DNA of 64,000 bases. It comes from Lachnospiraceae bacterium. Its GTDB lineage: Bacteria > Bacillota > Clostridia > Lachnospirales > Lachnospiraceae. Where the stretch lies: NCBI GenBank assembly GCA_017625815.1, contig JAGAKD010000090.1, positions 1,693-65,692 on the forward strand, written 5' to 3'. Within the stretch, counting starts at the first letter, position 1; each line of letters starts with the position of its first letter. The position numbers and the translations under genes were made by a program. Under the pieces are notes generated by a model, which did no database searches, was not told the DNA's origin, and worked only from the letters and a program-made list of their open reading frames with translations. Shown piece by piece: positions 1-64,000 of the stretch.

Positions 1-183
1 CAAAATAGATGGTTAAACTGGTATTACACATATAAAGAAAAAGGTCAATGGAAAACTTGTACTAAATGCGGCAAGACCAAATTAGCACATAACAGATATT
101 TCAGTAAAAACAAGACTGCGAAATCTGGATTCTATAGCATCTGTAAATGCTGTAGAAATGGCAAGTCTGAAATTGAAGAATAA
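1..183 (+). CDS. 3' end of a CxxC...CxxC zinc-finger protein (partial, runs off the left edge)
   Basis: Frame 1 reads ...WKTCTKCGKTKLAHNRYFSKNKTAKSGFYSICKCCRNGKSEIEE* with TAA at 181-183; not in the ORF track. Confidence 0.75.
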   Translation, partial: QNRWLNWYYTYKEKGQWKTCTKCGKTKLAHNRYFSKNKTAKSGFYSICKCCRNGKSEIEE

Positions 184-206
184 AGAGAATTTGCGGGAGG
201 CTATAT

Positions 207-1388
207 ATGAGATACGTATTAGACACAAATATACTAATGAGTACAGAGAACTATGAGAAATTATTCAAAGATTATGAGGGACATGAATTAGTAATTGGAG
301 CTAATGTCATAGAAGAGTTAGATAATATAAAAACTAGAGAAGGTGCTTCTGGCTACCAAGCCAGAAGAGCCATCAAAGCAATAAGAAAACACTATGACAA
401 GTTTACTTATGTAAATAATGGTCTTAAAGCTGAAAAGGTAGACAACCAAATCTTAGAACAAGCTGCGGCAAATGATGCTATAGTTCTAACAAATGACGTT
501 AATGTTCAATTAAAAGGAAAGGCGTTCTATGGTTTAGACGTAGATTTCTACAATCAACAAAAGAAAACAATTAAGTTTGGTTATACTAACTTAGAAGTTT
601 CTGCTGACTTATATGAGCAAGAAACTTATATGAAACCAATACTTCCTTATGGAATGTATCTAATCGTACACTGTAAAGAGTTAAATGCGTCTAGAGTATT
701 TAAAAGTTATGGAGATGGAGAATACGTTGAAGTATTACCGCAAAACATAGGAAACTATATCTTAGGAACATTTTCTCCAAGAGACGTGTATCAAATATGC
801 GCGATTGATTCTCTAGTAGATGATGACTTTACAATAATAACAGGTAAAGCAGGTACAGGTAAGACGCTATTGTCTTTAACTTACGCTCTTAGAGAAATAA
901 TAAGTGAAAAGAGAAGAAAGTTAATTATCTTTGTAAATCCAGTTAAAACAAGAGGAGCAGAAGTTCTTGGGTTTTATACTGGTAGTAGAACAGAGAAATT
1001 AATACAAAACTCTATTGGGGCGATTCTTTCTTCTAAGCTTGGTGGCTTGGAGGTTGTAGAAGACCTAATGGAAAAAGATAGGCTTGAAATCTTACCTATA
1101 TCAGATATTAGAGGTTTTGAAGTAGGTCAAGATGATATAATGTATATAACCGAAGCACAAAATCTTAATATAGAACTAATTAAATTAGCAATACAAAGAT
1201 GTGCGGAGGGTGCTAAGATTATCTTAGAAGGAGACCCTACAACTCAAGTTGACCATTTTTCTTTTGAAGGAGAAGGAAATGGATTAGTAAGAGCAATAGA
1301 AGTTTTTGAGGGCTATGAAGGATTTAGTCATGTAAACTTACCAAATATTTACAGGTCTGCGATGGCTGATAGAGCAGAGCTAATGTAG
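207..1388 (+). CDS. phoH: PIN domain + PhoH-family ATPase (PhoH2-like)
   Basis: N-terminal PIN motifs (VLDTNIL, EELD, TND); Walker A GKAGTGKT; IRG and EAQN...GDPTTQVD PhoH motifs; RBS GGGAGG. Confidence 0.9.
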   Translation: MRYVLDTNILMSTENYEKLFKDYEGHELVIGANVIEELDNIKTREGASGYQARRAIKAIRKHYDKFTYVNNGLKAEKVDNQILEQAAANDAIVLTNDVNVQLKGKAFYGLDVDFYNQQKKTIKFGYTNLEVSADLYEQETYMKPILPYGMYLIVHCKELNASRVFKSYGDGEYVEVLPQNIGNYILGTFSPRDVYQICAIDSLVDDDFTIITGKAGTGKTLLSLTYALREIISEKRRKLIIFVNPVKTRGAEVLGFYTGSRTEKLIQNSIGAILSSKLGGLEVVEDLMEKDRLEILPISDIRGFEVGQDDIMYITEAQNLNIELIKLAIQRCAEGAKIILEGDPTTQVDHFSFEGEGNGLVRAIEVFEGYEGFSHVNLPNIYRSAMADRAELM

Positions 1389-1394
1389 ATTCAC

Positions 1395-1424
1395 TGGCCT
1401 ACTCAATCGAGTAGGCTAATTTTA
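1395..1424 (+). terminator. Rho-independent terminator
   Basis: TGGCCTACTC-AATC-GAGTAGGCTA stem followed by a T-run. Confidence 0.7.
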
Positions 1425-1444
1425 TTATAGAAGGAGTTTTTATT

Positions 1445-1684
1445 ATGAAAGATTTTGAGAAATTATTTCCCTTATGTAAGGAACACAATAGAAAGCTATA
1501 TGATGAAACACTACATCACTACTTAGTTATACAAGGGGTAAGTGATAGGATAGGAGTTCCTATTGAAGAATTAATAGAATTTTGTTATAAGTGTAAGTTA
1601 AGATTAGAACTTATACAAGACCAAGAGGAGGTACTAAAAGAATATGGCGATAGCGAGCACAACACACTTCTGCGAGAAGTGTAG
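1445..1684 (+). CDS. hypothetical protein
   Basis: RBS AAGGAG; 79 aa; overlaps the next gene. Confidence 0.6.
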   Translation: MKDFEKLFPLCKEHNRKLYDETLHHYLVIQGVSDRIGVPIEELIEFCYKCKLRLELIQDQEEVLKEYGDSEHNTLLREV

Positions 1685-2885
1685 AAAGACAATGGACGCA
1701 AGTAACTTTTATATATCGAAGAATACAGAAAAATATGCCCCAGATGGTAGAATGAATATATGTAAGAAATGTTTAACAATGCACGTTAACTCGTGGGAGC
1801 CAACTACGTTCATTGGAATACTTAAGGAAATAGACGTTCCATATATAGACACAGAATGGAATGGATTGTTAGATAAATATGGAAAGGACCCAAAAAAGGT
1901 AACTGGGGTCACAATTCTTGGTAGATATTTGTCTAAAATGAAATTAAAACAATTTGCTCATTTAAGTTGGGCAGATACAGAAGAAATAATGGCAGAAGGA
2001 GCTAAGAAAAAGAAAATACAAGAGGCTCAAATATTAGCACAAAAAAATAGATATGCGGCTGCTCTGACTTCTGTAGACATTAGTAGATTTGAAGGTAAAA
2101 CCCCAGAGGACTTAACAGATGAAGATTATGAAAATATGACAGATGAAGAACTTGGACTAATCTTTGCTCAACCAAATCAAAAACCGGTAGAACAAGATGA
2201 CTGGGCTCCATATGTTGACGATACCCCAAAAATAGAGAGACCAGAAGACACTCTTACTCCAGAAGACAAGATGTATTTAACTCTTAAATGGGGTAAATTA
2301 TATAGACCGGAAGAGTGGATAGCTCTAGAACAATTCTGGTATAAGATGGATAAGTCATTTGATATTCAAGGAGCAGCTCATGAAGATTATCTTAAAATGA
2401 TATGTAAAACTTCATTAAAAATGAACCAAGCAATAGATTGCGGAGATATAGAAGGATTTGCCAAGCTACAAAAGGCATATGACTCTCTAATGAAATCGGC
2501 GAAGTTTACTGCGGCTCAGAATAAGGCTGATGCTGGTGAGTTTGTTGACTCTGTTGGTGAATTAGTTTATCTAGCAGAAGAGCAAGGATTTATTCCAAGA
2601 TTCCACAATGATGAGCCAAAAGATATAGTTGATGTAACTTTAAACGACATGAAAGGCTATACTTATAAACTGGTTACTGAAGAAATGGGACTTGGAAACA
2701 TGATAGAAGCTGCGCTACAACAAATGCAAAGAGAACAAGAACAAGAAGAAGGAGAGCTTGATGAAAATGATGACTTCTTAAATCCAGAGTCTACAGAAGT
2801 TCTAGAGGACGCAGACTATCAAGAGTATTATGACGAGTTAGAGGCTCAGGTAGAACAAGATGGTAAGCTAATGGAGGGAGTTTAA
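1644..2885 (+). CDS. Zn-finger protein with acidic C-terminus; candidate terminase small subunit or packaging factor
   Basis: CEKC...CKKC at the N-terminus; RBS GAGGAGG; lies directly upstream of the large terminase. Function inferred from position only. Confidence 0.5.
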   Translation: MAIASTTHFCEKCRKTMDASNFYISKNTEKYAPDGRMNICKKCLTMHVNSWEPTTFIGILKEIDVPYIDTEWNGLLDKYGKDPKKVTGVTILGRYLSKMKLKQFAHLSWADTEEIMAEGAKKKKIQEAQILAQKNRYAAALTSVDISRFEGKTPEDLTDEDYENMTDEELGLIFAQPNQKPVEQDDWAPYVDDTPKIERPEDTLTPEDKMYLTLKWGKLYRPEEWIALEQFWYKMDKSFDIQGAAHEDYLKMICKTSLKMNQAIDCGDIEGFAKLQKAYDSLMKSAKFTAAQNKADAGEFVDSVGELVYLAEEQGFIPRFHNDEPKDIVDVTLNDMKGYTYKLVTEEMGLGNMIEAALQQMQREQEQEEGELDENDDFLNPESTEVLEDADYQEYYDELEAQVEQDGKLMEGV

Positions 2886-2886
2886 T

Positions 2887-3480
2887 ATGGAGTATAAATT
2901 AAGCGACCAAGCAAAAAAGCTAATTGAAGGTGGGGAAAAATATTACAGCCCCACTCTAAATAGTATACTTGGATTAAGTAGTGTAGATGCTAGAAAACAA
3001 GGTTTATCAGAAGAGAGAGTTCGGGCAATCTTGCCGGTCGTAAGAGATTATGTTGGTTATTGGAGAGAATATCCAGACAAGTTTATAGACTTTCTATGCG
3101 GACCAAACTCAAAGTTTAAGCTGTTCTTTTATCAAAGAATTTTTCTAAGGGCGGTAATACGTCATAAGTACGCATACGCCACTTTCCCTAGAGCCTACTC
3201 CAAATCTTTCCTTTCTGTGCTTACTTTAATTGTTAGATGTATTCTTTACCCAGGAGCAAAGCTTTTCGTTTGTTCTGGAGGAAAAGAGCAAGCAGCATCT
3301 ATAGCAAAAGAAAAAGTAGAGGAGTTATGTGAATTAATTCCTGCGTTAAAAAGAGAAATAGATTGGAGACCTGGAAAGACCCTAATGGGTAAAGACTATG
3401 TTAAAGTTGAATTCAAGAATGGTTCAAGGCTAGACGTTGTTGCGGCTAGAAATAGTGCCAGAGGAGGAAGAAGACACGGT
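2887..3480 (+). CDS. terL: terminase large subunit, exon 1 (ATPase N-terminal part)
   Basis: LFFYQ adenine-binding motif and Walker A-like FPRAYSKS; ends ARGGRRHG (GGT 3478-3480). The ORF-track extension to 3618 is intron sequence. Confidence 0.88.
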
Positions 3481-3508
3481 AAAGAAGAAAGACGTCTTCC
3501 TCCAATGC

Positions 3509-3537
3509 TTGACAGGTGCCGTCAAATATGGTATAAT
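3509..3537 (+). promoter_or_regulatory. sigmaA-type promoter inside the intron, driving the endonuclease
   Basis: TTGACA-17 nt-TATAAT with extended TG. Confidence 0.85.
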
Positions 3538-3571
3538 AGTAGTATAAGAAAAATGTTTTGGAGGTTCTATC

Positions 3572-4366
3572 ATGAATTTTTATTTTCTATACTATTTATT
3601 AAACACAAAGACAAATAAGGGATATATTGGATATACAAATGATTTAAACAGAAGATTATATGACCACGTAAAAGCCTTAAACGAAGGAGTTCATCCGAAT
3701 GAGAAACTTCAAGAGGATTATGACAAAGACTTCTTTGAAGTAATAATACTTGAAACCCATCTAAATAAAGATAACTCTTTTATAGCAAATAGAGAAAAGG
3801 AATTAATTGCTAAATATAACACTTTCAATAATGGCTACAATAAAACTGAAGGTGGAGAAAGGCAGGGAGACGAAAGGGTATTCAGTCAGGATAATATTTT
3901 TAAAGCCTATGCTCTATTAAGCTTTTACCCAAATATTAGCACTGCCATAATACAAAAAATATTTCAAATGAGTGAAAGTAGCGTTTTAAGGCTAAAATCA
4001 AAGCAGACTCACATATCAACTATAAAAATTTTTGATTCTATGACACCAGAGAAAAAAAGTCTTTTAAAACAGACTTTGGATACAGAGTATGATATGGAAG
4101 AAAGAATAAAAAAGCACAATGAAACAGTGACTTTCAAAGCAAGGAGTCTTGACAGAGAAACAGTGCTAATGATTATCGCAGTTGGTAAAAACAGAGCTAA
4201 AAAAGGTGCTCATATGGAGAGGCAGTTAGGCTTGGCTGGCTCGCATGCTTCAAGAATAATACGTGGCATTAGATATAAAGAATTTTATGATGAATATATG
4301 AATATGAGTTCAGAAGATAAGAATTTTTGGCTACAAAAAGGATTAAACTTCTTTCAATTAGATTAG
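3572..4366 (+). CDS. GIY-YIG homing endonuclease (intron-encoded)
   Basis: LYY-x9-GYIGYT, RR..H, E..LI and GYN motifs; two C-terminal HTH-like repeats; RBS GGAGG at 3560-3564. Confidence 0.88.
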   Translation: MNFYFLYYLLNTKTNKGYIGYTNDLNRRLYDHVKALNEGVHPNEKLQEDYDKDFFEVIILETHLNKDNSFIANREKELIAKYNTFNNGYNKTEGGERQGDERVFSQDNIFKAYALLSFYPNISTAIIQKIFQMSESSVLRLKSKQTHISTIKIFDSMTPEKKSLLKQTLDTEYDMEERIKKHNETVTFKARSLDRETVLMIIAVGKNRAKKGAHMERQLGLAGSHASRIIRGIRYKEFYDEYMNMSSEDKNFWLQKGLNFFQLD

Positions 4367-4592
4367 ACTGCCGTGTCTATAATAAAGTGCGGAATTAAGC
4401 AAGAAACTCCCACTGGGACAACTTGAACCGAAGGCTAGGATTTAAAGGTCTAGTCAGGGGCAACGCATAGGAGCTGAGGAAACAATAATGCTCCCACGAG
4501 GCCGCGCTACTCTATTTATAGGGTAAAAACATATGCTGAACTATGTGGTAACACATAGAAGTCAAGATAAAAAGCTTGACGATAACAAATTG

Positions 4593-5789
4593 GGTCTATT
4601 GGAAGAAGTTATCCTTATAGATGGGACAGCTTTAAACGAAGTAATCATCCCTCTAATGAACGTTTCTAGAAGAACAGCAACAGGAGAAGTTGACCCAGAT
4701 GAAACTTTAAATAAATCACAAATTTATGTAACAACAGCAGGTTGGAAAGGTACATTCCCTTATGATAAATTAATCCAACTGCTAATTTGGCAAATAGTTA
4801 AGCCAGGACAATCTATTGTTTTAGGAGGAACTTGGAGAGTTCCAGTTTTAATGAAACTATTAGATAGAAACTTCGTAAAAGACCTAAAAGCCGATGGTAC
4901 ATTCAATGAAGCTTCTTTTGCTCGTGAATATGAGTCTGTGTGGTCTGGTACAGTAGAGGACGCATTCTTTAATGCGGAAGTGTTTGATAAACACAGAGTA
5001 TTAAATCAACCAGAGTATGAGTATAGTGGAAGAAGTTCGAAAGATGCGTACTATGTTATTTCTGTCGATGTTGGTAGAAAAGGGTGTGCGTCTGTTGCTT
5101 GTGTGTTTAAGGTGACTCCTCAACCACAAGGAAATGCTCTAAAAACTTTAGTAAATATCTACACATACGATGAAGAGCACTTCGAAGACCAAGCTATTAA
5201 TCTAAAGAAGTTATATCACAAATACAATGCTCGCTCTATTGTAATTGATGGTAATGGTTTAGGTATAGGATTAGTTGATTATATGGTTAAGAATCAGATA
5301 GACCCAATAACAAATGAAACTTGGTTCAATTTTGGTGTTGAAAATGATGACGAAGGTTTCTATAAGAAATATAAGACTGAAGACACAGTACAGGATGCTA
5401 TGTATATAATTAAAGCAAATGCCCCAATAAATACTGAAGCACATGCTAATGCTCAATCACAGTTAAGTTCTGGTAAAGTTAAATTCTTATTAGATGAAAG
5501 AACTGCTAAGGCTAAATTGTTAAATACTAAGTTAGGTCAGAATATGACACCTGAAGAGAGGGCAGAATACTTGAAACCTTTCACTCTTACTTCAATATTA
5601 AAAGAGGAAATGATGAATCTTCGTGAAGAACATGATGGAGTTAATATCATATTAAAACCAGCAAACAGAAGTATCAAGAAAGATAAATTTTCTGCTTTTG
5701 AATATGGTTTATACTACATTAAACAACAAGAAGACAGCAAAAAAAAGAAGAAGAAATTCAATGTTAAAGATATGCTATTTATGAATTAG
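4593..5789 (+). CDS. terL: terminase large subunit, exon 2 (Walker B to RNase H-like nuclease domain)
   Basis: Begins GLLEE; YVTTAG coupling motif; FAREY; ISVDVGR, IDGNGLG and KDKFSA nuclease motifs. Spliced product is 596 aa. Confidence 0.9.
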   Translation, partial: GLLEEVILIDGTALNEVIIPLMNVSRRTATGEVDPDETLNKSQIYVTTAGWKGTFPYDKLIQLLIWQIVKPGQSIVLGGTWRVPVLMKLLDRNFVKDLKADGTFNEASFAREYESVWSGTVEDAFFNAEVFDKHRVLNQPEYEYSGRSSKDAYYVISVDVGRKGCASVACVFKVTPQPQGNALKTLVNIYTYDEEHFEDQAINLKKLYHKYNARSIVIDGNGLGIGLVDYMVKNQIDPITNETWFNFGVENDDEGFYKKYKTEDTVQDAMYIIKANAPINTEAHANAQSQLSSGKVKFLLDERTAKAKLLNTKLGQNMTPEERAEYLKPFTLTSILKEEMMNLREEHDGVNIILKPANRSIKKDKFSAFEYGLYYIKQQEDSKKKKKKFNVKDMLFMN

Positions 5790-5800
5790 GAGGTAGAATA

Positions 5801-6160
5801 ATGGCTAGAGCTTCAAGAGGAGAAATAAAGATAGAAGAAATATTAACTAAAGCTGGTTTACCATTTAAAATGGAATATGAGTTTCCAGACTTGATTAGTT
5901 CAAGTGGAAGACCATTAAGATTTGACTTTGCGGTTTTCGATGATGATGGAAACATTGACTTTTTAATTGAGTTTCAAGGAGTTCAACATTATGAAGCTGT
6001 TAAACAGTTCGGCGGTAAAAAAGGGCTGTTTAGACAAAAGTACAATGACAACCAAAAGAGAATATACTGTGGAAGAAATGATATTCCGCTAGTAGCAATT
6101 CCTTATTGGGATGAAAATATTTTAGACTTGGACTATATTTTAGAAAGAGCAGGATATTAA
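5801..6160 (+). CDS. small PD-(D/E)xK / Vsr-like (DUF559-type) endonuclease
   Basis: SRGE..IE, LRFDF, LIEFQGVQHY, D..K..YC and IPYW motifs. Confidence 0.75.
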   Translation: MARASRGEIKIEEILTKAGLPFKMEYEFPDLISSSGRPLRFDFAVFDDDGNIDFLIEFQGVQHYEAVKQFGGKKGLFRQKYNDNQKRIYCGRNDIPLVAIPYWDENILDLDYILERAGY

Positions 6161-6193
6161 AAAATTTATCAATATTTTTACACTTAAAGAGTC

Positions 6194-6222
6194 TTGACAA
6201 AAGGCTCTTTTTGTGGTATAAT
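6194..6222 (+). promoter_or_regulatory. sigmaA-type promoter upstream of portal, overlapping an inverted repeat (6186-6210)
   Basis: TTGACA-17-TATAAT with TG extension; AAAGAGTCTT/AAGGCTCTTT dyad followed by Ts. Confidence 0.8.
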
Positions 6223-6246
6223 AATATTGAAGAGGAGGTGTCTAAA

Positions 6247-7839
6247 ATAAGACAAAGGACGACAAGAAGAATGGTAATTGAACAACCTCAATCTTCTAAC
6301 TCAGACTTAACTCATATGAACTATCAAGAGTTTGCTAAATTAAGAGTTGGTAGTAAAACACTTGATGATGCGACTTTAGACTTGGGTTCATTAAAGAAAG
6401 TCGACAGAGCTTTAACAGACAAAAACCAGATTATAACTGCTATTAATAACAGAGACTATGCTTTCATGAAGAATGTTTCTAATTTCTTCTATGAAACAAG
6501 TGGTATCTATGGCAGACTTGTCAGATACCTAGCTTATTTATACAGATATGATTGGGTATTAACACCCTACGTAAACAGCGACACAATGAAATCAGATAAG
6601 GTTTTAAATGAGTTCTCTAAGGGGCTTACATACTTAGATAATTTTAATGCCAAGTTAGTATTCGGAGACGTTGCTTTAAAAGTGGTTAAAAATGGTTGCT
6701 ACTACGGATATATAGTTGATAATGGTACTAGACCAGTATTACAAGAACTACCAACAGAATACTGTAGAGCAAGATATTTTGTAAATGGGAAACCCTTAGT
6801 AGAGTTTGATATTAAATTCTTTGATGATAACTTTAGAGATATAACTCAAAGAATGAACGTAATTAAATCTTTTCCTAAAGAATTTGCTCAAGGATATGTT
6901 GCTTATAAAAACGGAAGATTAAAAACTGACTCAGACGATACTAGACCATGGATAACCCTAGACCCACAATACGCTTGTAAATTTTCTTTAAATGGCTCAG
7001 ATATGCCGATTTTAGCTGCGGTAATTCCAGCAATAATTGACTTAGATGAAGCTCAAGAATTAGATAAGAAGAAAATGCTACAAGAACTATTAAAGATAAT
7101 CATTCAAAAAATGCCAATAGATAAAAATGGTGAATTAATATTTGATATAGACGAAGCTAGAGACCTTCATAACAATGCGGTAGCTATGTTATCTAAGGCA
7201 ATAGGTGTAGACATACTTACTACTTTTGCTGATATTGAAGTGGCTAACTTATCAGATAAAAATTCAACAGCTTCCAAAGACGATTTACAAAAAGTTGAGA
7301 GAGCTGTTTATAATGAAGCTGGTATATCTCAAATGCTTTTCGCAACAGATGGTAATTTAGCTCTTGAGAAATCAGTTGCCAATGACGAAGCTTCAATGTA
7401 TAACTTGCTATTACAATTTGAGAGATTTATGAATGACTTATTAGATATTAATCTTAATAAAAATCCTAAAAAGCTACAATTAAAAGCTACAATGTTAACT
7501 ACAACAATATATAACTACAAAGAAATTGCTAAGTTATATAAAGAACAGGCAACTTTAGGATATTCAAAAATGCTACCTCAAATTGCCCTAGGACAATCTC
7601 AAAGTTCAATTCTGGCTACAGCTTACTTTGAAAATGAAGTCTTAAAACTTGCGGAGTTAATGGTGCCTCTACAAAGTTCTAATACCATGAGTGGAGAAAC
7701 TCCAAAAGCACAAACTAAAGGCAAAGAAACTGAAAAGGCTGCGGCGACTACAGGACAAGAAAAGAAAGTCGGAAGAGCTGAAAAGCCTGATGACCAAAAA
7801 TCTGAAAAAACAATACAAAATAAAGAGAGTATGAGTTAG
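6247..7839 (+). CDS. portal protein (start uncertain: ATA 6247 or ATG 6271)
   Basis: Position after terminase; about 530 aa, helical, with a charged flexible C-terminus. The ORF-track TTG start at 6211 lies inside the promoter. Confidence 0.75.
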   Translation: MRQRTTRRMVIEQPQSSNSDLTHMNYQEFAKLRVGSKTLDDATLDLGSLKKVDRALTDKNQIITAINNRDYAFMKNVSNFFYETSGIYGRLVRYLAYLYRYDWVLTPYVNSDTMKSDKVLNEFSKGLTYLDNFNAKLVFGDVALKVVKNGCYYGYIVDNGTRPVLQELPTEYCRARYFVNGKPLVEFDIKFFDDNFRDITQRMNVIKSFPKEFAQGYVAYKNGRLKTDSDDTRPWITLDPQYACKFSLNGSDMPILAAVIPAIIDLDEAQELDKKKMLQELLKIIIQKMPIDKNGELIFDIDEARDLHNNAVAMLSKAIGVDILTTFADIEVANLSDKNSTASKDDLQKVERAVYNEAGISQMLFATDGNLALEKSVANDEASMYNLLLQFERFMNDLLDINLNKNPKKLQLKATMLTTTIYNYKEIAKLYKEQATLGYSKMLPQIALGQSQSSILATAYFENEVLKLAELMVPLQSSNTMSGETPKAQTKGKETEKAAATTGQEKKVGRAEKPDDQKSEKTIQNKESMS

Positions 7840-7848
7840 GAGGATAAC

Positions 7849-9282
7849 ATGAATAGAAGTATTCCAAAAGGTTCACATTTAGAGTTTGTTAATATTCAAC
7901 CTCTTAACCCTTTAATCTCTAAGTGTGAAATAAAAGTTTTATACACTGGTAAGAATAGAAATAGAAGTTTTATCAGTAAAGAGGTTGCTACAAAGATGGC
8001 TAATTCGCTACCAGGAACTCCTATTGTAGGACAGTATTTTTACCAAACTGGAGACTTTGGAGACCATGGAGAGGAAGAGTTAGTAATTGACGATAAAGGA
8101 TTAAGATTTATAAAAAGCACTGTTCCTTATGGATTTGTTGCCACAGACGCAAAAGTATGGTGGCAAAACTTTGTTGACAAAGATGGAGTTGAAAGAGAAT
8201 ATCTTTTAACAGAAGGCTACTTATGGACTGGCAGATATCCAGACTGTAAGAGAATAATAGAAAAAGGAAACCATCAGTCAATGGAGCTTGATAGAGACTC
8301 TCTTGTGGGAGAATGGTCTAAAATAAGCGGAGAATGGTCAAAATTTGAAAATGACGAACACGAGTATTTTATAATTAGTGATGCGGTATTCTCAGCACTA
8401 TGTATTTTAGGCGAAGATGTTGAACCATGTTTCGAGGGAGCTAACATTACCAAGAAAGGTGGAATAATGTATTCTCTTGATAGAGATGAATTCAAGGAAA
8501 AGATGTTAGATTTTATGGCAGATTTAAAAGATGCTTTAAATAATTTAGGATATGAAGGAGGAAAACAAGTGGAAAACTTAAATAATCCAACAATTGAAAC
8601 TCCAGTAGTAGAAACTCCAGAAGTAGAAACAGTAGTTGAACCTATTGTTGAAGAAGAAACAGTAGTTGAAGAAGTTGTTGAAACTCCAGAAGCTGTAGAA
8701 GGAGCTGAAGTTGCTGAAGTCGAAGAATCACCTGAAGAAGTTGAAGAAGAATTCGCTAAAAAGAAAGAAGAAGGCGAAGCCAATGAAGAAGATTCTAACT
8801 CAGAAGATAAAAAAGAGTCTAATTCTGAAGAAGAAGATGATAAAGAAAAGAAAAAGAACTATTCTTTAGAAGAAGTTGTTGAATATCAAGAACTTTTAAC
8901 AAAATATGCTGAATTAGAAGGACAATTCAACGCAATCTCTGAAGAGCTAAACTCAATTAAACCTGAGTACAACAAATTAAAGGAAAAAGCTATCGAGGCT
9001 GAAGAAAAAGCTAAGGAAGATATGATTAATTCTTTCTATATGCTTTCAGAAGAAGATAAGGCAGAAGTTAGAGCAAACAAAGCAAACTTCTCTCTTGAAG
9101 ACATCGAGGCAAAACTTTCTGTAATTTGCGTAAGAAAGAAGGTCAATTTTGACTTAGAAGAGTCTTCTAAAAATGAAGATAATACAGAGACACCTATAAC
9201 AACTTTTAATGTTGGAGATGGTCATGACGCAACACCAGCTTGGTTAAGAGCTGTAGACGCAGTGGCTAAAAATAGAAAATAA
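7849..9282 (+). CDS. prohead protease-scaffold fusion
   Basis: N-terminal protease-like domain (NRNRS, DFGDH, QSMEL, LCILG..VEPCFEGA) followed by an acidic, coiled-coil C-terminal half; lies between portal and capsid genes. Confidence 0.75.
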   Translation: MNRSIPKGSHLEFVNIQPLNPLISKCEIKVLYTGKNRNRSFISKEVATKMANSLPGTPIVGQYFYQTGDFGDHGEEELVIDDKGLRFIKSTVPYGFVATDAKVWWQNFVDKDGVEREYLLTEGYLWTGRYPDCKRIIEKGNHQSMELDRDSLVGEWSKISGEWSKFENDEHEYFIISDAVFSALCILGEDVEPCFEGANITKKGGIMYSLDRDEFKEKMLDFMADLKDALNNLGYEGGKQVENLNNPTIETPVVETPEVETVVEPIVEEETVVEEVVETPEAVEGAEVAEVEESPEEVEEEFAKKKEEGEANEEDSNSEDKKESNSEEEDDKEKKKNYSLEEVVEYQELLTKYAELEGQFNAISEELNSIKPEYNKLKEKAIEAEEKAKEDMINSFYMLSEEDKAEVRANKANFSLEDIEAKLSVICVRKKVNFDLEESSKNEDNTETPITTFNVGDGHDATPAWLRAVDAVAKNRK

Positions 9283-9309
9283 CTTTTATTCATTAAGGAG
9301 GAAATATAA

Positions 9310-9810
9310 ATGGCTTTATTAGTTAAAGAAGGTTTTGGACAATTAGAACCAAACCACTTATCTGCTCAAAGAAACGGGCAAATATATGCTCAATTACCAT
9401 GTGAATCTTCAATCGAAGTTTTACAAAATGCTCAATTCGTAAAATATGATTACGCTAAAGGTGAAGTTGCCTTCACAGGTGCGGGAGAGTGGATGTTAGT
9501 TTACAACGAAGTTAAACTTTATGACCCAAGACACTCTTACAAAGATTTTGCTTTACAAAAGAAAAACTGTGTTGGTGGAGTAATGGTTCCAAGAGTTATG
9601 AAAACTATGGTTGGAGATATATTCACAACTAACTTAGTTGATTCAAAAGACAAGAGTGGAGCTCTAGCTGCTGGAGACAAATTAGTAGTAGGAACTACTG
9701 GTATATTAGAATATTCTGCTGCTCCTGGTGAAGGAATGGTTTGGCAAGTTGCTAAAGTTTACACAATGGCTGATGGACAACCAGCAGTTAAAATCCAAAG
9801 AATAGCTTAA
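9310..9810 (+). CDS. capsid decoration/stabilising protein (putative)
   Basis: 166-aa beta-rich protein just upstream of the major capsid gene; codon bias typical of highly expressed genes. Confidence 0.6.
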   Translation: MALLVKEGFGQLEPNHLSAQRNGQIYAQLPCESSIEVLQNAQFVKYDYAKGEVAFTGAGEWMLVYNEVKLYDPRHSYKDFALQKKNCVGGVMVPRVMKTMVGDIFTTNLVDSKDKSGALAAGDKLVVGTTGILEYSAAPGEGMVWQVAKVYTMADGQPAVKIQRIA

Positions 9811-9829
9811 TAGAGGAGGAGAAATAGAA

Positions 9830-10843
9830 ATGGCTTTAAACAGAAACGAATTAAAAGAATTAATGTTAGCAGTTGCTAAGGCTGACAAAAACGCTCCTGC
9901 TGCTTACAGCTTTGGAGACAAAAACTACTCTTACGAAGATTTAAATGAAACTTTAAGAGTTGAATTAAAAGAAATAGCTGGAACTTACAGCTTATACAGA
10001 GAAAATAAGAACACTGTCTTCGCTTTAATCGAAGAAACTATAGATGAAATACTACCAAAAAAGGTTATAGACCAATATGGAATGTTCGCAGAAGTTAGAA
10101 CTTTCGCTCAAGGGGACAAACCAGTCTTCACTAAAAAAGAAGGAAGAAGAAGAGCTAAGCAATTCATTACTAAAGTAGGATTAGCTGGTATCTACGAAGT
10201 ATTCAAACTAGACAAGTCTAGCTTCGAAGTTCCAACATCTGCGTTCGGTGGGGCTGCTCAAATCGGATTTGAAGAATTCTTAGATGGTAGAGTTGACTTT
10301 GCTGAAGTAATTGATATCATAATGGAAGGTTTAGATGAAGCAATTTACGCTGAAATCGCTAAAGCTTTAATAGGTGGTATAAATCAATTACCAGCAGCGA
10401 ACAAAATTACTCACACTGGATTTAATGAAGCTCAAATGGATAAGTTAATAGCAATATCAAGAGCATACGGTGAACCAACAATCTACTGTACTTATGAATT
10501 AGCTGCTAAAATATTACCAGCTGATGCTTGGGTATCTTCTGAAATGAAGAACGAAAGAAACGCTCTAGGATACATCTCAATGTACAAAGGTAATAGAATA
10601 ATCGTATTACCTCAATCATTTACAGATGAAACTAACTCTGTAAAAGTAATTGACCCATCTTATGCTTGGATAATTCCATCAGGTGGAAACGACAAGCCAG
10701 TTAAGGTAGCTTTCGAAGGTCAAACAATCGTAGATGAATACACTAACTACGACAGAAGTAGAGAAATCCAAGTTTACAAAAAGTTAGGTGTAGTTGCTTT
10801 AATGACTAACAACATCTGCGTATACGAAGATTCATCACTTTAA
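9830..10843 (+). CDS. major capsid protein
   Basis: 337 aa; position after protease/scaffold; strong RBS GAGGAGG; biased codons (TTC, AAC, ATC); followed by a terminator. Confidence 0.8.
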   Translation: MALNRNELKELMLAVAKADKNAPAAYSFGDKNYSYEDLNETLRVELKEIAGTYSLYRENKNTVFALIEETIDEILPKKVIDQYGMFAEVRTFAQGDKPVFTKKEGRRRAKQFITKVGLAGIYEVFKLDKSSFEVPTSAFGGAAQIGFEEFLDGRVDFAEVIDIIMEGLDEAIYAEIAKALIGGINQLPAANKITHTGFNEAQMDKLIAISRAYGEPTIYCTYELAAKILPADAWVSSEMKNERNALGYISMYKGNRIIVLPQSFTDETNSVKVIDPSYAWIIPSGGNDKPVKVAFEGQTIVDEYTNYDRSREIQVYKKLGVVALMTNNICVYEDSSL

Positions 10844-10857
10844 GATTAATTTAATAG

Positions 10858-10884
10858 GGGAGGCTTTAAAGGTCTCCCATTTTA
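10858..10884 (+). terminator. Rho-independent terminator after the capsid gene
   Basis: GGGAGGCTTT/AAAGGTCTCCC stem plus T-run. Confidence 0.65.
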
Positions 10885-10916
10885 TTACTATATAGGAGAA
10901 AAAGGAGAGAAATTCA

Positions 10917-11507
10917 ATGGAAATATTAAATAGAGTTGTTAACGTTAAAAATAGAGGTGTTGGAGAAGTAGGATATACTTTACCAGATACAGGTGTTAGA
11001 AGAACTTGGACACCAGGTGAGATTAAAAAGAGCATTGCTGTTGCGGAATTAGAGCAAGTTACTTATGTCCCAGGTGGATTAAAACTAATGCAAAAGTATT
11101 TAGTAATAAATGACCAAGAGGTGTGCGAATACTTAGGGTTAGAAACTGAGCCAGAATACTTCTATGGAGAAGAAGAAGTTAGAACTTTATTAAGTCATGG
11201 AACTTTAGACCAATTATTAGATTGTTTAGATTTTGCTCCTACTGGAGTAATTGATTTAATAAAAAAAATAGCAGTTGAAACAAAGCTAAATGATGTAAGA
11301 AAAAGAGAAGCTATTAAAGAAAAAATAGGATTTGACGTTTCAGCAGCAATACTAAACGTTGAATATGCTAATTCTCAAGAAACAGAAGGTACTGCTACTA
11401 CTAGAACAAGAAGAGCAAAGCCAGTTGGGGATAGCGATACAAAAGAGGAAGCAACTGGAAGAAGAAGTAAGCCAGTTGAAACTCCAAAATACACAAGAGC
11501 TAAATAG
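10917..11507 (+). CDS. hypothetical protein (head-associated by position)
   Basis: RBS AAGGAG; 196 aa with a basic, disordered C-terminus. Confidence 0.6.
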   Translation: MEILNRVVNVKNRGVGEVGYTLPDTGVRRTWTPGEIKKSIAVAELEQVTYVPGGLKLMQKYLVINDQEVCEYLGLETEPEYFYGEEEVRTLLSHGTLDQLLDCLDFAPTGVIDLIKKIAVETKLNDVRKREAIKEKIGFDVSAAILNVEYANSQETEGTATTRTRRAKPVGDSDTKEEATGRRSKPVETPKYTRAK

Positions 11508-11526
11508 TAGGCAAGGAGGAGTAGTT

Positions 11527-12045
11527 ATGGATTTAAGTAAAACTACTCCATTTCGCGTTATATACGATAGATTTTTATCTAAGATAACTGATGATTTATA
11601 CTTAGAACTAACAGAACAAGACACTTATAATGATTTACAGACAATCCTTATAAACTCTATATCTGGATTTGAGTTCCCAAGATTCCCAATATTTAATTAT
11701 CAGATTGTTGAGTATTTAAACGCAGATGGAGATGAGGCTATAGGATACTTTGAAAGTGTTCTTACTTTAGAAGAAATAGATATTATATCTGATTTAATGA
11801 TGATAGAATGGCTAAGAAGACAAATTGCGTCAGTTGAAAACACTAGAATGAAATATAGTGGCTCAGACTTTAAGTTTACTTCTCAAGCTAATCACTTAGA
11901 CAAGCTATTAAAAACTAAATTAAACTTTGAACAAACAAATAAACACAAACAAAGACTTTACAAGAGAAGAAAAATCAACTCTTCCACTGGCATGATAGAG
12001 TCTAACTGGAGTGGTCTAGCTGGAGGTGCGATAAGTGGAAACTAA
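11527..12045 (+). CDS. head-tail adaptor/connector (putative)
   Basis: Start moved to ATG 11527 after AAGGAGG; helical; position matches the neck module. Confidence 0.55.
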   Translation: MDLSKTTPFRVIYDRFLSKITDDLYLELTEQDTYNDLQTILINSISGFEFPRFPIFNYQIVEYLNADGDEAIGYFESVLTLEEIDIISDLMMIEWLRRQIASVENTRMKYSGSDFKFTSQANHLDKLLKTKLNFEQTNKHKQRLYKRRKINSSTGMIESNWSGLAGGAISGN

Positions 12046-12325
12046 ATATGGTATGAGAGTTGATAAAGTAGATTTTGAACTTTATTTAATAACTTTAAAA
12101 AATAAGATTTATAAATTACTACCATTAAAAGAAGAGCATTTAGACTGGAGTAAATATTTAAATACTGTCATAGTTGAAGTATCTGGACTTAATGAGCTTT
12201 TTAACAATCAACCGCAACTTATTTCCCTTTTAGCAAAACTAGAGGGTTTATATAGATTAGAAGATTTTATGTTATATAGAAGAACTATATTTGAATGTCT
12301 TAATATAGTAGAAGATTTAAGGTAG
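12035..12325 (+). CDS. hypothetical protein
   Basis: GTG start with GGAGGTG RBS; coupled to neighbouring genes. Confidence 0.6.
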   Translation: METKYGMRVDKVDFELYLITLKNKIYKLLPLKEEHLDWSKYLNTVIVEVSGLNELFNNQPQLISLLAKLEGLYRLEDFMLYRRTIFECLNIVEDLR

Positions 12326-12333
12326 GTGTTTAT

Positions 12334-13560
12334 ATGGCTATAAATACTTATGAATTATTAAAGAAAAGATTACAAGCAAATGGTGGAAATCAAGAAGGTA
12401 GAATGCGACAGGGAAAGTTAAAGACGTTGCTTAAGGCTTTACAATATTCAGAACAAGCAGAAACCGTTATTAAAGATGGAGAGACTCACCGAGTAATATT
12501 AAACAAAAACAAACAAAAGATGGACTATGATGATAAAAACATTTCAGTTCCTTTTGAAGCTGGGTTTAAAGTTGGAGATATATTCCATTGGGTAGAAGAT
12601 AATTCGGATTGGATAATATATTTAAAAGAAGGTCAAGACGCTTACTTTACTGGGGTTTGTAGAAAGGCTATTTATGATGTGAGATGGAAGGACGAATATA
12701 ATGTCTACCATACTTGTAAAGCCGCAGTTAGAGGACCTGTTGAAACAAAAATTGTTGGAGAATTCAAATCTGGCATTGCTTTTGACAAACCTAATTATAC
12801 TTTATATTGTTTACTACCAAGAAACGAAGAAACTATTAAGTTAAAGAGATACTCAAGAGTATCAATAGAAGGGAGAGTTTGGGAAGTAGCAGTAGTGGAT
12901 TCTGTATCAGAGCCTGGAATAATTGAAGTACAGCTATTAGAGGACTTCAAAAATGCGATAGAAGATGAAGACTTAGTTAAACCTAGTGAAGGAAAATGTG
13001 AATTCATTCCATCAGAGAGTGTTAAGATTAGCTCTCCTCTTGATGATATAGATGAAATACAAATCTACGAACCATTCCATCTTTGGATGAATGTTGAGAA
13101 AGATGGTAAGACAGATAAGGAAATATCTGAAAGCGCTGAATTCACAGTAAAAGGAAAGGCTTCTCTAGTAGATAATCTGTTAACCCCTCTAGAAGTTGGA
13201 CCTTTAGAAATAAGTGTTAAGATACCAAAACTTTGCTATGAAAAGACTTATAGTATAAACGTTACTGATGTAGACATTCCATCTGTTGCTGAATATGAAA
13301 TATTCGGTGATGACAAGGTTAAGTCTTTTGGAAGTAATGAATATGTAATTAAATACTTTATTGATGGAATAGAAGCTGAACCAGAACAAGGTACTTGGGA
13401 ATTTGTAAATAATAAGAAACTATTTACCATTAGTAAAAATGATAGTAATTCAATTATTTTCAATTGGAATATTGGAAGTGTAGGTAATGTAAAATTACAA
13501 TATGTAGTTAACAACAATGTAGTTGCTACCAAGGAAATTAAAGTTGAGTCTTTAATTTAA
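12334..13560 (+). CDS. head closure/neck protein with C-terminal Ig-like domains (putative)
   Basis: Beta-rich; position in the neck module. Confidence 0.5.
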   Translation: MAINTYELLKKRLQANGGNQEGRMRQGKLKTLLKALQYSEQAETVIKDGETHRVILNKNKQKMDYDDKNISVPFEAGFKVGDIFHWVEDNSDWIIYLKEGQDAYFTGVCRKAIYDVRWKDEYNVYHTCKAAVRGPVETKIVGEFKSGIAFDKPNYTLYCLLPRNEETIKLKRYSRVSIEGRVWEVAVVDSVSEPGIIEVQLLEDFKNAIEDEDLVKPSEGKCEFIPSESVKISSPLDDIDEIQIYEPFHLWMNVEKDGKTDKEISESAEFTVKGKASLVDNLLTPLEVGPLEISVKIPKLCYEKTYSINVTDVDIPSVAEYEIFGDDKVKSFGSNEYVIKYFIDGIEAEPEQGTWEFVNNKKLFTISKNDSNSIIFNWNIGSVGNVKLQYVVNNNVVATKEIKVESLI

Positions 13561-13588
13561 TATATTAGAGTAAAAGGAGTGTAGTAGA

Positions 13589-14098
13589 ATGAAAATGGAT
13601 TTAGTTCAAACACAAGAAACAACATTTTTAACTGCTCAGAAAGATTTATTTAAAATAGTTCAAAAGTTTATAAACAATGAGAAACTAAAGAAGCTATTAT
13701 TTTACCCAGTTAAAGATGCTTTAGACAGGAAGGACTTAACAGGCGAAGAAACTCTAGGACTTCTTCATAAAAATATTAGAGTTATTCCGAAACTTCAAGT
13801 TAATGAAGACGTACAATCTTACATTATAATTGGGTTTGATGGATTTACAACTAATGCCAAGAATCCAGAGTATAGAGATAATATTATCACTTTTGATGTA
13901 ATATGTCATTTTGACTCTTGGGTTATGGAAAACTATCAACTTAGACCATACTTAATTATGGGAGAAATAGATGGTATGCTTAATAAGAGTAAGCTAAATG
14001 GAATCGGTACAGTTGAATTTATCAGCGCCAATCAATTGCTTTTGTCTAGTGATTTAGCTGGGTTCTCATTAACCTATAGAGTGATTAATGATGTATAG
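13589..14098 (+). CDS. tail terminator/completion protein (putative)
   Basis: 169 aa; ITFDVICH...RPYLIMGEID pattern; lies upstream of the tail tube gene. Confidence 0.5.
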   Translation: MKMDLVQTQETTFLTAQKDLFKIVQKFINNEKLKKLLFYPVKDALDRKDLTGEETLGLLHKNIRVIPKLQVNEDVQSYIIIGFDGFTTNAKNPEYRDNIITFDVICHFDSWVMENYQLRPYLIMGEIDGMLNKSKLNGIGTVEFISANQLLLSSDLAGFSLTYRVINDV

Positions 14099-14852
14099 CA
14101 TAGATAGTTTAACTCTTATTTCTGGAATAGATGTACCCATTCCAGAAATAGGGGTCAATATACACCAACCGACCATTAGAGAAATCGCATATATAGGTGA
14201 GAAAAGCTTTTATGAAGCCGCTCAAACCATTATAATCCAAAAGAAAGACTTTATAAATGGATTAGAAAATATTACACAAGAGGACAAAATTGCGCTATCG
14301 CAAATGTCTAACTTTGAAATATTTCTGAAACTGGTCGAAGCAAATCCTTTGTCCAGTACTAAAGTTCAGATGCTACTGTCTTTGCTTTTTCCAGATTTTA
14401 ACTCTAGTATAGAGGAAAGGTTTATTTATTTAGTAAACCCAAAAGAACAAAAGAGCATACTAATTAATGACAGTACTTTTGAAATACTACAAGAGGTAAT
14501 TACAACTATTCTCTGCCTACAATCTGGCAACACAAAAGAAGAATTTAACCCACAAGGAGATAGGGCTAGAGAAATAGCTGAAAAAATAAAAAGAGGAAGA
14601 GAAAGAGCTGCTCGCTTAAAAGGTGAAAAGAAACAGCAGAGCAACTTCCTCTCTAAATATATCTCAGGTTTAGGGATTGGAACAAATACCCTAAATATTC
14701 ATAATGTTTTAGATTTAACCCTCTATCAACTACTTAATCAGCTTGAGCGATACGGCTTATATACCCAGTACAATATTTCAATACAAGCTAAGATGGCCGG
14801 AGCCAAAGATGTAGAGGACGTTGATTGGTTAAAAGATATAGAAAATAAATAG
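14088..14852 (+). CDS. hypothetical tail-assembly protein
   Basis: QPTIREI and LTLYQL...AGAKDVEDVDW motifs resemble tail-assembly chaperones. Confidence 0.45.
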   Translation: MMYSIDSLTLISGIDVPIPEIGVNIHQPTIREIAYIGEKSFYEAAQTIIIQKKDFINGLENITQEDKIALSQMSNFEIFLKLVEANPLSSTKVQMLLSLLFPDFNSSIEERFIYLVNPKEQKSILINDSTFEILQEVITTILCLQSGNTKEEFNPQGDRAREIAEKIKRGRERAARLKGEKKQQSNFLSKYISGLGIGTNTLNIHNVLDLTLYQLLNQLERYGLYTQYNISIQAKMAGAKDVEDVDWLKDIENK

Positions 14853-14866
14853 GAGGTAGAACATAA

Positions 14867-15730
14867 ATGAAGTTCGGTGTAAGAGAGATATGTGACGTAG
14901 TTTTAAGAGCTAAGTCAACACAAAAAATAGGAAACCAAACATTTAAAAAAGATGAGCCAGTTATTTACTTTGATACAGCTAAAACTTCTACTATAGAAGG
15001 AGCTGCTACAACTGTATATGCTCAAGGTGGTAAAGGAAACTCTAGATTAATCGCTTGGGAAGGTGAAAGAACAGTTACTTTCACAATGGAAGATGCTTTA
15101 ATCAGTCCATTAGGATTCTCAATATTATCTGGTGCTGGAATTGTTGAAGCTACAGGTGGTCAAAAGATTAATATCCACATGACTTCTAGAGTAGAAGGAA
15201 CTATAACAAGCAACAGCGTTACAGTAGATTTATCTGATGCTATTCCATCAAACGGAACGTTATTAGCAGAAAAAGAAAATGTTTACGGATTTATCTTAGA
15301 TAACAGTGGAAACATTTCTGAAAGATTAACATGTGATTCTGCATCTGGAAGTTCTGTAACATTCAATGATATTTCTATAGATAATGGAAAAGCTATAATC
15401 TTAGTTGACTACTACGTAGCAATGAGCAGCGGAGTACAACAATTAGAAGTAACTCCAGATAAGTTCGCTGGAAGCTACTACTTAGAAGCTTCAACTTTAT
15501 TCAGAAGACAAGAAGATGGGGTTGACATGCCTGCTCAATTCATTATTCCAAATGTTAAGATTCAGTCAGCGTTTAACTTCTCAATGGCTTCTACTGGAGA
15601 CCCATCTACATTTACATTCACAATGGATGCGTTCCCAGACTATACTAAGTTTGATAAAACTAAGAAAGTTTTATTCGCTTTACAAATCGTTGAAGACTTC
15701 CAAGGTCAAGAACTTTATAGCTTAGAATAA
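14867..15730 (+). CDS. major tail tube protein
   Basis: AQGGKGNSRLIAW...VTFTMEDAL and GDPSTFTFTMD motifs; highly expressed codon bias; followed by a terminator. Confidence 0.75.
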   Translation: MKFGVREICDVVLRAKSTQKIGNQTFKKDEPVIYFDTAKTSTIEGAATTVYAQGGKGNSRLIAWEGERTVTFTMEDALISPLGFSILSGAGIVEATGGQKINIHMTSRVEGTITSNSVTVDLSDAIPSNGTLLAEKENVYGFILDNSGNISERLTCDSASGSSVTFNDISIDNGKAIILVDYYVAMSSGVQQLEVTPDKFAGSYYLEASTLFRRQEDGVDMPAQFIIPNVKIQSAFNFSMASTGDPSTFTFTMDAFPDYTKFDKTKKVLFALQIVEDFQGQELYSLE

Positions 15731-15737
15731 GAAATTA

Positions 15738-15769
15738 GGGTAGACATGAAAGTGTCTACCCCTTTTTTT
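15738..15769 (+). terminator. Rho-independent terminator
   Basis: GGGTAGACAT-GAAA-GTGTCTACCC plus T7. Confidence 0.85.
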
Positions 15770-15802
15770 ATACCTATTTTTAGAGAATAAGGAGGGATTT
15801 TT

Positions 15803-17269
15803 ATGCCTGTACCAATTGGCCCTGGTGGCTTTCCAATTACCAATGAGGGATTGCCGTATATACACTTACACCAAGCCAACTATTTAAAACAACTAAAAGG
15901 AATGCCAGATAAATTTATAACTGATGATGATATAGTAAAAATGTACCAAAAACAAAAGAAAGCAATAGCCTCAAGGTTAAAGAGTACACTTAAATTAAAG
16001 TCTGTTGAAGAAGGAAGGAATATACTAAAAGAAGCAATAGCACTCTATAATGCTGGATATGACCACAAAAATGGAATGGAGGAAAGTTTAAAGGAAGGTG
16101 CTATGAGGGCCGTAGATAGAATTAGGACAGCAAATCCAAATTTCAAATATAAATATGGACTATCTAGCACTTTTAAATATTTGTATGAAGATGTAAAAGG
16201 AGTTCAATCCGCAATAGATGAATTAAATGAAATAGTAAAGACACTAGAGAGTCTTGATGCCAATTTAGTTCATTATTATAGTCAAGACCCTAAATCACCA
16301 TTCTCTTCTTTTGGAGGAAGTGGCTTAAAACTTCTAAGTGTTGATGCCAAATCTCAAACATCTTTCCTAAACCTTAAAAAACAAATTGAGAAGTTAGAGG
16401 CAGTAGCAGCTACTGGAGGGAACGGAGGAAAATTAGACCCTGTTGTTACAGTAAAAATGCCTGATGGTAGCACAGAACAAGTTAAGACCAAAGGAGTTCT
16501 TTGGGGAATGAGTCAAAGATTAATAAATATTCAAGGTACTATATTAGAGGCTGTTGGTCTTGCCAATTTAGAAAGTGCTGAGAAAGAGATAACAGAATAT
16601 GTGAAAAGTACTTTGGGGAATGATGTAGAGGTTTCTATAGAAGCTGATGCCTCTGGAAGCACATATGATGAGTTATTAGGAAGAATGGTTACTAATACCT
16701 CTGACTTTGCTATAAAAATTACCAAAAATGGAGTTACAACGAATCTTGGTTTATCAGCAAAATCTCAATATAAAACGGGACCAAAGAAAACAAAATCTAC
16801 CACATTTAAAACAACAACAGTAAACGCTCTTCTTAGAAGGGGAGACCTTTTAAACACTGCTGGTGAATATAGATTCTTAAATGATATTGCCTTTGGAAGA
16901 TGGAAACAACTAGGAACAAGCAATATAAGAAGATATATGGCAGCTGCTGGTGCCTATGATGCTATTGGAGGTACTGCTGGTGGAGATGAAACCTACCTAC
17001 TGGTTTACTTAGATAAAATTATGACTGTTGAAGAATTTTTTGATGATATGATAACCTCAAAGAACTTCTTGGATATAGATATTAAAAATGATGATAAGAT
17101 ATTAGGTAAAAATAATATAATTTCTTTCGGTAGAAAATCTATCAAAAGATTGGGGTCTGATGATGGAGGAATATCTAATCCAAATATAGAGTTGGCTTAT
17201 ATGAGAAGTAAGGCTTTACAATTATTAATTCACGAAATGGAGGCTCAGGTACAAATAAGCTACAAATAA
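15803..17269 (+). CDS. hypothetical protein, possible PD-(D/E)xK-like fold in the C-terminal half
   Basis: 488 aa; RBS AAGGAGG; GTILE...TSD..I...LSAK pattern. Confidence 0.6.
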   Translation: MPVPIGPGGFPITNEGLPYIHLHQANYLKQLKGMPDKFITDDDIVKMYQKQKKAIASRLKSTLKLKSVEEGRNILKEAIALYNAGYDHKNGMEESLKEGAMRAVDRIRTANPNFKYKYGLSSTFKYLYEDVKGVQSAIDELNEIVKTLESLDANLVHYYSQDPKSPFSSFGGSGLKLLSVDAKSQTSFLNLKKQIEKLEAVAATGGNGGKLDPVVTVKMPDGSTEQVKTKGVLWGMSQRLINIQGTILEAVGLANLESAEKEITEYVKSTLGNDVEVSIEADASGSTYDELLGRMVTNTSDFAIKITKNGVTTNLGLSAKSQYKTGPKKTKSTTFKTTTVNALLRRGDLLNTAGEYRFLNDIAFGRWKQLGTSNIRRYMAAAGAYDAIGGTAGGDETYLLVYLDKIMTVEEFFDDMITSKNFLDIDIKNDDKILGKNNIISFGRKSIKRLGSDDGGISNPNIELAYMRSKALQLLIHEMEAQVQISYK

Positions 17270-17282
17270 TCTCTAGAAACTC

Positions 17283-17311
17283 TTGACAAGTCTAAAAATA
17301 TGTGGTATAAT
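17283..17311 (+). promoter_or_regulatory. sigmaA-type promoter
   Basis: TTGACA-17-TATAAT with TG extension. Confidence 0.85.
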
Positions 17312-17350
17312 ATATATATAGAAACGAGTTAAAAAGGAGAGTTTTATATT

Positions 17351-17881
17351 ATGGCTAAAATATCTTTATCTAAATTAAATTTAGAAAAAAATACTGAAAT
17401 TAATAAGATTACTATAAATGGTAATGAAATAGAAGTTTTATCTTATCTACCTTTATCAGAAAAAATTAGTATGATAAATATAGTTGTTCAAGAAAGCATA
17501 GAAGGAAGAATTGTTAATCCTATGTTAGTAGATAGTTTATTCCACACGTATCTTGTAATGGCATATACTAATATTTCATTTACTACTGCTCAAAAAGAAA
17601 AGATGTTAGAAACTTATGATTTAATGGAAAAAAATGGTTTAATATCAGAAGTTGTAAAAGCTATACCTCCAAATGAATATAATGACTTAGTAGTAAGTCT
17701 TGAAGAGTATGTAAAAGCAACTGAAGTAGAATTAAATTCTATAGCAAATGTAATTAAATTATCATTAGATGCTATGGTAGAAACTTTTGGTAGAGCTTCA
17801 TCAGAATTAGAATCTCTTAATTTAGATAGTGAAAAACTAAAAACTGTTCTTGCTATAGCCAAGGATAATGGAGCCATATAA
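17351..17881 (+). CDS. hypothetical protein, candidate tail assembly chaperone
   Basis: 176 aa directly upstream of the tape measure gene; ITINGNEIEV..YLP start. Confidence 0.5.
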   Translation: MAKISLSKLNLEKNTEINKITINGNEIEVLSYLPLSEKISMINIVVQESIEGRIVNPMLVDSLFHTYLVMAYTNISFTTAQKEKMLETYDLMEKNGLISEVVKAIPPNEYNDLVVSLEEYVKATEVELNSIANVIKLSLDAMVETFGRASSELESLNLDSEKLKTVLAIAKDNGAI

Positions 17882-17904
17882 GGGCAATATAGGTTAAAAT
17901 AATC

Positions 17905-17947
17905 AAGGTCTATTGTAAATTAATACAGTAGACCTTATTTTTTTTTT
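17905..17947 (+). terminator. terminator-like hairpin before the tape measure gene
   Basis: AAGGTCTATTGTA/TACAGTAGACCTT plus a long T-run. Confidence 0.7.
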
Positions 17948-17962
17948 AAAGGAGGAAAAGGA

Positions 17963-20900
17963 ATGGCAAAGATTAATTTTACGCTTGATTTTAATCTTAA
18001 TAAAGATGGTATAAAACAAGCTGGAAAAGAACTAGATGCTTTAATGAGGAAGTTAAAAGACAGCCCTGAGTTTGGGTTAGACAAAGAACTTCAAAAGGCA
18101 TATAAGTCTGCCGAGGCTTTAAAGAAAGCTCTTTCAAAATCTTTTGATAAGAACTTTGAGAAACTTGGCGTAAGAGAATTTAATAATGAACTGTCTAAGT
18201 CTGGACAATCATTAAATTCTGTAGAAAAAAATCTTACTGCGGTAGGAGTAAAAGGTGCTAAGGCATTTAATGAAATAGAATATGAAATTAATAAGGTTGG
18301 TTTAAGTGTAAAGCAGAGTAATAAATTTTTAAATGAAATGTTTGATACCTTTAGTAATACTGTTAAATGGGGTATAGCGAGTTCGGCTATGAACCAAATG
18401 ACAGGAGCAGTTCAAAGAGCTGTAGGTTTTACTAAATCACTAGATGAATCTTTAAATAATATTCAAGTTGTTAGTGGCAAGAATACTGCAGAAATGGAGT
18501 CTTTTGCCAAAGAGGCTAATGAAGCTGCTAAGGCTCTTGGAAAGACTACAACTGAATATACAGATGCTTCATTAATATTCTTCCAACAAGGTAAGACTGC
18601 TAGTGAAGTTAAAGAGTTAACAGAAGCTACTTTACTTGGTGCTAACATCACTGGAGAAAGCGTTTCTGATATGGCAGATTACTTAACAGCAGTTATGAAT
18701 GGTTATGTTATGGAGGCTAATCGCGCTCTTGAAGTAACTGACAAATTAGCCGCAGTCGGTGCTGCTACAGGTTCTGACTTCCAAGAGTTAGCTATTGGTA
18801 TGTCTAAAGTTGCTTCAATGGCAAAGGTTGTTGGTGTTGATATTGACCAATTAAATGGTATGTTAGCTACAGTTACAACTGTAACTAGAGAAGCTCCAGA
18901 GACAATAGGTACAACTTTTAAAACTATATTCGCTAGAATGTCTGAACTACAAGCTGGAGGAGAAGACGAAGAAGGTTGGACAACTGGAAAAGTTGAAGCG
19001 GCTTTAAATAAAGTTGGAATGTCTGTATTAGATGAAGAAACAGGTCAGTTAAGAGACATGGGTAAAGTAATAGAACAAATTGGTGAAATGTGGACTGATA
19101 TGAATAGAGAGTCTCAGGTTGCCGTTGCCAATGCTTTAGCCGGTCAAAGACAAGCATCGCGTTTAATTGCATTGTTTGAAAACTGGTCAATGTACACTGA
19201 TGCAGTAAATACTTCTCAAAATGCGCTTGGTTCTACAATGGAGCAAAACGCAGTAAGAATGGATTCTCTTGCTTATCAATCTAAGCAACTTGAAGCAAAT
19301 TTAGAGTCTATGTGGATGAGAATTCTAAATGAAGATACTCTTGCCGCAGGAACTACTGCTCTAAACAAATTAATTGATATGGTTAATGACTTCATAGACT
19401 CTCTTGGAGGAATAGGAAATACACTAGGAGTGATAGGAGCTCTTGCTGCTGGAGTATTCTCTAAACAAATAGCAGGCTCACTACAAAATACTAAAGACAA
19501 GCTAACAGATTTTGCTAGAGAGGCAAAAAATGACTTGTCAAGTATGATTTCTACAATTAAAAATGTAACTCCAACAGGAAGATTAGAAGGACAAAATGTT
19601 TCAAGCAATTCAGAATCGGAAGAATATAGACTTGCTCAACAAGAAAGAATTTCCGAGTTGCAAGCTGGAGAGTTAAAGATAAAAAGAAATCTTTCAACAG
19701 AGGAACACCAAAGATATAAAGAACTGACTGGCATTATTGCAAAAGAAAGCGAAGCTTTAACTCTCGCCATGAGAAATAAGGAAATCGCCGAGGATATAGC
19801 AGCTACAGGAGGTTTAGCTACTACTAACGTAAAGGCTGAACTAAGTGTGTTAAAGTCTAAAGAAAAGGCTCTTGAAAATATTAAAAACAGTGTCGAGGCT
19901 GCTAAGGATAGTACTAAGGCAACGACAGTAGAAGAGAGTGTGTTATTAGAAAAACTTGGAAAACAAGACCAATATACTAAAAATATTGTAGAACAATTAA
20001 AGGTTAGCAACAAGGGTAGAATACAAATCAAGGATATTGAGGAGCTAATAACAAAAGAACTAGAAGCGCAAGAGGATGCTCAAACAGCAATAAATGAACT
20101 TCAAAAAGCTGGTTTAAATAATGCTGAAGCACAACTTGAAGCTCAGGAAGCAAAAACTGCTGAAATAACAAGACAGGCAGAGGGAGAGATAACTGAGTTA
20201 GAAAAGAAGGCTGCAAGAGAGCAGTTATGGAGTACTGTTATATCAGGAGCTGCTGCGGCAGGAACGGCTATATTTGGGGTTGTTGGGGCTTTAAAAGAGT
20301 ATAATAAAGAAGGAGCCACTTTTGAAGACCAAACAAATGCTATAACAACTGGTTTCTCAACTATGGGAGCATCTTTAATGATGATGCCTGGTATATGGTT
20401 TAAGGTTGCCGGAGCAGTATCAATGGCTACTGGTTGGATAATAAAATTTGTTAGAGAAAATACTGGAATGGGTGAAATTCTAAAGACTAATGAAGCCGTC
20501 TTAGAAAGATACCAAAACAGAATGGCTGACATTGCTGACGCCCAAGAGAGACTAAATCAAGTGTCAGATAAGTTTGAAGAGATTGATGCCATAACTGCCG
20601 ATGGTTTACTACCAGAGGAAAGAGAAAGTCTTCAACAAATAAGAAATGAAATAGCTGAATTAAAACCAGAAATGGTTGACTACTATGATGCCTATGGAAA
20701 TGCTGTTCTAAAAAATAGAGACGCTCTAAAAGAAATGAATGACGAACTTGAGCGTCAAAGAGAAATTGAACGAAATGCAATGAAAGAAAACTCTGGTAAT
20801 TTTGGTCAAGAATATGGATATAGAATGGCTGGTATTCAAGAAGAAATCGCTAGTAAAGAAACTGAGTTAGCTGCTGAACAACAGTATTTAAATGAGCTGT

Positions 20901-23900
20901 TAAAAGGTGGTCCTGAAGCAGAAGCTGCTCTAAGAGGCTCTGACAAGAGTATGTGGAAATCGAGACAAGAGGAAATTGCTGCCGCAATAGATTCCACAGA
21001 AAAGAAAATCGCCTCTCTAACTACAAACTTAACAGACCTAAGAGAAAGCTCTAATTCAGTAGGAAAAGACATTCAATCGAACATGATTGACGTTATTGTT
21101 CAGAGCGAGGGGCCAATAAAGAATCTTGGAAAGAGTATGCAAGGATTAGGCGCTAATCTGTTAACTCAAACAAGGGTAATGGATAGCATTAAAGATGCTT
21201 ATCAAAAAGCACAAGACCAACTCCTTTCTGCAGAAGATTCTTCAGCTCTACAAAAGCAAGTTATGAATGATATTCAAGCGAGAGTAGAGGGGATAGCACA
21301 GTATTTTGTTGACTTAAAGAACGCAGACCATGAATGGGTAGAAACCCTATCAAAATCTAATGCTCAAACCCAACAATATCTTTCTGAAACAATGTATAAT
21401 CTTGGAGCAACCAAAGAGGAGATGGATAGTCTTACAAGTGCTTTTGTTAGCATGGTGGATGGAGACAATGGATTCTTTGATATAGCAAAACTTCAAGATG
21501 AGTCAAATGCTATGAGTCAAGTATTTAGCTCTATGATGACAACTAGAATGAATACTTTAGAAGAATATAAGAGTCAGCTTGATGCGATGAAACAAGAGGT
21601 ATTTAGCACAGAGGACATTGACATACTTGCTAGAGAATGGGTAGCATCAATGAAAAACGCCATTCATAACGCTCAAAGAGATGGAGATTCTGCTGGAGCT
21701 CAAGGCTTACAAACAATGTTAGACGAATTTAATAGACTAGGTTCAACTGGCAACGACACTGATATGATGGCGAGAAATGAAATTCTATTCTCTGATACAG
21801 AGCTTTTAGAGAGAAATAAAACTCTTCTAGATGGTCAAATAGACCAATATCTAGAACTATCTAATTCTGTAGCAACATATCAGGAACAAATTGCTAATTT
21901 ATCTGAAGCACAAGCAGAACTAACAGATATGTCGTACAACTATCTTGCCACTATAGCAGAAACAGATGAGGGTTATTCATATATGGCAGAGACATTCAAC
22001 TCTTTTGCTGAAGCTCTTGGAGAATTTGGCGGAGACATGGATGGAATATTTGAAGGTTTTGATGCTGAATTAGATGGAATGGTTGAAAAGATGGGATTAG
22101 CTGCTGATGAAGCTAAAAACATAGAACAAGACCTTGCTTCTAATATTGGTAAAGCATTCCAAGCTCTTCCAGATAAAATGGGAGATTCGTATAAAGACCT
22201 TTTAAAATTAACTGGTAAAACATCTGACGAAATGACTAAATTAGCACAAGAAGCTGCTGGCGGAGGCAAAGATGCGGCTAAGGAGCTGTCAAATAGTGTT
22301 GGTAAGATATATGCAGCAATGAATATGGAAAACGCTGACTACTATAAAGAGTTTGTAAAGTATAATCAAGCTAGGCTACAGGATGTAGCAGCAACAACTG
22401 GAATAATGGCTACTGATTATGATAATTTAGCACAATTCCAAAATGATTTAGAAAGATGGAAAGCGGAAGTCGCAGATGGATATCATGGAGACCAATATAA
22501 TAGCTATCTAGATATGGTTAGGTCTAAACTAAAAACTGCCTCTGATGCTGGAGCAGATGAACAGAAGATAGCCGCAGCTACTACTGCCGCAGCAAATGTA
22601 GAATCTGCGAACCAAGCTAGTATAGTTGCTAATAATATGTATCAAATGGTTGCTAAAGCAGCAGACGCAATATCTAACATACCCCTTCTAGGTAAGTTAG
22701 TGAGCAGAGGAGTTCAAGCGATTGTTAATAAGTTTAAAAGCTATGCTGAACAAAAGTCAAATGAACTTAAAAGTGCTCAATCAATCCTAGACGCGGCTTT
22801 AGGAGACTTAAACTTAGATGATATTACTCTTGATAATTATCTAGATGATACAACTGGTGTAAATAACTTTGTAATGCCCGCTGGACCACAAATTAGCACT
22901 GGAAGACCAACTTCTGGAACAACAGGTCCTAGTGTCTCAAATAGTGGCGGAGGAGATAAAGGTGATAGTAGCAAGGGCTCAGAAGAAAAAGAGGTTGAAG
23001 ATTTAGAGTGGGAAAAAGATATATACCACGACATAAATGTTGAATTACAACAAAAACAAAGCCTTCTTGATAAACTTAAAAAGCAACAAGATAAACTTTA
23101 TGGGAAAGAACTTCTTGATAACTTAGCTAAGCAAAAGAAAGCTTTAGAAGAGCAACAAAAACTTCTTGAAACTAAGTTAAAGATGCAACAACAAGACCTT
23201 GCTAATCAAAAAGCAGTTTTATCACAGCAAGGAGTGGCATTTAATGTTGATGGAACTATTGCTAACTATAATCAACTTCTAGAGCAAAAAGTAGCTTATG
23301 TTAACTCATTAAGTGGAGAGGCTAAAGAAGCTGCCAAAGAGGAGTTCGCAAAGTTAACCGAAATGATGGAAGCCTATGAAGACATGATGCTTAATAGTAT
23401 CATTGAAACAGAAAATGCTATTCAAGATTCTATTGATGCCCAAAGGGAAATTTTCCTAACGGAATTTACTTACGCTATTGATTTAAAAATTGAAATTTCT
23501 GATGACTTCAAAGAGGCTTTAGATTTTGTCAAAGAAATGAATAATGAATATGAAGACATGTCAGACAACTACGAAAGAACTATTGCTCAAATGGGTGAGC
23601 AAGTAGACCTTGTAGAAAGACTGAAAATCAAGTTAGATGCAATAAATAATAATCCAAATCTAAGCGAAAAAGAAAGACTTGAACTACTAGAAAAGTATAA
23701 TGCCGAACTTAAAGACGCGATTAAAGACCTTAATAAATTAAACGATGAACTTACTACAATATTTGAGAAAACTTTAAAAGATGGTCTTGATATAAATAAG
23801 AAACATCTTGAAAACTTTAAATCATTAAATTCGGAATTAAAACATTATGAGCAAACATTAAAGCTAATAGGAGAAGGAGATAATTTCCAAGTATTAGATA

Positions 23901-26209
23901 GTATTTATGAGGCACAATATAATAATTTAATGAGTCAAATAAATGTACTAAATGGACAAATGGATGTGCTTCAAGCCCAAAGAGATGCTTTAAAGGCAGA
24001 GGGAATGGAAGGAACTAAAGAGTGGGAGGCAATAGATAAAGCTATTAAAGACACTCAAAAAGATATCAATTCTCTTGCTCAAGAATCTTTAAAACTCCTT
24101 CAAACAGAGTTTAAAAATAGTGTTAATGAAATGCTATCTACTCTTGAAGACGCAATGACAGGTGGAGCTGGATTTAAAGAACTTAAAAAGCAGCAACAGG
24201 AGATTAAAGATGAAAGAAAGAAATATCTTGATGGAGAAGAAAAGTTATTAGCTGTTAGTAAATTACAACAAAAAGTACAAAAGGAAATTGATGAAACCAC
24301 TGACCCTGCTAAGAAAAAACAGCTTCAAAAATTTATGGACTCAGAGTTAAAAAATCTTAAAGAAAAAGATAAATTAACTAAATATGATGTAGATAGAGCT
24401 AATCAGGTCTATGATTTAACCTTAAAACAAATGGCTTTAGAAGACCAAAGAGCAACTAAAAATATAATGAGACTTGTAAGAGACTCTCAAGGTAATTGGG
24501 TGTATGAATTTACAGAAGATGCTAACGCAATAGCAAAAGCTCAAGAAGAAGTTAGCTCTAGTATGGAAAAGCTAATGGAGCTAGATAAAAAGAAACTTGA
24601 AGAAACTCAAGATTTAATGTTGAAGCTTCAAGAAGAGTATTATAAAGAAGTTCAGCAAATAGCAAATGACGCAGCTAATGGTAAATATAAGACTGAGGAA
24701 GAATTAAGACAAGCTCTTCAAGCAGTTACTGATAAGTATAATCAAAAAATGATAGAAGCTAATGCAGAATACGAGTATGTTAAGCAAAATGCGACTCTAT
24801 CCTCAATGGCTGTTATTGTTGATAGCTATGCTAAAACTGGAGACATTCTTGAAAATCTAACCACTGAACAAGAAATTATTCTTCAAGCATTAGCAGATAA
24901 AACTGGCAACTCTTATCTAGAGATGAGTAATATTGTATCTAATTTAATAAGTGGTGATGATGACTCTATAAAATCAGCAATGATAGAACTTGGACTTGCT
25001 ACAGAAGTCGAAATGGATAGTGTTAGCAATACAATCTCTTCAACGCTGGAAAACCTTGGAACAAACACAACCATTACTCTTGAAGAAGTTAAAACCGCAG
25101 TTGGTGGATTAGTCGCTAATATGCAAGATGGTTGGGGAACAAGTGTTTCAGATATGATTTCTAAAATGATTTCAACTGGAGGATTTAAAGACGCTTCTAC
25201 TCAAGCTATTCAAGGAGTTCAAGATAAGTGGACAGAATATCAAGGCAAGGTCCAAGAAGTCCAAGAGGCCACTGGGACAGACCTTAATACGATGAAAACA
25301 AATATTGAAAATGTTGATAAAGCAACTGAGGAGTTAAACAAAGAAACTGTAGCATTAACTAATAAGTTTAAGGAAGAAATGACTGCTGTTACCAATTTAA
25401 CAAATGCCTATAAGGGATATAGAGCAGAAATTCAAAACACTATTAAAGAGCTTACTAACTATGTTGCTGAAATAAATAAGGTAATAGATGCCATAAAGAG
25501 GAAGAATGATACCGAAGCACAAGCTAATAAGAAACCATCTACATCTGGTGGCACAAGCTCAGGCGGCTCATCTTCAAATGGTGGAGGTGGAGGAGGAAAC
25601 TCTACGGCAAAACCAGCCGCTCCTTCATTAAATGTTGGTTCAACTGTTCAAGTTAAGTCCGGTACTAGATGGTATTATGACTCTTGGGGTATGAACCCAA
25701 GTGGAAAGGCTTACACAACTCCTTTACAAATAACTTCCATTAGTCCATATGCGGACTCAACTCACAAATACAATCTTGGTACTAAAGCTGGAGAATACTT
25801 AGGTTGGGTAAAGAAAACCGATATTCAAGGATACGATACAGGAGGATATACTGGAGAATGGGGTAAAGAAGGTAAAATGGCTTTCCTACATGAAAAAGAA
25901 ATCGTATTAAACAAAGAAGATACTTCTAAGATACTTGACGCAGTTAAATTAGTTAGAGGTATTAGTGGAGACGCTCTAAGTGGACTGGCTGGTATGATAG
26001 CTGAAACTTCTAGAAGGACAATCGAAGCTCTTGGAGCAATAACTCAAGCTGTTATGCCTAGTAAAATTCAAACTCAAGACCAAGGTCAACAAATACAACA
26101 AAACGTTGAAATCAATGCTGACTTTAGCGGAGTTAAGAGTTCTAATGAAATTGAAAAGGCATTTGAGAACATGGCTAACATGGCTTCTCAGTATATAGCT
26201 AGAAAATAA
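17963..26209 (+). CDS. tail tape measure protein (TP901-type core, C-terminal SH3-like domain)
   Basis: 2748 aa, helical/coiled-coil; TP901-like core (IGTTFKTIFAR); hydrophobic Gly/Ala segments; GYDTGGYTG...LHEKEIVLN C-terminal motif. Confidence 0.92.
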   Translation: MAKINFTLDFNLNKDGIKQAGKELDALMRKLKDSPEFGLDKELQKAYKSAEALKKALSKSFDKNFEKLGVREFNNELSKSGQSLNSVEKNLTAVGVKGAKAFNEIEYEINKVGLSVKQSNKFLNEMFDTFSNTVKWGIASSAMNQMTGAVQRAVGFTKSLDESLNNIQVVSGKNTAEMESFAKEANEAAKALGKTTTEYTDASLIFFQQGKTASEVKELTEATLLGANITGESVSDMADYLTAVMNGYVMEANRALEVTDKLAAVGAATGSDFQELAIGMSKVASMAKVVGVDIDQLNGMLATVTTVTREAPETIGTTFKTIFARMSELQAGGEDEEGWTTGKVEAALNKVGMSVLDEETGQLRDMGKVIEQIGEMWTDMNRESQVAVANALAGQRQASRLIALFENWSMYTDAVNTSQNALGSTMEQNAVRMDSLAYQSKQLEANLESMWMRILNEDTLAAGTTALNKLIDMVNDFIDSLGGIGNTLGVIGALAAGVFSKQIAGSLQNTKDKLTDFAREAKNDLSSMISTIKNVTPTGRLEGQNVSSNSESEEYRLAQQERISELQAGELKIKRNLSTEEHQRYKELTGIIAKESEALTLAMRNKEIAEDIAATGGLATTNVKAELSVLKSKEKALENIKNSVEAAKDSTKATTVEESVLLEKLGKQDQYTKNIVEQLKVSNKGRIQIKDIEELITKELEAQEDAQTAINELQKAGLNNAEAQLEAQEAKTAEITRQAEGEITELEKKAAREQLWSTVISGAAAAGTAIFGVVGALKEYNKEGATFEDQTNAITTGFSTMGASLMMMPGIWFKVAGAVSMATGWIIKFVRENTGMGEILKTNEAVLERYQNRMADIADAQERLNQVSDKFEEIDAITADGLLPEERESLQQIRNEIAELKPEMVDYYDAYGNAVLKNRDALKEMNDELERQREIERNAMKENSGNFGQEYGYRMAGIQEEIASKETELAAEQQYLNELLKGGPEAEAALRGSDKSMWKSRQEEIAAAIDSTEKKIASLTTNLTDLRESSNSVGKDIQSNMIDVIVQSEGPIKNLGKSMQGLGANLLTQTRVMDSIKDAYQKAQDQLLSAEDSSALQKQVMNDIQARVEGIAQYFVDLKNADHEWVETLSKSNAQTQQYLSETMYNLGATKEEMDSLTSAFVSMVDGDNGFFDIAKLQDESNAMSQVFSSMMTTRMNTLEEYKSQLDAMKQEVFSTEDIDILAREWVASMKNAIHNAQRDGDSAGAQGLQTMLDEFNRLGSTGNDTDMMARNEILFSDTELLERNKTLLDGQIDQYLELSNSVATYQEQIANLSEAQAELTDMSYNYLATIAETDEGYSYMAETFNSFAEALGEFGGDMDGIFEGFDAELDGMVEKMGLAADEAKNIEQDLASNIGKAFQALPDKMGDSYKDLLKLTGKTSDEMTKLAQEAAGGGKDAAKELSNSVGKIYAAMNMENADYYKEFVKYNQARLQDVAATTGIMATDYDNLAQFQNDLERWKAEVADGYHGDQYNSYLDMVRSKLKTASDAGADEQKIAAATTAAANVESANQASIVANNMYQMVAKAADAISNIPLLGKLVSRGVQAIVNKFKSYAEQKSNELKSAQSILDAALGDLNLDDITLDNYLDDTTGVNNFVMPAGPQISTGRPTSGTTGPSVSNSGGGDKGDSSKGSEEKEVEDLEWEKDIYHDINVELQQKQSLLDKLKKQQDKLYGKELLDNLAKQKKALEEQQKLLETKLKMQQQDLANQKAVLSQQGVAFNVDGTIANYNQLLEQKVAYVNSLSGEAKEAAKEEFAKLTEMMEAYEDMMLNSIIETENAIQDSIDAQREIFLTEFTYAIDLKIEISDDFKEALDFVKEMNNEYEDMSDNYERTIAQMGEQVDLVERLKIKLDAINNNPNLSEKERLELLEKYNAELKDAIKDLNKLNDELTTIFEKTLKDGLDINKKHLENFKSLNSELKHYEQTLKLIGEGDNFQVLDSIYEAQYNNLMSQINVLNGQMDVLQAQRDALKAEGMEGTKEWEAIDKAIKDTQKDINSLAQESLKLLQTEFKNSVNEMLSTLEDAMTGGAGFKELKKQQQEIKDERKKYLDGEEKLLAVSKLQQKVQKEIDETTDPAKKKQLQKFMDSELKNLKEKDKLTKYDVDRANQVYDLTLKQMALEDQRATKNIMRLVRDSQGNWVYEFTEDANAIAKAQEEVSSSMEKLMELDKKKLEETQDLMLKLQEEYYKEVQQIANDAANGKYKTEEELRQALQAVTDKYNQKMIEANAEYEYVKQNATLSSMAVIVDSYAKTGDILENLTTEQEIILQALADKTGNSYLEMSNIVSNLISGDDDSIKSAMIELGLATEVEMDSVSNTISSTLENLGTNTTITLEEVKTAVGGLVANMQDGWGTSVSDMISKMISTGGFKDASTQAIQGVQDKWTEYQGKVQEVQEATGTDLNTMKTNIENVDKATEELNKETVALTNKFKEEMTAVTNLTNAYKGYRAEIQNTIKELTNYVAEINKVIDAIKRKNDTEAQANKKPSTSGGTSSGGSSSNGGGGGGNSTAKPAAPSLNVGSTVQVKSGTRWYYDSWGMNPSGKAYTTPLQITSISPYADSTHKYNLGTKAGEYLGWVKKTDIQGYDTGGYTGEWGKEGKMAFLHEKEIVLNKEDTSKILDAVKLVRGISGDALSGLAGMIAETSRRTIEALGAITQAVMPSKIQTQDQGQQIQQNVEINADFSGVKSSNEIEKAFENMANMASQYIARK

Positions 26210-26210
26210 T

Positions 26211-26239
26211 AAGGAGGCGAAAGCCTCCTTTTTCTTTTT
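26211..26239 (+). terminator. Rho-independent terminator
   Basis: AAGGAGGC-GAAA-GCCTCCTT plus T-run. Confidence 0.85.
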
Positions 26240-26305
26240 GGGTTTAGTCGTTTAAATATTGCCCAATAAGATTTATATAAAGTAGAGATTAGAAAAAAAG
26301 GAGGA

Positions 26306-29170
26306 ATGGATATGAATAATATTCAAGAGGCTTTATTTAAGACTATTGAAACTATTACAAATGGTAAACTTAGTCAAATAAAGTTTGATAAAACTATTGA
26401 AGCAATAGTTATGTCAGATGAAAAAGCAAATCTTGGAGAGTACGAGTTAAAGTATCAAGACTTATTATTCACAGGTTATTCATCTAATGGTACATCACAA
26501 TTTAGAAAAGATGATACTGTGCTTGTTTTAATCCCAGATGGAGATATGAGCAAAAGGAAGACTATAATCTCTTCTAGTAAAAACGAAGGAGAAAAGATTA
26601 TAAATTTTGAAGAAGTCGTAGATAGAACTGGTATAAACTTTGTTGATGAACCAGTTGATTTTGAGATTAAACTATCAACTACCTCTGATGAAGTTGTAAG
26701 TTTTAAATTAAAAGACGAATTAATGGTTAGTCAATACCCAGGAAAGAAATATCTAGCAATCGGGGCAGAGATAACTACTAATATAAGTTCAGAAGATAGA
26801 GATGGAACATATGGTATCGCAATAGACTGCGAGTTTTTAACAGAAGACGGAACAGAAAGAGTACCTCATACTTTTGAATTTAATACATTAAATGTTACTG
26901 GTAATCCATATCAATCTAAAGGAGGATACAAAGAAACTAAAATACCCCTTTTAGAACAAAGACTTGTAAAGATTGTTGGTGCCAGAGCCTTCTCAAAGGG
27001 GTTCTCTAAAGGCAAAGATAAGATAAAATTTAAAAATATAGTAGTAGAATATGTTAGCATAAGAGAACAAGATAAAAGTGAATATAGTGGAAATATACAA
27101 GCACCAAAAGGAACCCACTTTAGAAATGGGACTTTATATCCAGATGAAAAACTTCCACTAATAATGGAATTTAAGCAAAGAGGAGAAGTTCTTCAAACAG
27201 ACGCAATATCATATAAGTGGTTTGTAATGAATAGTGATGTTAATAATAGCGACCATCCAGACTACCATCCAGATGCTGGATTAGGTTGGGAGTGGCTAAA
27301 ATCAGATAGTTATGAAGCTGAATTAATAGAAGGAGTTGGAACTTCTACATTAAGCGTTGCCGCTCCATTCGTACCAACATTCTCAGAACTTAAATGTATT
27401 GCTACTTATGAAGAAAAAGGTGTCTCAGTGGTAGAGACAATTACTCTTGTAGACCATACAGAACAAATGAGTATAAATATGGATAGTAGTAATGGGGTAA
27501 GCTTTATAAATGGTGTTGGTTCAACCACTTTAACTTGTAATATAACTCAAAATGGAAGACCTTTAGAAGAAGTTGAATTAGAATATGAGTGGGCGCAAAT
27601 AAAAGAAGATGGAAGTATTACACAACTTAAAGATAGTGCTGATAATACTTTAGATGTATTTGCTAGTAATATTGGTATGAAATCTAACTTTACTTGTGAG
27701 GTATCTGTTAAAGGAGCAGAAAGACCAATAGCTACTGGTCAAATTACTCTTGTTAATATAATTGACGGCCGAACTCAAGGAGTTGTAATAGTTGGAGGTT
27801 TTAGAACTGTATTATATGACGCAGATGGAAACGCTCCAGAGAATCTTCCTAGAGAGGGGTTTCAATTTGATGTATACGAAAATGGTGAAAAAATTACAAC
27901 TGGCATAGATTGGACTTGGAGTATTCCTCCAGTAGAGAACACTCTATTGAAACTAGAAAACGCAACTATTGATGCCAATGGTAGGCAAACAACAAAAAAC
28001 GAAGTTCTTAATCTAGGAGTAGTAGATACATTTGATATTAATAAAAATCAAAACTCAATACTTCTTGAAGTTAGATATACTTCTAATGGAATAACAAATA
28101 TCCTAAGAGATTATGCTAATATAGCTATTACTAAAGTTGGTGGCAATGGAGCAGATGGACCAGCAGGTAAACCGGGTGAAGATGGTAGTGTTTATGTTTA
28201 TGAAATACAAGGAGGAAGTTCTACAATTAACTATGATGGTATGGCTTCAAATCCGCATCCAAAAACATTAAACGAGTTTGTATTAATGTTCTCTAAAAAT
28301 GGAGACGCTAGTCTAGCAAAAGAAATACATTCTGTTCAATGGGAATTACCAGCCAAAAGCAACTGCTGTTTAAGTTTTGAGGGACAAGACCCAGGAGTAA
28401 GAAGAATAACTACTCTTCAAGATTTAAACGGGTCAAGTAATAATCCTCATAAAGTAGTATTAGTGGCAGATGATACTTGGACAGAAGAAAAGTTTAATAA
28501 CTATTTAAGCGTTAAATTCACTCACGACAATCTAACTTTTAGAGAAACTTATCCAATATCAATATCTAAGAATGGTGCCGCGGGTTATACAATATCAGTA
28601 ATACCAAATACATTTACTTTTAATGCTGGAGAGAATAACATAGTTCTAGAGAATAGAGAGATTCTTATTAACTTTGATATAAAAGATGGAAATGGAGCAG
28701 AGGTACCGTATATAATAGAAAGTTTTAACACTCCTAGTGGAGTACAAATAACTAGAACAGAGAATGGAAAGAGTGTTCTTTTCACAATAATAAATGACAT
28801 TACAATGCCAAAAGAGGGAACAGTTGACTTTGTATTAAAGATTGATTCAAAGAGGTACTATCAGTCTTTTGCTTTCTCAAGAGTTTTAGATGGTAATTCT
28901 CCATATATAATTACTCTGATGTCAACAAATGGATTAACTTTTAAAAGAGGAGATATACAAACTCAGATAATTGCCAACTTTACCAAAGGAATTGAAACTG
29001 TAAATCCATTAACTATTCAAGACAATATCTCTTGGATAAAAAAGGATAAAACTGGAGTAGAGGAAGTTGGTTGGGTGCCAAACTATGTGGATGGGCAAAA
29101 ACATATAATAAATATAAGCCCTTACGATATTTTAGAGAAGGCAACTTTTGAATGTAGATTAGATTTATAG
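26306..29170 (+). CDS. tail/baseplate protein with tandem Ig-like domains and a short collagen-like linker
   Basis: Follows the tape measure gene; N-terminal OB-like segment; repeated beta-sandwich units; GADGPAGKPGEDG. Confidence 0.7.
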   Translation: MDMNNIQEALFKTIETITNGKLSQIKFDKTIEAIVMSDEKANLGEYELKYQDLLFTGYSSNGTSQFRKDDTVLVLIPDGDMSKRKTIISSSKNEGEKIINFEEVVDRTGINFVDEPVDFEIKLSTTSDEVVSFKLKDELMVSQYPGKKYLAIGAEITTNISSEDRDGTYGIAIDCEFLTEDGTERVPHTFEFNTLNVTGNPYQSKGGYKETKIPLLEQRLVKIVGARAFSKGFSKGKDKIKFKNIVVEYVSIREQDKSEYSGNIQAPKGTHFRNGTLYPDEKLPLIMEFKQRGEVLQTDAISYKWFVMNSDVNNSDHPDYHPDAGLGWEWLKSDSYEAELIEGVGTSTLSVAAPFVPTFSELKCIATYEEKGVSVVETITLVDHTEQMSINMDSSNGVSFINGVGSTTLTCNITQNGRPLEEVELEYEWAQIKEDGSITQLKDSADNTLDVFASNIGMKSNFTCEVSVKGAERPIATGQITLVNIIDGRTQGVVIVGGFRTVLYDADGNAPENLPREGFQFDVYENGEKITTGIDWTWSIPPVENTLLKLENATIDANGRQTTKNEVLNLGVVDTFDINKNQNSILLEVRYTSNGITNILRDYANIAITKVGGNGADGPAGKPGEDGSVYVYEIQGGSSTINYDGMASNPHPKTLNEFVLMFSKNGDASLAKEIHSVQWELPAKSNCCLSFEGQDPGVRRITTLQDLNGSSNNPHKVVLVADDTWTEEKFNNYLSVKFTHDNLTFRETYPISISKNGAAGYTISVIPNTFTFNAGENNIVLENREILINFDIKDGNGAEVPYIIESFNTPSGVQITRTENGKSVLFTIINDITMPKEGTVDFVLKIDSKRYYQSFAFSRVLDGNSPYIITLMSTNGLTFKRGDIQTQIIANFTKGIETVNPLTIQDNISWIKKDKTGVEEVGWVPNYVDGQKHIINISPYDILEKATFECRLDL

Positions 29171-29224
29171 AAGATGAAAGACTATTATAGAATATTATTT
29201 TTTAAGAAAAAAAGGAGAGATAAT

Positions 29225-30982
29225 ATGGCTATAGTGGCACAAGGTCAAATTTCGATAGTAGACTTACATGATATGCCTCCCGTACAGGCACATCTAGACG
29301 CAAATAAATCAAAAACAATAATAAAAATGAGAGACAACTCTATAAGCCCAAACATCACAGCGAGCGATGCTTTACTTATATCGGCAGAGCTTTATGAGTC
29401 TGGCTCTCAAACAAACCTTTTCTCAAAAGCTAGTGGAATAGGAGCAAATGGAACTATAACAGGTATAACTTGGACGGTAAGACAAGGAAGTACTTTAATA
29501 CTACCAGCTAACTATAGCACAAATGGTATTAGTATATCAGCTCCAAGTGGATACTATGCTAACAGTCAAATGAAGATTACGAAAGCCGCAACTTTAGACC
29601 CAAATTTAACCGTGTCAGCGGTTATTGAATATAGATACATAGGCATGGATGAAGCTACTCCAATAACCATAGACATAGACTTCTCTACAGTTTATCATGG
29701 TTCTGATGGAGATGATGCTTACTCTCTTTCAATGAGTAATACGGCACATATATTCCCAATTAATCCAACAAATGGAACTCTTATACCAGGAGTTAGTACA
29801 ACTTGTGATTTTGAGCTTTATCAAGGTAATGTTAAACAAGATGGTTTTACTATTACAAAAGGAAATCACTCCAACTTGTTCAACGTTAATTTAGGTTCTT
29901 TTGATTCAACAAATAAGAAGCAAACAGTTACGATTTCTGTTAATGAAGCTGTAGCAGCGAATATAAGAGCTACTGGAGCCCCAGAGACAGAACAAGGTGT
30001 TATTCCTTTTACTATAACTGCTAAGGACGGAAAAACAAAATTAAAGCATGATTTCTCTTGGGCAGTAAGTTCTAAAGGGGTAAATGGTAATGATAGTACA
30101 TCATATTGGATGATACCTAGTACTACAAGACTTGTTTACAAGCCAGACGCCAAAACTGGGAATTTTGCTTTTGATAAAACCTACATAACGCTACAAGGTA
30201 AAAAACAAACTGGAACAAACCCGGTACAAGACGCTGGAAGTGCTGTAAAGTTTTCAACTGTATTATATGATGAAACAGATACAAAAATAGGAGATACAAT
30301 AACTGGAACTAGAATACCAGCATCTGGAAATCTAAATGCCAATACTAGAAAAATAGTGATTGAAATGAGAACCAACGATGGAGACAGTATTCTTTTAGAT
30401 ACTGAAACTATTCAAGTTCAAGTAATTGAAAAGGACCCGGTAACAGTTTCTTTAACAAGTAATACTAGAGAGGTTAGAAACAGTACAGGAACGGCTACTT
30501 TAACTTTCTCTGTATTTAGAAAAGGAAAAGATGTATCAACTACTTGCGGAGATATAACTTGGAGGGTAGGAGAAACAACTTCAACAAATAAGACAAATAC
30601 ATTAACTATTGCTGGTTCAAGTATAAATAACTTTGTTAATGTAAAAGCAAGTGTTACTATACAAGGTACAACTTATTATGACACTATTTCAATAATAGAC
30701 GTAAGCGACCCAATCCAAGTAATGATAATGTCTTCTCTTGGAGACCAATTTGTCAATGGATTTACTAGCACTGAACTAACTGCTGACATATGGCAAAACG
30801 GAGATAAGATAGATGAAGATGGAAGTAAATATATTTATACTTGGAAAAAGTTTAATAGAAACGGAGACAGAGATAACACATTTGGAACAAATGGAGTTAA
30901 AACAGGAAAAACAATTACTGTAACTGGAACAGAAGTTTCAAGAAAAGCTGTATTTGTATGTGAATTATCAACAAAGTCATAA
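29225..30982 (+). CDS. Ig-like-domain tail fibre segment
   Basis: Start moved to ATG 29225 after AAGGAG; Thr-rich beta domains paralogous to 26306..29170. Confidence 0.7.
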   Translation: MAIVAQGQISIVDLHDMPPVQAHLDANKSKTIIKMRDNSISPNITASDALLISAELYESGSQTNLFSKASGIGANGTITGITWTVRQGSTLILPANYSTNGISISAPSGYYANSQMKITKAATLDPNLTVSAVIEYRYIGMDEATPITIDIDFSTVYHGSDGDDAYSLSMSNTAHIFPINPTNGTLIPGVSTTCDFELYQGNVKQDGFTITKGNHSNLFNVNLGSFDSTNKKQTVTISVNEAVAANIRATGAPETEQGVIPFTITAKDGKTKLKHDFSWAVSSKGVNGNDSTSYWMIPSTTRLVYKPDAKTGNFAFDKTYITLQGKKQTGTNPVQDAGSAVKFSTVLYDETDTKIGDTITGTRIPASGNLNANTRKIVIEMRTNDGDSILLDTETIQVQVIEKDPVTVSLTSNTREVRNSTGTATLTFSVFRKGKDVSTTCGDITWRVGETTSTNKTNTLTIAGSSINNFVNVKASVTIQGTTYYDTISIIDVSDPIQVMIMSSLGDQFVNGFTSTELTADIWQNGDKIDEDGSKYIYTWKKFNRNGDRDNTFGTNGVKTGKTITVTGTEVSRKAVFVCELSTKS

Positions 30983-31010
30983 GATAAAAAGAACAAAAGG
31001 AGAGAAACAT

Positions 31011-34000
31011 ATGTCAAAGATATTAGCACAAGGAATGATAACTCTTACTCAACTATATGAAGGAGCGCAAGTTATTCTTACTCCCGCTGCTGTGCTTATT
31101 CCATGTGATAGCAATGAAACTCCTAAACCTAATGCTTATATTAATGCCTTTACTAATGTAAAGGTATTTTTAGGCACAATGGATATTACTAGCAAAATAA
31201 CATTGGGAACATTGGAGTATTCTGATAGTACAGTAAAAGCGAGTAAAACTGGAACTAAGGTTTCAATAACTACTATAACAACTAGAACTGGGTATGTTGA
31301 TATTCCAGTTAGCGTTACTATTGATGGAGAAACAATAGATTTAGGAAAGCACAGATTTAGCTTTGTTAAACAAATAGATGGACAGACTGGACAAACTGGT
31401 GCTCCAGGAGCTCCAGGATTTAGTTATACATTAAATATAAAAGGCGGAACTAGAGGTGTTGCTTACGCAGCAAATGGAACAAACCCAGAGCCTAAAACCT
31501 CTTCTCAATTCTCTGTTGAGCTATTGAAAAATGGGGTTAAGGTAACTAATCCAGCCAGCATATCATGGACTTGTGGAGGAAATTTAAGTGGGTCATCTTC
31601 AGCAGCCACTTTTACTCCTACAATTAAAAGTACGTATAACTCTGAGTCTTCTTACGTAAAAGTATCTATTAAAGAATTCGCAGCTAGTCTAGCAGTGGAA
31701 GAAACAATTCCAATAATTTGTACTAAACATGCTGATGGACTAGATTGGATAAATGAATGGAACAATAAATATGTTCAAGTAGGAACAGAAAAAATAATTA
31801 CTCCAAAGATTTTTGCGGGTACAAAAAATAGCGCGAATGAACTTACTGGAGTAGCTATTGGTAGAGACGTACTAGGTGGGAATGCGAATAAGGTAATAGG
31901 TATTGTTGGATATAAGAAAAATACTCCTGTATTTTCTCTTGACCAAGACGCGAACTTTTTTGTTAGTTCTAGTGGTAATGCTGGAGATATTAAAAACGGA
32001 ACTAATAACGCAAAAGGAATTTACTTTGATGGAAATAATTTATATGTATCTGGTAAGGTTAAAATAAGCGGAGGCTCTACCATTGGAGAGAGTAATACTT
32101 TAGTTGAGGATGTTATTAATAACTCTAATCTAGGAGCGCAAGCAAATAACAAATTAGATAACCTTTCTATTGGAGGAAGAAACTTATTCAGAAATTCAAA
32201 GTTCACAGAAGGATTTAAATATTGGTCAGTCAGCAATGAAACTTCAACTGTCAACGATTCAACTTTTGGGACCGTTGCAAAGGTTGTTACTAGTGTACCA
32301 GCTAAAGGGATAAATCAAACCATACAGGTTGGCAAAACATTAGCAGTTGGGAAAGAATACACATTATCTTGTTATGTAAAAGCTAATGTAAGCACAAAAG
32401 TATCACTGGCTTTGAATGGTAGTGGGAATGCACTAGCAACCACATTCAATATTGGAACAGAGTGGACAAGGGTAAATGCTACCTTCAAAAACAATGGAAA
32501 TAATACAGTTCCTAGAATATACACAACAGAATCAAAGGCTGTTGAATTGTATATTGCCGAACCCAAGTTTGAGGAAGGAAATAAGGTGACAGATTATACA
32601 CCTGCTCCAGAAGATGTACAAGCCGATGTTGATAAAAAAGCAAACAGTTCAGATGTATATAAGAAAACTGAGACTTATACAAAAACTGAAACAGATTCAG
32701 CAATTCAAGTTTCCAAGGATGCTATTGAGTTAGGGATTTCAAATACTTATGAGACTAAAACTAATGTAGAATCTAAGATATCAACTGCTAACACAAATAC
32801 TCTTAATTCTGCTAAATCTTATGCAGATACTAAGAAAAACGAAGCTATATCTAGTGCTAGTGCTGATGCTACAAATAAAGTTAATTCAGCTAAGAATGAA
32901 TTAAATACAAAGATTGATGGTATCCAGATTGGTGGAAGAAACTTATTACTTAATAGTGATAATGGCTATTTAAATGATTTAAGTGTATATAATGGTACGA
33001 ATATTACTTATTCAAATGTTGATGGTTGGAGAAGGCTGACATTTACAAATCAATTGAATCATGAAATAGTTCAGAATAAATGGTTTGCTCCAACACAACT
33101 AGGAAATTATACTTTCAGTATAATATGTAGAACCGATGCAACATCTATTACAACAAGTATTTCTGTATTCACATCTCCAGGTGGACACAGACCTGTTCCA
33201 GCTTCTGTTGAAAATCTTGGGAATGGTTTATACCGAATTGTAGCTTCTTTTAGCATAAGTAATTTATATAGTATAAGAGTTGTTGACCTTCAAAACTTTA
33301 AAACTGTTGGTGCAACTTATGTTGAATTTAGATACCCGATGTTAGAAGTGGGTAATAAGGTTTCTGCATGGTCATCAGCTCCTGAGGACGTGCAAGCTAA
33401 TATAGACAAAAAGGCAAATAGCATAGATGTATATACTAAGTCAGAAACTTATACAAAGAGTGAAACAGATTCAGCTATTAAAGTAGCTAAAGATGAAATC
33501 AATCTAGGAGTATCTCAAACTTATGAAACTAAAACTAATGTAGAAACTAAGATTAATGGTATTAGTGTTGGAGGAACTAACTTGGCATATGATACCAATA
33601 AAGGTGCAACTGCTTGGAGTTGGGGTATTCAAACAAACGGTGGTAAGACAATTACTGACTATTTGGCTGATGGTATTAACGGTGTTAAAATGGTCAAGGA
33701 TGGAACTGCTGGAAGTGGATGGAATTATGTGAGCTATGGAAGATTCAAGCGTGATAAAATTACTCCGGCAACTACATATGTAGTATCATTTGAAATGAAG
33801 TCGAATCTAACATTTAACATTGGTTCGGTCAATTTAATGAATGGTAATTCTTCAGATTCACTGCTTAAATCAAGTACTGCGGTTCAAAATAAAGTAACAG
33901 CAAATTCAAAAGCATGGAATAAAATCGTATTCAAATTAACAACTCTTGATACGTTGCCATCATCAACACAACAAGTAATTTATATTACTGGTGTTCCATA

Positions 34001-37000
34001 TAGTGCAAATGCTACACACTATTTTCGCAATCTTAAGTTAGAGGTTGGTAACACAGCTACTACATGGTCTCCGGCCCCTGAAGACATAGCAAAGGATATA
34101 GCTAATGCTAAAAATGAAGCTGTTAACGCCGCTTCAACTGATGCAACTAATAAAGTTAATTCAGCTAAGAATGAATTGAACACAGCAATAAACAAGAAAG
34201 CTAATTCAACTGATGTATATACTAAATCAGAAGTATATACAAAAAATGAAACTAACTCTCAAATATCTGCTACAACAAATGCTATTACTTCAAGGGTTTC
34301 AAGCTTAGAGAGTAAAGAAGTTGCTAATAGGAAAGTTACCGCTTTTAGATATGTAAGAGATTGGTTGAGAGGTAGTTCAGTTAATAGTGGAAATCATTGG
34401 GTGGAACTACAGGTTTGGGCAAATGGCTCTAATATAGCACAAGGGAAAGCTGTAACTACAAATGGAACTGTTAATTCAAGTTATCCAATAAATAGATTTA
34501 CTGATGGTAATACCTCTTCTTCTCAATATGCAGAGCTTCAAAATGATAATAGTTGGAGATATTTACAAGTAGATTTGGGGGAAATTCATTATAATATTGA
34601 TTATCTAAGAGTGTGGCATTACTATAGTGATTCAAGAAGATATAATCATAAATTAGAGGTGTCTGTTGATGGCTCAACTTGGTACACAATTTATAATTCA
34701 GATATAAGTGGAACATATAAAGAAACTGCTGATGGTAGAGTTCACATAATAAATGAAACTTCTACAGAAAAAAGACTTAAAACAGCAGAGAATAAGATTA
34801 CCGATAGTGCTATAATAAACACAGTTTCTAGTACAATTCAAAATGCTAAAAATGAGGCAATTAATAGTGCTAATAGCTCAACAGATAATAAATTACAGAG
34901 CTATGCCACAAATTCATCTTTAACACAAACTGCGAATGATATTACTGCTAAATTCACAAGTAGTGGAGGCTATAACCTATTAGAGAATAGCGATGCCAAA
35001 AACGGGCAGTATATGTGGACTGGCAACGGGGCAACCTTAACAATAGGAACTTCGGGAGCAAGCCCATTTTTCGGTGGAAATGAGTTTAAGTCAACTTTCC
35101 CTAATGGGTTAAAATATAGTAAATCTATCAAACTAAAAGCCAATACTGACTATGTATATGAGGGATGGATATATTGCAATGCATCTTTCGGAGGGTCAAA
35201 CGTAACCCCTTTACATTACTGGTGCATGGACAGGCCTGATACCGCAGGACAAGCACAATTGGAAATATTAGACTATAGACAAAACATTACAAAGAATGTT
35301 TTTAATAAATGTTATGTTCATTTTAGAACCAAGTCGGGTAATGTTTATTTTACCCCTTTTGTGTACGGAGGTCCTGATGGTCAAATGGTAGCTGTTAGAC
35401 AGTTATCTTTAACAGAGGGAAAAGTGGAAACAGCATGGACGCCACACCCAAGTGAAATTTATGAGGGTTCAACTGTTATCGATGGTAGTGGAGTTACTGT
35501 AAATAATGGTGCTTTAAGAGTTAAAGATGGTAATGGAAATTTAATGTTAGAAGGGAACGCGTCAGGTACTTTATATTTAAGAAAACAATTAAATGTTGGA
35601 ACTAAGGCTACTATAAGTGCTACTGATGGTATAGCTATCTTAGACAATTGTCTAAAAATACATGATAATCTTAGTAAGAGTGCGTTTACCGCTGAGTTAA
35701 ATTCTTCTCAGATTATAATGAGAAACAATACACTTACTGCTGCAGGAGGACCTTTGTATGAAGGAACAATAGATGTAATGGATAATCTGAAAGGTTTAAC
35801 ACTAACTTCTATTGATTATGGTGGTATAGGTAATATCACAATGGAAGGTAAACTTCAGTTGCCATATACAACAACTGCTACAAATATAATTATGAGTGGT
35901 CAAACCACTATAGGAGCGCATAGAACTATAGAACTGTCAGGAGATAATGGGCATATAAGATGCAATACTATCGCTATAAAGAGCAATGGGGCTTGCGATA
36001 ACATATTACCAGGTGATGATGCTTATATCGGAGATGTAAATGTAGCACACTCTATAGGTATTCAAAGTACCTCCGATAGGAGACTAGGAAAAATCTATCT
36101 CGGAAACAGAATGGATGTTTTTGTAGGGTGCGACAGTCCGGGAGGACGACTTACATTGTCATCTAGATGGATGGATTTTCTTGCACCGGACGGGGCAAAC
36201 TTTATGGGCAACATTATATGTAGAGATGGCTATGAAGCTGGAGTAACTGGATTTGAGAGTTATAGAGATGGAGGACACATCAGAATAGCTCCAGCTAATC
36301 ATAACGGGGCTATAGCTTTTGAACAGTTCAACTCTGGTGGTTCAGCTGTCGGCATGAGATTGATAGCAGATGGCTGGTTTTTAAGACCAAACGGAAATGA
36401 TGGAGGAATATTGGGATATCAGAGTATTAGATGGCAAGAAATTTGGTGTACTAGAGGAGCATTTAATGGGTCAGATAGTAAACTAAAAGAAAATATAACT
36501 CCATTAGGTGTTGGCGTTGCTAGACCACATAGTAATGATATTGTAACTCTTGATGACTTATACAATTATGTTAAAGAGGCCAAAACTTACACATTCAATT
36601 ATAAAAAAACTAATGAAACAATGTTAGGGATATTAGCGGACGAAATTCCAAGAAACATATTCAATAAAATAGGGGTAATGAGCAAGACTCAAGAAGAATA
36701 TGAGGAAGAATTAAAGAAAAAAGAGGAATTAACCGAAATTCTTTCTAAAACTCCAATGCCTTTAGATAATAAAGGAGAAGAAAATCGATATGCTATAGTA
36801 GAGGGAACTGGTTTAACATATGCCGAACTTAAAGAAGAGGTTAATAAAGAGATTGAAGAGCCTATGCAACTTATTAACGCACCTTCACAAGTGGCGATGC
36901 TACAGACTGTTTTAAGTATGGCTATTAATAAGGTGGATACTTTAGAACAAGAAAACCAAGAGTTAAAAGATAGGTTGGATAAGCTAGAAAATTTAGTTCA

Positions 37001-37019
37001 ATCTATAGTGAATAAATAA
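31011..37019 (+). CDS. large tail fibre/receptor-binding protein: Ig-like domains, four CBM-like modules, F5/8-C-like domain, C-terminal S74-like chaperone
   Basis: Start moved to ATG 31011 after AAGGAG; repeated GG(R/T/Y)NL...(PA)PED modules; SDSKLKENI motif and a terminal coiled coil. Confidence 0.85.
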   Translation: MSKILAQGMITLTQLYEGAQVILTPAAVLIPCDSNETPKPNAYINAFTNVKVFLGTMDITSKITLGTLEYSDSTVKASKTGTKVSITTITTRTGYVDIPVSVTIDGETIDLGKHRFSFVKQIDGQTGQTGAPGAPGFSYTLNIKGGTRGVAYAANGTNPEPKTSSQFSVELLKNGVKVTNPASISWTCGGNLSGSSSAATFTPTIKSTYNSESSYVKVSIKEFAASLAVEETIPIICTKHADGLDWINEWNNKYVQVGTEKIITPKIFAGTKNSANELTGVAIGRDVLGGNANKVIGIVGYKKNTPVFSLDQDANFFVSSSGNAGDIKNGTNNAKGIYFDGNNLYVSGKVKISGGSTIGESNTLVEDVINNSNLGAQANNKLDNLSIGGRNLFRNSKFTEGFKYWSVSNETSTVNDSTFGTVAKVVTSVPAKGINQTIQVGKTLAVGKEYTLSCYVKANVSTKVSLALNGSGNALATTFNIGTEWTRVNATFKNNGNNTVPRIYTTESKAVELYIAEPKFEEGNKVTDYTPAPEDVQADVDKKANSSDVYKKTETYTKTETDSAIQVSKDAIELGISNTYETKTNVESKISTANTNTLNSAKSYADTKKNEAISSASADATNKVNSAKNELNTKIDGIQIGGRNLLLNSDNGYLNDLSVYNGTNITYSNVDGWRRLTFTNQLNHEIVQNKWFAPTQLGNYTFSIICRTDATSITTSISVFTSPGGHRPVPASVENLGNGLYRIVASFSISNLYSIRVVDLQNFKTVGATYVEFRYPMLEVGNKVSAWSSAPEDVQANIDKKANSIDVYTKSETYTKSETDSAIKVAKDEINLGVSQTYETKTNVETKINGISVGGTNLAYDTNKGATAWSWGIQTNGGKTITDYLADGINGVKMVKDGTAGSGWNYVSYGRFKRDKITPATTYVVSFEMKSNLTFNIGSVNLMNGNSSDSLLKSSTAVQNKVTANSKAWNKIVFKLTTLDTLPSSTQQVIYITGVPYSANATHYFRNLKLEVGNTATTWSPAPEDIAKDIANAKNEAVNAASTDATNKVNSAKNELNTAINKKANSTDVYTKSEVYTKNETNSQISATTNAITSRVSSLESKEVANRKVTAFRYVRDWLRGSSVNSGNHWVELQVWANGSNIAQGKAVTTNGTVNSSYPINRFTDGNTSSSQYAELQNDNSWRYLQVDLGEIHYNIDYLRVWHYYSDSRRYNHKLEVSVDGSTWYTIYNSDISGTYKETADGRVHIINETSTEKRLKTAENKITDSAIINTVSSTIQNAKNEAINSANSSTDNKLQSYATNSSLTQTANDITAKFTSSGGYNLLENSDAKNGQYMWTGNGATLTIGTSGASPFFGGNEFKSTFPNGLKYSKSIKLKANTDYVYEGWIYCNASFGGSNVTPLHYWCMDRPDTAGQAQLEILDYRQNITKNVFNKCYVHFRTKSGNVYFTPFVYGGPDGQMVAVRQLSLTEGKVETAWTPHPSEIYEGSTVIDGSGVTVNNGALRVKDGNGNLMLEGNASGTLYLRKQLNVGTKATISATDGIAILDNCLKIHDNLSKSAFTAELNSSQIIMRNNTLTAAGGPLYEGTIDVMDNLKGLTLTSIDYGGIGNITMEGKLQLPYTTTATNIIMSGQTTIGAHRTIELSGDNGHIRCNTIAIKSNGACDNILPGDDAYIGDVNVAHSIGIQSTSDRRLGKIYLGNRMDVFVGCDSPGGRLTLSSRWMDFLAPDGANFMGNIICRDGYEAGVTGFESYRDGGHIRIAPANHNGAIAFEQFNSGGSAVGMRLIADGWFLRPNGNDGGILGYQSIRWQEIWCTRGAFNGSDSKLKENITPLGVGVARPHSNDIVTLDDLYNYVKEAKTYTFNYKKTNETMLGILADEIPRNIFNKIGVMSKTQEEYEEELKKKEELTEILSKTPMPLDNKGEENRYAIVEGTGLTYAELKEEVNKEIEEPMQLINAPSQVAMLQTVLSMAINKVDTLEQENQELKDRLDKLENLVQSIVNK
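32604..34260 (+). repeat. internal direct repeats between the CBM modules of the tail fibre
   Basis: 32604-32779 resembles 33378-33553 (APEDVQA..DKKANS.DVY.K.ETYTK.ETDSAI...YETKTNVE.KI). Exact 29-bp repeat AATAAAGTTAATTCAGCTAAGAATGAATT at 32874-32902 and 34149-34177. Confidence 0.85.
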
Positions 37020-37096
37020 AACCCGAAACATAAGACAAAAGAAGAGGTAGGAGTAGCAGAGCTAGACAAACATAAATTTAACATTAACTAAACAAC

Positions 37097-37130
37097 AAAA
37101 GTGCTTTGGATTGCTCCCAAGCACTTTTTA
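37097..37130 (+). terminator. terminator-like hairpin after the tail fibre gene
   Basis: AAAAGTGCTTTGGA...TCCCAAGCACTTTT. Confidence 0.65.
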
Positions 37131-37163
37131 CACATAAATACTAAATTTAAAGGAGAAATGATT

Positions 37164-37430
37164 ATGTTAAAAATCACTAAAAGCAGAAACTTACAAGGAA
37201 CAATAGAAATAGAAGGGATGCCAGTAGTTCAACTATCAGCATCTATTACAATAGACCCATCTGATTTCACAATCTACAACAATGGTGGAGTTAACAGAAC
37301 AATATTAAACACAGATTTATACAGAAAGAATATTTCTACAATAAGACAAGAAATTGCTGAATTTGAAGAAGAAGTTTATCTAATGGAAGATGAAATGTTA
37401 GCTGCTTCTAAAGTAGAATTAGAAGAATAA
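37164..37430 (+). CDS. small hypothetical protein (possible fibre chaperone)
   Basis: RBS AAGGAG; start moved to ATG 37164; acidic C-terminal helix. Confidence 0.6.
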   Translation: MLKITKSRNLQGTIEIEGMPVVQLSASITIDPSDFTIYNNGGVNRTILNTDLYRKNISTIRQEIAEFEEEVYLMEDEMLAASKVELEE

Positions 37431-37484
37431 AAGATAATTACGCAAAGAGGCGTAGTAGAATTATTATAGAGGAGATGATTATAG

Positions 37485-39260
37485 ATGTCGACAATAGCAA
37501 GAAGTCAAATTACATTAACTGTAGTAGAGGATGGAGATGGATATTCTCTATCAATAAAAGGAGGAGTTAGGGGTATAGCATATGCCGCAGATGGTTCGAA
37601 TCCTAACCCTAAGACCTCTTCTCCTTTTACTGTTGAAGTTTTAAAAAATGGTGTTCCAATAACACCATTTTCATATACTTGGTTCTGTGGAGGTAATTTA
37701 AGTGGCTCATCCACAGAACCAACCTTTACTCCACTTATTAAGTCTGCTTATGTAAGTGGAGATTCTTTTGTAACAGTAATGGTTCAACTAGAAGAAAATA
37801 CGCAACCTTATAGTGAAACAGTACCTATTGTTTCTACTAAGTTTGCTGATGGATTAGATTGGATAATGGATTGGAACTCAACCGCGACAGTTATAAAAGA
37901 CAATAAGGTAATTACTCCTAAGATATTCGCAGGAAAGAACGAAGGGTCTGGTAGTACACCTTTAATAACAGGTGTTGCTATGGGACTAGACGTTTTAGGA
38001 GAAGTTGATAAAACAGTTGGACTGATTGGTTATTACAAGAATGACCCTAGATTTAAATTAGATGTAAATGGAAATTTCTTTGTCGGGTCTAACTGGGGAG
38101 GAATCTCTATCGGAAAAGGTGGAGGTTTAAAATATGATGCTGATAAAGAACTTCTTACTATTAGTGGTAATATAAACATTTTAGGTGGAGCAATAAAGAA
38201 TAAGGATGTAGACGAAGTTTTAAAGGAAATCAGTACCTCTGTATCCACTATTGAGGATTGGGGAGTTAGAGGAGCAGGAGGAGAAAAAATTGTTTCTATC
38301 AATGGAGGGGCAATTAAGGCTGATTCAATAACAGCAGATAAACTTATGATAAAAGGCTTAACTGTAAAGGATAATAATGATATTGCCACTCTTATGATAA
38401 CTCAAGAGGGAGATGTATTATTAGATGGTACTCTTCGCTCAAATAACTTTAGTAAATTAAATAAGACTGGATACCAAATAAGCAGAGATGGTAATGCCAT
38501 TTTAAATCAAGCAGAAGTAAGAGGAAAGGTTCAACTTCCAAATGCTGGAATAACAGATGAAGATGAAGGAGACAAAGCTGTAAGATTTTGGGCTGGAGGA
38601 AGTTATGAAAATAGAAATTACGCTCCATTCAAAGTCTATCAAGATGGTAGCATAGAAGCTCTTAGTGGAATTTTCAATGGAAGCATTACAGGTGATTATG
38701 ACAACTACAAAGTTCACATAAGGAAAGATACTTTTTATATTGATGAAGAGGAGGCATTCTTTGACCTACCTTCTTTATCTATTGTAAGAAGAAGAGAGAG
38801 AAAAGACTCAGCAAGACACATTCAGTTCTCTCCAACTCAGAGTATAATAAATACAGACCTATACTTTGGAAGAAATGAAGATAGAGACTTTGAATATTTA
38901 CAAAGTCAAAAACAAATTACAACAAAAACAAAGAACATAAGCAGGACTAAATTAGGTTCAATTGTAATGAATTATATTTATGAGAATAACCAAAAATCTG
39001 ACTATCATATTTTAAATAGTTCTGGAGGAAATGGCGGTTCTCATGATATTAGATATGAAAAAAATACTGGAGGATTAATATTTGAAAGCAGTGGCTCTAG
39101 TATAGGAGAAAGACCATTTGACTACAAATTTAAAAAGCCTACTGGTGATGTTGTCGTATCTATAGAAGGGTCAATTGACTTAAAAAAAGGTATAACCTCT
39201 CCTAAGAATAATATAGAAATGAGAGCAACTTCAGACGGATTTGCTTTTTATGTTATTTAG
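37485..39260 (+). CDS. second tail fibre protein, N-terminal part paralogous to 31011..37019
   Basis: Shares GG.RG.AYAA.G.NP.PKTSS, W.CGGNLSGSS, ADGLDWI..WN and ITPKIFAG; also has SITADKL and APFKVYQDG fibre motifs. Confidence 0.8.
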   Translation: MSTIARSQITLTVVEDGDGYSLSIKGGVRGIAYAADGSNPNPKTSSPFTVEVLKNGVPITPFSYTWFCGGNLSGSSTEPTFTPLIKSAYVSGDSFVTVMVQLEENTQPYSETVPIVSTKFADGLDWIMDWNSTATVIKDNKVITPKIFAGKNEGSGSTPLITGVAMGLDVLGEVDKTVGLIGYYKNDPRFKLDVNGNFFVGSNWGGISIGKGGGLKYDADKELLTISGNINILGGAIKNKDVDEVLKEISTSVSTIEDWGVRGAGGEKIVSINGGAIKADSITADKLMIKGLTVKDNNDIATLMITQEGDVLLDGTLRSNNFSKLNKTGYQISRDGNAILNQAEVRGKVQLPNAGITDEDEGDKAVRFWAGGSYENRNYAPFKVYQDGSIEALSGIFNGSITGDYDNYKVHIRKDTFYIDEEEAFFDLPSLSIVRRRERKDSARHIQFSPTQSIINTDLYFGRNEDRDFEYLQSQKQITTKTKNISRTKLGSIVMNYIYENNQKSDYHILNSSGGNGGSHDIRYEKNTGGLIFESSGSSIGERPFDYKFKKPTGDVVVSIEGSIDLKKGITSPKNNIEMRATSDGFAFYVI

Positions 39261-39280
39261 AGAAAAAGGAGAGATTATAG

Positions 39281-42200
39281 ATGGCTTTAATTAGAAGTGG
39301 TAGTGTTGGTACCGAATCGCCCTACTTACAATATGAATTATACGCAGACCAAACTGGAGGTTCCGTAAATAATAGAACAATAAAGATAACTTTAAAAGCA
39401 AAGATAAGTTCTGGTTATTATGGTTATCCCGCAAATTGGAGAGCAAATATAAATGGAACTTGGTCTGGGTGGATGAGGTTAAAAGGAACGGAAAGTTGGA
39501 ATAAAAATGATGGTTTTAGAACTTTTGAGTATTCTGCTACAACTAATGTAGGAACAACTTCTTCAAAAGCTATAACAGTTGGATTTGGAATAGATAGTTA
39601 TAGTGGAGATGACTCTTGGGACTCAACAGTAACAGGTTCATTTACAGTAGGAGCAACAAATAGACCTCCAAATCCTCCATCGAATATAATAGTTAGAAAT
39701 GGAAGCTCTGCGAATAGTCCGGTTCTTAGTGCTGGAATAGTTCCAGAGAATATTACAACATTATATATAACTTGGAGTGCTGGGTCTGACCCTGATGGAG
39801 ACCAACTTACTTATGCCTTAAATGAAAGTATAAACAATGGAGGTTATGTTCAAAGAGATTTTGGAACAGATTTAGCGCACTCATACAATACAAATGGCTG
39901 GGATGAAGGTGGAACTATTCAGTTCTATGTAGATGCTAGAGATACAAAAGGGGCTTGGAGTAGTAAAACATACTCTGGAGTTCTTACAAAGAACAGATTA
40001 ACTGCGGGTACAATTTATGAATACTCAAATAATATCAATTTTAATACAAAATCATTTGAAGCTAGATTTCGTGGAGGGTCTAACACAGACAAGAGTGCGG
40101 TTACTTACTCTTGCTATTCTGATAGTATTACAATATATAATCAGACTTATACTTCAGATACTAAACAAACAATATTAATTTGGAGAACTGGAGACGCAAC
40201 TCCAGCTTCAAATCAACCATATATTAAATTCAATGAACTGGTCGAGCTGTATAGGTCTAATAATTTTACTGGAACACTAAGCATGGGTTTATTTTCAAAA
40301 AATACACATGGTACGAAAAAGAGCACCGTTGCTGCTGTCGTACAAGTTGATTTAAGAGTTGCGCCTGTTGCTCCTTCATCTGTATCAATAACTGGAGGAA
40401 AAGCCAAGAAAACAATAGCAGGTAGCACAGTATACTTGCCAAATGGAACTGATGATATTACTTTTTCTTGGATGGCAAGTACAAATCCTCTTAATGCTCC
40501 CTTCTCATATGACTTATATGAAGTATACAATGGGGAGGCAACCAAGATAGCAACTGTAGGTTCAAATAGCACTAGCTATTCTTATGTAAGACCTCCGCAG
40601 TTAAATGATATTGCCTCTTTAGCTTTTAAGGTAGTAGCAATTACAAGCTATGGTTATTCTAGTGAAAAAACATCAAATCAAATTAGATTAGAATATTATA
40701 ATCCACCTACAATATCAATAGGAGAAATATCAAGAGGAGATACAAGTGCTAGTGTTAATGCGCTAATAAAAATTAATACATCTATACCTTCTGTACAAGG
40801 AACAGGAACTTGGGAATGTAGTAATAATCAAAAAGGTAATATTACTACATCTAGTAGTAATATTAATATAACTAATTTAAAGTCTGATAGCACATATTCC
40901 CTTATTATATTATACAATGATAATAGTGGTTTGTCAACATCTAGAAGAGAGTCAATATCTATAGGAAAAAATCTTCCTATATTTTCAATTAATAAATTTG
41001 GTGTTGGAGTTAATGGATATGAAGCAAACAGCAGTTATTCTTTATTCACAAAAGGTAGTGGATATTTAGATGGATTAAGAATTAAAAGCAATAGTGGTTT
41101 AGAAGACTGTAATACTTATAAGACAGAAGAATTTTGGATAAATAGAACAAATGGGAAATCTTTAAATAGACCAACAAATTATGCTACTGTATTTAATATT
41201 GGAAGCGATAGCTCAACAAACTTCCAATTGGCATGTTCTTATACTGCTACTCCAGGCTTCTGGGTTAGAGGAAGACATGATACCACTGGAAACTATCATG
41301 ATTGGGCTCAAGTATATACAACACTAAATAAACCAACTGCTGCTGATGTAGGGCTATCAAACGTACAAAATAGAGCGTTTAACTGGAGTTGGGGAAGTTC
41401 TATACCAACTCATGTGTGGGGTTCTCAAGGAGATTCAACAAACCAATATGTATATAAAGTATCTACTCATGGTGATAGATTTAACTGCTTCCCATTTGTT
41501 GGCAGTGATGGAGTTATGGAGGTAGGTAAATATATTGATTTTCATGGTTCGTCAGATTCTACTGGAGATTTTCAAACAAGATTAACTTCAGTTTCTAATA
41601 CTGAATTTAATATATCAGCCGAAAATCTCACATTAGCAAACAACAATAACACTTGGAAATCTTTAGATTTAATGAGAAATGGATGTTTAGCGAGATTTGG
41701 TATAGGTTCAGATGGTACTGGCGCGGATGCGAACTGCGCAACATTGGAAACATGGAACAGTGGGGCTAGTGGTTATACAACAAGGTTGGAGGTTGGAGCT
41801 AATAGGCTAAGATATATAAAGAATATTGGTGGCTCACCAGCATTAAATGTTTGGGTAGATAGTGGTGCTCATGGAGGTATAGCCATTGGTTCTTCTTCTA
41901 CAACTTACTTAAAATGGTTAAGAGGTACTGCTCAGCTACAAGTTAGAAATTATGCTGATAATGCTTATACTCAAATTGTAGCAAGTTCATTTACTAATGG
42001 TTCAAGAAGAGAATATAAACAAGATATTGATGATATAGATGCTTCTATTGTAAAAGATATAGTTATGAATAACCATATTAAAACTTATCACTTAAAAGAA
42101 GAAGTTAAGGAAATGGAAAGTCTTGAAGCAGAAGCTCAAGCGTTGGGATTTGAGTTAGAAGAAGAAATGACAACTCCTAATACAAGAGCTGGTTTAATAC

Positions 42201-42370
42201 TTGAAGATTTAACACCAGAGGCTGATGATTTATTACATCCAGAAAGAACGGATGGTATTGATACTTATGCTATGGTGTCTGTATTATGGAAGTTCTGTCA
42301 AGAGCAACAAAAAGCAATAGACAGATTAGAACAAGAGAATAAAGAAATAAAAGAGAAACTGGGGCTTTAG
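39281..42370 (+). CDS. tail fibre/receptor-binding protein with Fn3-like domains and C-terminal S74-like chaperone
   Basis: Fn3-like units (NRPPNPPS...W.AGSDPDGD); W.QVYTTLNKPTAADVG; DGVMEVGKYIDFH; SRREYKQDI and a terminal coiled coil. Confidence 0.8.
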   Translation: MALIRSGSVGTESPYLQYELYADQTGGSVNNRTIKITLKAKISSGYYGYPANWRANINGTWSGWMRLKGTESWNKNDGFRTFEYSATTNVGTTSSKAITVGFGIDSYSGDDSWDSTVTGSFTVGATNRPPNPPSNIIVRNGSSANSPVLSAGIVPENITTLYITWSAGSDPDGDQLTYALNESINNGGYVQRDFGTDLAHSYNTNGWDEGGTIQFYVDARDTKGAWSSKTYSGVLTKNRLTAGTIYEYSNNINFNTKSFEARFRGGSNTDKSAVTYSCYSDSITIYNQTYTSDTKQTILIWRTGDATPASNQPYIKFNELVELYRSNNFTGTLSMGLFSKNTHGTKKSTVAAVVQVDLRVAPVAPSSVSITGGKAKKTIAGSTVYLPNGTDDITFSWMASTNPLNAPFSYDLYEVYNGEATKIATVGSNSTSYSYVRPPQLNDIASLAFKVVAITSYGYSSEKTSNQIRLEYYNPPTISIGEISRGDTSASVNALIKINTSIPSVQGTGTWECSNNQKGNITTSSSNINITNLKSDSTYSLIILYNDNSGLSTSRRESISIGKNLPIFSINKFGVGVNGYEANSSYSLFTKGSGYLDGLRIKSNSGLEDCNTYKTEEFWINRTNGKSLNRPTNYATVFNIGSDSSTNFQLACSYTATPGFWVRGRHDTTGNYHDWAQVYTTLNKPTAADVGLSNVQNRAFNWSWGSSIPTHVWGSQGDSTNQYVYKVSTHGDRFNCFPFVGSDGVMEVGKYIDFHGSSDSTGDFQTRLTSVSNTEFNISAENLTLANNNNTWKSLDLMRNGCLARFGIGSDGTGADANCATLETWNSGASGYTTRLEVGANRLRYIKNIGGSPALNVWVDSGAHGGIAIGSSSTTYLKWLRGTAQLQVRNYADNAYTQIVASSFTNGSRREYKQDIDDIDASIVKDIVMNNHIKTYHLKEEVKEMESLEAEAQALGFELEEEMTTPNTRAGLILEDLTPEADDLLHPERTDGIDTYAMVSVLWKFCQEQQKAIDRLEQENKEIKEKLGL

Positions 42371-42414
42371 CCTTAGTTTCTTTTAATATATATAATTTTT
42401 TGGAGGGAATAGAC

Positions 42415-43359
42415 ATGATAATAGGTTTAGACATGGGACATACTTTAAGCGGTGCTGGAACAGGTGCTAGAGGATATGTTGAGGAAACAGTAAAGAACAG
42501 AGAAGCTGGAAACAGACTAATGGCTATGCTAAGGGAAAAAGGGCATACGGTAATAAACTGTACTGTTGACAAAAGCACAAATGATTTATATGACAGAGTT
42601 AGAAAAGCTAATGCTCAAAAATTGGATTTATTTGTGTCTCTTCATTTAAACGCTTTTAAGCCAACAACTTCTGAAATGGGGGTTGAAACTCACATCTATA
42701 ATGGAAACTATAGTGGAAAAGAAGCTAATAGAAGATATGCTCAAGCTATTCAAACTGCTCTTGTTCAAGATGTAAAGTGGATAGATAGAAAAGTTAAGGA
42801 AAGTAATTTCTATGTTTTAAGAGAAACTGTGGCTCCAGCAGTGTTAGTTGAGCTTGGATTCTGCGATTCTCAAGGGGATATGAATAAATGGAATACTGAA
42901 AAGATAGCCGCTGCTTTATTCAGAGGAATAACTGGAACAGCTTATGTGGCTGCTCCTGTTGTAAACACAGGAAAAGGTGAAACATTTAAAGTTGGAGATA
43001 GAGTAGTAGTTTCTAAAAACGCTACAACTTACGCAACTGGTCAAAATATAGCGTCTTGGGTTAAAGGTCAAACTTATACAGTTCAAGAGGTTAAATCTGA
43101 TAGATGCTTACTTTCAGGCATAGTGTCTTGGGTATTTAATAAGGACCTTACTCTTGAAGGAGCTCCTACCTTCCAACCTTATATTGTTATTGTTGACACA
43201 GATGTTCTTAATGTAAGAACTGGTGCTGGAATATCCTACCCAATAGCAACTACAGTTAAGAAAGGTCAAGCTTTCACTATTGTAGAAGTTAAGGATGGTT
43301 GGGGAAAATTAAAATCTGGTGCTGGTTGGATAAGCCTAGAGTATACTAAAAAGAAATAG
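42415..43359 (+). CDS. endolysin, N-acetylmuramoyl-L-alanine amidase (Amidase_3) with two SH3-like binding domains
   Basis: LDMGH, E, SLHLNA and VELGF Zn-amidase motifs; LNVRTGAG...WGKLKSGAGWISL SH3b; start ATG 42415 after GGAGG. Confidence 0.93.
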   Translation: MIIGLDMGHTLSGAGTGARGYVEETVKNREAGNRLMAMLREKGHTVINCTVDKSTNDLYDRVRKANAQKLDLFVSLHLNAFKPTTSEMGVETHIYNGNYSGKEANRRYAQAIQTALVQDVKWIDRKVKESNFYVLRETVAPAVLVELGFCDSQGDMNKWNTEKIAAALFRGITGTAYVAAPVVNTGKGETFKVGDRVVVSKNATTYATGQNIASWVKGQTYTVQEVKSDRCLLSGIVSWVFNKDLTLEGAPTFQPYIVIVDTDVLNVRTGAGISYPIATTVKKGQAFTIVEVKDGWGKLKSGAGWISLEYTKKK

Positions 43360-43412
43360 GACAGTATAATTAAAGGTTATCATAGTTAGTCTTAAATACT
43401 ATGAACAATTAT

Positions 43413-43450
43413 AGAGGATAGAATAGTTATTATTCTATCCTCTTTTTTTT
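43413..43450 (+). terminator. Rho-independent terminator
   Basis: AGAGGATAGAATA/TATTCTATCCTCT plus T-run. Confidence 0.8.
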
Positions 43451-43466
43451 ATTAGGAGGAGATAAT

Positions 43467-43739
43467 ATGAAGAAAACAGTTGGGAGAGATTCTTATAAAG
43501 CTATCGCTCATGAAGAGATTTTAACAAATGAGGTGTGTAAAGTTTCTGAGGGCTCAACTTTTAGCTTACATGCTTTCTATATTCTAAATCAATCAAATGA
43601 AGATGTAGGAATAGCTATCAATGGTGGAGACTACATAAAACTAAAGTCTGGAGAAATGTATGACTTAAGCGGTCTAACAGAAGTTGTAAGCTGTAAAGTA
43701 GATACAGACGCTACTATTAGATGGGGAGGACTAATCTAA
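43467..43739 (+). CDS. small beta-rich hypothetical protein
   Basis: RBS AGGAGG; 90 aa. Confidence 0.65.
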   Translation: MKKTVGRDSYKAIAHEEILTNEVCKVSEGSTFSLHAFYILNQSNEDVGIAINGGDYIKLKSGEMYDLSGLTEVVSCKVDTDATIRWGGLI

Positions 43740-43870
43740 AATTTCCAGAAACCTTTCACGCAAAAACCCTGTCAGAAATGAAAAATCTGAGATTGGTGAT
43801 TTCTATATATAATTGAACAAGTGAGGAATACCCCACTTAAATAAATATTATTGAAAGGAATGATTAATCA

Positions 43871-44614
43871 ATGGAACTAGACCCAAATATGCTAGTTAGC
43901 GCACTAGCAAACAAAGACAATGATGGCTTAGGAGGAGGTAATGGACTTCTTTGGATTTTCTTGTTAATCCTATTCTGGGGAGGCGGAAATGGATTTAACC
44001 ACAGAGGAGGAGACGCTGCTATTGAAGGACAAATAGAAGCTGCTATAGCAAAAGCTGGGTCAAAAGGCTTATCAGACACTGCTATTTTAAATGCTATTCA
44101 AGGAAACAAAGAATCTATTGCTCAAATATCTAATACACTTGGAGTACAATTTGAAGCCGTAAGAAGTACATTAGCTTCAATGACTAATGGTATGTGCGAC
44201 TTAGGATACAAATTAGGACAAGATACTGCTAGTTTAATGTCAGCTATATCAGGAGGAAATGCTTCTTTAAGTAGACAATTAGCAGATTGTTGCTGCGCAA
44301 ATCAAAGAGCCATAGACGCCGCAAAATACGATATGGCTTCAGGATTCTGTCAAACTAATACAAACATCGACAAATCTACTTTCCAATTAGAAAGATATGT
44401 CGACCATAAATTTGAGCAAGCACAATCAGAAAACAGAGCTGGTTTCCAAGGAATTAGAGACTACTTAGTTGGAGAAAAAATCAATGCTTTACAAAACGAA
44501 TTACAATCTGCTCAATTAGCATTACAAAACAACAGTCAAACTAAAGCTATAATGGACTATATTGATAGCAAATGCGTATCAGCTGCTCCATCAACTCCAT
44601 CAACACCAGCTTAG
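43871..44614 (+). CDS. membrane-anchored coiled-coil protein with CCC motif
   Basis: Gly-flanked hydrophobic segment GLLWIFLLILFWGG; QLADCCC; C-terminal coiled coil; has its own terminator. Confidence 0.7.
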   Translation: MELDPNMLVSALANKDNDGLGGGNGLLWIFLLILFWGGGNGFNHRGGDAAIEGQIEAAIAKAGSKGLSDTAILNAIQGNKESIAQISNTLGVQFEAVRSTLASMTNGMCDLGYKLGQDTASLMSAISGGNASLSRQLADCCCANQRAIDAAKYDMASGFCQTNTNIDKSTFQLERYVDHKFEQAQSENRAGFQGIRDYLVGEKINALQNELQSAQLALQNNSQTKAIMDYIDSKCVSAAPSTPSTPA

Positions 44615-44621
44615 TATTATC

Positions 44622-44655
44622 ATGGAAGAGGATTAAAGCCTCTTCCATTTTTTTT
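44622..44655 (+). terminator. Rho-independent terminator
   Basis: ATGGAAGAGG/CCTCTTCCAT plus T-run. Confidence 0.8.
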
Positions 44656-44676
44656 GTTTATAAGGAGGGATTGATT

Positions 44677-44994
44677 ATGGAACTTAATATCATAATGACT
44701 GTCGCTTTAGGTCTTTTAGGAGCTGCGGCGGCGTACCTGATAGTATTATTCAAAAGAGGAAAAACTAAAGAAATTTATTCTATTATAAAAGCACTTGTTG
44801 ACGAGGCTGAAATTAAATTCGGCTCTGGTACAGGCGAACTAAAGTATCAATATGTTGCTGGAAAACTTTATTCTGTTTTACCTGGTTATGTAAAACTATT
44901 TATAAGCGACAAACTATTAGATACTTGGATAGAAACTGCGGTAAATGAATTACAAGAATATTTAGAAAAGAAAATCGAAAAAGAAGAGGTTTAG
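44677..44994 (+). CDS. holin (one N-terminal TM helix, LL-H-like)
   Basis: Start moved to ATG 44677 after AAGGAGG; TM helix then LV.EAE..FG.GTG.LK...V and IE.AV motifs. Confidence 0.7.
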   Translation: MELNIIMTVALGLLGAAAAYLIVLFKRGKTKEIYSIIKALVDEAEIKFGSGTGELKYQYVAGKLYSVLPGYVKLFISDKLLDTWIETAVNELQEYLEKKIEKEEV

Positions 44995-45067
44995 TCCTCT
45001 TCTCTTGTTTAATTCATTTTATCAAGATACATAAAGTTATTAAACACAAGAAAAAGGAGGAAATAAA

Positions 45068-47659
45068 ATGCTAAAACTTCCAGTAAAACCACCTATTGTT
45101 AATGAAAACATAGACCTTAGTGAATATGCTAAGAAGTCTGATGTTGATGCTATAGGTACATCATTGGGTAATAAAGCAGAGAAAAAAGAAGTAGAAAAAA
45201 TAAATTCGCAATTGGATACTTTAAATAAAAAGGTTGACGATGAAATAAAAGAAATTCAATCAACTACAGATACGTTCAAAGAAAATATTAATACATCTTT
45301 TAATGAGTTTTCTAATGAACAACAAAATAATTTTGAAGCTCTTAGAGAAGAAGTTTTAAGCGATATTGAAGCTAGTTACGTAGGTTACGATAATGAACAA
45401 CATCATAACTTAGAAAGTAGGCTTTATAGCGACTTTCATAAAATTAATCAACGAATTAATGATGGCTCATATTTAGAGTACGAAGGTACTTCTATTAAAG
45501 CGGATAATACTTATTATGGTTTAACTAAAGATACGGTTATTAAGGGGAGAACATTACAGAATTTAAACGTCAATAATGGAATTGCTTTATATGGAACTAG
45601 TGGAAGTGGTGGAGGTCTTGCTATGACTTACATTGATGGTTATATGGAATATAAAACTCAACCAAGTCCAAAAATTACATTTATTACCATAAGACCTCGT
45701 TGTCAAACAATGATGAAAAACAATACAACTTACACTATAATATTTGATATTCGAGAGAATAGTATTCCGAATTACAGAGGGGTAACAGTTAGTGGAGCTA
45801 ATGATTGTTTTTTTGGTACGTCTAGTTATAGATTATATCATAATACTGGATTTACTCTTGATGAAGGGGTTAAAAAGATAGTTGTAACTACTGGTGATAA
45901 TGTTAACGAGTATACGGGATTTGGCTTCGGATTCCCAGCTATAGATATGAACTCAATAGATGTGGGGTTAAAATTCGTTATAGGAAACACAATGGTTCTT
46001 GAGGGCGACCACACTAACACACCTATAGAAGAATTACCATTTATTGAGGGGATAGAATCAACAGGGGATAAGAGTAAGAATTTGTTTGACGGAAAAACAA
46101 GAAATGGATATTATAGTAATGGTGAATTTAAGCCTAATTCTTCAAACTTAGCAAACGTAAATCCAATAGAAATAAAACCAAATACTTATTATACTGGAAG
46201 TGGAGATGCTACACCTAGAATGTCTTTTTATGATGGCGACATGAATTTTATATCTTATAGTTCCGATTCGTCTACGTGTTTATCTCCATCTAATGCTAAA
46301 TATATGAATATCCACGCTATGGATGCGACTTATTTTCAAATAGAAGAAGGGACACAAGCCACACCATACCAAGAGTATTATGAAGGTTACAAGGTGAGTG
46401 GGAAGAGTTTTGGGAAGAATTTATTTGATAACAAGAAATTGATTCAAGGTACTTGGGAAGCTGTGGGGTCAACAAGAATAGTTGCTTTCTTAAAAAGAGT
46501 TAAAAAAGGAGATAGCTTCATTTTTAAATCTTTTACAGATAAATTTGACGTTTCAATAGGATTCACAAAACATAACGTTAATGATAAAAACAATATAAAT
46601 ATTAACGAAAGTGGTTGGATAATATGTAATGTTGGAACAACAAGAACGATTTCAGCTAATGCTGATGGTTATTTATTTTTGCAAATTAGAAACAAAGAAA
46701 ATACAGATATAGAACCGAGCGAACTTACGGGGAAAGAGTTTTTGATTGAAGAAGGCGAAACAGTAACTCCATTCGAGGAATACAAAGAAACAAATTACTC
46801 ATACATCTTAAATGAGCCTTTACGTTCATTACCTAACGGGGTATGTGATACGATTGACCTAGAAACGGGGGTACTTACTAGAAGAGTTGGGAAGGTTGTG
46901 CTTAATGAGAATACAGCAGGATTGTCCAATTTAACAAGCATAAGCAACAATTTAAGCGATTGCATATGTTTTGGTATAAATACGTTTAATTTTCCAAACC
47001 CAACGACAATAAAACCCAATTATGATAATTCATTAGTTTCAAATTTTCCTTTTAAAGGTGATAATAGTGATGATATGCATTGGAGAGGTAGTTATGGTAG
47101 TATTAATGGAGTTAATTATGGTTCAGTTTTATTTTACATTGAAAAGATAAAACTAGAAACACAAGACGCACAAGGGTTCAGCAAATGGCTAACTAATAAC
47201 AATATAGAAATGTGTTACCCATTATCTACACCAACAACAGAACAATTAACACCACAACAATTAAAATCATTCGATACTACTACTCACATAATAAGTGAAA
47301 ATAAACTTATGCCAATAGTGTCAACTAAAATACCTAGTAACGTACAAGCTATAATAAGTACATTAAGATTAGAGAATAGCGATTTAAGAAATAATGTTGA
47401 AGTGCTTAGTGTTGAAAATGAAGAGTTAAAAGAAACTAATGATGTTCAAGATGAAATGATTGATATAAATATGTTAGCAAGTGATGAATTATATACACTT
47501 ATAGAACCATTACTTGTTGATATGCTAAGCGAAAGAGGTGTGAGTAAATTAGTAGATATGTATGTTGCTATGGTTCAAAGAGGACTAAAAATAATAGACC
47601 AAGTGCCAGCAAGATACAGAGCAGAAGTTCAAGCTATTCTTGAAGCTTTAGAAAAATAG
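45068..47659 (+). CDS. accessory tail fibre/baseplate-type protein with carbohydrate-binding modules and a C-terminal CD1375/XkdX-like tail
   Basis: DLSEYAKK; KNLFD repeats; QIEEG..ATPY; LRSLPNGVCDTID; ends MYVAMV.RG...IDQVP.RYR..V. Confidence 0.7.
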   Translation: MLKLPVKPPIVNENIDLSEYAKKSDVDAIGTSLGNKAEKKEVEKINSQLDTLNKKVDDEIKEIQSTTDTFKENINTSFNEFSNEQQNNFEALREEVLSDIEASYVGYDNEQHHNLESRLYSDFHKINQRINDGSYLEYEGTSIKADNTYYGLTKDTVIKGRTLQNLNVNNGIALYGTSGSGGGLAMTYIDGYMEYKTQPSPKITFITIRPRCQTMMKNNTTYTIIFDIRENSIPNYRGVTVSGANDCFFGTSSYRLYHNTGFTLDEGVKKIVVTTGDNVNEYTGFGFGFPAIDMNSIDVGLKFVIGNTMVLEGDHTNTPIEELPFIEGIESTGDKSKNLFDGKTRNGYYSNGEFKPNSSNLANVNPIEIKPNTYYTGSGDATPRMSFYDGDMNFISYSSDSSTCLSPSNAKYMNIHAMDATYFQIEEGTQATPYQEYYEGYKVSGKSFGKNLFDNKKLIQGTWEAVGSTRIVAFLKRVKKGDSFIFKSFTDKFDVSIGFTKHNVNDKNNININESGWIICNVGTTRTISANADGYLFLQIRNKENTDIEPSELTGKEFLIEEGETVTPFEEYKETNYSYILNEPLRSLPNGVCDTIDLETGVLTRRVGKVVLNENTAGLSNLTSISNNLSDCICFGINTFNFPNPTTIKPNYDNSLVSNFPFKGDNSDDMHWRGSYGSINGVNYGSVLFYIEKIKLETQDAQGFSKWLTNNNIEMCYPLSTPTTEQLTPQQLKSFDTTTHIISENKLMPIVSTKIPSNVQAIISTLRLENSDLRNNVEVLSVENEELKETNDVQDEMIDINMLASDELYTLIEPLLVDMLSERGVSKLVDMYVAMVQRGLKIIDQVPARYRAEVQAILEALEK

Positions 47660-47770
47660 TTGCAAATGATTAAAATTGCGCATTAAAAAGCTTTATTATT
47701 TGTAATACCTTGATAATATTTTAAAGTCTGAACTTTTCTTATATAATTAATAATGAGGGGAGTTGGAAAA

Positions 47771-47923
47771 TTGAAAGAGAATATTATCAAGGATAGATTA
47801 AAGAGTCTAAGAGAAGAAAAATCGATATATCAAAAGGATTTAGCAGATAAATTACATATAAGTAGAGCTGCTATTGCAAGCTATGAAACATTTATATTAT
47901 ATGGGGTTAATAAAGCTAAGTAA
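47771..47923 (+). pseudogene. truncated XRE-family HTH gene
   Basis: TTG start; MKENIIKDRLKSLREEKSIYQKDLADKLHISRAAIASYET then diverges and stops at 50 aa; lacks the last helices of the HTH_3 domain. Confidence 0.7.
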
Positions 47924-47926
47924 ACT

Positions 47927-47958
47927 AAAAGCAGATAGTTAATACTATCTGCTTTTTC
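47927..47958 (+). terminator. Rho-independent terminator (possibly bidirectional)
   Basis: AAAAGCAGATAGT-TAAT-ACTATCTGCTTTT. Confidence 0.8.
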
Positions 47959-48032
47959 TATTTTGGACAATAAACTACAAATATTTAAGCTGAACTTTAA
48001 ATTTTATAGAGAAGAAAAGGAGGTATAAACTT

Positions 48033-49124
48033 ATGGCACAAAAATTTCAAATTACTCATATAAATACAAGTGGCAATGTTTCTGTACTACACCCAGAAAC
48101 AAATGCTGACCAAATAGTGGATGGTAGCATTAATAAGATTTCAAAGAAAACTGAGGTTAGTGATTGGAATGCGAAATCTCAGGAGGTAGCAGAAGCTAGA
48201 TTAGGTAAAACAACTTTAAAAGAAAAGATTGAGTCTATAGATACTGCTCTTGAGCCAATAAATATTTTAACTGCGTTAAAGACAGTAGATGGAAGTGGAA
48301 GTGGACTTGACGCAGATACAGTAGATGGAAGAACTGTTGATGATACTAAAGCAACATCCTCAAACCTTTGGACCGGTCAAAAGGTTGCCAATGAATTAGG
48401 TAAAAAACTTAATACTACAGAAATTACTAAAATCGCCCAAGCTGAAAAGGTACTTCGTTTAAACTCGGAAGCAAAGCTAGAAGCAGATGTAAAAGGAAAC
48501 GCTGATACAGCTACATCTTGGCGTAAACCAAGTACTATAACTCTTGCTGGAGATGTTTCTGGTAATTTTAGTATAGCAGGTAATGAAAATGGTCCAATAA
48601 GTGTTACTACTCAAGTTAAAGATGACTCTCATAACCATTCTTATATGGTTAAAGGCGCTAATAGACTAGAAATGGGAACTAATAATATAACAGAATTTAA
48701 GAAAACTGGTGCTATATTAAGTGCTATAGACGCAAATGGAAACTTTACAGGCTCTGCTGCGAAAGTAGGAGGTTATAAAGTAGATAACTCTGGTGTGGGA
48801 GAAGCAATTTGGACGAGTAGGAAGATAACAGAAGTTATAGCTGATATTGGAGCTAAAGTTAATACGGATACACAAACAATACAAATCGGAAACTCATTAA
48901 AAATTAAATATGGCACAGTGAATATCGCAAATTTAAGCTCTGTTAGTATTACTTTTGATGAGCCTTTCCAAATGGTTTTATTTGATGGCAACTCTTTAGA
49001 AAGTGTTGACACAGACCAATTTTGTACAAAGAAAAGTGAAACTCTAACAACAAGGGGAGTTCAATATACTTTGAATAAGACAACAACAAAAGGTACTCTT
49101 ACTTGGTTTGTAGTTGGAGTGTAG
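48033..49124 (+). CDS. short tail fibre-like protein with gp53-like C-terminal domain
   Basis: HPETNADQI; DGSGSGLDADTVDG; GNADTAT; LKIKYG...ITFDEPF...WFVVG. Confidence 0.7.
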   Translation: MAQKFQITHINTSGNVSVLHPETNADQIVDGSINKISKKTEVSDWNAKSQEVAEARLGKTTLKEKIESIDTALEPINILTALKTVDGSGSGLDADTVDGRTVDDTKATSSNLWTGQKVANELGKKLNTTEITKIAQAEKVLRLNSEAKLEADVKGNADTATSWRKPSTITLAGDVSGNFSIAGNENGPISVTTQVKDDSHNHSYMVKGANRLEMGTNNITEFKKTGAILSAIDANGNFTGSAAKVGGYKVDNSGVGEAIWTSRKITEVIADIGAKVNTDTQTIQIGNSLKIKYGTVNIANLSSVSITFDEPFQMVLFDGNSLESVDTDQFCTKKSETLTTRGVQYTLNKTTTKGTLTWFVVGV

Positions 49125-49134
49125 GAGGCGTAAT

Positions 49135-50562
49135 ATGAGAAAATTATTGTTCCCTCCAATAGTTCCAAACTCACTTCCTGCTTTTGATAAAAATCAAAAG
49201 TTAAGATACTACTTTAAACCATCAATAGCTAACTCAATGTCTGAAATAAAACATTTACAAATGTCTATTGTAAGATTAGACACTAACGGAAGTATCCTAA
49301 CAGATACAAATAGTTATCCTTATGATGTTTTATTTAAGGAGAGTAGCGAAATAAAAGAGGATACAAGTAAAGGATTTTGGTATGTAGATGTTCCCGCTTC
49401 TATATTTCCAGACTCTGATACAGCCTATAAAGTTCAAATTAGATTAGGTGAAACAGATATAAGTGGTATGACTACTCAACAACTAGGGAGTGTTATGAAA
49501 GACTATGATAAGTTGTCTGAGTGGTCTATTGTAACCATTGTTATGCCTATTACTGTTCCAGACTTTGGAATTCAATCTTTTGATACTAATATTGAAAATA
49601 GAGTTGTATCAACTGGTCATATCTTTAATGGATATTATGAAGCAAGAGACCCAAATCGAGCAGAAACATTAAGTTCATATAGATTTAATCTTTATAGTGG
49701 AGACGCTTCAAAAGATAGTAAAACATGGAAACTACTTTCTACAAGCGGTGAAAAATATATTGGAATTACAGACAGAGTTAATATGTCATATACATTCCCT
49801 TATGAACTAAAAGAGAATGAAAGATTTATTGTTACTCTAACTATAAAATCAAAGAATTTATATACAAGTACAAAAGTATACAAAATCTACTCTGCTGCGC
49901 ATCCTATATTAGAAATGTTTAACTCTATTGATGTAGTGCCTAACTATGAAGACGCACAAATGGATATTACTGTAAGAGCAAAACAAATTCTTATGAAACT
50001 AGAACCTGGAGCAACAGTTACTTACTACAAAGATACCAAAGAACCTAACGTATCTCAGTATCCAAACTTAAAAGCAACTCACGCAAAGATAGATGGTTCT
50101 ATTATCAGTAATAATGATATATCTTTAACAACTAAAGATGGAATATGGATTTGTCAATTTAAAGCTATGTTCCCTAAGTACAGAGAATCATTAGCTGAAA
50201 TAATAGCTATGCCAAATATAGAAATATCTCAAGCTAATCAAACTGGAGATAATGGTCTTGTCTCAAAAATAAAAGTTGGTTGTATGAGAATAAATTTAGC
50301 ATATCCAACCACAGGCAATCCAAATCCAGCAGAGGAGTGGGAATATAGATTTGTGGTTAGAAAAGAAATGGTTATTAGTTCTAATGGAAAAGAAGAGGTT
50401 ATTCTAGCTCAGAATAAAGTTATTCGTCATAGTGGAGCAATAAACCCAAAACAAGAATATTATTTCTATATAAAAGAAGACAATGGCAGCTTATATGTAG
50501 ACGTAAAGAAAACATATTTAAGCACAGATTTAGATACTAGAGAAGTATCAAAAGAGATTTAA
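49135..50562 (+). CDS. putative structural (baseplate/tail) protein
   Basis: Start moved to ATG 49135 after AGGAGG; beta-rich with YKVQIR and SEWS Fn3-like motifs. Confidence 0.55.
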   Translation: MRKLLFPPIVPNSLPAFDKNQKLRYYFKPSIANSMSEIKHLQMSIVRLDTNGSILTDTNSYPYDVLFKESSEIKEDTSKGFWYVDVPASIFPDSDTAYKVQIRLGETDISGMTTQQLGSVMKDYDKLSEWSIVTIVMPITVPDFGIQSFDTNIENRVVSTGHIFNGYYEARDPNRAETLSSYRFNLYSGDASKDSKTWKLLSTSGEKYIGITDRVNMSYTFPYELKENERFIVTLTIKSKNLYTSTKVYKIYSAAHPILEMFNSIDVVPNYEDAQMDITVRAKQILMKLEPGATVTYYKDTKEPNVSQYPNLKATHAKIDGSIISNNDISLTTKDGIWICQFKAMFPKYRESLAEIIAMPNIEISQANQTGDNGLVSKIKVGCMRINLAYPTTGNPNPAEEWEYRFVVRKEMVISSNGKEEVILAQNKVIRHSGAINPKQEYYFYIKEDNGSLYVDVKKTYLSTDLDTREVSKEI

Positions 50563-50575
50563 AGGAGGAGATTAA

Positions 50576-51220
50576 ATGGCTAAAGTTACGATGCCTAGAG
50601 TGACAATAGTTCCAGGTGTTGAAAACTCAACTATAAATGTACAACTTACAAAGGCAACTCAAATTAACGCAGGTAATCCTAGTGCCTTTCCATTAGCAAA
50701 GGACAACTTTAAAGGGTTGAACTATCAATCTGCGTCAAAGTCTGAGTTAAAAACTCAATTAGCTGAATACTATGCTATAATGAATAGAATAATGGCTGGC
50801 ACTAAAACTGATGCGGACCTAGCTAATTTAACAACTTTAACTACTCAAATTAGAGAGTTTGTATTAACAGATGATGATTATAATTTAGTAGTTGGAGCTT
50901 TACAAAACATGCAAACTTATATCTTAAACTTTATGTATACAGATATTAATAATAAGGCAAAAGCAATGGATGCTCAACTAAACGCAGTAATAGGAGATAT
51001 AAACAGATTTATGTCAGACTTGGAGACAGTTTACTCTAAATCTCCTTCTCAATACCCAATTCCAGATAATAGCGTTCTTACTGCTAAACTTGAGCAACCA
51101 GTCCAAGATACTTTAACTTATACAAACTCAACTAGAGGAGTAATTATATCTAACACAAAGCCAGCAAACCCAGTATCTAAAGAGATAATCTGGTTTAACA
51201 CAGGGACTCCAGTAAGATAA
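50576..51220 (+). CDS. hypothetical structural protein
   Basis: RBS AAGGAGG; helical core; C-terminal ISNTKP...IWF motif typical of tail proteins. Confidence 0.55.
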   Translation: MAKVTMPRVTIVPGVENSTINVQLTKATQINAGNPSAFPLAKDNFKGLNYQSASKSELKTQLAEYYAIMNRIMAGTKTDADLANLTTLTTQIREFVLTDDDYNLVVGALQNMQTYILNFMYTDINNKAKAMDAQLNAVIGDINRFMSDLETVYSKSPSQYPIPDNSVLTAKLEQPVQDTLTYTNSTRGVIISNTKPANPVSKEIIWFNTGTPVR

Positions 51221-52290
51221 TGGCAGTATTATTTAACGGAGTGTTGGTATCAAGAGAAGCTGGCTCTCTGATGCCTTCAATGAATTTAGACAAAATAAAA
51301 ATAACTGACACAGTTATGAATGCTATAAAACTAGATTCTGGAGCTAACAAACTAACAAAAGACGATACTGGAGAACACTCTACTCCAATTAACTCTGATA
51401 AAAACAATCTTCCTATAATCCACAATGGAGCCTGGTCTCTTGAAACAGAGTTCTATGCTAATTTTAATGGAGATTTAGAGGCTGGACCACTTAGCTTTTA
51501 TGGAAATGAAATAAATGGAATGGCTATTAGAAGAAGTTCAAATAGAGACAACTTTTCTAATTGGGAAGATATAAGAGTTATTGATGACATAACAAATGTA
51601 GTAAATAAAGATAATGAATACTCTTTTAAAGACAGATGTATTGAAAGCGGAATATGGTATATGTATGCTATACAACCAATATCTGGAGACAAAAGGGGTA
51701 GCTTATTTAAATCCCCTAAAAGAGCTCTTATATTTGATAGTGCTTACTTAGTTGGAGAAGGCGGCAAACAATTAAACCTTAAATTCGATACGTCTATATC
51801 ATCTTTTAAAAGAAATATAAAAGAAAGTAGAATTGAGACAATAAGTTCTAAATATCCTTTTATAACAAGAAACGCAAATGTAGACTATAGAGAATTTCCT
51901 TTAACTGGATTAATAACACATTTTATGGATGAGTCTGAAGAGTTTGCTCCAAGAGCAGACTTATTTGTAGATGATGAATTCGCAGATGGAGTTATAGACT
52001 TAGCCCCGGATTATGAGGCTTTATATAGAACATTTGGAGTTAATGATTTTAATAACACTACTCTTGAAAGAGAATTTAGAGAAAAGGTTTATGATTTTCT
52101 AGTAGATGGAAAACCTAAACTATTTAAATCCCCTAAAGAGGGTAATATACTTGTTAGACTAATGGACGTAAATCTAACTCCTAGACAAGATATTAACGGA
52201 GGAATGGTTTATACTTTTAGTTGTAATGCTATTGAGATAGATAAAGCTAGCATAGAAAACTTAGAAAAATATGGTATTCAAAGGAGATAG
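51220..52290 (+). CDS. distal-tail (Dit)-like protein (putative)
   Basis: ETISSKYPFI..N..V.Y..F...G and FL.DGKPKLFKSP.EGN..V motifs; translationally coupled to the previous gene. Confidence 0.5.
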   Translation: MAVLFNGVLVSREAGSLMPSMNLDKIKITDTVMNAIKLDSGANKLTKDDTGEHSTPINSDKNNLPIIHNGAWSLETEFYANFNGDLEAGPLSFYGNEINGMAIRRSSNRDNFSNWEDIRVIDDITNVVNKDNEYSFKDRCIESGIWYMYAIQPISGDKRGSLFKSPKRALIFDSAYLVGEGGKQLNLKFDTSISSFKRNIKESRIETISSKYPFITRNANVDYREFPLTGLITHFMDESEEFAPRADLFVDDEFADGVIDLAPDYEALYRTFGVNDFNNTTLEREFREKVYDFLVDGKPKLFKSPKEGNILVRLMDVNLTPRQDINGGMVYTFSCNAIEIDKASIENLEKYGIQRR

Positions 52291-52295
52291 GTGTA

Positions 52296-54059
52296 ATGGT
52301 TAGCTTAGATTTTTTACAAGACCAATACTTTTTAAAAGAGTTAGAGAACTACCCAATAAAAGAGCAACACTTAAAAGTTGAACTATTAGACTTTTCTGAG
52401 AATACTATTGCTGAAATTCAAGGAAAATGCGTTTCGGGTAGCTTAAATTTAGATGGTGCTAGTTCTATGAGAAGAACTTGTACCTTCTCTTTAATAGTAG
52501 ATGAAAATACATACGACTTGACTAATGTTGAGAGTATGATTTCTATAAATAAGAAAATAAAGTTGTATACTGGCTACACTAACTTTATGGATAAATACAA
52601 AGCCTATGGAGATATAATTTGGTTTCCACTAGGCACTTTTGTTATGGTGTCTCCTTCTATAAATCATAGTGTATCTGGGTCAACTATTAATATAACTGCC
52701 AAGGATAAAATGTGTTTATTGAATGGAGAGGTTGGTGGCTCTTTACCAGCTCCAGTTTCTTTACACGAAAAATACATTAGGAATGAAGATGGCACTACTA
52801 CAGTAGAGTACGTTAATATGTATGATATTGTTAGAGAAGCTGTTATTCACTTAGGTGGGGAAGACCCATCTAAGGTTATTATAAATGATATTCCATTAAA
52901 GGTTAAAAAGTTAGTTAGATACATAGGACATAAACCTCTTTATTATGACGCAGATGGAGATGAAACAGATGAACCTGTTAGTGGAGGAAGAACTCTACAA
53001 CATGGAGACTTAGCTGGCTATGACTGGGTTGATTTTACATACCCAGGGGAACTTATAAAACAAGCAGGAGAGTCTGTGACCTCAATATTAGACTCTATCA
53101 GTAATGTGTTAGGGAATTATGAATACTTCTATGACGTTAATGGCAACTTTGTCTTTCAAGAGAAAAAGAACTACTTGAATACTAGCTATGTCCCAATTAC
53201 AGAATTACCTAATGGAAGTTATTCAGTTAACTTTGGAGAAGATTATATCGCTTATTCTTTTAAAGATAGCAATATAATTTCTAGTTATAACAATACTCCA
53301 AACTGGTTAAATATTAAAAATGATTTTGTTGTATGGGGCAAAAGAAAGACTACTAGTGGGGCGGAAGTTCCCATAAGATACCATGTTGCTATTGATAAAA
53401 AACCTGTAGTTCCAAGTAGTTATGGCGACATCCCTTGGCAAGTATTCTTATATGAATATGGAAAAAATGCGGAAAACAACGCAACAGATGCTGGATATTA
53501 CTACACAGAACTACAGAATGAAATTCCAAAACTAATTAATGATGACAAACAATGGAAAAAAATAGACCCATCTTCTATGGACTATTTTTTAGACTTTATA
53601 GACGCTGATAGCGAGCTAGGAAAGTTCTCTGTTGGAGCTATTGGAAGAAGAACAAAAGTAGTCGTAGATGATTCTGTTACCACTTTATATCAACCACCAG
53701 TTCCAGACTATGTTATAGTTGATGTTAACGACCCAAATGCTAGTTCCATAACAGCAGAACTAAGAAAGAGAGGTCAAGCATATATCCAAGTAAGCAACAG
53801 AGATGCTTATACCTATGCGGGAATAGGAAAAGACGCGTTTAGTGTAATAAGAGAATTAATCATGAACCACACTTCATATAGTGAAACTATCAATATAACT
53901 GCCTTACCTTTATATTATTTAGAGCCAAATATAAGGATAGAAGTTGAAGATAAGTTATCCAATATATATGGAGATTATATTATAAGAAGTATTTCTTTAC
54001 CACTAACTCATGAAGGTACTATGTCTATCAGTGCGGTGAGAGCAACAAATAGACTATAA
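52296..54059 (+). CDS. baseplate hub/Tal-like tail protein (DUF5048-like)
   Basis: GSLNLDG.S.MRRTC, WFPLGTF, A.DKM..L.G, YEYFYDVNG.FVFQ and P.YYLEPN.RI motifs. Confidence 0.6.
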   Translation: MVSLDFLQDQYFLKELENYPIKEQHLKVELLDFSENTIAEIQGKCVSGSLNLDGASSMRRTCTFSLIVDENTYDLTNVESMISINKKIKLYTGYTNFMDKYKAYGDIIWFPLGTFVMVSPSINHSVSGSTINITAKDKMCLLNGEVGGSLPAPVSLHEKYIRNEDGTTTVEYVNMYDIVREAVIHLGGEDPSKVIINDIPLKVKKLVRYIGHKPLYYDADGDETDEPVSGGRTLQHGDLAGYDWVDFTYPGELIKQAGESVTSILDSISNVLGNYEYFYDVNGNFVFQEKKNYLNTSYVPITELPNGSYSVNFGEDYIAYSFKDSNIISSYNNTPNWLNIKNDFVVWGKRKTTSGAEVPIRYHVAIDKKPVVPSSYGDIPWQVFLYEYGKNAENNATDAGYYYTELQNEIPKLINDDKQWKKIDPSSMDYFLDFIDADSELGKFSVGAIGRRTKVVVDDSVTTLYQPPVPDYVIVDVNDPNASSITAELRKRGQAYIQVSNRDAYTYAGIGKDAFSVIRELIMNHTSYSETINITALPLYYLEPNIRIEVEDKLSNIYGDYIIRSISLPLTHEGTMSISAVRATNRL

Positions 54060-54078
54060 ACTTTAGGAGGAAAGTAAA

Positions 54079-54441
54079 ATGGAAACTAGTCTTGAACCAG
54101 TAGTTAATTTAATAACTCAAACAGGTGTATGGTGTGTTACTGCGTATATCTTAGGAAGACATCTTCTTCGAGAGAAACAACAAGATAGACAAGATAACAA
54201 AGAAGAAAAAGAAAGACTTTATGGATTAATTGAAAATCAAGGTAAGATTTTAGAGCAACAAAAGGAATTGCTTAGTCAACAAGTTAAGATGTCTAACCAC
54301 AACAAGGAAGTGCTAGACCGACTTGCTGATATACAAGTACTTCAAACTAATAGACTTGATAGAATTGAGGAAAGACAAACTAAACTGGAAGAAGAAATCA
54401 AGGACCTTAGGAAAAGTTTACAAAATAAAAATGGGGAGTAG
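54079..54441 (+). CDS. BhlA/UviB-like holin candidate
   Basis: Single N-terminal hydrophobic helix (LITQTGVWCVTAYIL) followed by a coiled coil. Confidence 0.5.
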   Translation: METSLEPVVNLITQTGVWCVTAYILGRHLLREKQQDRQDNKEEKERLYGLIENQGKILEQQKELLSQQVKMSNHNKEVLDRLADIQVLQTNRLDRIEERQTKLEEEIKDLRKSLQNKNGE

Positions 54442-54462
54442 TTAATAACTACCCCCAATTTA
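54432..54462. terminator. hairpin at the convergence of the two transcription arms
   Basis: TGGGGAGTAGTTA/TAACTACCCCCA stem containing both stop codons. Confidence 0.7.
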
Positions 54463-54949
54463 TTTCTTTGCTGTCCATTTCTATTACATGTTTTCCGATA
54501 CAAATGCTATCACATATATCTTGGATAGCTTTTACACCAAACTCCGCCTCGACATATTTTTGAGCATTTCTTTTCTGTTCAGCTCTTGCCCTACCCTTTA
54601 TATTACAAGTTGACTTCCAAGTATTAGAAGAAACTATTTCATAAGGGATATTAAACTCAACTAGAGTTTCTAATAGAATTGCTTGAACATATGCTAACTT
54701 CTTAAAGGTTTCCACATTTCCATGAGCAGTAGTCCCAGGTATCTGCTGAAGTTGTATTTCCTCAAAAGCCACTTTACTTGGTTTGTGAGTTTTAAATAAC
54801 TCAATTATAAACCCTCTTATTTCCTTTAGCTTTTCCGCAGTTGAGGCATCAGACGTTGTAAACTTGTCATAAGAAACAAGACTTCCATCTTCAAAGATGG
54901 AATATCCTGTTGTATTTAATGCTTGGTCGAAGGCGATTAGCTTAGACAT
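54449..54949 (-). CDS. ruvC: RuvC-like Holliday junction resolvase
   Basis: IAFDQA..TTGYS, VAFEE, WKS and D.CDSICI motifs. Confidence 0.85.
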   Translation of the reverse strand: MSKLIAFDQALNTTGYSIFEDGSLVSYDKFTTSDASTAEKLKEIRGFIIELFKTHKPSKVAFEEIQLQQIPGTTAHGNVETFKKLAYVQAILLETLVEFNIPYEIVSSNTWKSTCNIKGRARAEQKRNAQKYVEAEFGVKAIQDICDSICIGKHVIEMDSKEINWG

Positions 54950-55601
54950 CTGTTTCAGTCATTTCAGCTTCAACTTCCTCAGTTGTTGAGCCGAATCCTC
55001 CAACTCTATCATTCTTCTCTACTAAAAAGTCATCATCTGTTACTGCGAATCTAACAAATTTAGCTTGACCAATTATTTCACCCTTCTTAATCTTAATTGG
55101 GAAAGGTAATAGATTAATTACTTGAAAGAAGATTTCTCCTTCATTATCTGGATTATCAACATAGTCGGCATCAATTATTCCAGTTGAATTGGCTAATATT
55201 AACCAATATTTTAAAGGAGAAGAACTTCTTATATATAAATCTAATGAGTATTCATCATCCATATAAGCCTTATATCCAGTTGGAATTAAAGTTGGTTTGA
55301 AACCAGTTTGTTTTGTTAAGGCTGAAACCTCATCAATAGTACAAGTAGCAAGAGTATCAACCATTTGTTGAGCAATGTCAGGCTTGCCCGCGTCAACCAT
55401 TTTTTGAATTGCTCCTTGAACTTCTTCTGTTAATTTTTGACGAGCAACTATATCTCCTAAATCAGAAGTTAGTCTTCCCATAGGATAAACAATTACATCT
55501 TCAGCAGCAACCATGTCATAACAAGCTGCGTTCTTAGTCTTTCTAACTGGCTCAGCTATTTCTACATTTTCAAATCTTTTTACTTTTTCAAATTTAAACA
55601 T
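54942..55601 (-). CDS. dut: trimeric dUTPase with a ~60-aa insertion
   Basis: Motifs I-V: ACYD, RSS, GIIDADY, IGQ, RVGGFGST. Confidence 0.92.
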   Translation of the reverse strand: MFKFEKVKRFENVEIAEPVRKTKNAACYDMVAAEDVIVYPMGRLTSDLGDIVARQKLTEEVQGAIQKMVDAGKPDIAQQMVDTLATCTIDEVSALTKQTGFKPTLIPTGYKAYMDDEYSLDLYIRSSSPLKYWLILANSTGIIDADYVDNPDNEGEIFFQVINLLPFPIKIKKGEIIGQAKFVRFAVTDDDFLVEKNDRVGGFGSTTEEVEAEMTETDV

Positions 55602-55630
55602 ATACTTCTCTCCTTTTACTCTTTTTAATC

Positions 55631-55897
55631 TTATCTTGTAAAGTCTGTTATTATATCGCTATTATAAGCAATGCTAACATCTGAGGTTGGTTCTTTAGGG
55701 TCATTGAACTTCTTTTTAACTGTTACTAAACAGTATTCATCAACAATCTCTCCTTTTTGCTTAACTTGCTTTTGTTGGTAAGCAAAACTTTCTAATTCAA
55801 AGTGAGGGTCTCCTTTTAAATCTTTATGGAATTGTTCAACCTCACCAACTGAATCCACTCTATATACGTCTGTTGTCTTTACTAAATAAATACTCAT
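55631..55897 (-). CDS. hypothetical protein
   Basis: RBS AAGGAG; 88 aa. Confidence 0.65.
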   Translation of the reverse strand: MSIYLVKTTDVYRVDSVGEVEQFHKDLKGDPHFELESFAYQQKQVKQKGEIVDEYCLVTVKKKFNDPKEPTSDVSIAYNSDIITDFTR

Positions 55898-55934
55898 TAA
55901 TCATCTCTCCTTTTTATCTTTGCTTTATAAATAT

Positions 55935-55964
55935 ATTATATCATATGAAAGTTTATTTTGTCAA
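55935..55964 (-). promoter_or_regulatory. sigmaA-type promoter overlapping the end of the upstream CDS
   Basis: TTGACA-18-TATAAT with TG extension on the minus strand. Confidence 0.65.
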
Positions 55965-56226
55965 TATTTTTTGAAAAATTCTTTGAAACTAAGCTATTTT
56001 CAAATTTTTCTAAAGTCTTTGTTATGTTTGCTGTAGCAAGAGGTTTTATGAAGACATTTTCTATTTCCATTTCATTTGCTATTTCTACTGTTTTCTCTTC
56101 CACCTCAGAAATATCTGAGACAGTGTGTCGAAGCATAATTTTGTCTCCCTCATAAACCGTTATTGTTGCTCCAAGACTAAAGTTTGATAAATCTACTAAC
56201 ATTATTCTATCATCTAAAGTAAACAT
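55936..56226 (-). CDS. hypothetical protein
   Basis: RBS AAGGAGGAG; 96 aa. Confidence 0.65.
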   Translation of the reverse strand: MFTLDDRIMLVDLSNFSLGATITVYEGDKIMLRHTVSDISEVEEKTVEIANEMEIENVFIKPLATANITKTLEKFENSLVSKNFSKNIDKINFHMI

Positions 56227-56249
56227 ATTGTTTCTCCTCCTTTATTATA

Positions 56250-56633
56250 TTAGATTTCTATTACACCTAAGTCATAAACAAATAAAGCATAGAAAGCATC
56301 ATCTATCCATATTTCAATAGCATTGGCATCTTTCTTAACATCAAATTCTTTTATTTGACCTCTGTTCTCTAAGCACTCCATAACCTCTTTGGCTAGAGTA
56401 TCAGCTAACTCAAGTCTATTTTTATTTCTTAAAGCAAATACTGTATAGTCTTTTCTTTCATTTGATAAAAGCATAAGATACTTAAAAGCTCCATCCTCTG
56501 CTAAAGCTAGATTACGAATTTCTTTACTTAATTCATTCTTTCTTTTCTCTTCTAACTCTGGTAATTGTGCCATTAGCATCTTATTCATTGCGTGTAAATC
56601 TGTTTTTATTTCAGCTTTTTTATTGTTTTCCAT
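56250..56633 (-). CDS. hypothetical protein
   Basis: YLMLLSNERKDYTVF and AIEIW motifs; coupled to tdk. Confidence 0.65.
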   Translation of the reverse strand: MENNKKAEIKTDLHAMNKMLMAQLPELEEKRKNELSKEIRNLALAEDGAFKYLMLLSNERKDYTVFALRNKNRLELADTLAKEVMECLENRGQIKEFDVKKDANAIEIWIDDAFYALFVYDLGVIEI

Positions 56634-57211
56634 TACATTACTCTCCTTTTAACGAAACAATGATTACAAACTGCTGTATACATTTCATTTCCACCTACTG
56701 AAACTATCTCTCCGTCTGTTACCATTTTTCCATTTACTAATCTAACATTTTGTCTTGCTACTTTTCCGCAATGACACATAGACTTAAACTCTTCTACATC
56801 ATCACAGATTTCTAATATTCTTTTTGACCCTTCAAATAACTCTCCTTGGAAAGTTGTTTTTAAGCCATAGAATATCACAGGTATATTATAATTATAACAT
56901 ATTTTTTGAAAAATGTCAATTTGACTTTTTGTTAAGAATTGGCTTTCATCAACTATTATAGCATCAGGCTCAACTTCTCCAATATCTTTTAAAACCTCTA
57001 AATATAAGTCATCTGGTATCCACTTTGCCTCAGCATCTTCTAAGTTTGCTCTTGTAGAGATTACACATTTATCTACTCCATCTCTAGTATCCAATCTTGG
57101 CTTATATACAAGAGTATTTAGTCCTTTTTCCTTATAGTTATATATTACTCTTAATAAATCAAAAGTCTTTCCACTTCCCATGACCCCAGTCTTAAAAAAT
57201 ATCTTGCTCAT
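56633..57211 (-). CDS. tdk: thymidine kinase
   Basis: GVMGSGKT, DESQFL, YGLKTTFQGELFEGS and the C-terminal Zn-binding C.C...C..C. Confidence 0.95.
   Translation of the reverse strand: MSKIFFKTGVMGSGKTFDLLRVIYNYKEKGLNTLVYKPRLDTRDGVDKCVISTRANLEDAEAKWIPDDLYLEVLKDIGEVEPDAIIVDESQFLTKSQIDIFQKICYNYNIPVIFYGLKTTFQGELFEGSKRILEICDDVEEFKSMCHCGKVARQNVRLVNGKMVTDGEIVSVGGNEMYTAVCNHCFVKRRVM
56891..56919 (-). promoter_or_regulatory. consensus sigmaA promoter embedded in tdk
   Basis: TTGACA-17-TATAAT with TG extension on the minus strand. Confidence 0.65.
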
Positions 57212-57222
57212 AACAACACTCC

Positions 57223-57786
57223 TTATAGTTTCTTTACTACTTCATTCCATGTTTTACATATGTCATGATTAAGTACCATACCATCATATATTCCATAGTA
57301 GTCTAATAGAATTGGCATATTACTTTCATTAGTTTTTATATTTTTTATATCGTCATCTATTATGGCGTAGCCATTAAACACATCTTTGTTTTTCATTCTC
57401 CAGTCGACATAGTAAACTTTGCTCTCTAACTCTGGGAAATACTTTTCTACCCATCTGTGTTTATATATTACAGATTCTGGACTGTGCATTGTTGCTACTC
57501 TAACATCATATCCTTTATCTAAGAGATATTTTATACCTTCCACAGCTCCATTAAGAGGTACAGCTTTCTCATATATTTCTTTGCTAGACCTAAATAACTT
57601 AGATACATGAGAATCGTCCCATAAAGGGCAAAACTCAAAGTATTTCTTAGAACCCTTTATTCTAACATCAAGTGGTTCATCCCCAGTTATTTCTTTATAA
57701 AGAGCAGCAACAGCCCCTCTAGTATCAGCTAAAGTATCATCTATATCAACAAATATAATCTTTCTATTTTCTTCTCTTGTAAACAT
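57223..57786 (-). CDS. 5'(3')-deoxyribonucleotidase (HAD family)
   Basis: FVDIDDTLAD, K..WV.KYFP and IIDD motifs. Confidence 0.85.
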   Translation of the reverse strand: MFTREENRKIIFVDIDDTLADTRGAVAALYKEITGDEPLDVRIKGSKKYFEFCPLWDDSHVSKLFRSSKEIYEKAVPLNGAVEGIKYLLDKGYDVRVATMHSPESVIYKHRWVEKYFPELESKVYYVDWRMKNKDVFNGYAIIDDDIKNIKTNESNMPILLDYYGIYDGMVLNHDICKTWNEVVKKL

Positions 57787-58015
57787 AATCTAATCCTCCT
57801 TTTTTATAATTGGCACATAGCTTCATTAAATTCCTCTGCTATTGTGCCATCTACGAAATCTTCTGTTGTACCAATTACAAATTGGCTATTTCTTCTCTTG
57901 TGAATAACAGACCAGCATTATAAATATGTTTATTTTCATGAACATATTTATACCTATTTTCTTATTTCTTTTTATATATTATATACACTTCTTTTTTATT
58001 TCTTTCCATATATAT

Positions 58016-58044
58016 ATTATATCATAATTTTTTATATATGTCAA
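58016..58044 (-). promoter_or_regulatory. sigmaA-type promoter
   Basis: TTGACA-17-TATAAT with TG extension. Confidence 0.8.
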
Positions 58045-58067
58045 ATTTTCTATATGCTAAATATATT

Positions 58068-58562
58068 CTACAATAAAACTATCTCACCTTTTTCAAAAGT
58101 TTTAGTTAGATTTATAACTCTTTGATTAGCACTTCCTCTATACATAATATTTAAGTCTTTTTTATCTTCTTCAAATTTTCCATCTATTAATACATCAACA
58201 TATTGTAATATGTTCATAATTTTAGTGTTATTAATTACATCTTCTAATTTATAGCCAGTCCATAACCAAATAGGTTTATTCGTATTTTCTTTAATTTTAG
58301 CTAACAAATCAGCAAGAGAGTTGTCCATAGTTTGTTGTAGCGGCTCTCCACCTAATATGTTAACTCCTTTAACCTTTGGGTCTTCTACATAATGTAGGAA
58401 TACTGTTTCTGTTATTGAAGTCCACTCTTTTCCATAGTTAAAGTCTTGGTAGTCTTTATTGAAACACCCCTTACAGTTATGTGTACAACCACTAACAAAT
58501 AAAGTTGCTCTTATATTTGGTCCATTACTTATATCATATCTTCTTAGTTGAGCATATCTCAT
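58068..58562 (-). CDS. nrdG: anaerobic ribonucleotide reductase activase
   Basis: NGPNIR..LFVSGCTHNCKGCFN radical-SAM motif, LGGEP and RGSANQR; ATG 58562 after AAGGAG. Confidence 0.95.
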   Translation of the reverse strand: MRYAQLRRYDISNGPNIRATLFVSGCTHNCKGCFNKDYQDFNYGKEWTSITETVFLHYVEDPKVKGVNILGGEPLQQTMDNSLADLLAKIKENTNKPIWLWTGYKLEDVINNTKIMNILQYVDVLIDGKFEEDKKDLNIMYRGSANQRVINLTKTFEKGEIVLL

Positions 58563-58594
58563 ATAAATCACTCCTTATCATTTACTACATATAT

Positions 58595-58623
58595 ATTATA
58601 TCATTTTTTTAAGTAAAAATCAA
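58595..58623 (-). promoter_or_regulatory. sigmaA-type promoter for nrdG
   Basis: TTGATT-17-TATAAT with TG extension. Confidence 0.7.
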
Positions 58624-58692
58624 TATAGACCTTTTTGCGGAAAAAATTGCTATGCGTACAAAAATCAAGGTCGTTGACGCCACCAATAAAAC

Positions 58693-58719
58693 AAAAAAGG
58701 AGAGCAAAAGCCCTCCTTT
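58693..58719 (-). terminator. terminator after nrdD
   Basis: Minus strand AAAGGAGGGC-TTTT-GCTCTCCTTT plus T-run. Confidence 0.75.
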
Positions 58720-60834
58720 CTAGATGTGAAGAACTCTACTCTTTATTTCCTTAGTCTTTCCTTCATTCCAGAAGTTATCTCCTAGGTAGCCGCAAGTTCT
58801 TCTAGTTACATTCATTTTACTTTGGTCTTTATTATGACATTGAGGACATTCCCATTCCCCTTCATCATTGATGATTATTTCTTGACTAAATCCGCAAACT
58901 TGGCAATAGTCAGATTTAGTATTAAATTCTGCGTATTGAATATTTTCATAGATAAATTCTATCATATCTTCAAGAGCCTCTATGTTCTTACTCATATTTG
59001 GTATTTCAACATATGATATACAACCACCAGTTGAAATCTTTTGGAAATCGGCTTCAAAAGATAATTTATCAAAAGCATTGATTTCTTCTCTAACGTCAAC
59101 ATGATAAGAATTAGTGTAATATCCTTTATCTGTAATATCTTTAATACTACCAAATCTAGCTAAATCTATTTTAGCGAATCTATGGCATAAACTTTCCGCA
59201 GGTGTTCCATATAGAGCAAATGCTAATCCAGTTTCTTCCTTCCAGTCAAGAGTAGCTTGTTTCATTCTTCTCATAACTTCTAAAGCAAACTCTTTCTCTT
59301 CTGTGTGAGATTTACCTGTCATTAATTTAGTCATTTCATACATACCAATATATCCAAGAGTGATAGTAGCATAGCCATCTTGTAATAATGGAAGTATTGG
59401 TTCATGTTTTCCTAATCTAGCTAATCCACCATGTTGCCAGTGAATTGGTGAAATATCAGAAGTCGCATCTTTTAATAGTTCATATCTAACCATTAATGCC
59501 TCTTTTGCTAAGGCTAATCTTTGGTCTAATATTTCCCAGAACGCTTCCATATCACCATCTGCGATTATAGCAATTTGAGGTAGGTTTAAGCTAACTACAC
59601 CCATATTAAATCTTCCTTCAAACTTATATTCTCCATTAGCATCTTTCCAAGGAGATAAGAACGCTCTACAGCCCATAGGTCCGAAGACATTTCCTTCATA
59701 AATTTTTCTCATTTCTTTTGCTGAAATGTAGTCTGGATATAATCTCTTAGCAGTACACCTAGCTGCTGCTTCAGTTATATATCTATACTTAGATGTCGCG
59801 TGAATATTGTTTTCATCTAAAACATAAACTAATTTAGGGAATGATGGTGTTACGTAAACTCCAACTTCATTCTTAATTCCTAAATGTCTTTGTTTAATGA
59901 TTTCTTCAATTATCATAGCAACTTCTTCTTCATATTCATGACCTGGCTCTATTTCTAAGAATAGAGTTACGAATGGAGATTGACCATTAGTTGTCATTAA
60001 AGTATTAATTTGATATTGAATAGTTTGAACTCCCGCTTCTAGTTCTTTTCTAAGAAGTCTATCAACCATTTCTTTTTGAAGGTTTTCAGACATTCCTAAA
60101 TCTTGAACCATTGCTTGATACTTCTTTCTGCTTAATGCTAAATACTTTCCTAAGTGTTTAACATTTAAAGTTTGACCGCCATATTGTCCACTTGAAATTT
60201 GTGCTATTATTTGTGTCATAACAGTACAAGCAACTTGGAATGATTTAGGTGATTCAACCATCTTCCCGTTAATTACAGTTCCATTGTCAAGCATATCTTT
60301 TATATTAACTAAACAGCAGTTAAAGATTGGTTGTATTGCGTAGTCCATATCATGATAGTGAATTGCTCCAGTATCATGTGCTTGAACTATATGAGCAGGT
60401 ATTAACTTTCTTCTTGCTAAGTCCTTGCTAATCTCTCCCGCAATTAAATCTCTTTGAGTTGAAGCAACTCTTGCGTTCTTGTTAGAATTTTCATTCATAG
60501 TTTCTTTGTTAGTTCCTCTAACTAAACCTAACACACTAAAATCAGTTGTATTAGTTTCTCTCTTGAAGGCTTGTACAGCTCTAAACTCTTCATACGCTCT
60601 TGCTGTTAAATCTTGTCCATAATGAATTAATCTTTGATAAACATACTTCTCTACTTGAGAAATTGTTGGAGTTTCATCTTTCTTTTCAAAGTATTTTTCA
60701 GCATCATTTGCTATTAGTCTAGCAATATCTGGTAGATAAATTCCACTTCCATTTCTCATAGCCTTTACAATTGCTTGTTTGATTTTTGTTTTGTTAAAAG
60801 GTACAGTTTGTCCATTTCTTTTAATTAAATTCAT
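58720..60834 (-). CDS. nrdD: class III (anaerobic) ribonucleoside-triphosphate reductase
   Basis: N-terminal ATP cone; NCCL, MGCR, TPAESL, YYTNSYH, CxxC...CxxC and the RRTCGYL glycyl-radical motif. Confidence 0.97.
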   Translation of the reverse strand: MNLIKRNGQTVPFNKTKIKQAIVKAMRNGSGIYLPDIARLIANDAEKYFEKKDETPTISQVEKYVYQRLIHYGQDLTARAYEEFRAVQAFKRETNTTDFSVLGLVRGTNKETMNENSNKNARVASTQRDLIAGEISKDLARRKLIPAHIVQAHDTGAIHYHDMDYAIQPIFNCCLVNIKDMLDNGTVINGKMVESPKSFQVACTVMTQIIAQISSGQYGGQTLNVKHLGKYLALSRKKYQAMVQDLGMSENLQKEMVDRLLRKELEAGVQTIQYQINTLMTTNGQSPFVTLFLEIEPGHEYEEEVAMIIEEIIKQRHLGIKNEVGVYVTPSFPKLVYVLDENNIHATSKYRYITEAAARCTAKRLYPDYISAKEMRKIYEGNVFGPMGCRAFLSPWKDANGEYKFEGRFNMGVVSLNLPQIAIIADGDMEAFWEILDQRLALAKEALMVRYELLKDATSDISPIHWQHGGLARLGKHEPILPLLQDGYATITLGYIGMYEMTKLMTGKSHTEEKEFALEVMRRMKQATLDWKEETGLAFALYGTPAESLCHRFAKIDLARFGSIKDITDKGYYTNSYHVDVREEINAFDKLSFEADFQKISTGGCISYVEIPNMSKNIEALEDMIEFIYENIQYAEFNTKSDYCQVCGFSQEIIINDEGEWECPQCHNKDQSKMNVTRRTCGYLGDNFWNEGKTKEIKSRVLHI

Positions 60835-60926
60835 TAGTAAAATTCCTCCTAGTTATTTTTATTAGAGAAGGGTGGAAGCCCTTCTAAATCAGTCATATAT
60901 TTTATTTTTTTAGTTTAATAGCCAAA

Positions 60927-61487
60927 TTATTTTTGACCAAATTTTTCAATTACAAGTCGGCTCGCCCTATCAACTAAGTCGTCTATTGAATTTTTTTCAG
61001 TATTCGCTATTGGATAAAATTCAAAATCTAATTCAGAGAAATCTTCCTCATCTGCTTTATATCTTCTAAATATTTCATCAATATCTGGACTTTCTTCTCT
61101 TTGAAGACTTCTTATTAATCTTGTTTTTCTTGGTGATACTACATATATAACAAGCAGCTCAATTCTATTGTCTTCTCTTAAAGCTCTTACTCCATCTGGA
61201 GTGAATATTCCAACATTAATTTTATTTTCATCAAGGGCTTTTAATTCAGTACCATAGAACCAATCTCTAAAGTCGCACGCCTCAACCATTTCAAAATTAA
61301 GAACTTTCTCAGCGAACTCTTCTCCTGATACAAAATAATAGTCAACTCCATCTTTTTCATAATCTCTAGGCGGTCTAGTTGTTGTTGATATTTTTTTATG
61401 AACTTGTTTGTGCTTCTCACAAAACTTATTTACTATTGTGTCTTTTCCACTTGCTGATTTTCCTATAAATGCTACAACTTTATACAT
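60927..61487 (-). CDS. gmk: guanylate kinase
   Basis: GKSASGKDT, TTRPPRDYEKDGVDYYFVS and YGT motifs. Confidence 0.9.
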   Translation of the reverse strand: MYKVVAFIGKSASGKDTIVNKFCEKHKQVHKKISTTTRPPRDYEKDGVDYYFVSGEEFAEKVLNFEMVEACDFRDWFYGTELKALDENKINVGIFTPDGVRALREDNRIELLVIYVVSPRKTRLIRSLQREESPDIDEIFRRYKADEEDFSELDFEFYPIANTEKNSIDDLVDRASRLVIEKFGQK

Positions 61488-61602
61488 AAATTATTTCTCC
61501 TTTATCTCTTAATCCAGTAGTAGTATCCCTCATATAGCTACCTCCTCTATAATTTGAGAGAAGCTATATAGTCTCTCCACATTTCTTCCTTTTTATATTA
61601 AT

Positions 61603-61631
61603 ATTATATCATAATTTTTTATAAAAATCAA
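61603..61631 (-). promoter_or_regulatory. sigmaA-type promoter upstream of the gmk leader
   Basis: TTGATT-17-TATAAT with TG extension. Confidence 0.7.
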
Positions 61632-61643
61632 ATATGGAAAGTG

Positions 61644-64000
61644 CTATTCCGCACTTCCATATCTTTCACTTCTTATTTTTATATCTCCGTCCCTAGTTAC
61701 TTCATCTATTTTATAAAGTTGATGTGTAACTGTCTTAGCATATTTCTTAGGTATAAATTGGTCTCCTCTTCTCATTCCTGTAAGCATTATCATTGAACCT
61801 CTGTTAAACCAAGATTTCTCAACTATCTTCTTAGTTCCATCTGCTTGTCTTTCAGATATTTGCTTGTCGAACATAGCAAAATATTCTGCTCTAAATTTAA
61901 CATCTACTACTCCATCTGTTGTTAGTATTGTAACAGTTGATTTAGTTTTATTTTTATCTATACAAGTACCAACTATTTTATCTAATTTGAATATTGGAAT
62001 ATTTTTGCCATTTCTCTTGAAGTAATAGTCTACAACAGGCTCTTCTGGCAAACTTCCAAAATTCTTAATTCCATATTTATTTAAGTTAACATGTGCTAAC
62101 TCATGCTCCCCATGATAGAAACATAAACTATCCATTTCCCAAGCAGACACAGTACCTTTCGCATACTTATCCCACTCAGCTTTAAATATCATTTTGTTAT
62201 ATGTATCTAAAACTGTGTCGTGGTTATTCTTCAACCATTCTCTTGCTCCATCCATAACCTTTTTATAAGTATTGTCCCAACCTTTAATCTCAATAGCTGG
62301 AACTCCATTTTCTACAAATATATCTTCTTCATTAAAGAACTCAACATAGAACTTATAGAATGGCTCTGGTAAGAAGTAAAACTTTTTACCTTTATTTATT
62401 GCTTTTAATTGCTTATTAAAGTTGAACACTCTTCTTTCAAAATCTATTTCTTGTGGAATTAAGCCTGCCTCGATTAGACCATTAAAGTTTTGAAGAGTTA
62501 GCTTTTTCTTTTTATCACAAGTCTCCCAAATATATTTTACCATTACCTTTTGTCTTGGAATATTTTCTAATTTATCAAAAGCACCACCCTTAATTAATGA
62601 AATCATAGCTTGTTTATTTGCTCCAACTTTTTCTACAAAGTCCATCATTGAAACATAAGGTCTGTTGGCAATTATCTTATGAACTAATTCATCACCAACT
62701 CCATTAACTCCTTTTAAACCAAATAGTATTTCATTATTATCAACATCTGGTTTAAAACCAAAATCTGATTTGTTTATATCAAGTAGAGAAACTTGTATTC
62801 CCCTACCCATAATTTCTCCAATGGCTTTTGCCACTTTACCATAGTCAGTAGACTTACCTTCATTATCTTCGTCTGCTGAACCAGAGTTAACTGCTAAACA
62901 AGCTGTATTCCAATAAACTGCTGGAAATCTAGTTGCTAATTCTAAAGTTTGAACTCCAACAAAAGAATAAGCTAATGAGTGAAGTTCTGAGAATCCATAT
63001 CCTAATTGCGGAGCAATTAAAGTATCCCAAAGATATCTAGCCATATTTTCATTCTTTGCTCTATCAAATATCTTAATTCTAAACTCACCAATTTTATCCA
63101 TTTGCTTTTTAGCAACTAACTTTCTTGCCGCATTACTTTCTGCTAAAGTAAAATTACAAGTATCTTTGTCCATTAGAACTGTCATTAAATCTTCTTGATA
63201 CGGAGGAACTCCATAATGTCTTTCATAGTATTCACTCATTATCTTTATATCTTCATCAATTAAACCATATGATTTAGCCTCTTGCTTCCAAAGATTTGGG
63301 TCTTTTTTCATTCTAACATATTTTTCCATAGGAGTTTCTTTTCCTGGTTCTCCCATTAGTCGCATTAACGCATTTGCCGCAGTCATTTCTCCAACATTTT
63401 GTGGTTTAACAACTTTAGCAGCTTGAAGTCCAACAGCAGTATTAAATTGGAATACATCTAATACAGTTCCTTCTCCTAATGCTTTCCATATCTCTTCTCT
63501 TTTAAGGTCTAAAACTGAGGGATGTAAATATTTATTATATAACTCTCTTAATGATAAATCTTGCTCTATTACATTATCCTTTTGTAAGAATTCTAAACAA
63601 GAAATAATCTTATCAGAAATTTCTGTTACAAGGAAGTCATACTTAATATCTCCAGCATATTCGGCATCATGTAATGAATATTGAGTTATTAAGTCTCCAC
63701 TTGGAGTTCTCATTATTGCTGCTGTTTCATAAGGAGAACCATTATAGAATACAACTCCCGCAGCATGTGATGAACGTTTATTAATAATACCTTCAATAGA
63801 CATCATAATTTCTAATAATCCATCATACTGATTAACTTCCTCAATAAAAGCTCTAATTGGCTTTCTATTCTTTTCTATATTGCCATTTATAACATCATTT
63901 AATGACCACAAGAAACCTCTTTCAGAAGGTATTAAAGAAGTCATATATTGAGCGGTATCAACATCAATTCCCTCTGGAAATTCTTCAGTTCTGTATCCTC
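61644..64000 (-). CDS. dnaE: DNA polymerase III alpha subunit (DnaE-type), 3' part; the frame stays open to the window edge
   Basis: SSHAAGVV, KYDFL, VFQF, YQEDLM, YGFSELHSLAYS, FGLKGVNGVG and C-terminal OB fold; no stop in frame upstream of the ATG at 63944. Confidence 0.93.
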   Translation of the reverse strand, partial: GYRTEEFPEGIDVDTAQYMTSLIPSERGFLWSLNDVINGNIEKNRKPIRAFIEEVNQYDGLLEIMMSIEGIINKRSSHAAGVVFYNGSPYETAAIMRTPSGDLITQYSLHDAEYAGDIKYDFLVTEISDKIISCLEFLQKDNVIEQDLSLRELYNKYLHPSVLDLKREEIWKALGEGTVLDVFQFNTAVGLQAAKVVKPQNVGEMTAANALMRLMGEPGKETPMEKYVRMKKDPNLWKQEAKSYGLIDEDIKIMSEYYERHYGVPPYQEDLMTVLMDKDTCNFTLAESNAARKLVAKKQMDKIGEFRIKIFDRAKNENMARYLWDTLIAPQLGYGFSELHSLAYSFVGVQTLELATRFPAVYWNTACLAVNSGSADEDNEGKSTDYGKVAKAIGEIMGRGIQVSLLDINKSDFGFKPDVDNNEILFGLKGVNGVGDELVHKIIANRPYVSMMDFVEKVGANKQAMISLIKGGAFDKLENIPRQKVMVKYIWETCDKKKKLTLQNFNGLIEAGLIPQEIDFERRVFNFNKQLKAINKGKKFYFLPEPFYKFYVEFFNEEDIFVENGVPAIEIKGWDNTYKKVMDGAREWLKNNHDTVLDTYNKMIFKAEWDKYAKGTVSAWEMDSLCFYHGEHELAHVNLNKYGIKNFGSLPEEPVVDYYFKRNGKNIPIFKLDKIVGTCIDKNKTKSTVTILTTDGVVDVKFRAEYFAMFDKQISERQADGTKKIVEKSWFNRGSMIMLTGMRRGDQFIPKKYAKTVTHQLYKIDEVTRDGDIKIRSERYGSAE

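Follow-up and report, generated by a model that had tools for sequence, protein, structure and literature searches.

Predicted donor-strand joints between separately encoded proteins of a phage tail fibre locus, a probable split form of a single-chain central fibre

The window analysed here (the whole 64,000-nucleotide stretch of a Lachnospiraceae bacterium contig) contains a series of tail fibre genes at 26306-39260 that raises the question of how separately encoded fibre proteins could be held together and attached to the tail. An earlier note proposed that they are joined as pilins are, with 26306 (genes are named here by their first nucleotide) as an anchor, 29225 as a possibly self-polymerising extender, and 31011 and 37485 as alternative tips. 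We consider it quite likely that the locus encodes an ordered chain of anchor, extender and end protein with donor-strand joints, the joint itself being predicted, and that this chain is the split form of a single-chain central fibre. The genes would be pieces of one long tail-fibre chain of related phages. As separate gene products, the pieces would rejoin by donor-strand complementation, in which the N-terminal 16 residues of one protein would supply the strand G that the final Ig domain of another lacks.

Incomplete Ig domains and G-like strands at the fibre locus

The tape measure gene lies directly upstream of 26306, whose product has an N-terminal helix and five strands, a chain of beta-sandwich domains, a collagen-like linker (aa 612-629) and a C-terminal Ig domain that lacks strand G, here termed a socket (Table 1). 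The 29225 product consists of a putative donor strand, four complete sandwich domains and a terminal socket. An AGGAG-type ribosome site precedes the ATG of 29225, 31011 and 37485 alike.

Table 1. Features of the fibre locus, with roles as proposed in the text (coordinates of the window).
Feature	Coordinates	Strand	Residues and remarks
Anchor 26306 (P0001)	26306..29170	+	954 aa
Internal complete Ig domain copy of 26306	27461..27766	+	aa 386-487
Strand G of internal 26306 Ig domain	27722-27766	+	aa 473-487; in-chain counterpart of the donor strands
Socket 1, terminal Ig domain without strand G, anchor class	28898..29170	+	26306 aa 865-954
Extender 29225 (P0002)	29225..30982	+	585 aa; PHROG 3267, E 7e-46
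Donor strand 1	29225..29272	+	29225 aa 1-16
Socket 2, terminal Ig domain without strand G, extender class	30710..30982	+	29225 aa 496-585
End protein A, 31011 (P0003)	31011..37019	+	2002 aa; donor strand 2 at aa 1-17
88-aa protein	37164..37430	+	PHROG 2566; in a strain-variable block with distal 31011; likely assembly partner of the 31011 end
End protein B, 37485 (P0004)	37485..39260	+	591 aa; donor strand 3 at aa 1-16
39281 (P0005)	39281..42370	+	1029 aa; no donor strand; beyond the region covered by the earlier note; likely receptor-binding protein

The motifs quoted in the earlier note were all found in place, and the terminal domains of 26306 and 29225 are, as it had held, of the same type and one strand short. 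The Ig domains of the two proteins are homologous (26306 aa 346-469 and 29225 aa 457-584, 28%, E 2e-12; 26306 aa 830-952 and 29225 aa 458-581, E 9e-4), and in alignment A9 both terminal copies stop at the F strand while the internal copies run on. The AlphaFold2 models are consistent with this alignment: they place strand G of the internal 26306 domain at aa 474-485 and that of the penultimate 29225 domain at aa 482-492, and strand F ends both terminal domains (26306 aa 947-952; 29225 aa 576-583). The predicted Ig-like fold is an I-set/PKD-like sandwich. No match was obtained with either 26306 or 29225 in a sequence search of the PDB at E up to 1; the extender profile matched antibody and NCAM Ig domains best (E 0.001-0.003), and Foldseek returned generic Ig/cadherin chains only. 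With VIA-align the complete penultimate domain of 29225 (aa 403-495) matched Ig, PKD and phage tail domains (Z 8-10), with no pilin among the best 50 matches listed and the terminal domain little covered. The N-terminal head of 26306 was modelled poorly (pLDDT 33-72, AlphaFold2) and a fold search on it gave no assignment; with low confidence, it may resemble an OB-like spike head.

That 29225, 31011 and 37485 each begin with the missing G-like strand was borne out by alignment. A donor pattern matched nine of the 5612 six-frame ORFs of the whole assembly, and 29225, 31011 and 37485 account for three of the nine. By itself, the F.C-near-end pattern occurred in 136 of the 5612 ORFs and is therefore unspecific without the domain profile. 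In 37485 the strand leads, as claimed, into the same domain that follows it inside 26306 (37485 aa 4-66 and 26306 aa 475-538, 39%, E 5e-7). Among 82 extenders, conservation reaches 90-100% at donor positions 8, 13 and 16; the 82-row alignment was too diverged for pattern searches, for which narrower alignments were used. The assignment of 26306 as an acceptor-only anchor and of 29225 as an extender with both donor and acceptor is supported. Their sockets fall into two classes, in which the nearest neighbour belongs to the same class in 58 of 58 cases (38-40% within classes, 25% between them).

Fused, split and paired forms in related phages

Ten natural single chains, chosen by eye among 114 internal hits, contain a terminal-type socket followed by a donor-type strand (e.g., SPG24 gp274/P0051), and four other proteins (P0099, P0134, P0163 and P0170) have internal terminal-type matches without a clear donor-like strand after them. 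The reverse case occurs on contig C80, where the anchor aligns with 26306 aa 3-469 (35%, E 4e-83) and ends at strand F, and the first strand encoded by the next gene can be aligned with 26306 aa 472-488; that phage is split exactly at the point, in the internal Ig domain, where 26306 is continuous. The donors on C80 and on contigs C66 and C44 score -15 to -33, below threshold, and their identification is based on alignment by eye. Fused and split forms occur at two positions within a single phage family, which makes the origin of the joint traceable.

A search of related phages for co-occurring socket ends and donor starts, which the earlier note had put forward as a check, found a donor start after 63 of 71 socket-ending genes vs 6 of 612 other genes; among the eight sockets with no scoring donor next, inspection by eye identified six donor-like starts, one distant candidate and one with none. 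Of 32 dereplicated extenders, 31 are preceded by a socket-ending gene (the other lacks an upstream gene) and 24 are followed by a gene that scores as a donor. These pairing counts are inflated, because the extender itself served to find the loci, extender starts were the training set of the donor score, and kin do not count as independent cases. Siphoviruses and myoviruses that infect Bacillus, Lactococcus, Streptococcus, Clostridia and Bacteroidales all retain the pairing, with unrelated anchors, and PHROG 3267, the family carrying the joint, is widespread (extender matches in 151 phage records and 509 protein clusters). A direct search of viral contigs with 29225 gave no relative, the 26306 head was found in none of 200 other genomes of the bin's family, and the Izhevsk phage, reported to have 30-nm fibres (PMC7685451), was not among the best 25 extender matches listed; the available text of the Kirov paper states no fibre length (PMC10454425).

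In 20 of 43 non-redundant family loci, selected through their tape measure protein, a closed single chain runs from a 26306-type head to a 31011/37485-type region, as it also does in the fusion P0190. A split anchor was found in none of the 43, and the joint is therefore not needed by the wider family.

Predicted docking and the probable order of the chain

The earlier note had called for a prediction of the complex, and this was run for the 29225 socket with 37485. Strand insertion was predicted, with a score of 0.74 (the best of three controls scored 0.01) against a mark that is reached, with our own alignments, by roughly 116 of 157 solved complexes and 2 of 215 mismatched pairs, and which split Ig halves may pass through their likeness to solved Ig folds. 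The runs agreed in no fewer than 80% of contacts, with a partner pLDDT of at least 79. The predicted interface is formed by 37485 aa 1-16 on 29225 aa 496-583, the strand lying antiparallel to strand F against aa 574-581, with Ile9 on residues 501/503/518 and Leu11 on residues 566/571. As close cousins of a true partner pass too, docking of the pair modelled (37485 donor, 29225 socket) does not show which socket 37485 uses.

A rival reading is that no strand passes between chains, the terminal domains being stable six-stranded sandwiches or completed within their own trimer and the N-terminal strands being leftovers of gene splitting. In its favour are the tendency of predictors to complete an Ig fold and a few terminal-type domains that precede unrelated sequence. 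We find this hardly credible, however, as leftovers would decay and the pairing is kept across many hosts on unrelated anchors, the three donor positions are conserved and the docking controls scored 0.01 at most. Donor-strand complementation between gene products, the core of the earlier proposal, is supported by the fused forms, the C80 split, the gene pairing and the predicted docking.

From these results we infer the place of the chain on the virion and the assignment of donors to sockets: anchor 26306 would be followed by one extender 29225 and then by 31011 or 37485. The presence in 29225 of both donor and socket would also permit it to polymerise head to tail like a major pilin, giving a variable-length fibre with an end protein as its cap. 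The extender donor is almost identical to the tip donor in Kirov and several other loci, such that the extender socket could take the strand of the extender itself, and a double constraint would account for the stronger conservation of extender donors compared with tip donors. Such polymerisation, and with it the variable length suggested earlier, is nevertheless improbable: the first domain of the extender occurs once per chain in all 102 proteins that carry it, the two socket classes are distinct, longer chains (L140-L144) use a second extender paralogue, the extender donor in this window is unlike both end donors, and in single-chain relatives the series from anchor to tip region occurs once. 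In the AlphaFold2 monomer of 29225 the donor is unplaced (pLDDT <50 for aa 1-3 and 5-14) and not in its own socket, although geometry alone could explain this.

One socket type with two donors recurs among related phages, as on C66 and C44, which have no extender and keep one socket and two donor-like starts. This, and the finding that donors need not adjoin their socket (L140), would suit branching at the anchor, with one end protein in the 26306 socket, the other in the 29225 socket and a short and a long fibre on each virion, as would the likelihood that both distal ends, which differ between strains, are under host selection. We regard branching at the anchor as improbable, however, based on the good docking of 37485 on the 29225 socket (the only socket modelled) and on the closer resemblance of its donor to that of 31011 than to that of 29225. 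The two donors may branch on one virion or alternate between virions. It also seems doubtful that one socket takes two different receptor-binding ends by a chaperone-free, pilus-type code, with branched or mixed virions, independently evolving tips and a repeatable extender.

In the ordered chain that we favour, 31011 would bring its own sugar-binding modules. Its donor strand is followed by a collagen-like linker, a region common with 37485 (aa 136-356) and carbohydrate-binding repeats (CBM_4_9, E 2e-8); its C-terminus has a weak S74-like chaperone match (E 0.016, below cut-off). In 37485 the common region (aa 17-236, 50%) is accompanied by a short aromatic C-terminal strand. Of the two donor-only tips proposed earlier, the donor starts hold for both, but 37485 is probably not a free-standing tip and instead likely a conserved stalk for 39281: a close relative has replacements in the distal portions of 31011 and 39281, against 98% conservation of 37485. 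The 39281 protein has a strain-variable C-terminal third and a weak S74-like chaperone match. Its attachment to 37485 is suggested; a profile of 12 MALSG-type receptor-binding N-termini gave no match to 39281 (E 5). No repeats suited to DNA inversion or tip switching were found, the DNA common to 31011 and 37485 amounting to 56-63 nt (79%), and promoter-like sites were at chance level (65 vs 70.5). Each piece may be present in three copies around the tail axis, by analogy with single-chain Tal extensions and because of the collagen-like linkers; the collagen-like runs and the weak S74-like matches suggest a possible homotrimer on this axis.

Comparison with pili and with other phage fibres

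No description of this joint was found in the papers searched. It would account for the attachment of separately encoded fibre proteins to the tail in numerous phages with Gram-positive and Bacteroidales hosts, would show donor-strand complementation on an Ig scaffold other than that of pili, arisen by gene splitting at the F-G hairpin, and would offer a natural route to display or swap phage receptor-binding modules. The 16-residue plug lends itself to easy peptide testing, for which the cultured phages bIL286, PJN02 and SPG24 are suitable.

In chaperone-usher pili (Fim, Pap, Caf1) the N-terminal extension of a neighbour completes an Ig-like domain lacking strand G by donor-strand complementation/exchange. 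The phage proteins share with them, by alignment and models, the predicted terminal Ig folds without strand G, an N-terminal strand of alternating hydrophobic residues predicted to lie antiparallel to strand F, and a logic of base, shaft and tip. Unlike the pili, they have an I-set/PKD-like domain (no pilin Pfam family was matched in P0001-P0005), donor and socket at opposite ends of a multi-domain protein, a joint with no sign of a homopolymer and common fused single-chain forms; no chaperone or usher was detected among the 25 window proteins scanned (partial contig).

The nearest solved case in the sources available is BppU-BppA of Lactococcus phage Tuc2009, in which the C-terminal beta-sandwich of one protein is completed by a segment of the other, giving a composite titin-like domain; the donor is a 25-residue hairpin at the C-terminus, by which an accessory protein is hung on the baseplate (PMC4742702). 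Here, in contrast, the donor would be a single N-terminal strand that continues the chain, and the extender carries both halves.

In BK5-T, C41431 and streptococcal phages, the single-chain Tal extensions build a central fibre that is trimeric; its hub part is followed by an Ig-like domain, and it also has collagen-like linkers, carbohydrate-binding modules and, at the C-terminus, a beta-prism (PMC9692632, PMC9437275). An Ig domain, collagen-like linkers and carbohydrate-binding modules are present here also, over three genes, and 26306 aa 380-490 also matches the Tal-extension PHROGs 588 and 6468, to opposite ends of the latter of which (1366 positions) bIL286 orf54 and orf57 match. The Tal extensions are one polypeptide, and the available text of those papers mentions no split domain or donor strand. 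No gp27-like Tal hub was recognised in 26306 (no Prophage_tail match; a helix and five strands in the model); Prophage_tail is present in the Kirov and bIL286 anchors.

Also comparable are the members of PHROG 3267 (Kirov gp253, Basilisk gp50, Deep Blue gp187 and bIL286 orf55), which 29225 matches at both ends and with which it shares a donor start, a socket end and a place between the anchor and a receptor-binding gene. This large family bears only the generic label 'tail protein', and the proposed joint would give it a function; most of its loci have one downstream donor, whereas this window has two.

The split Ig domain and its missing strand

The window comes from a 74-kb contig (G000:C37) of a large tailed phage, and its portal, terminase-like and head genes are followed by a gene for a 2748-aa tape measure, the fibre genes listed below, an amidase and more tail genes.

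Features of the fibre region and its surroundings (window coordinates)
Feature	Coordinates	Length	Description
Hairpin	26211-26230		Terminator-like, between tape measure and anchor genes
P0001 (gene 26306)	26306-29170	954 aa	Anchor
P0002 (gene 29225)	29225-30982	585 aa	Extender
D-x-x-D motif	29261-29272		After donor strand
D-x-x-D motif	30698-30712		After internal G strand
P0003 (gene 31011)	31011-37019	2002 aa	End protein A
Repeats in gene 31011	32562-34252		Three, related, ~780 nt apart, each with a carbohydrate-binding-like module
Small gene		88 aa	Between 31011 and 37485
P0004 (gene 37485)	37485-39260	591 aa	End protein B
P0005 (gene 39281)	39281-42370	1029 aa	Likely receptor-binding protein
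Possible second joint type	39237-39330		
Gly/Ala-rich protein	43871-44614	247 aa	CCC motif; between amidase and holin-like gene
Baseplate-like genes	49114-54059		3' of lysis gene, distant from tape measure gene; 52296 matches tail PHROGs

The earlier note had assigned the C-terminal domains of P0001 and P0002 to the same type as an internal domain of P0001 and proposed that both stop one strand early. All of the motifs it quoted were found in the sequence, the three domains proved homologous, and alignment revealed one further strand in the internal copies. AlphaFold2 modelled P0002 (82-row alignment, mean pLDDT 86) as five sandwiches in a row: strand G is present in the fourth (residues 482-492), the fifth stops on strand F (576-583), and residues 1-14 are unplaced. 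The P0001 model (14 rows, pLDDT 71) gave the same picture for both of its domain copies. The C-terminal domain without strand G is referred to here as the socket and the N-terminal G-like strand as the donor. The donor pattern occurs in 9 of the 5612 six-frame ORFs of the assembly and the bare acceptor pattern in 136, so the latter must be combined with a profile. Asp16, Asp492, and Asp495 are invariant across 82 extenders, and the D-x-x-D motifs resemble the calcium-binding linkers of cadherin-like chains.

One pair, P0002 403-585 and P0004 1-122, was modelled as a complex. Strand insertion, as the note had anticipated, was predicted: the confident contacts are confined to residues 1-16 of P0004 and the terminal domain of P0002, where the inserted strand runs antiparallel to F and its Ile9 and Leu11 sit in the core. 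The complex scored 0.74, compared with 0.01 for the best of three controls; the mark for this score is attained by 116 of the 157 complexes of solved structure and by 2 of the 215 mismatched pairs, rates that are approximate here, with our own alignments as input. At least 80% of contacts agree between runs and the partner pLDDT is at least 79. The docking backs the geometry rather than the specificity of the joint, because split-Ig halves may score well by resemblance to solved folds, and near relatives of a true partner also reach the mark.

Sockets and donors in related phages

P0002 belongs to PHROG 3267, and the extender matches 151 of 50,697 phage records. At seven annotated loci the gene 5' of the extender has a terminal socket. 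The anchors concerned are unrelated to one another and comprise Tal proteins (Kirov, PJN02, bIL286, Javan221), Basilisk gp49 and, in Herelleviridae, tail proteins of Deep Blue and SPG24. Among the best 150 representatives, 136 have the socket at the C-terminus, 78 of which have a donor start as well. Across 243 loci, including the window, 2125 adjacent gene pairs were reduced to 683, and the two motifs co-occurred, a check that the note had proposed, with a donor start next after 63 of 71 socket-ending genes versus 6 of 612 others; the associated Fisher p of 1e-72 is overstated, as the loci were picked via the extender and are kin. For 32 dereplicated extenders, whose flanks the search left free, a socket lies upstream in 31 (the remaining one is without an upstream gene) and a scoring donor downstream in 24, six more being donor-like by eye. 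A real, conserved plug-and-socket joint between tail proteins is predicted.

Internal matches to the socket profile (114) are mostly penultimate domains with their own G strand. Ten proteins chosen by eye among them have a terminal-type socket and then a donor-type strand in the same chain, and four hits have no clear strand behind them. In one of the ten, SPG24 gp274, extender and tip (the end protein beyond the extender) are fused in one chain. The assembly also carries tail modules of three further related large phages (contigs C80, C66, and C44), the anchors of which are socket-ended; their donors fell below the donor-score threshold and were identified by alignment. As the C80 anchor aligns to P0001 3-469, terminating on strand F, and the gene 3' of it opens with a strand aligning to internal strand G of P0001, a domain intact in P0001 is split in relatives.

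Probable order and ends of the fibre

The window most likely encodes an anchor-extender-end fibre in fixed order, with two ends. Of 80 loci selected by the tape measure C-terminus, 43 were kept after removal of 12 in which no anchor was seen and 25 redundant ones. Twenty of the 43 are closed single chains, from a P0001-type head through to the region common to P0003 and P0004, 18 have other forms and five run off the locus; a socket-ended anchor was found in none of the 43. The window genes therefore rebuild a known single-chain order. Table 15 was used for 20 of the 43, in which the anchor was absent or far shorter under table 11. TAG recoding is suggested in part of the phage family (L251-L330), the window itself being normal under table 11. 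Genes similar to the baseplate-like set directly follow the fibre gene in single-chain relatives.

The extender's donor and socket termini stood as first described, whereas its suggested self-polymerization fared less well: its first domain occurs once per protein (102 of 102), anchor and extender sockets form separate classes (29 chains), and longer chains are built with a second extender paralogue. In its favour, Kirov-like phages have almost the same donor on extender and tip, so that polymerization, though unlikely, may occur. Two extender paralogues lie in tandem in L140-L144 (~6065-17400), with a donor-like gene 3 kb onward, past a 388-aa gene that by eye resembles a reverse transcriptase.

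Two sockets with three donors occur at 5 of the 243 loci: the window itself, L162 (a close relative of it), L191, L192, and a spurious case. C66 and C44 each combine a single socket with two donor-like starts, the extender being absent from the contig. L191 and L192 (~9089-13500) are unrelated prophage loci in which one extender is followed by two tip genes whose donor starts are almost identical. Window and L162 DNA are 90-97% identical outside two stretches (32195-37402 and 41078-42329) that hold the distal parts of P0003 and P0005, and P0004 is 98% identical. The C-terminus of P0004 is a short aromatic strand similar to that of Kirov gp252, and the gene after gp252 encodes a separate chaperone-ended protein. 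Such a gene follows 10 of 55 dereplicated tips versus 0 of 5 chaperone-ended tips, by a profile built from the same genes; P0005 gave no match to this (MALSG-type) profile (E 5). We infer that P0004 is a stalk holding P0005, so that of the two donor-only tips originally proposed, P0003 and P0004, the two ends are retained but P0004 is probably not a free tip. A possible second joint type is suggested at the P0004 end, which also resembles the GWAF-type termini of Bacillus tips, where MALSG-type proteins come next.

Comparison with known systems

Donor-strand complementation is the chaperone-usher mechanism, and the window joint is predicted to work like that of chaperone-usher pili. The top PDB sequence matches of the extender profile are antibody and NCAM domains; as the fibre proteins also had no match to a pilin family, we place them outside chaperone-usher membership. 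Among titles and abstract openings from a literature set with few subscription journals, no description of a strand-plug joint in phage fibres was found. AlphaFold work on Tals from lactococcal and streptococcal phages describes the Ig domain as intact, in single chains (PMC9692632, PMC9437275), and one of the two papers states that it was unable to establish how the separate receptor-binding protein is linked to the core. Among solved phage structures the closest parallel is BppU-BppA of Tuc2009, in which the last BppA sandwich is completed by the C-terminal hairpin of BppU (PMC4742702).
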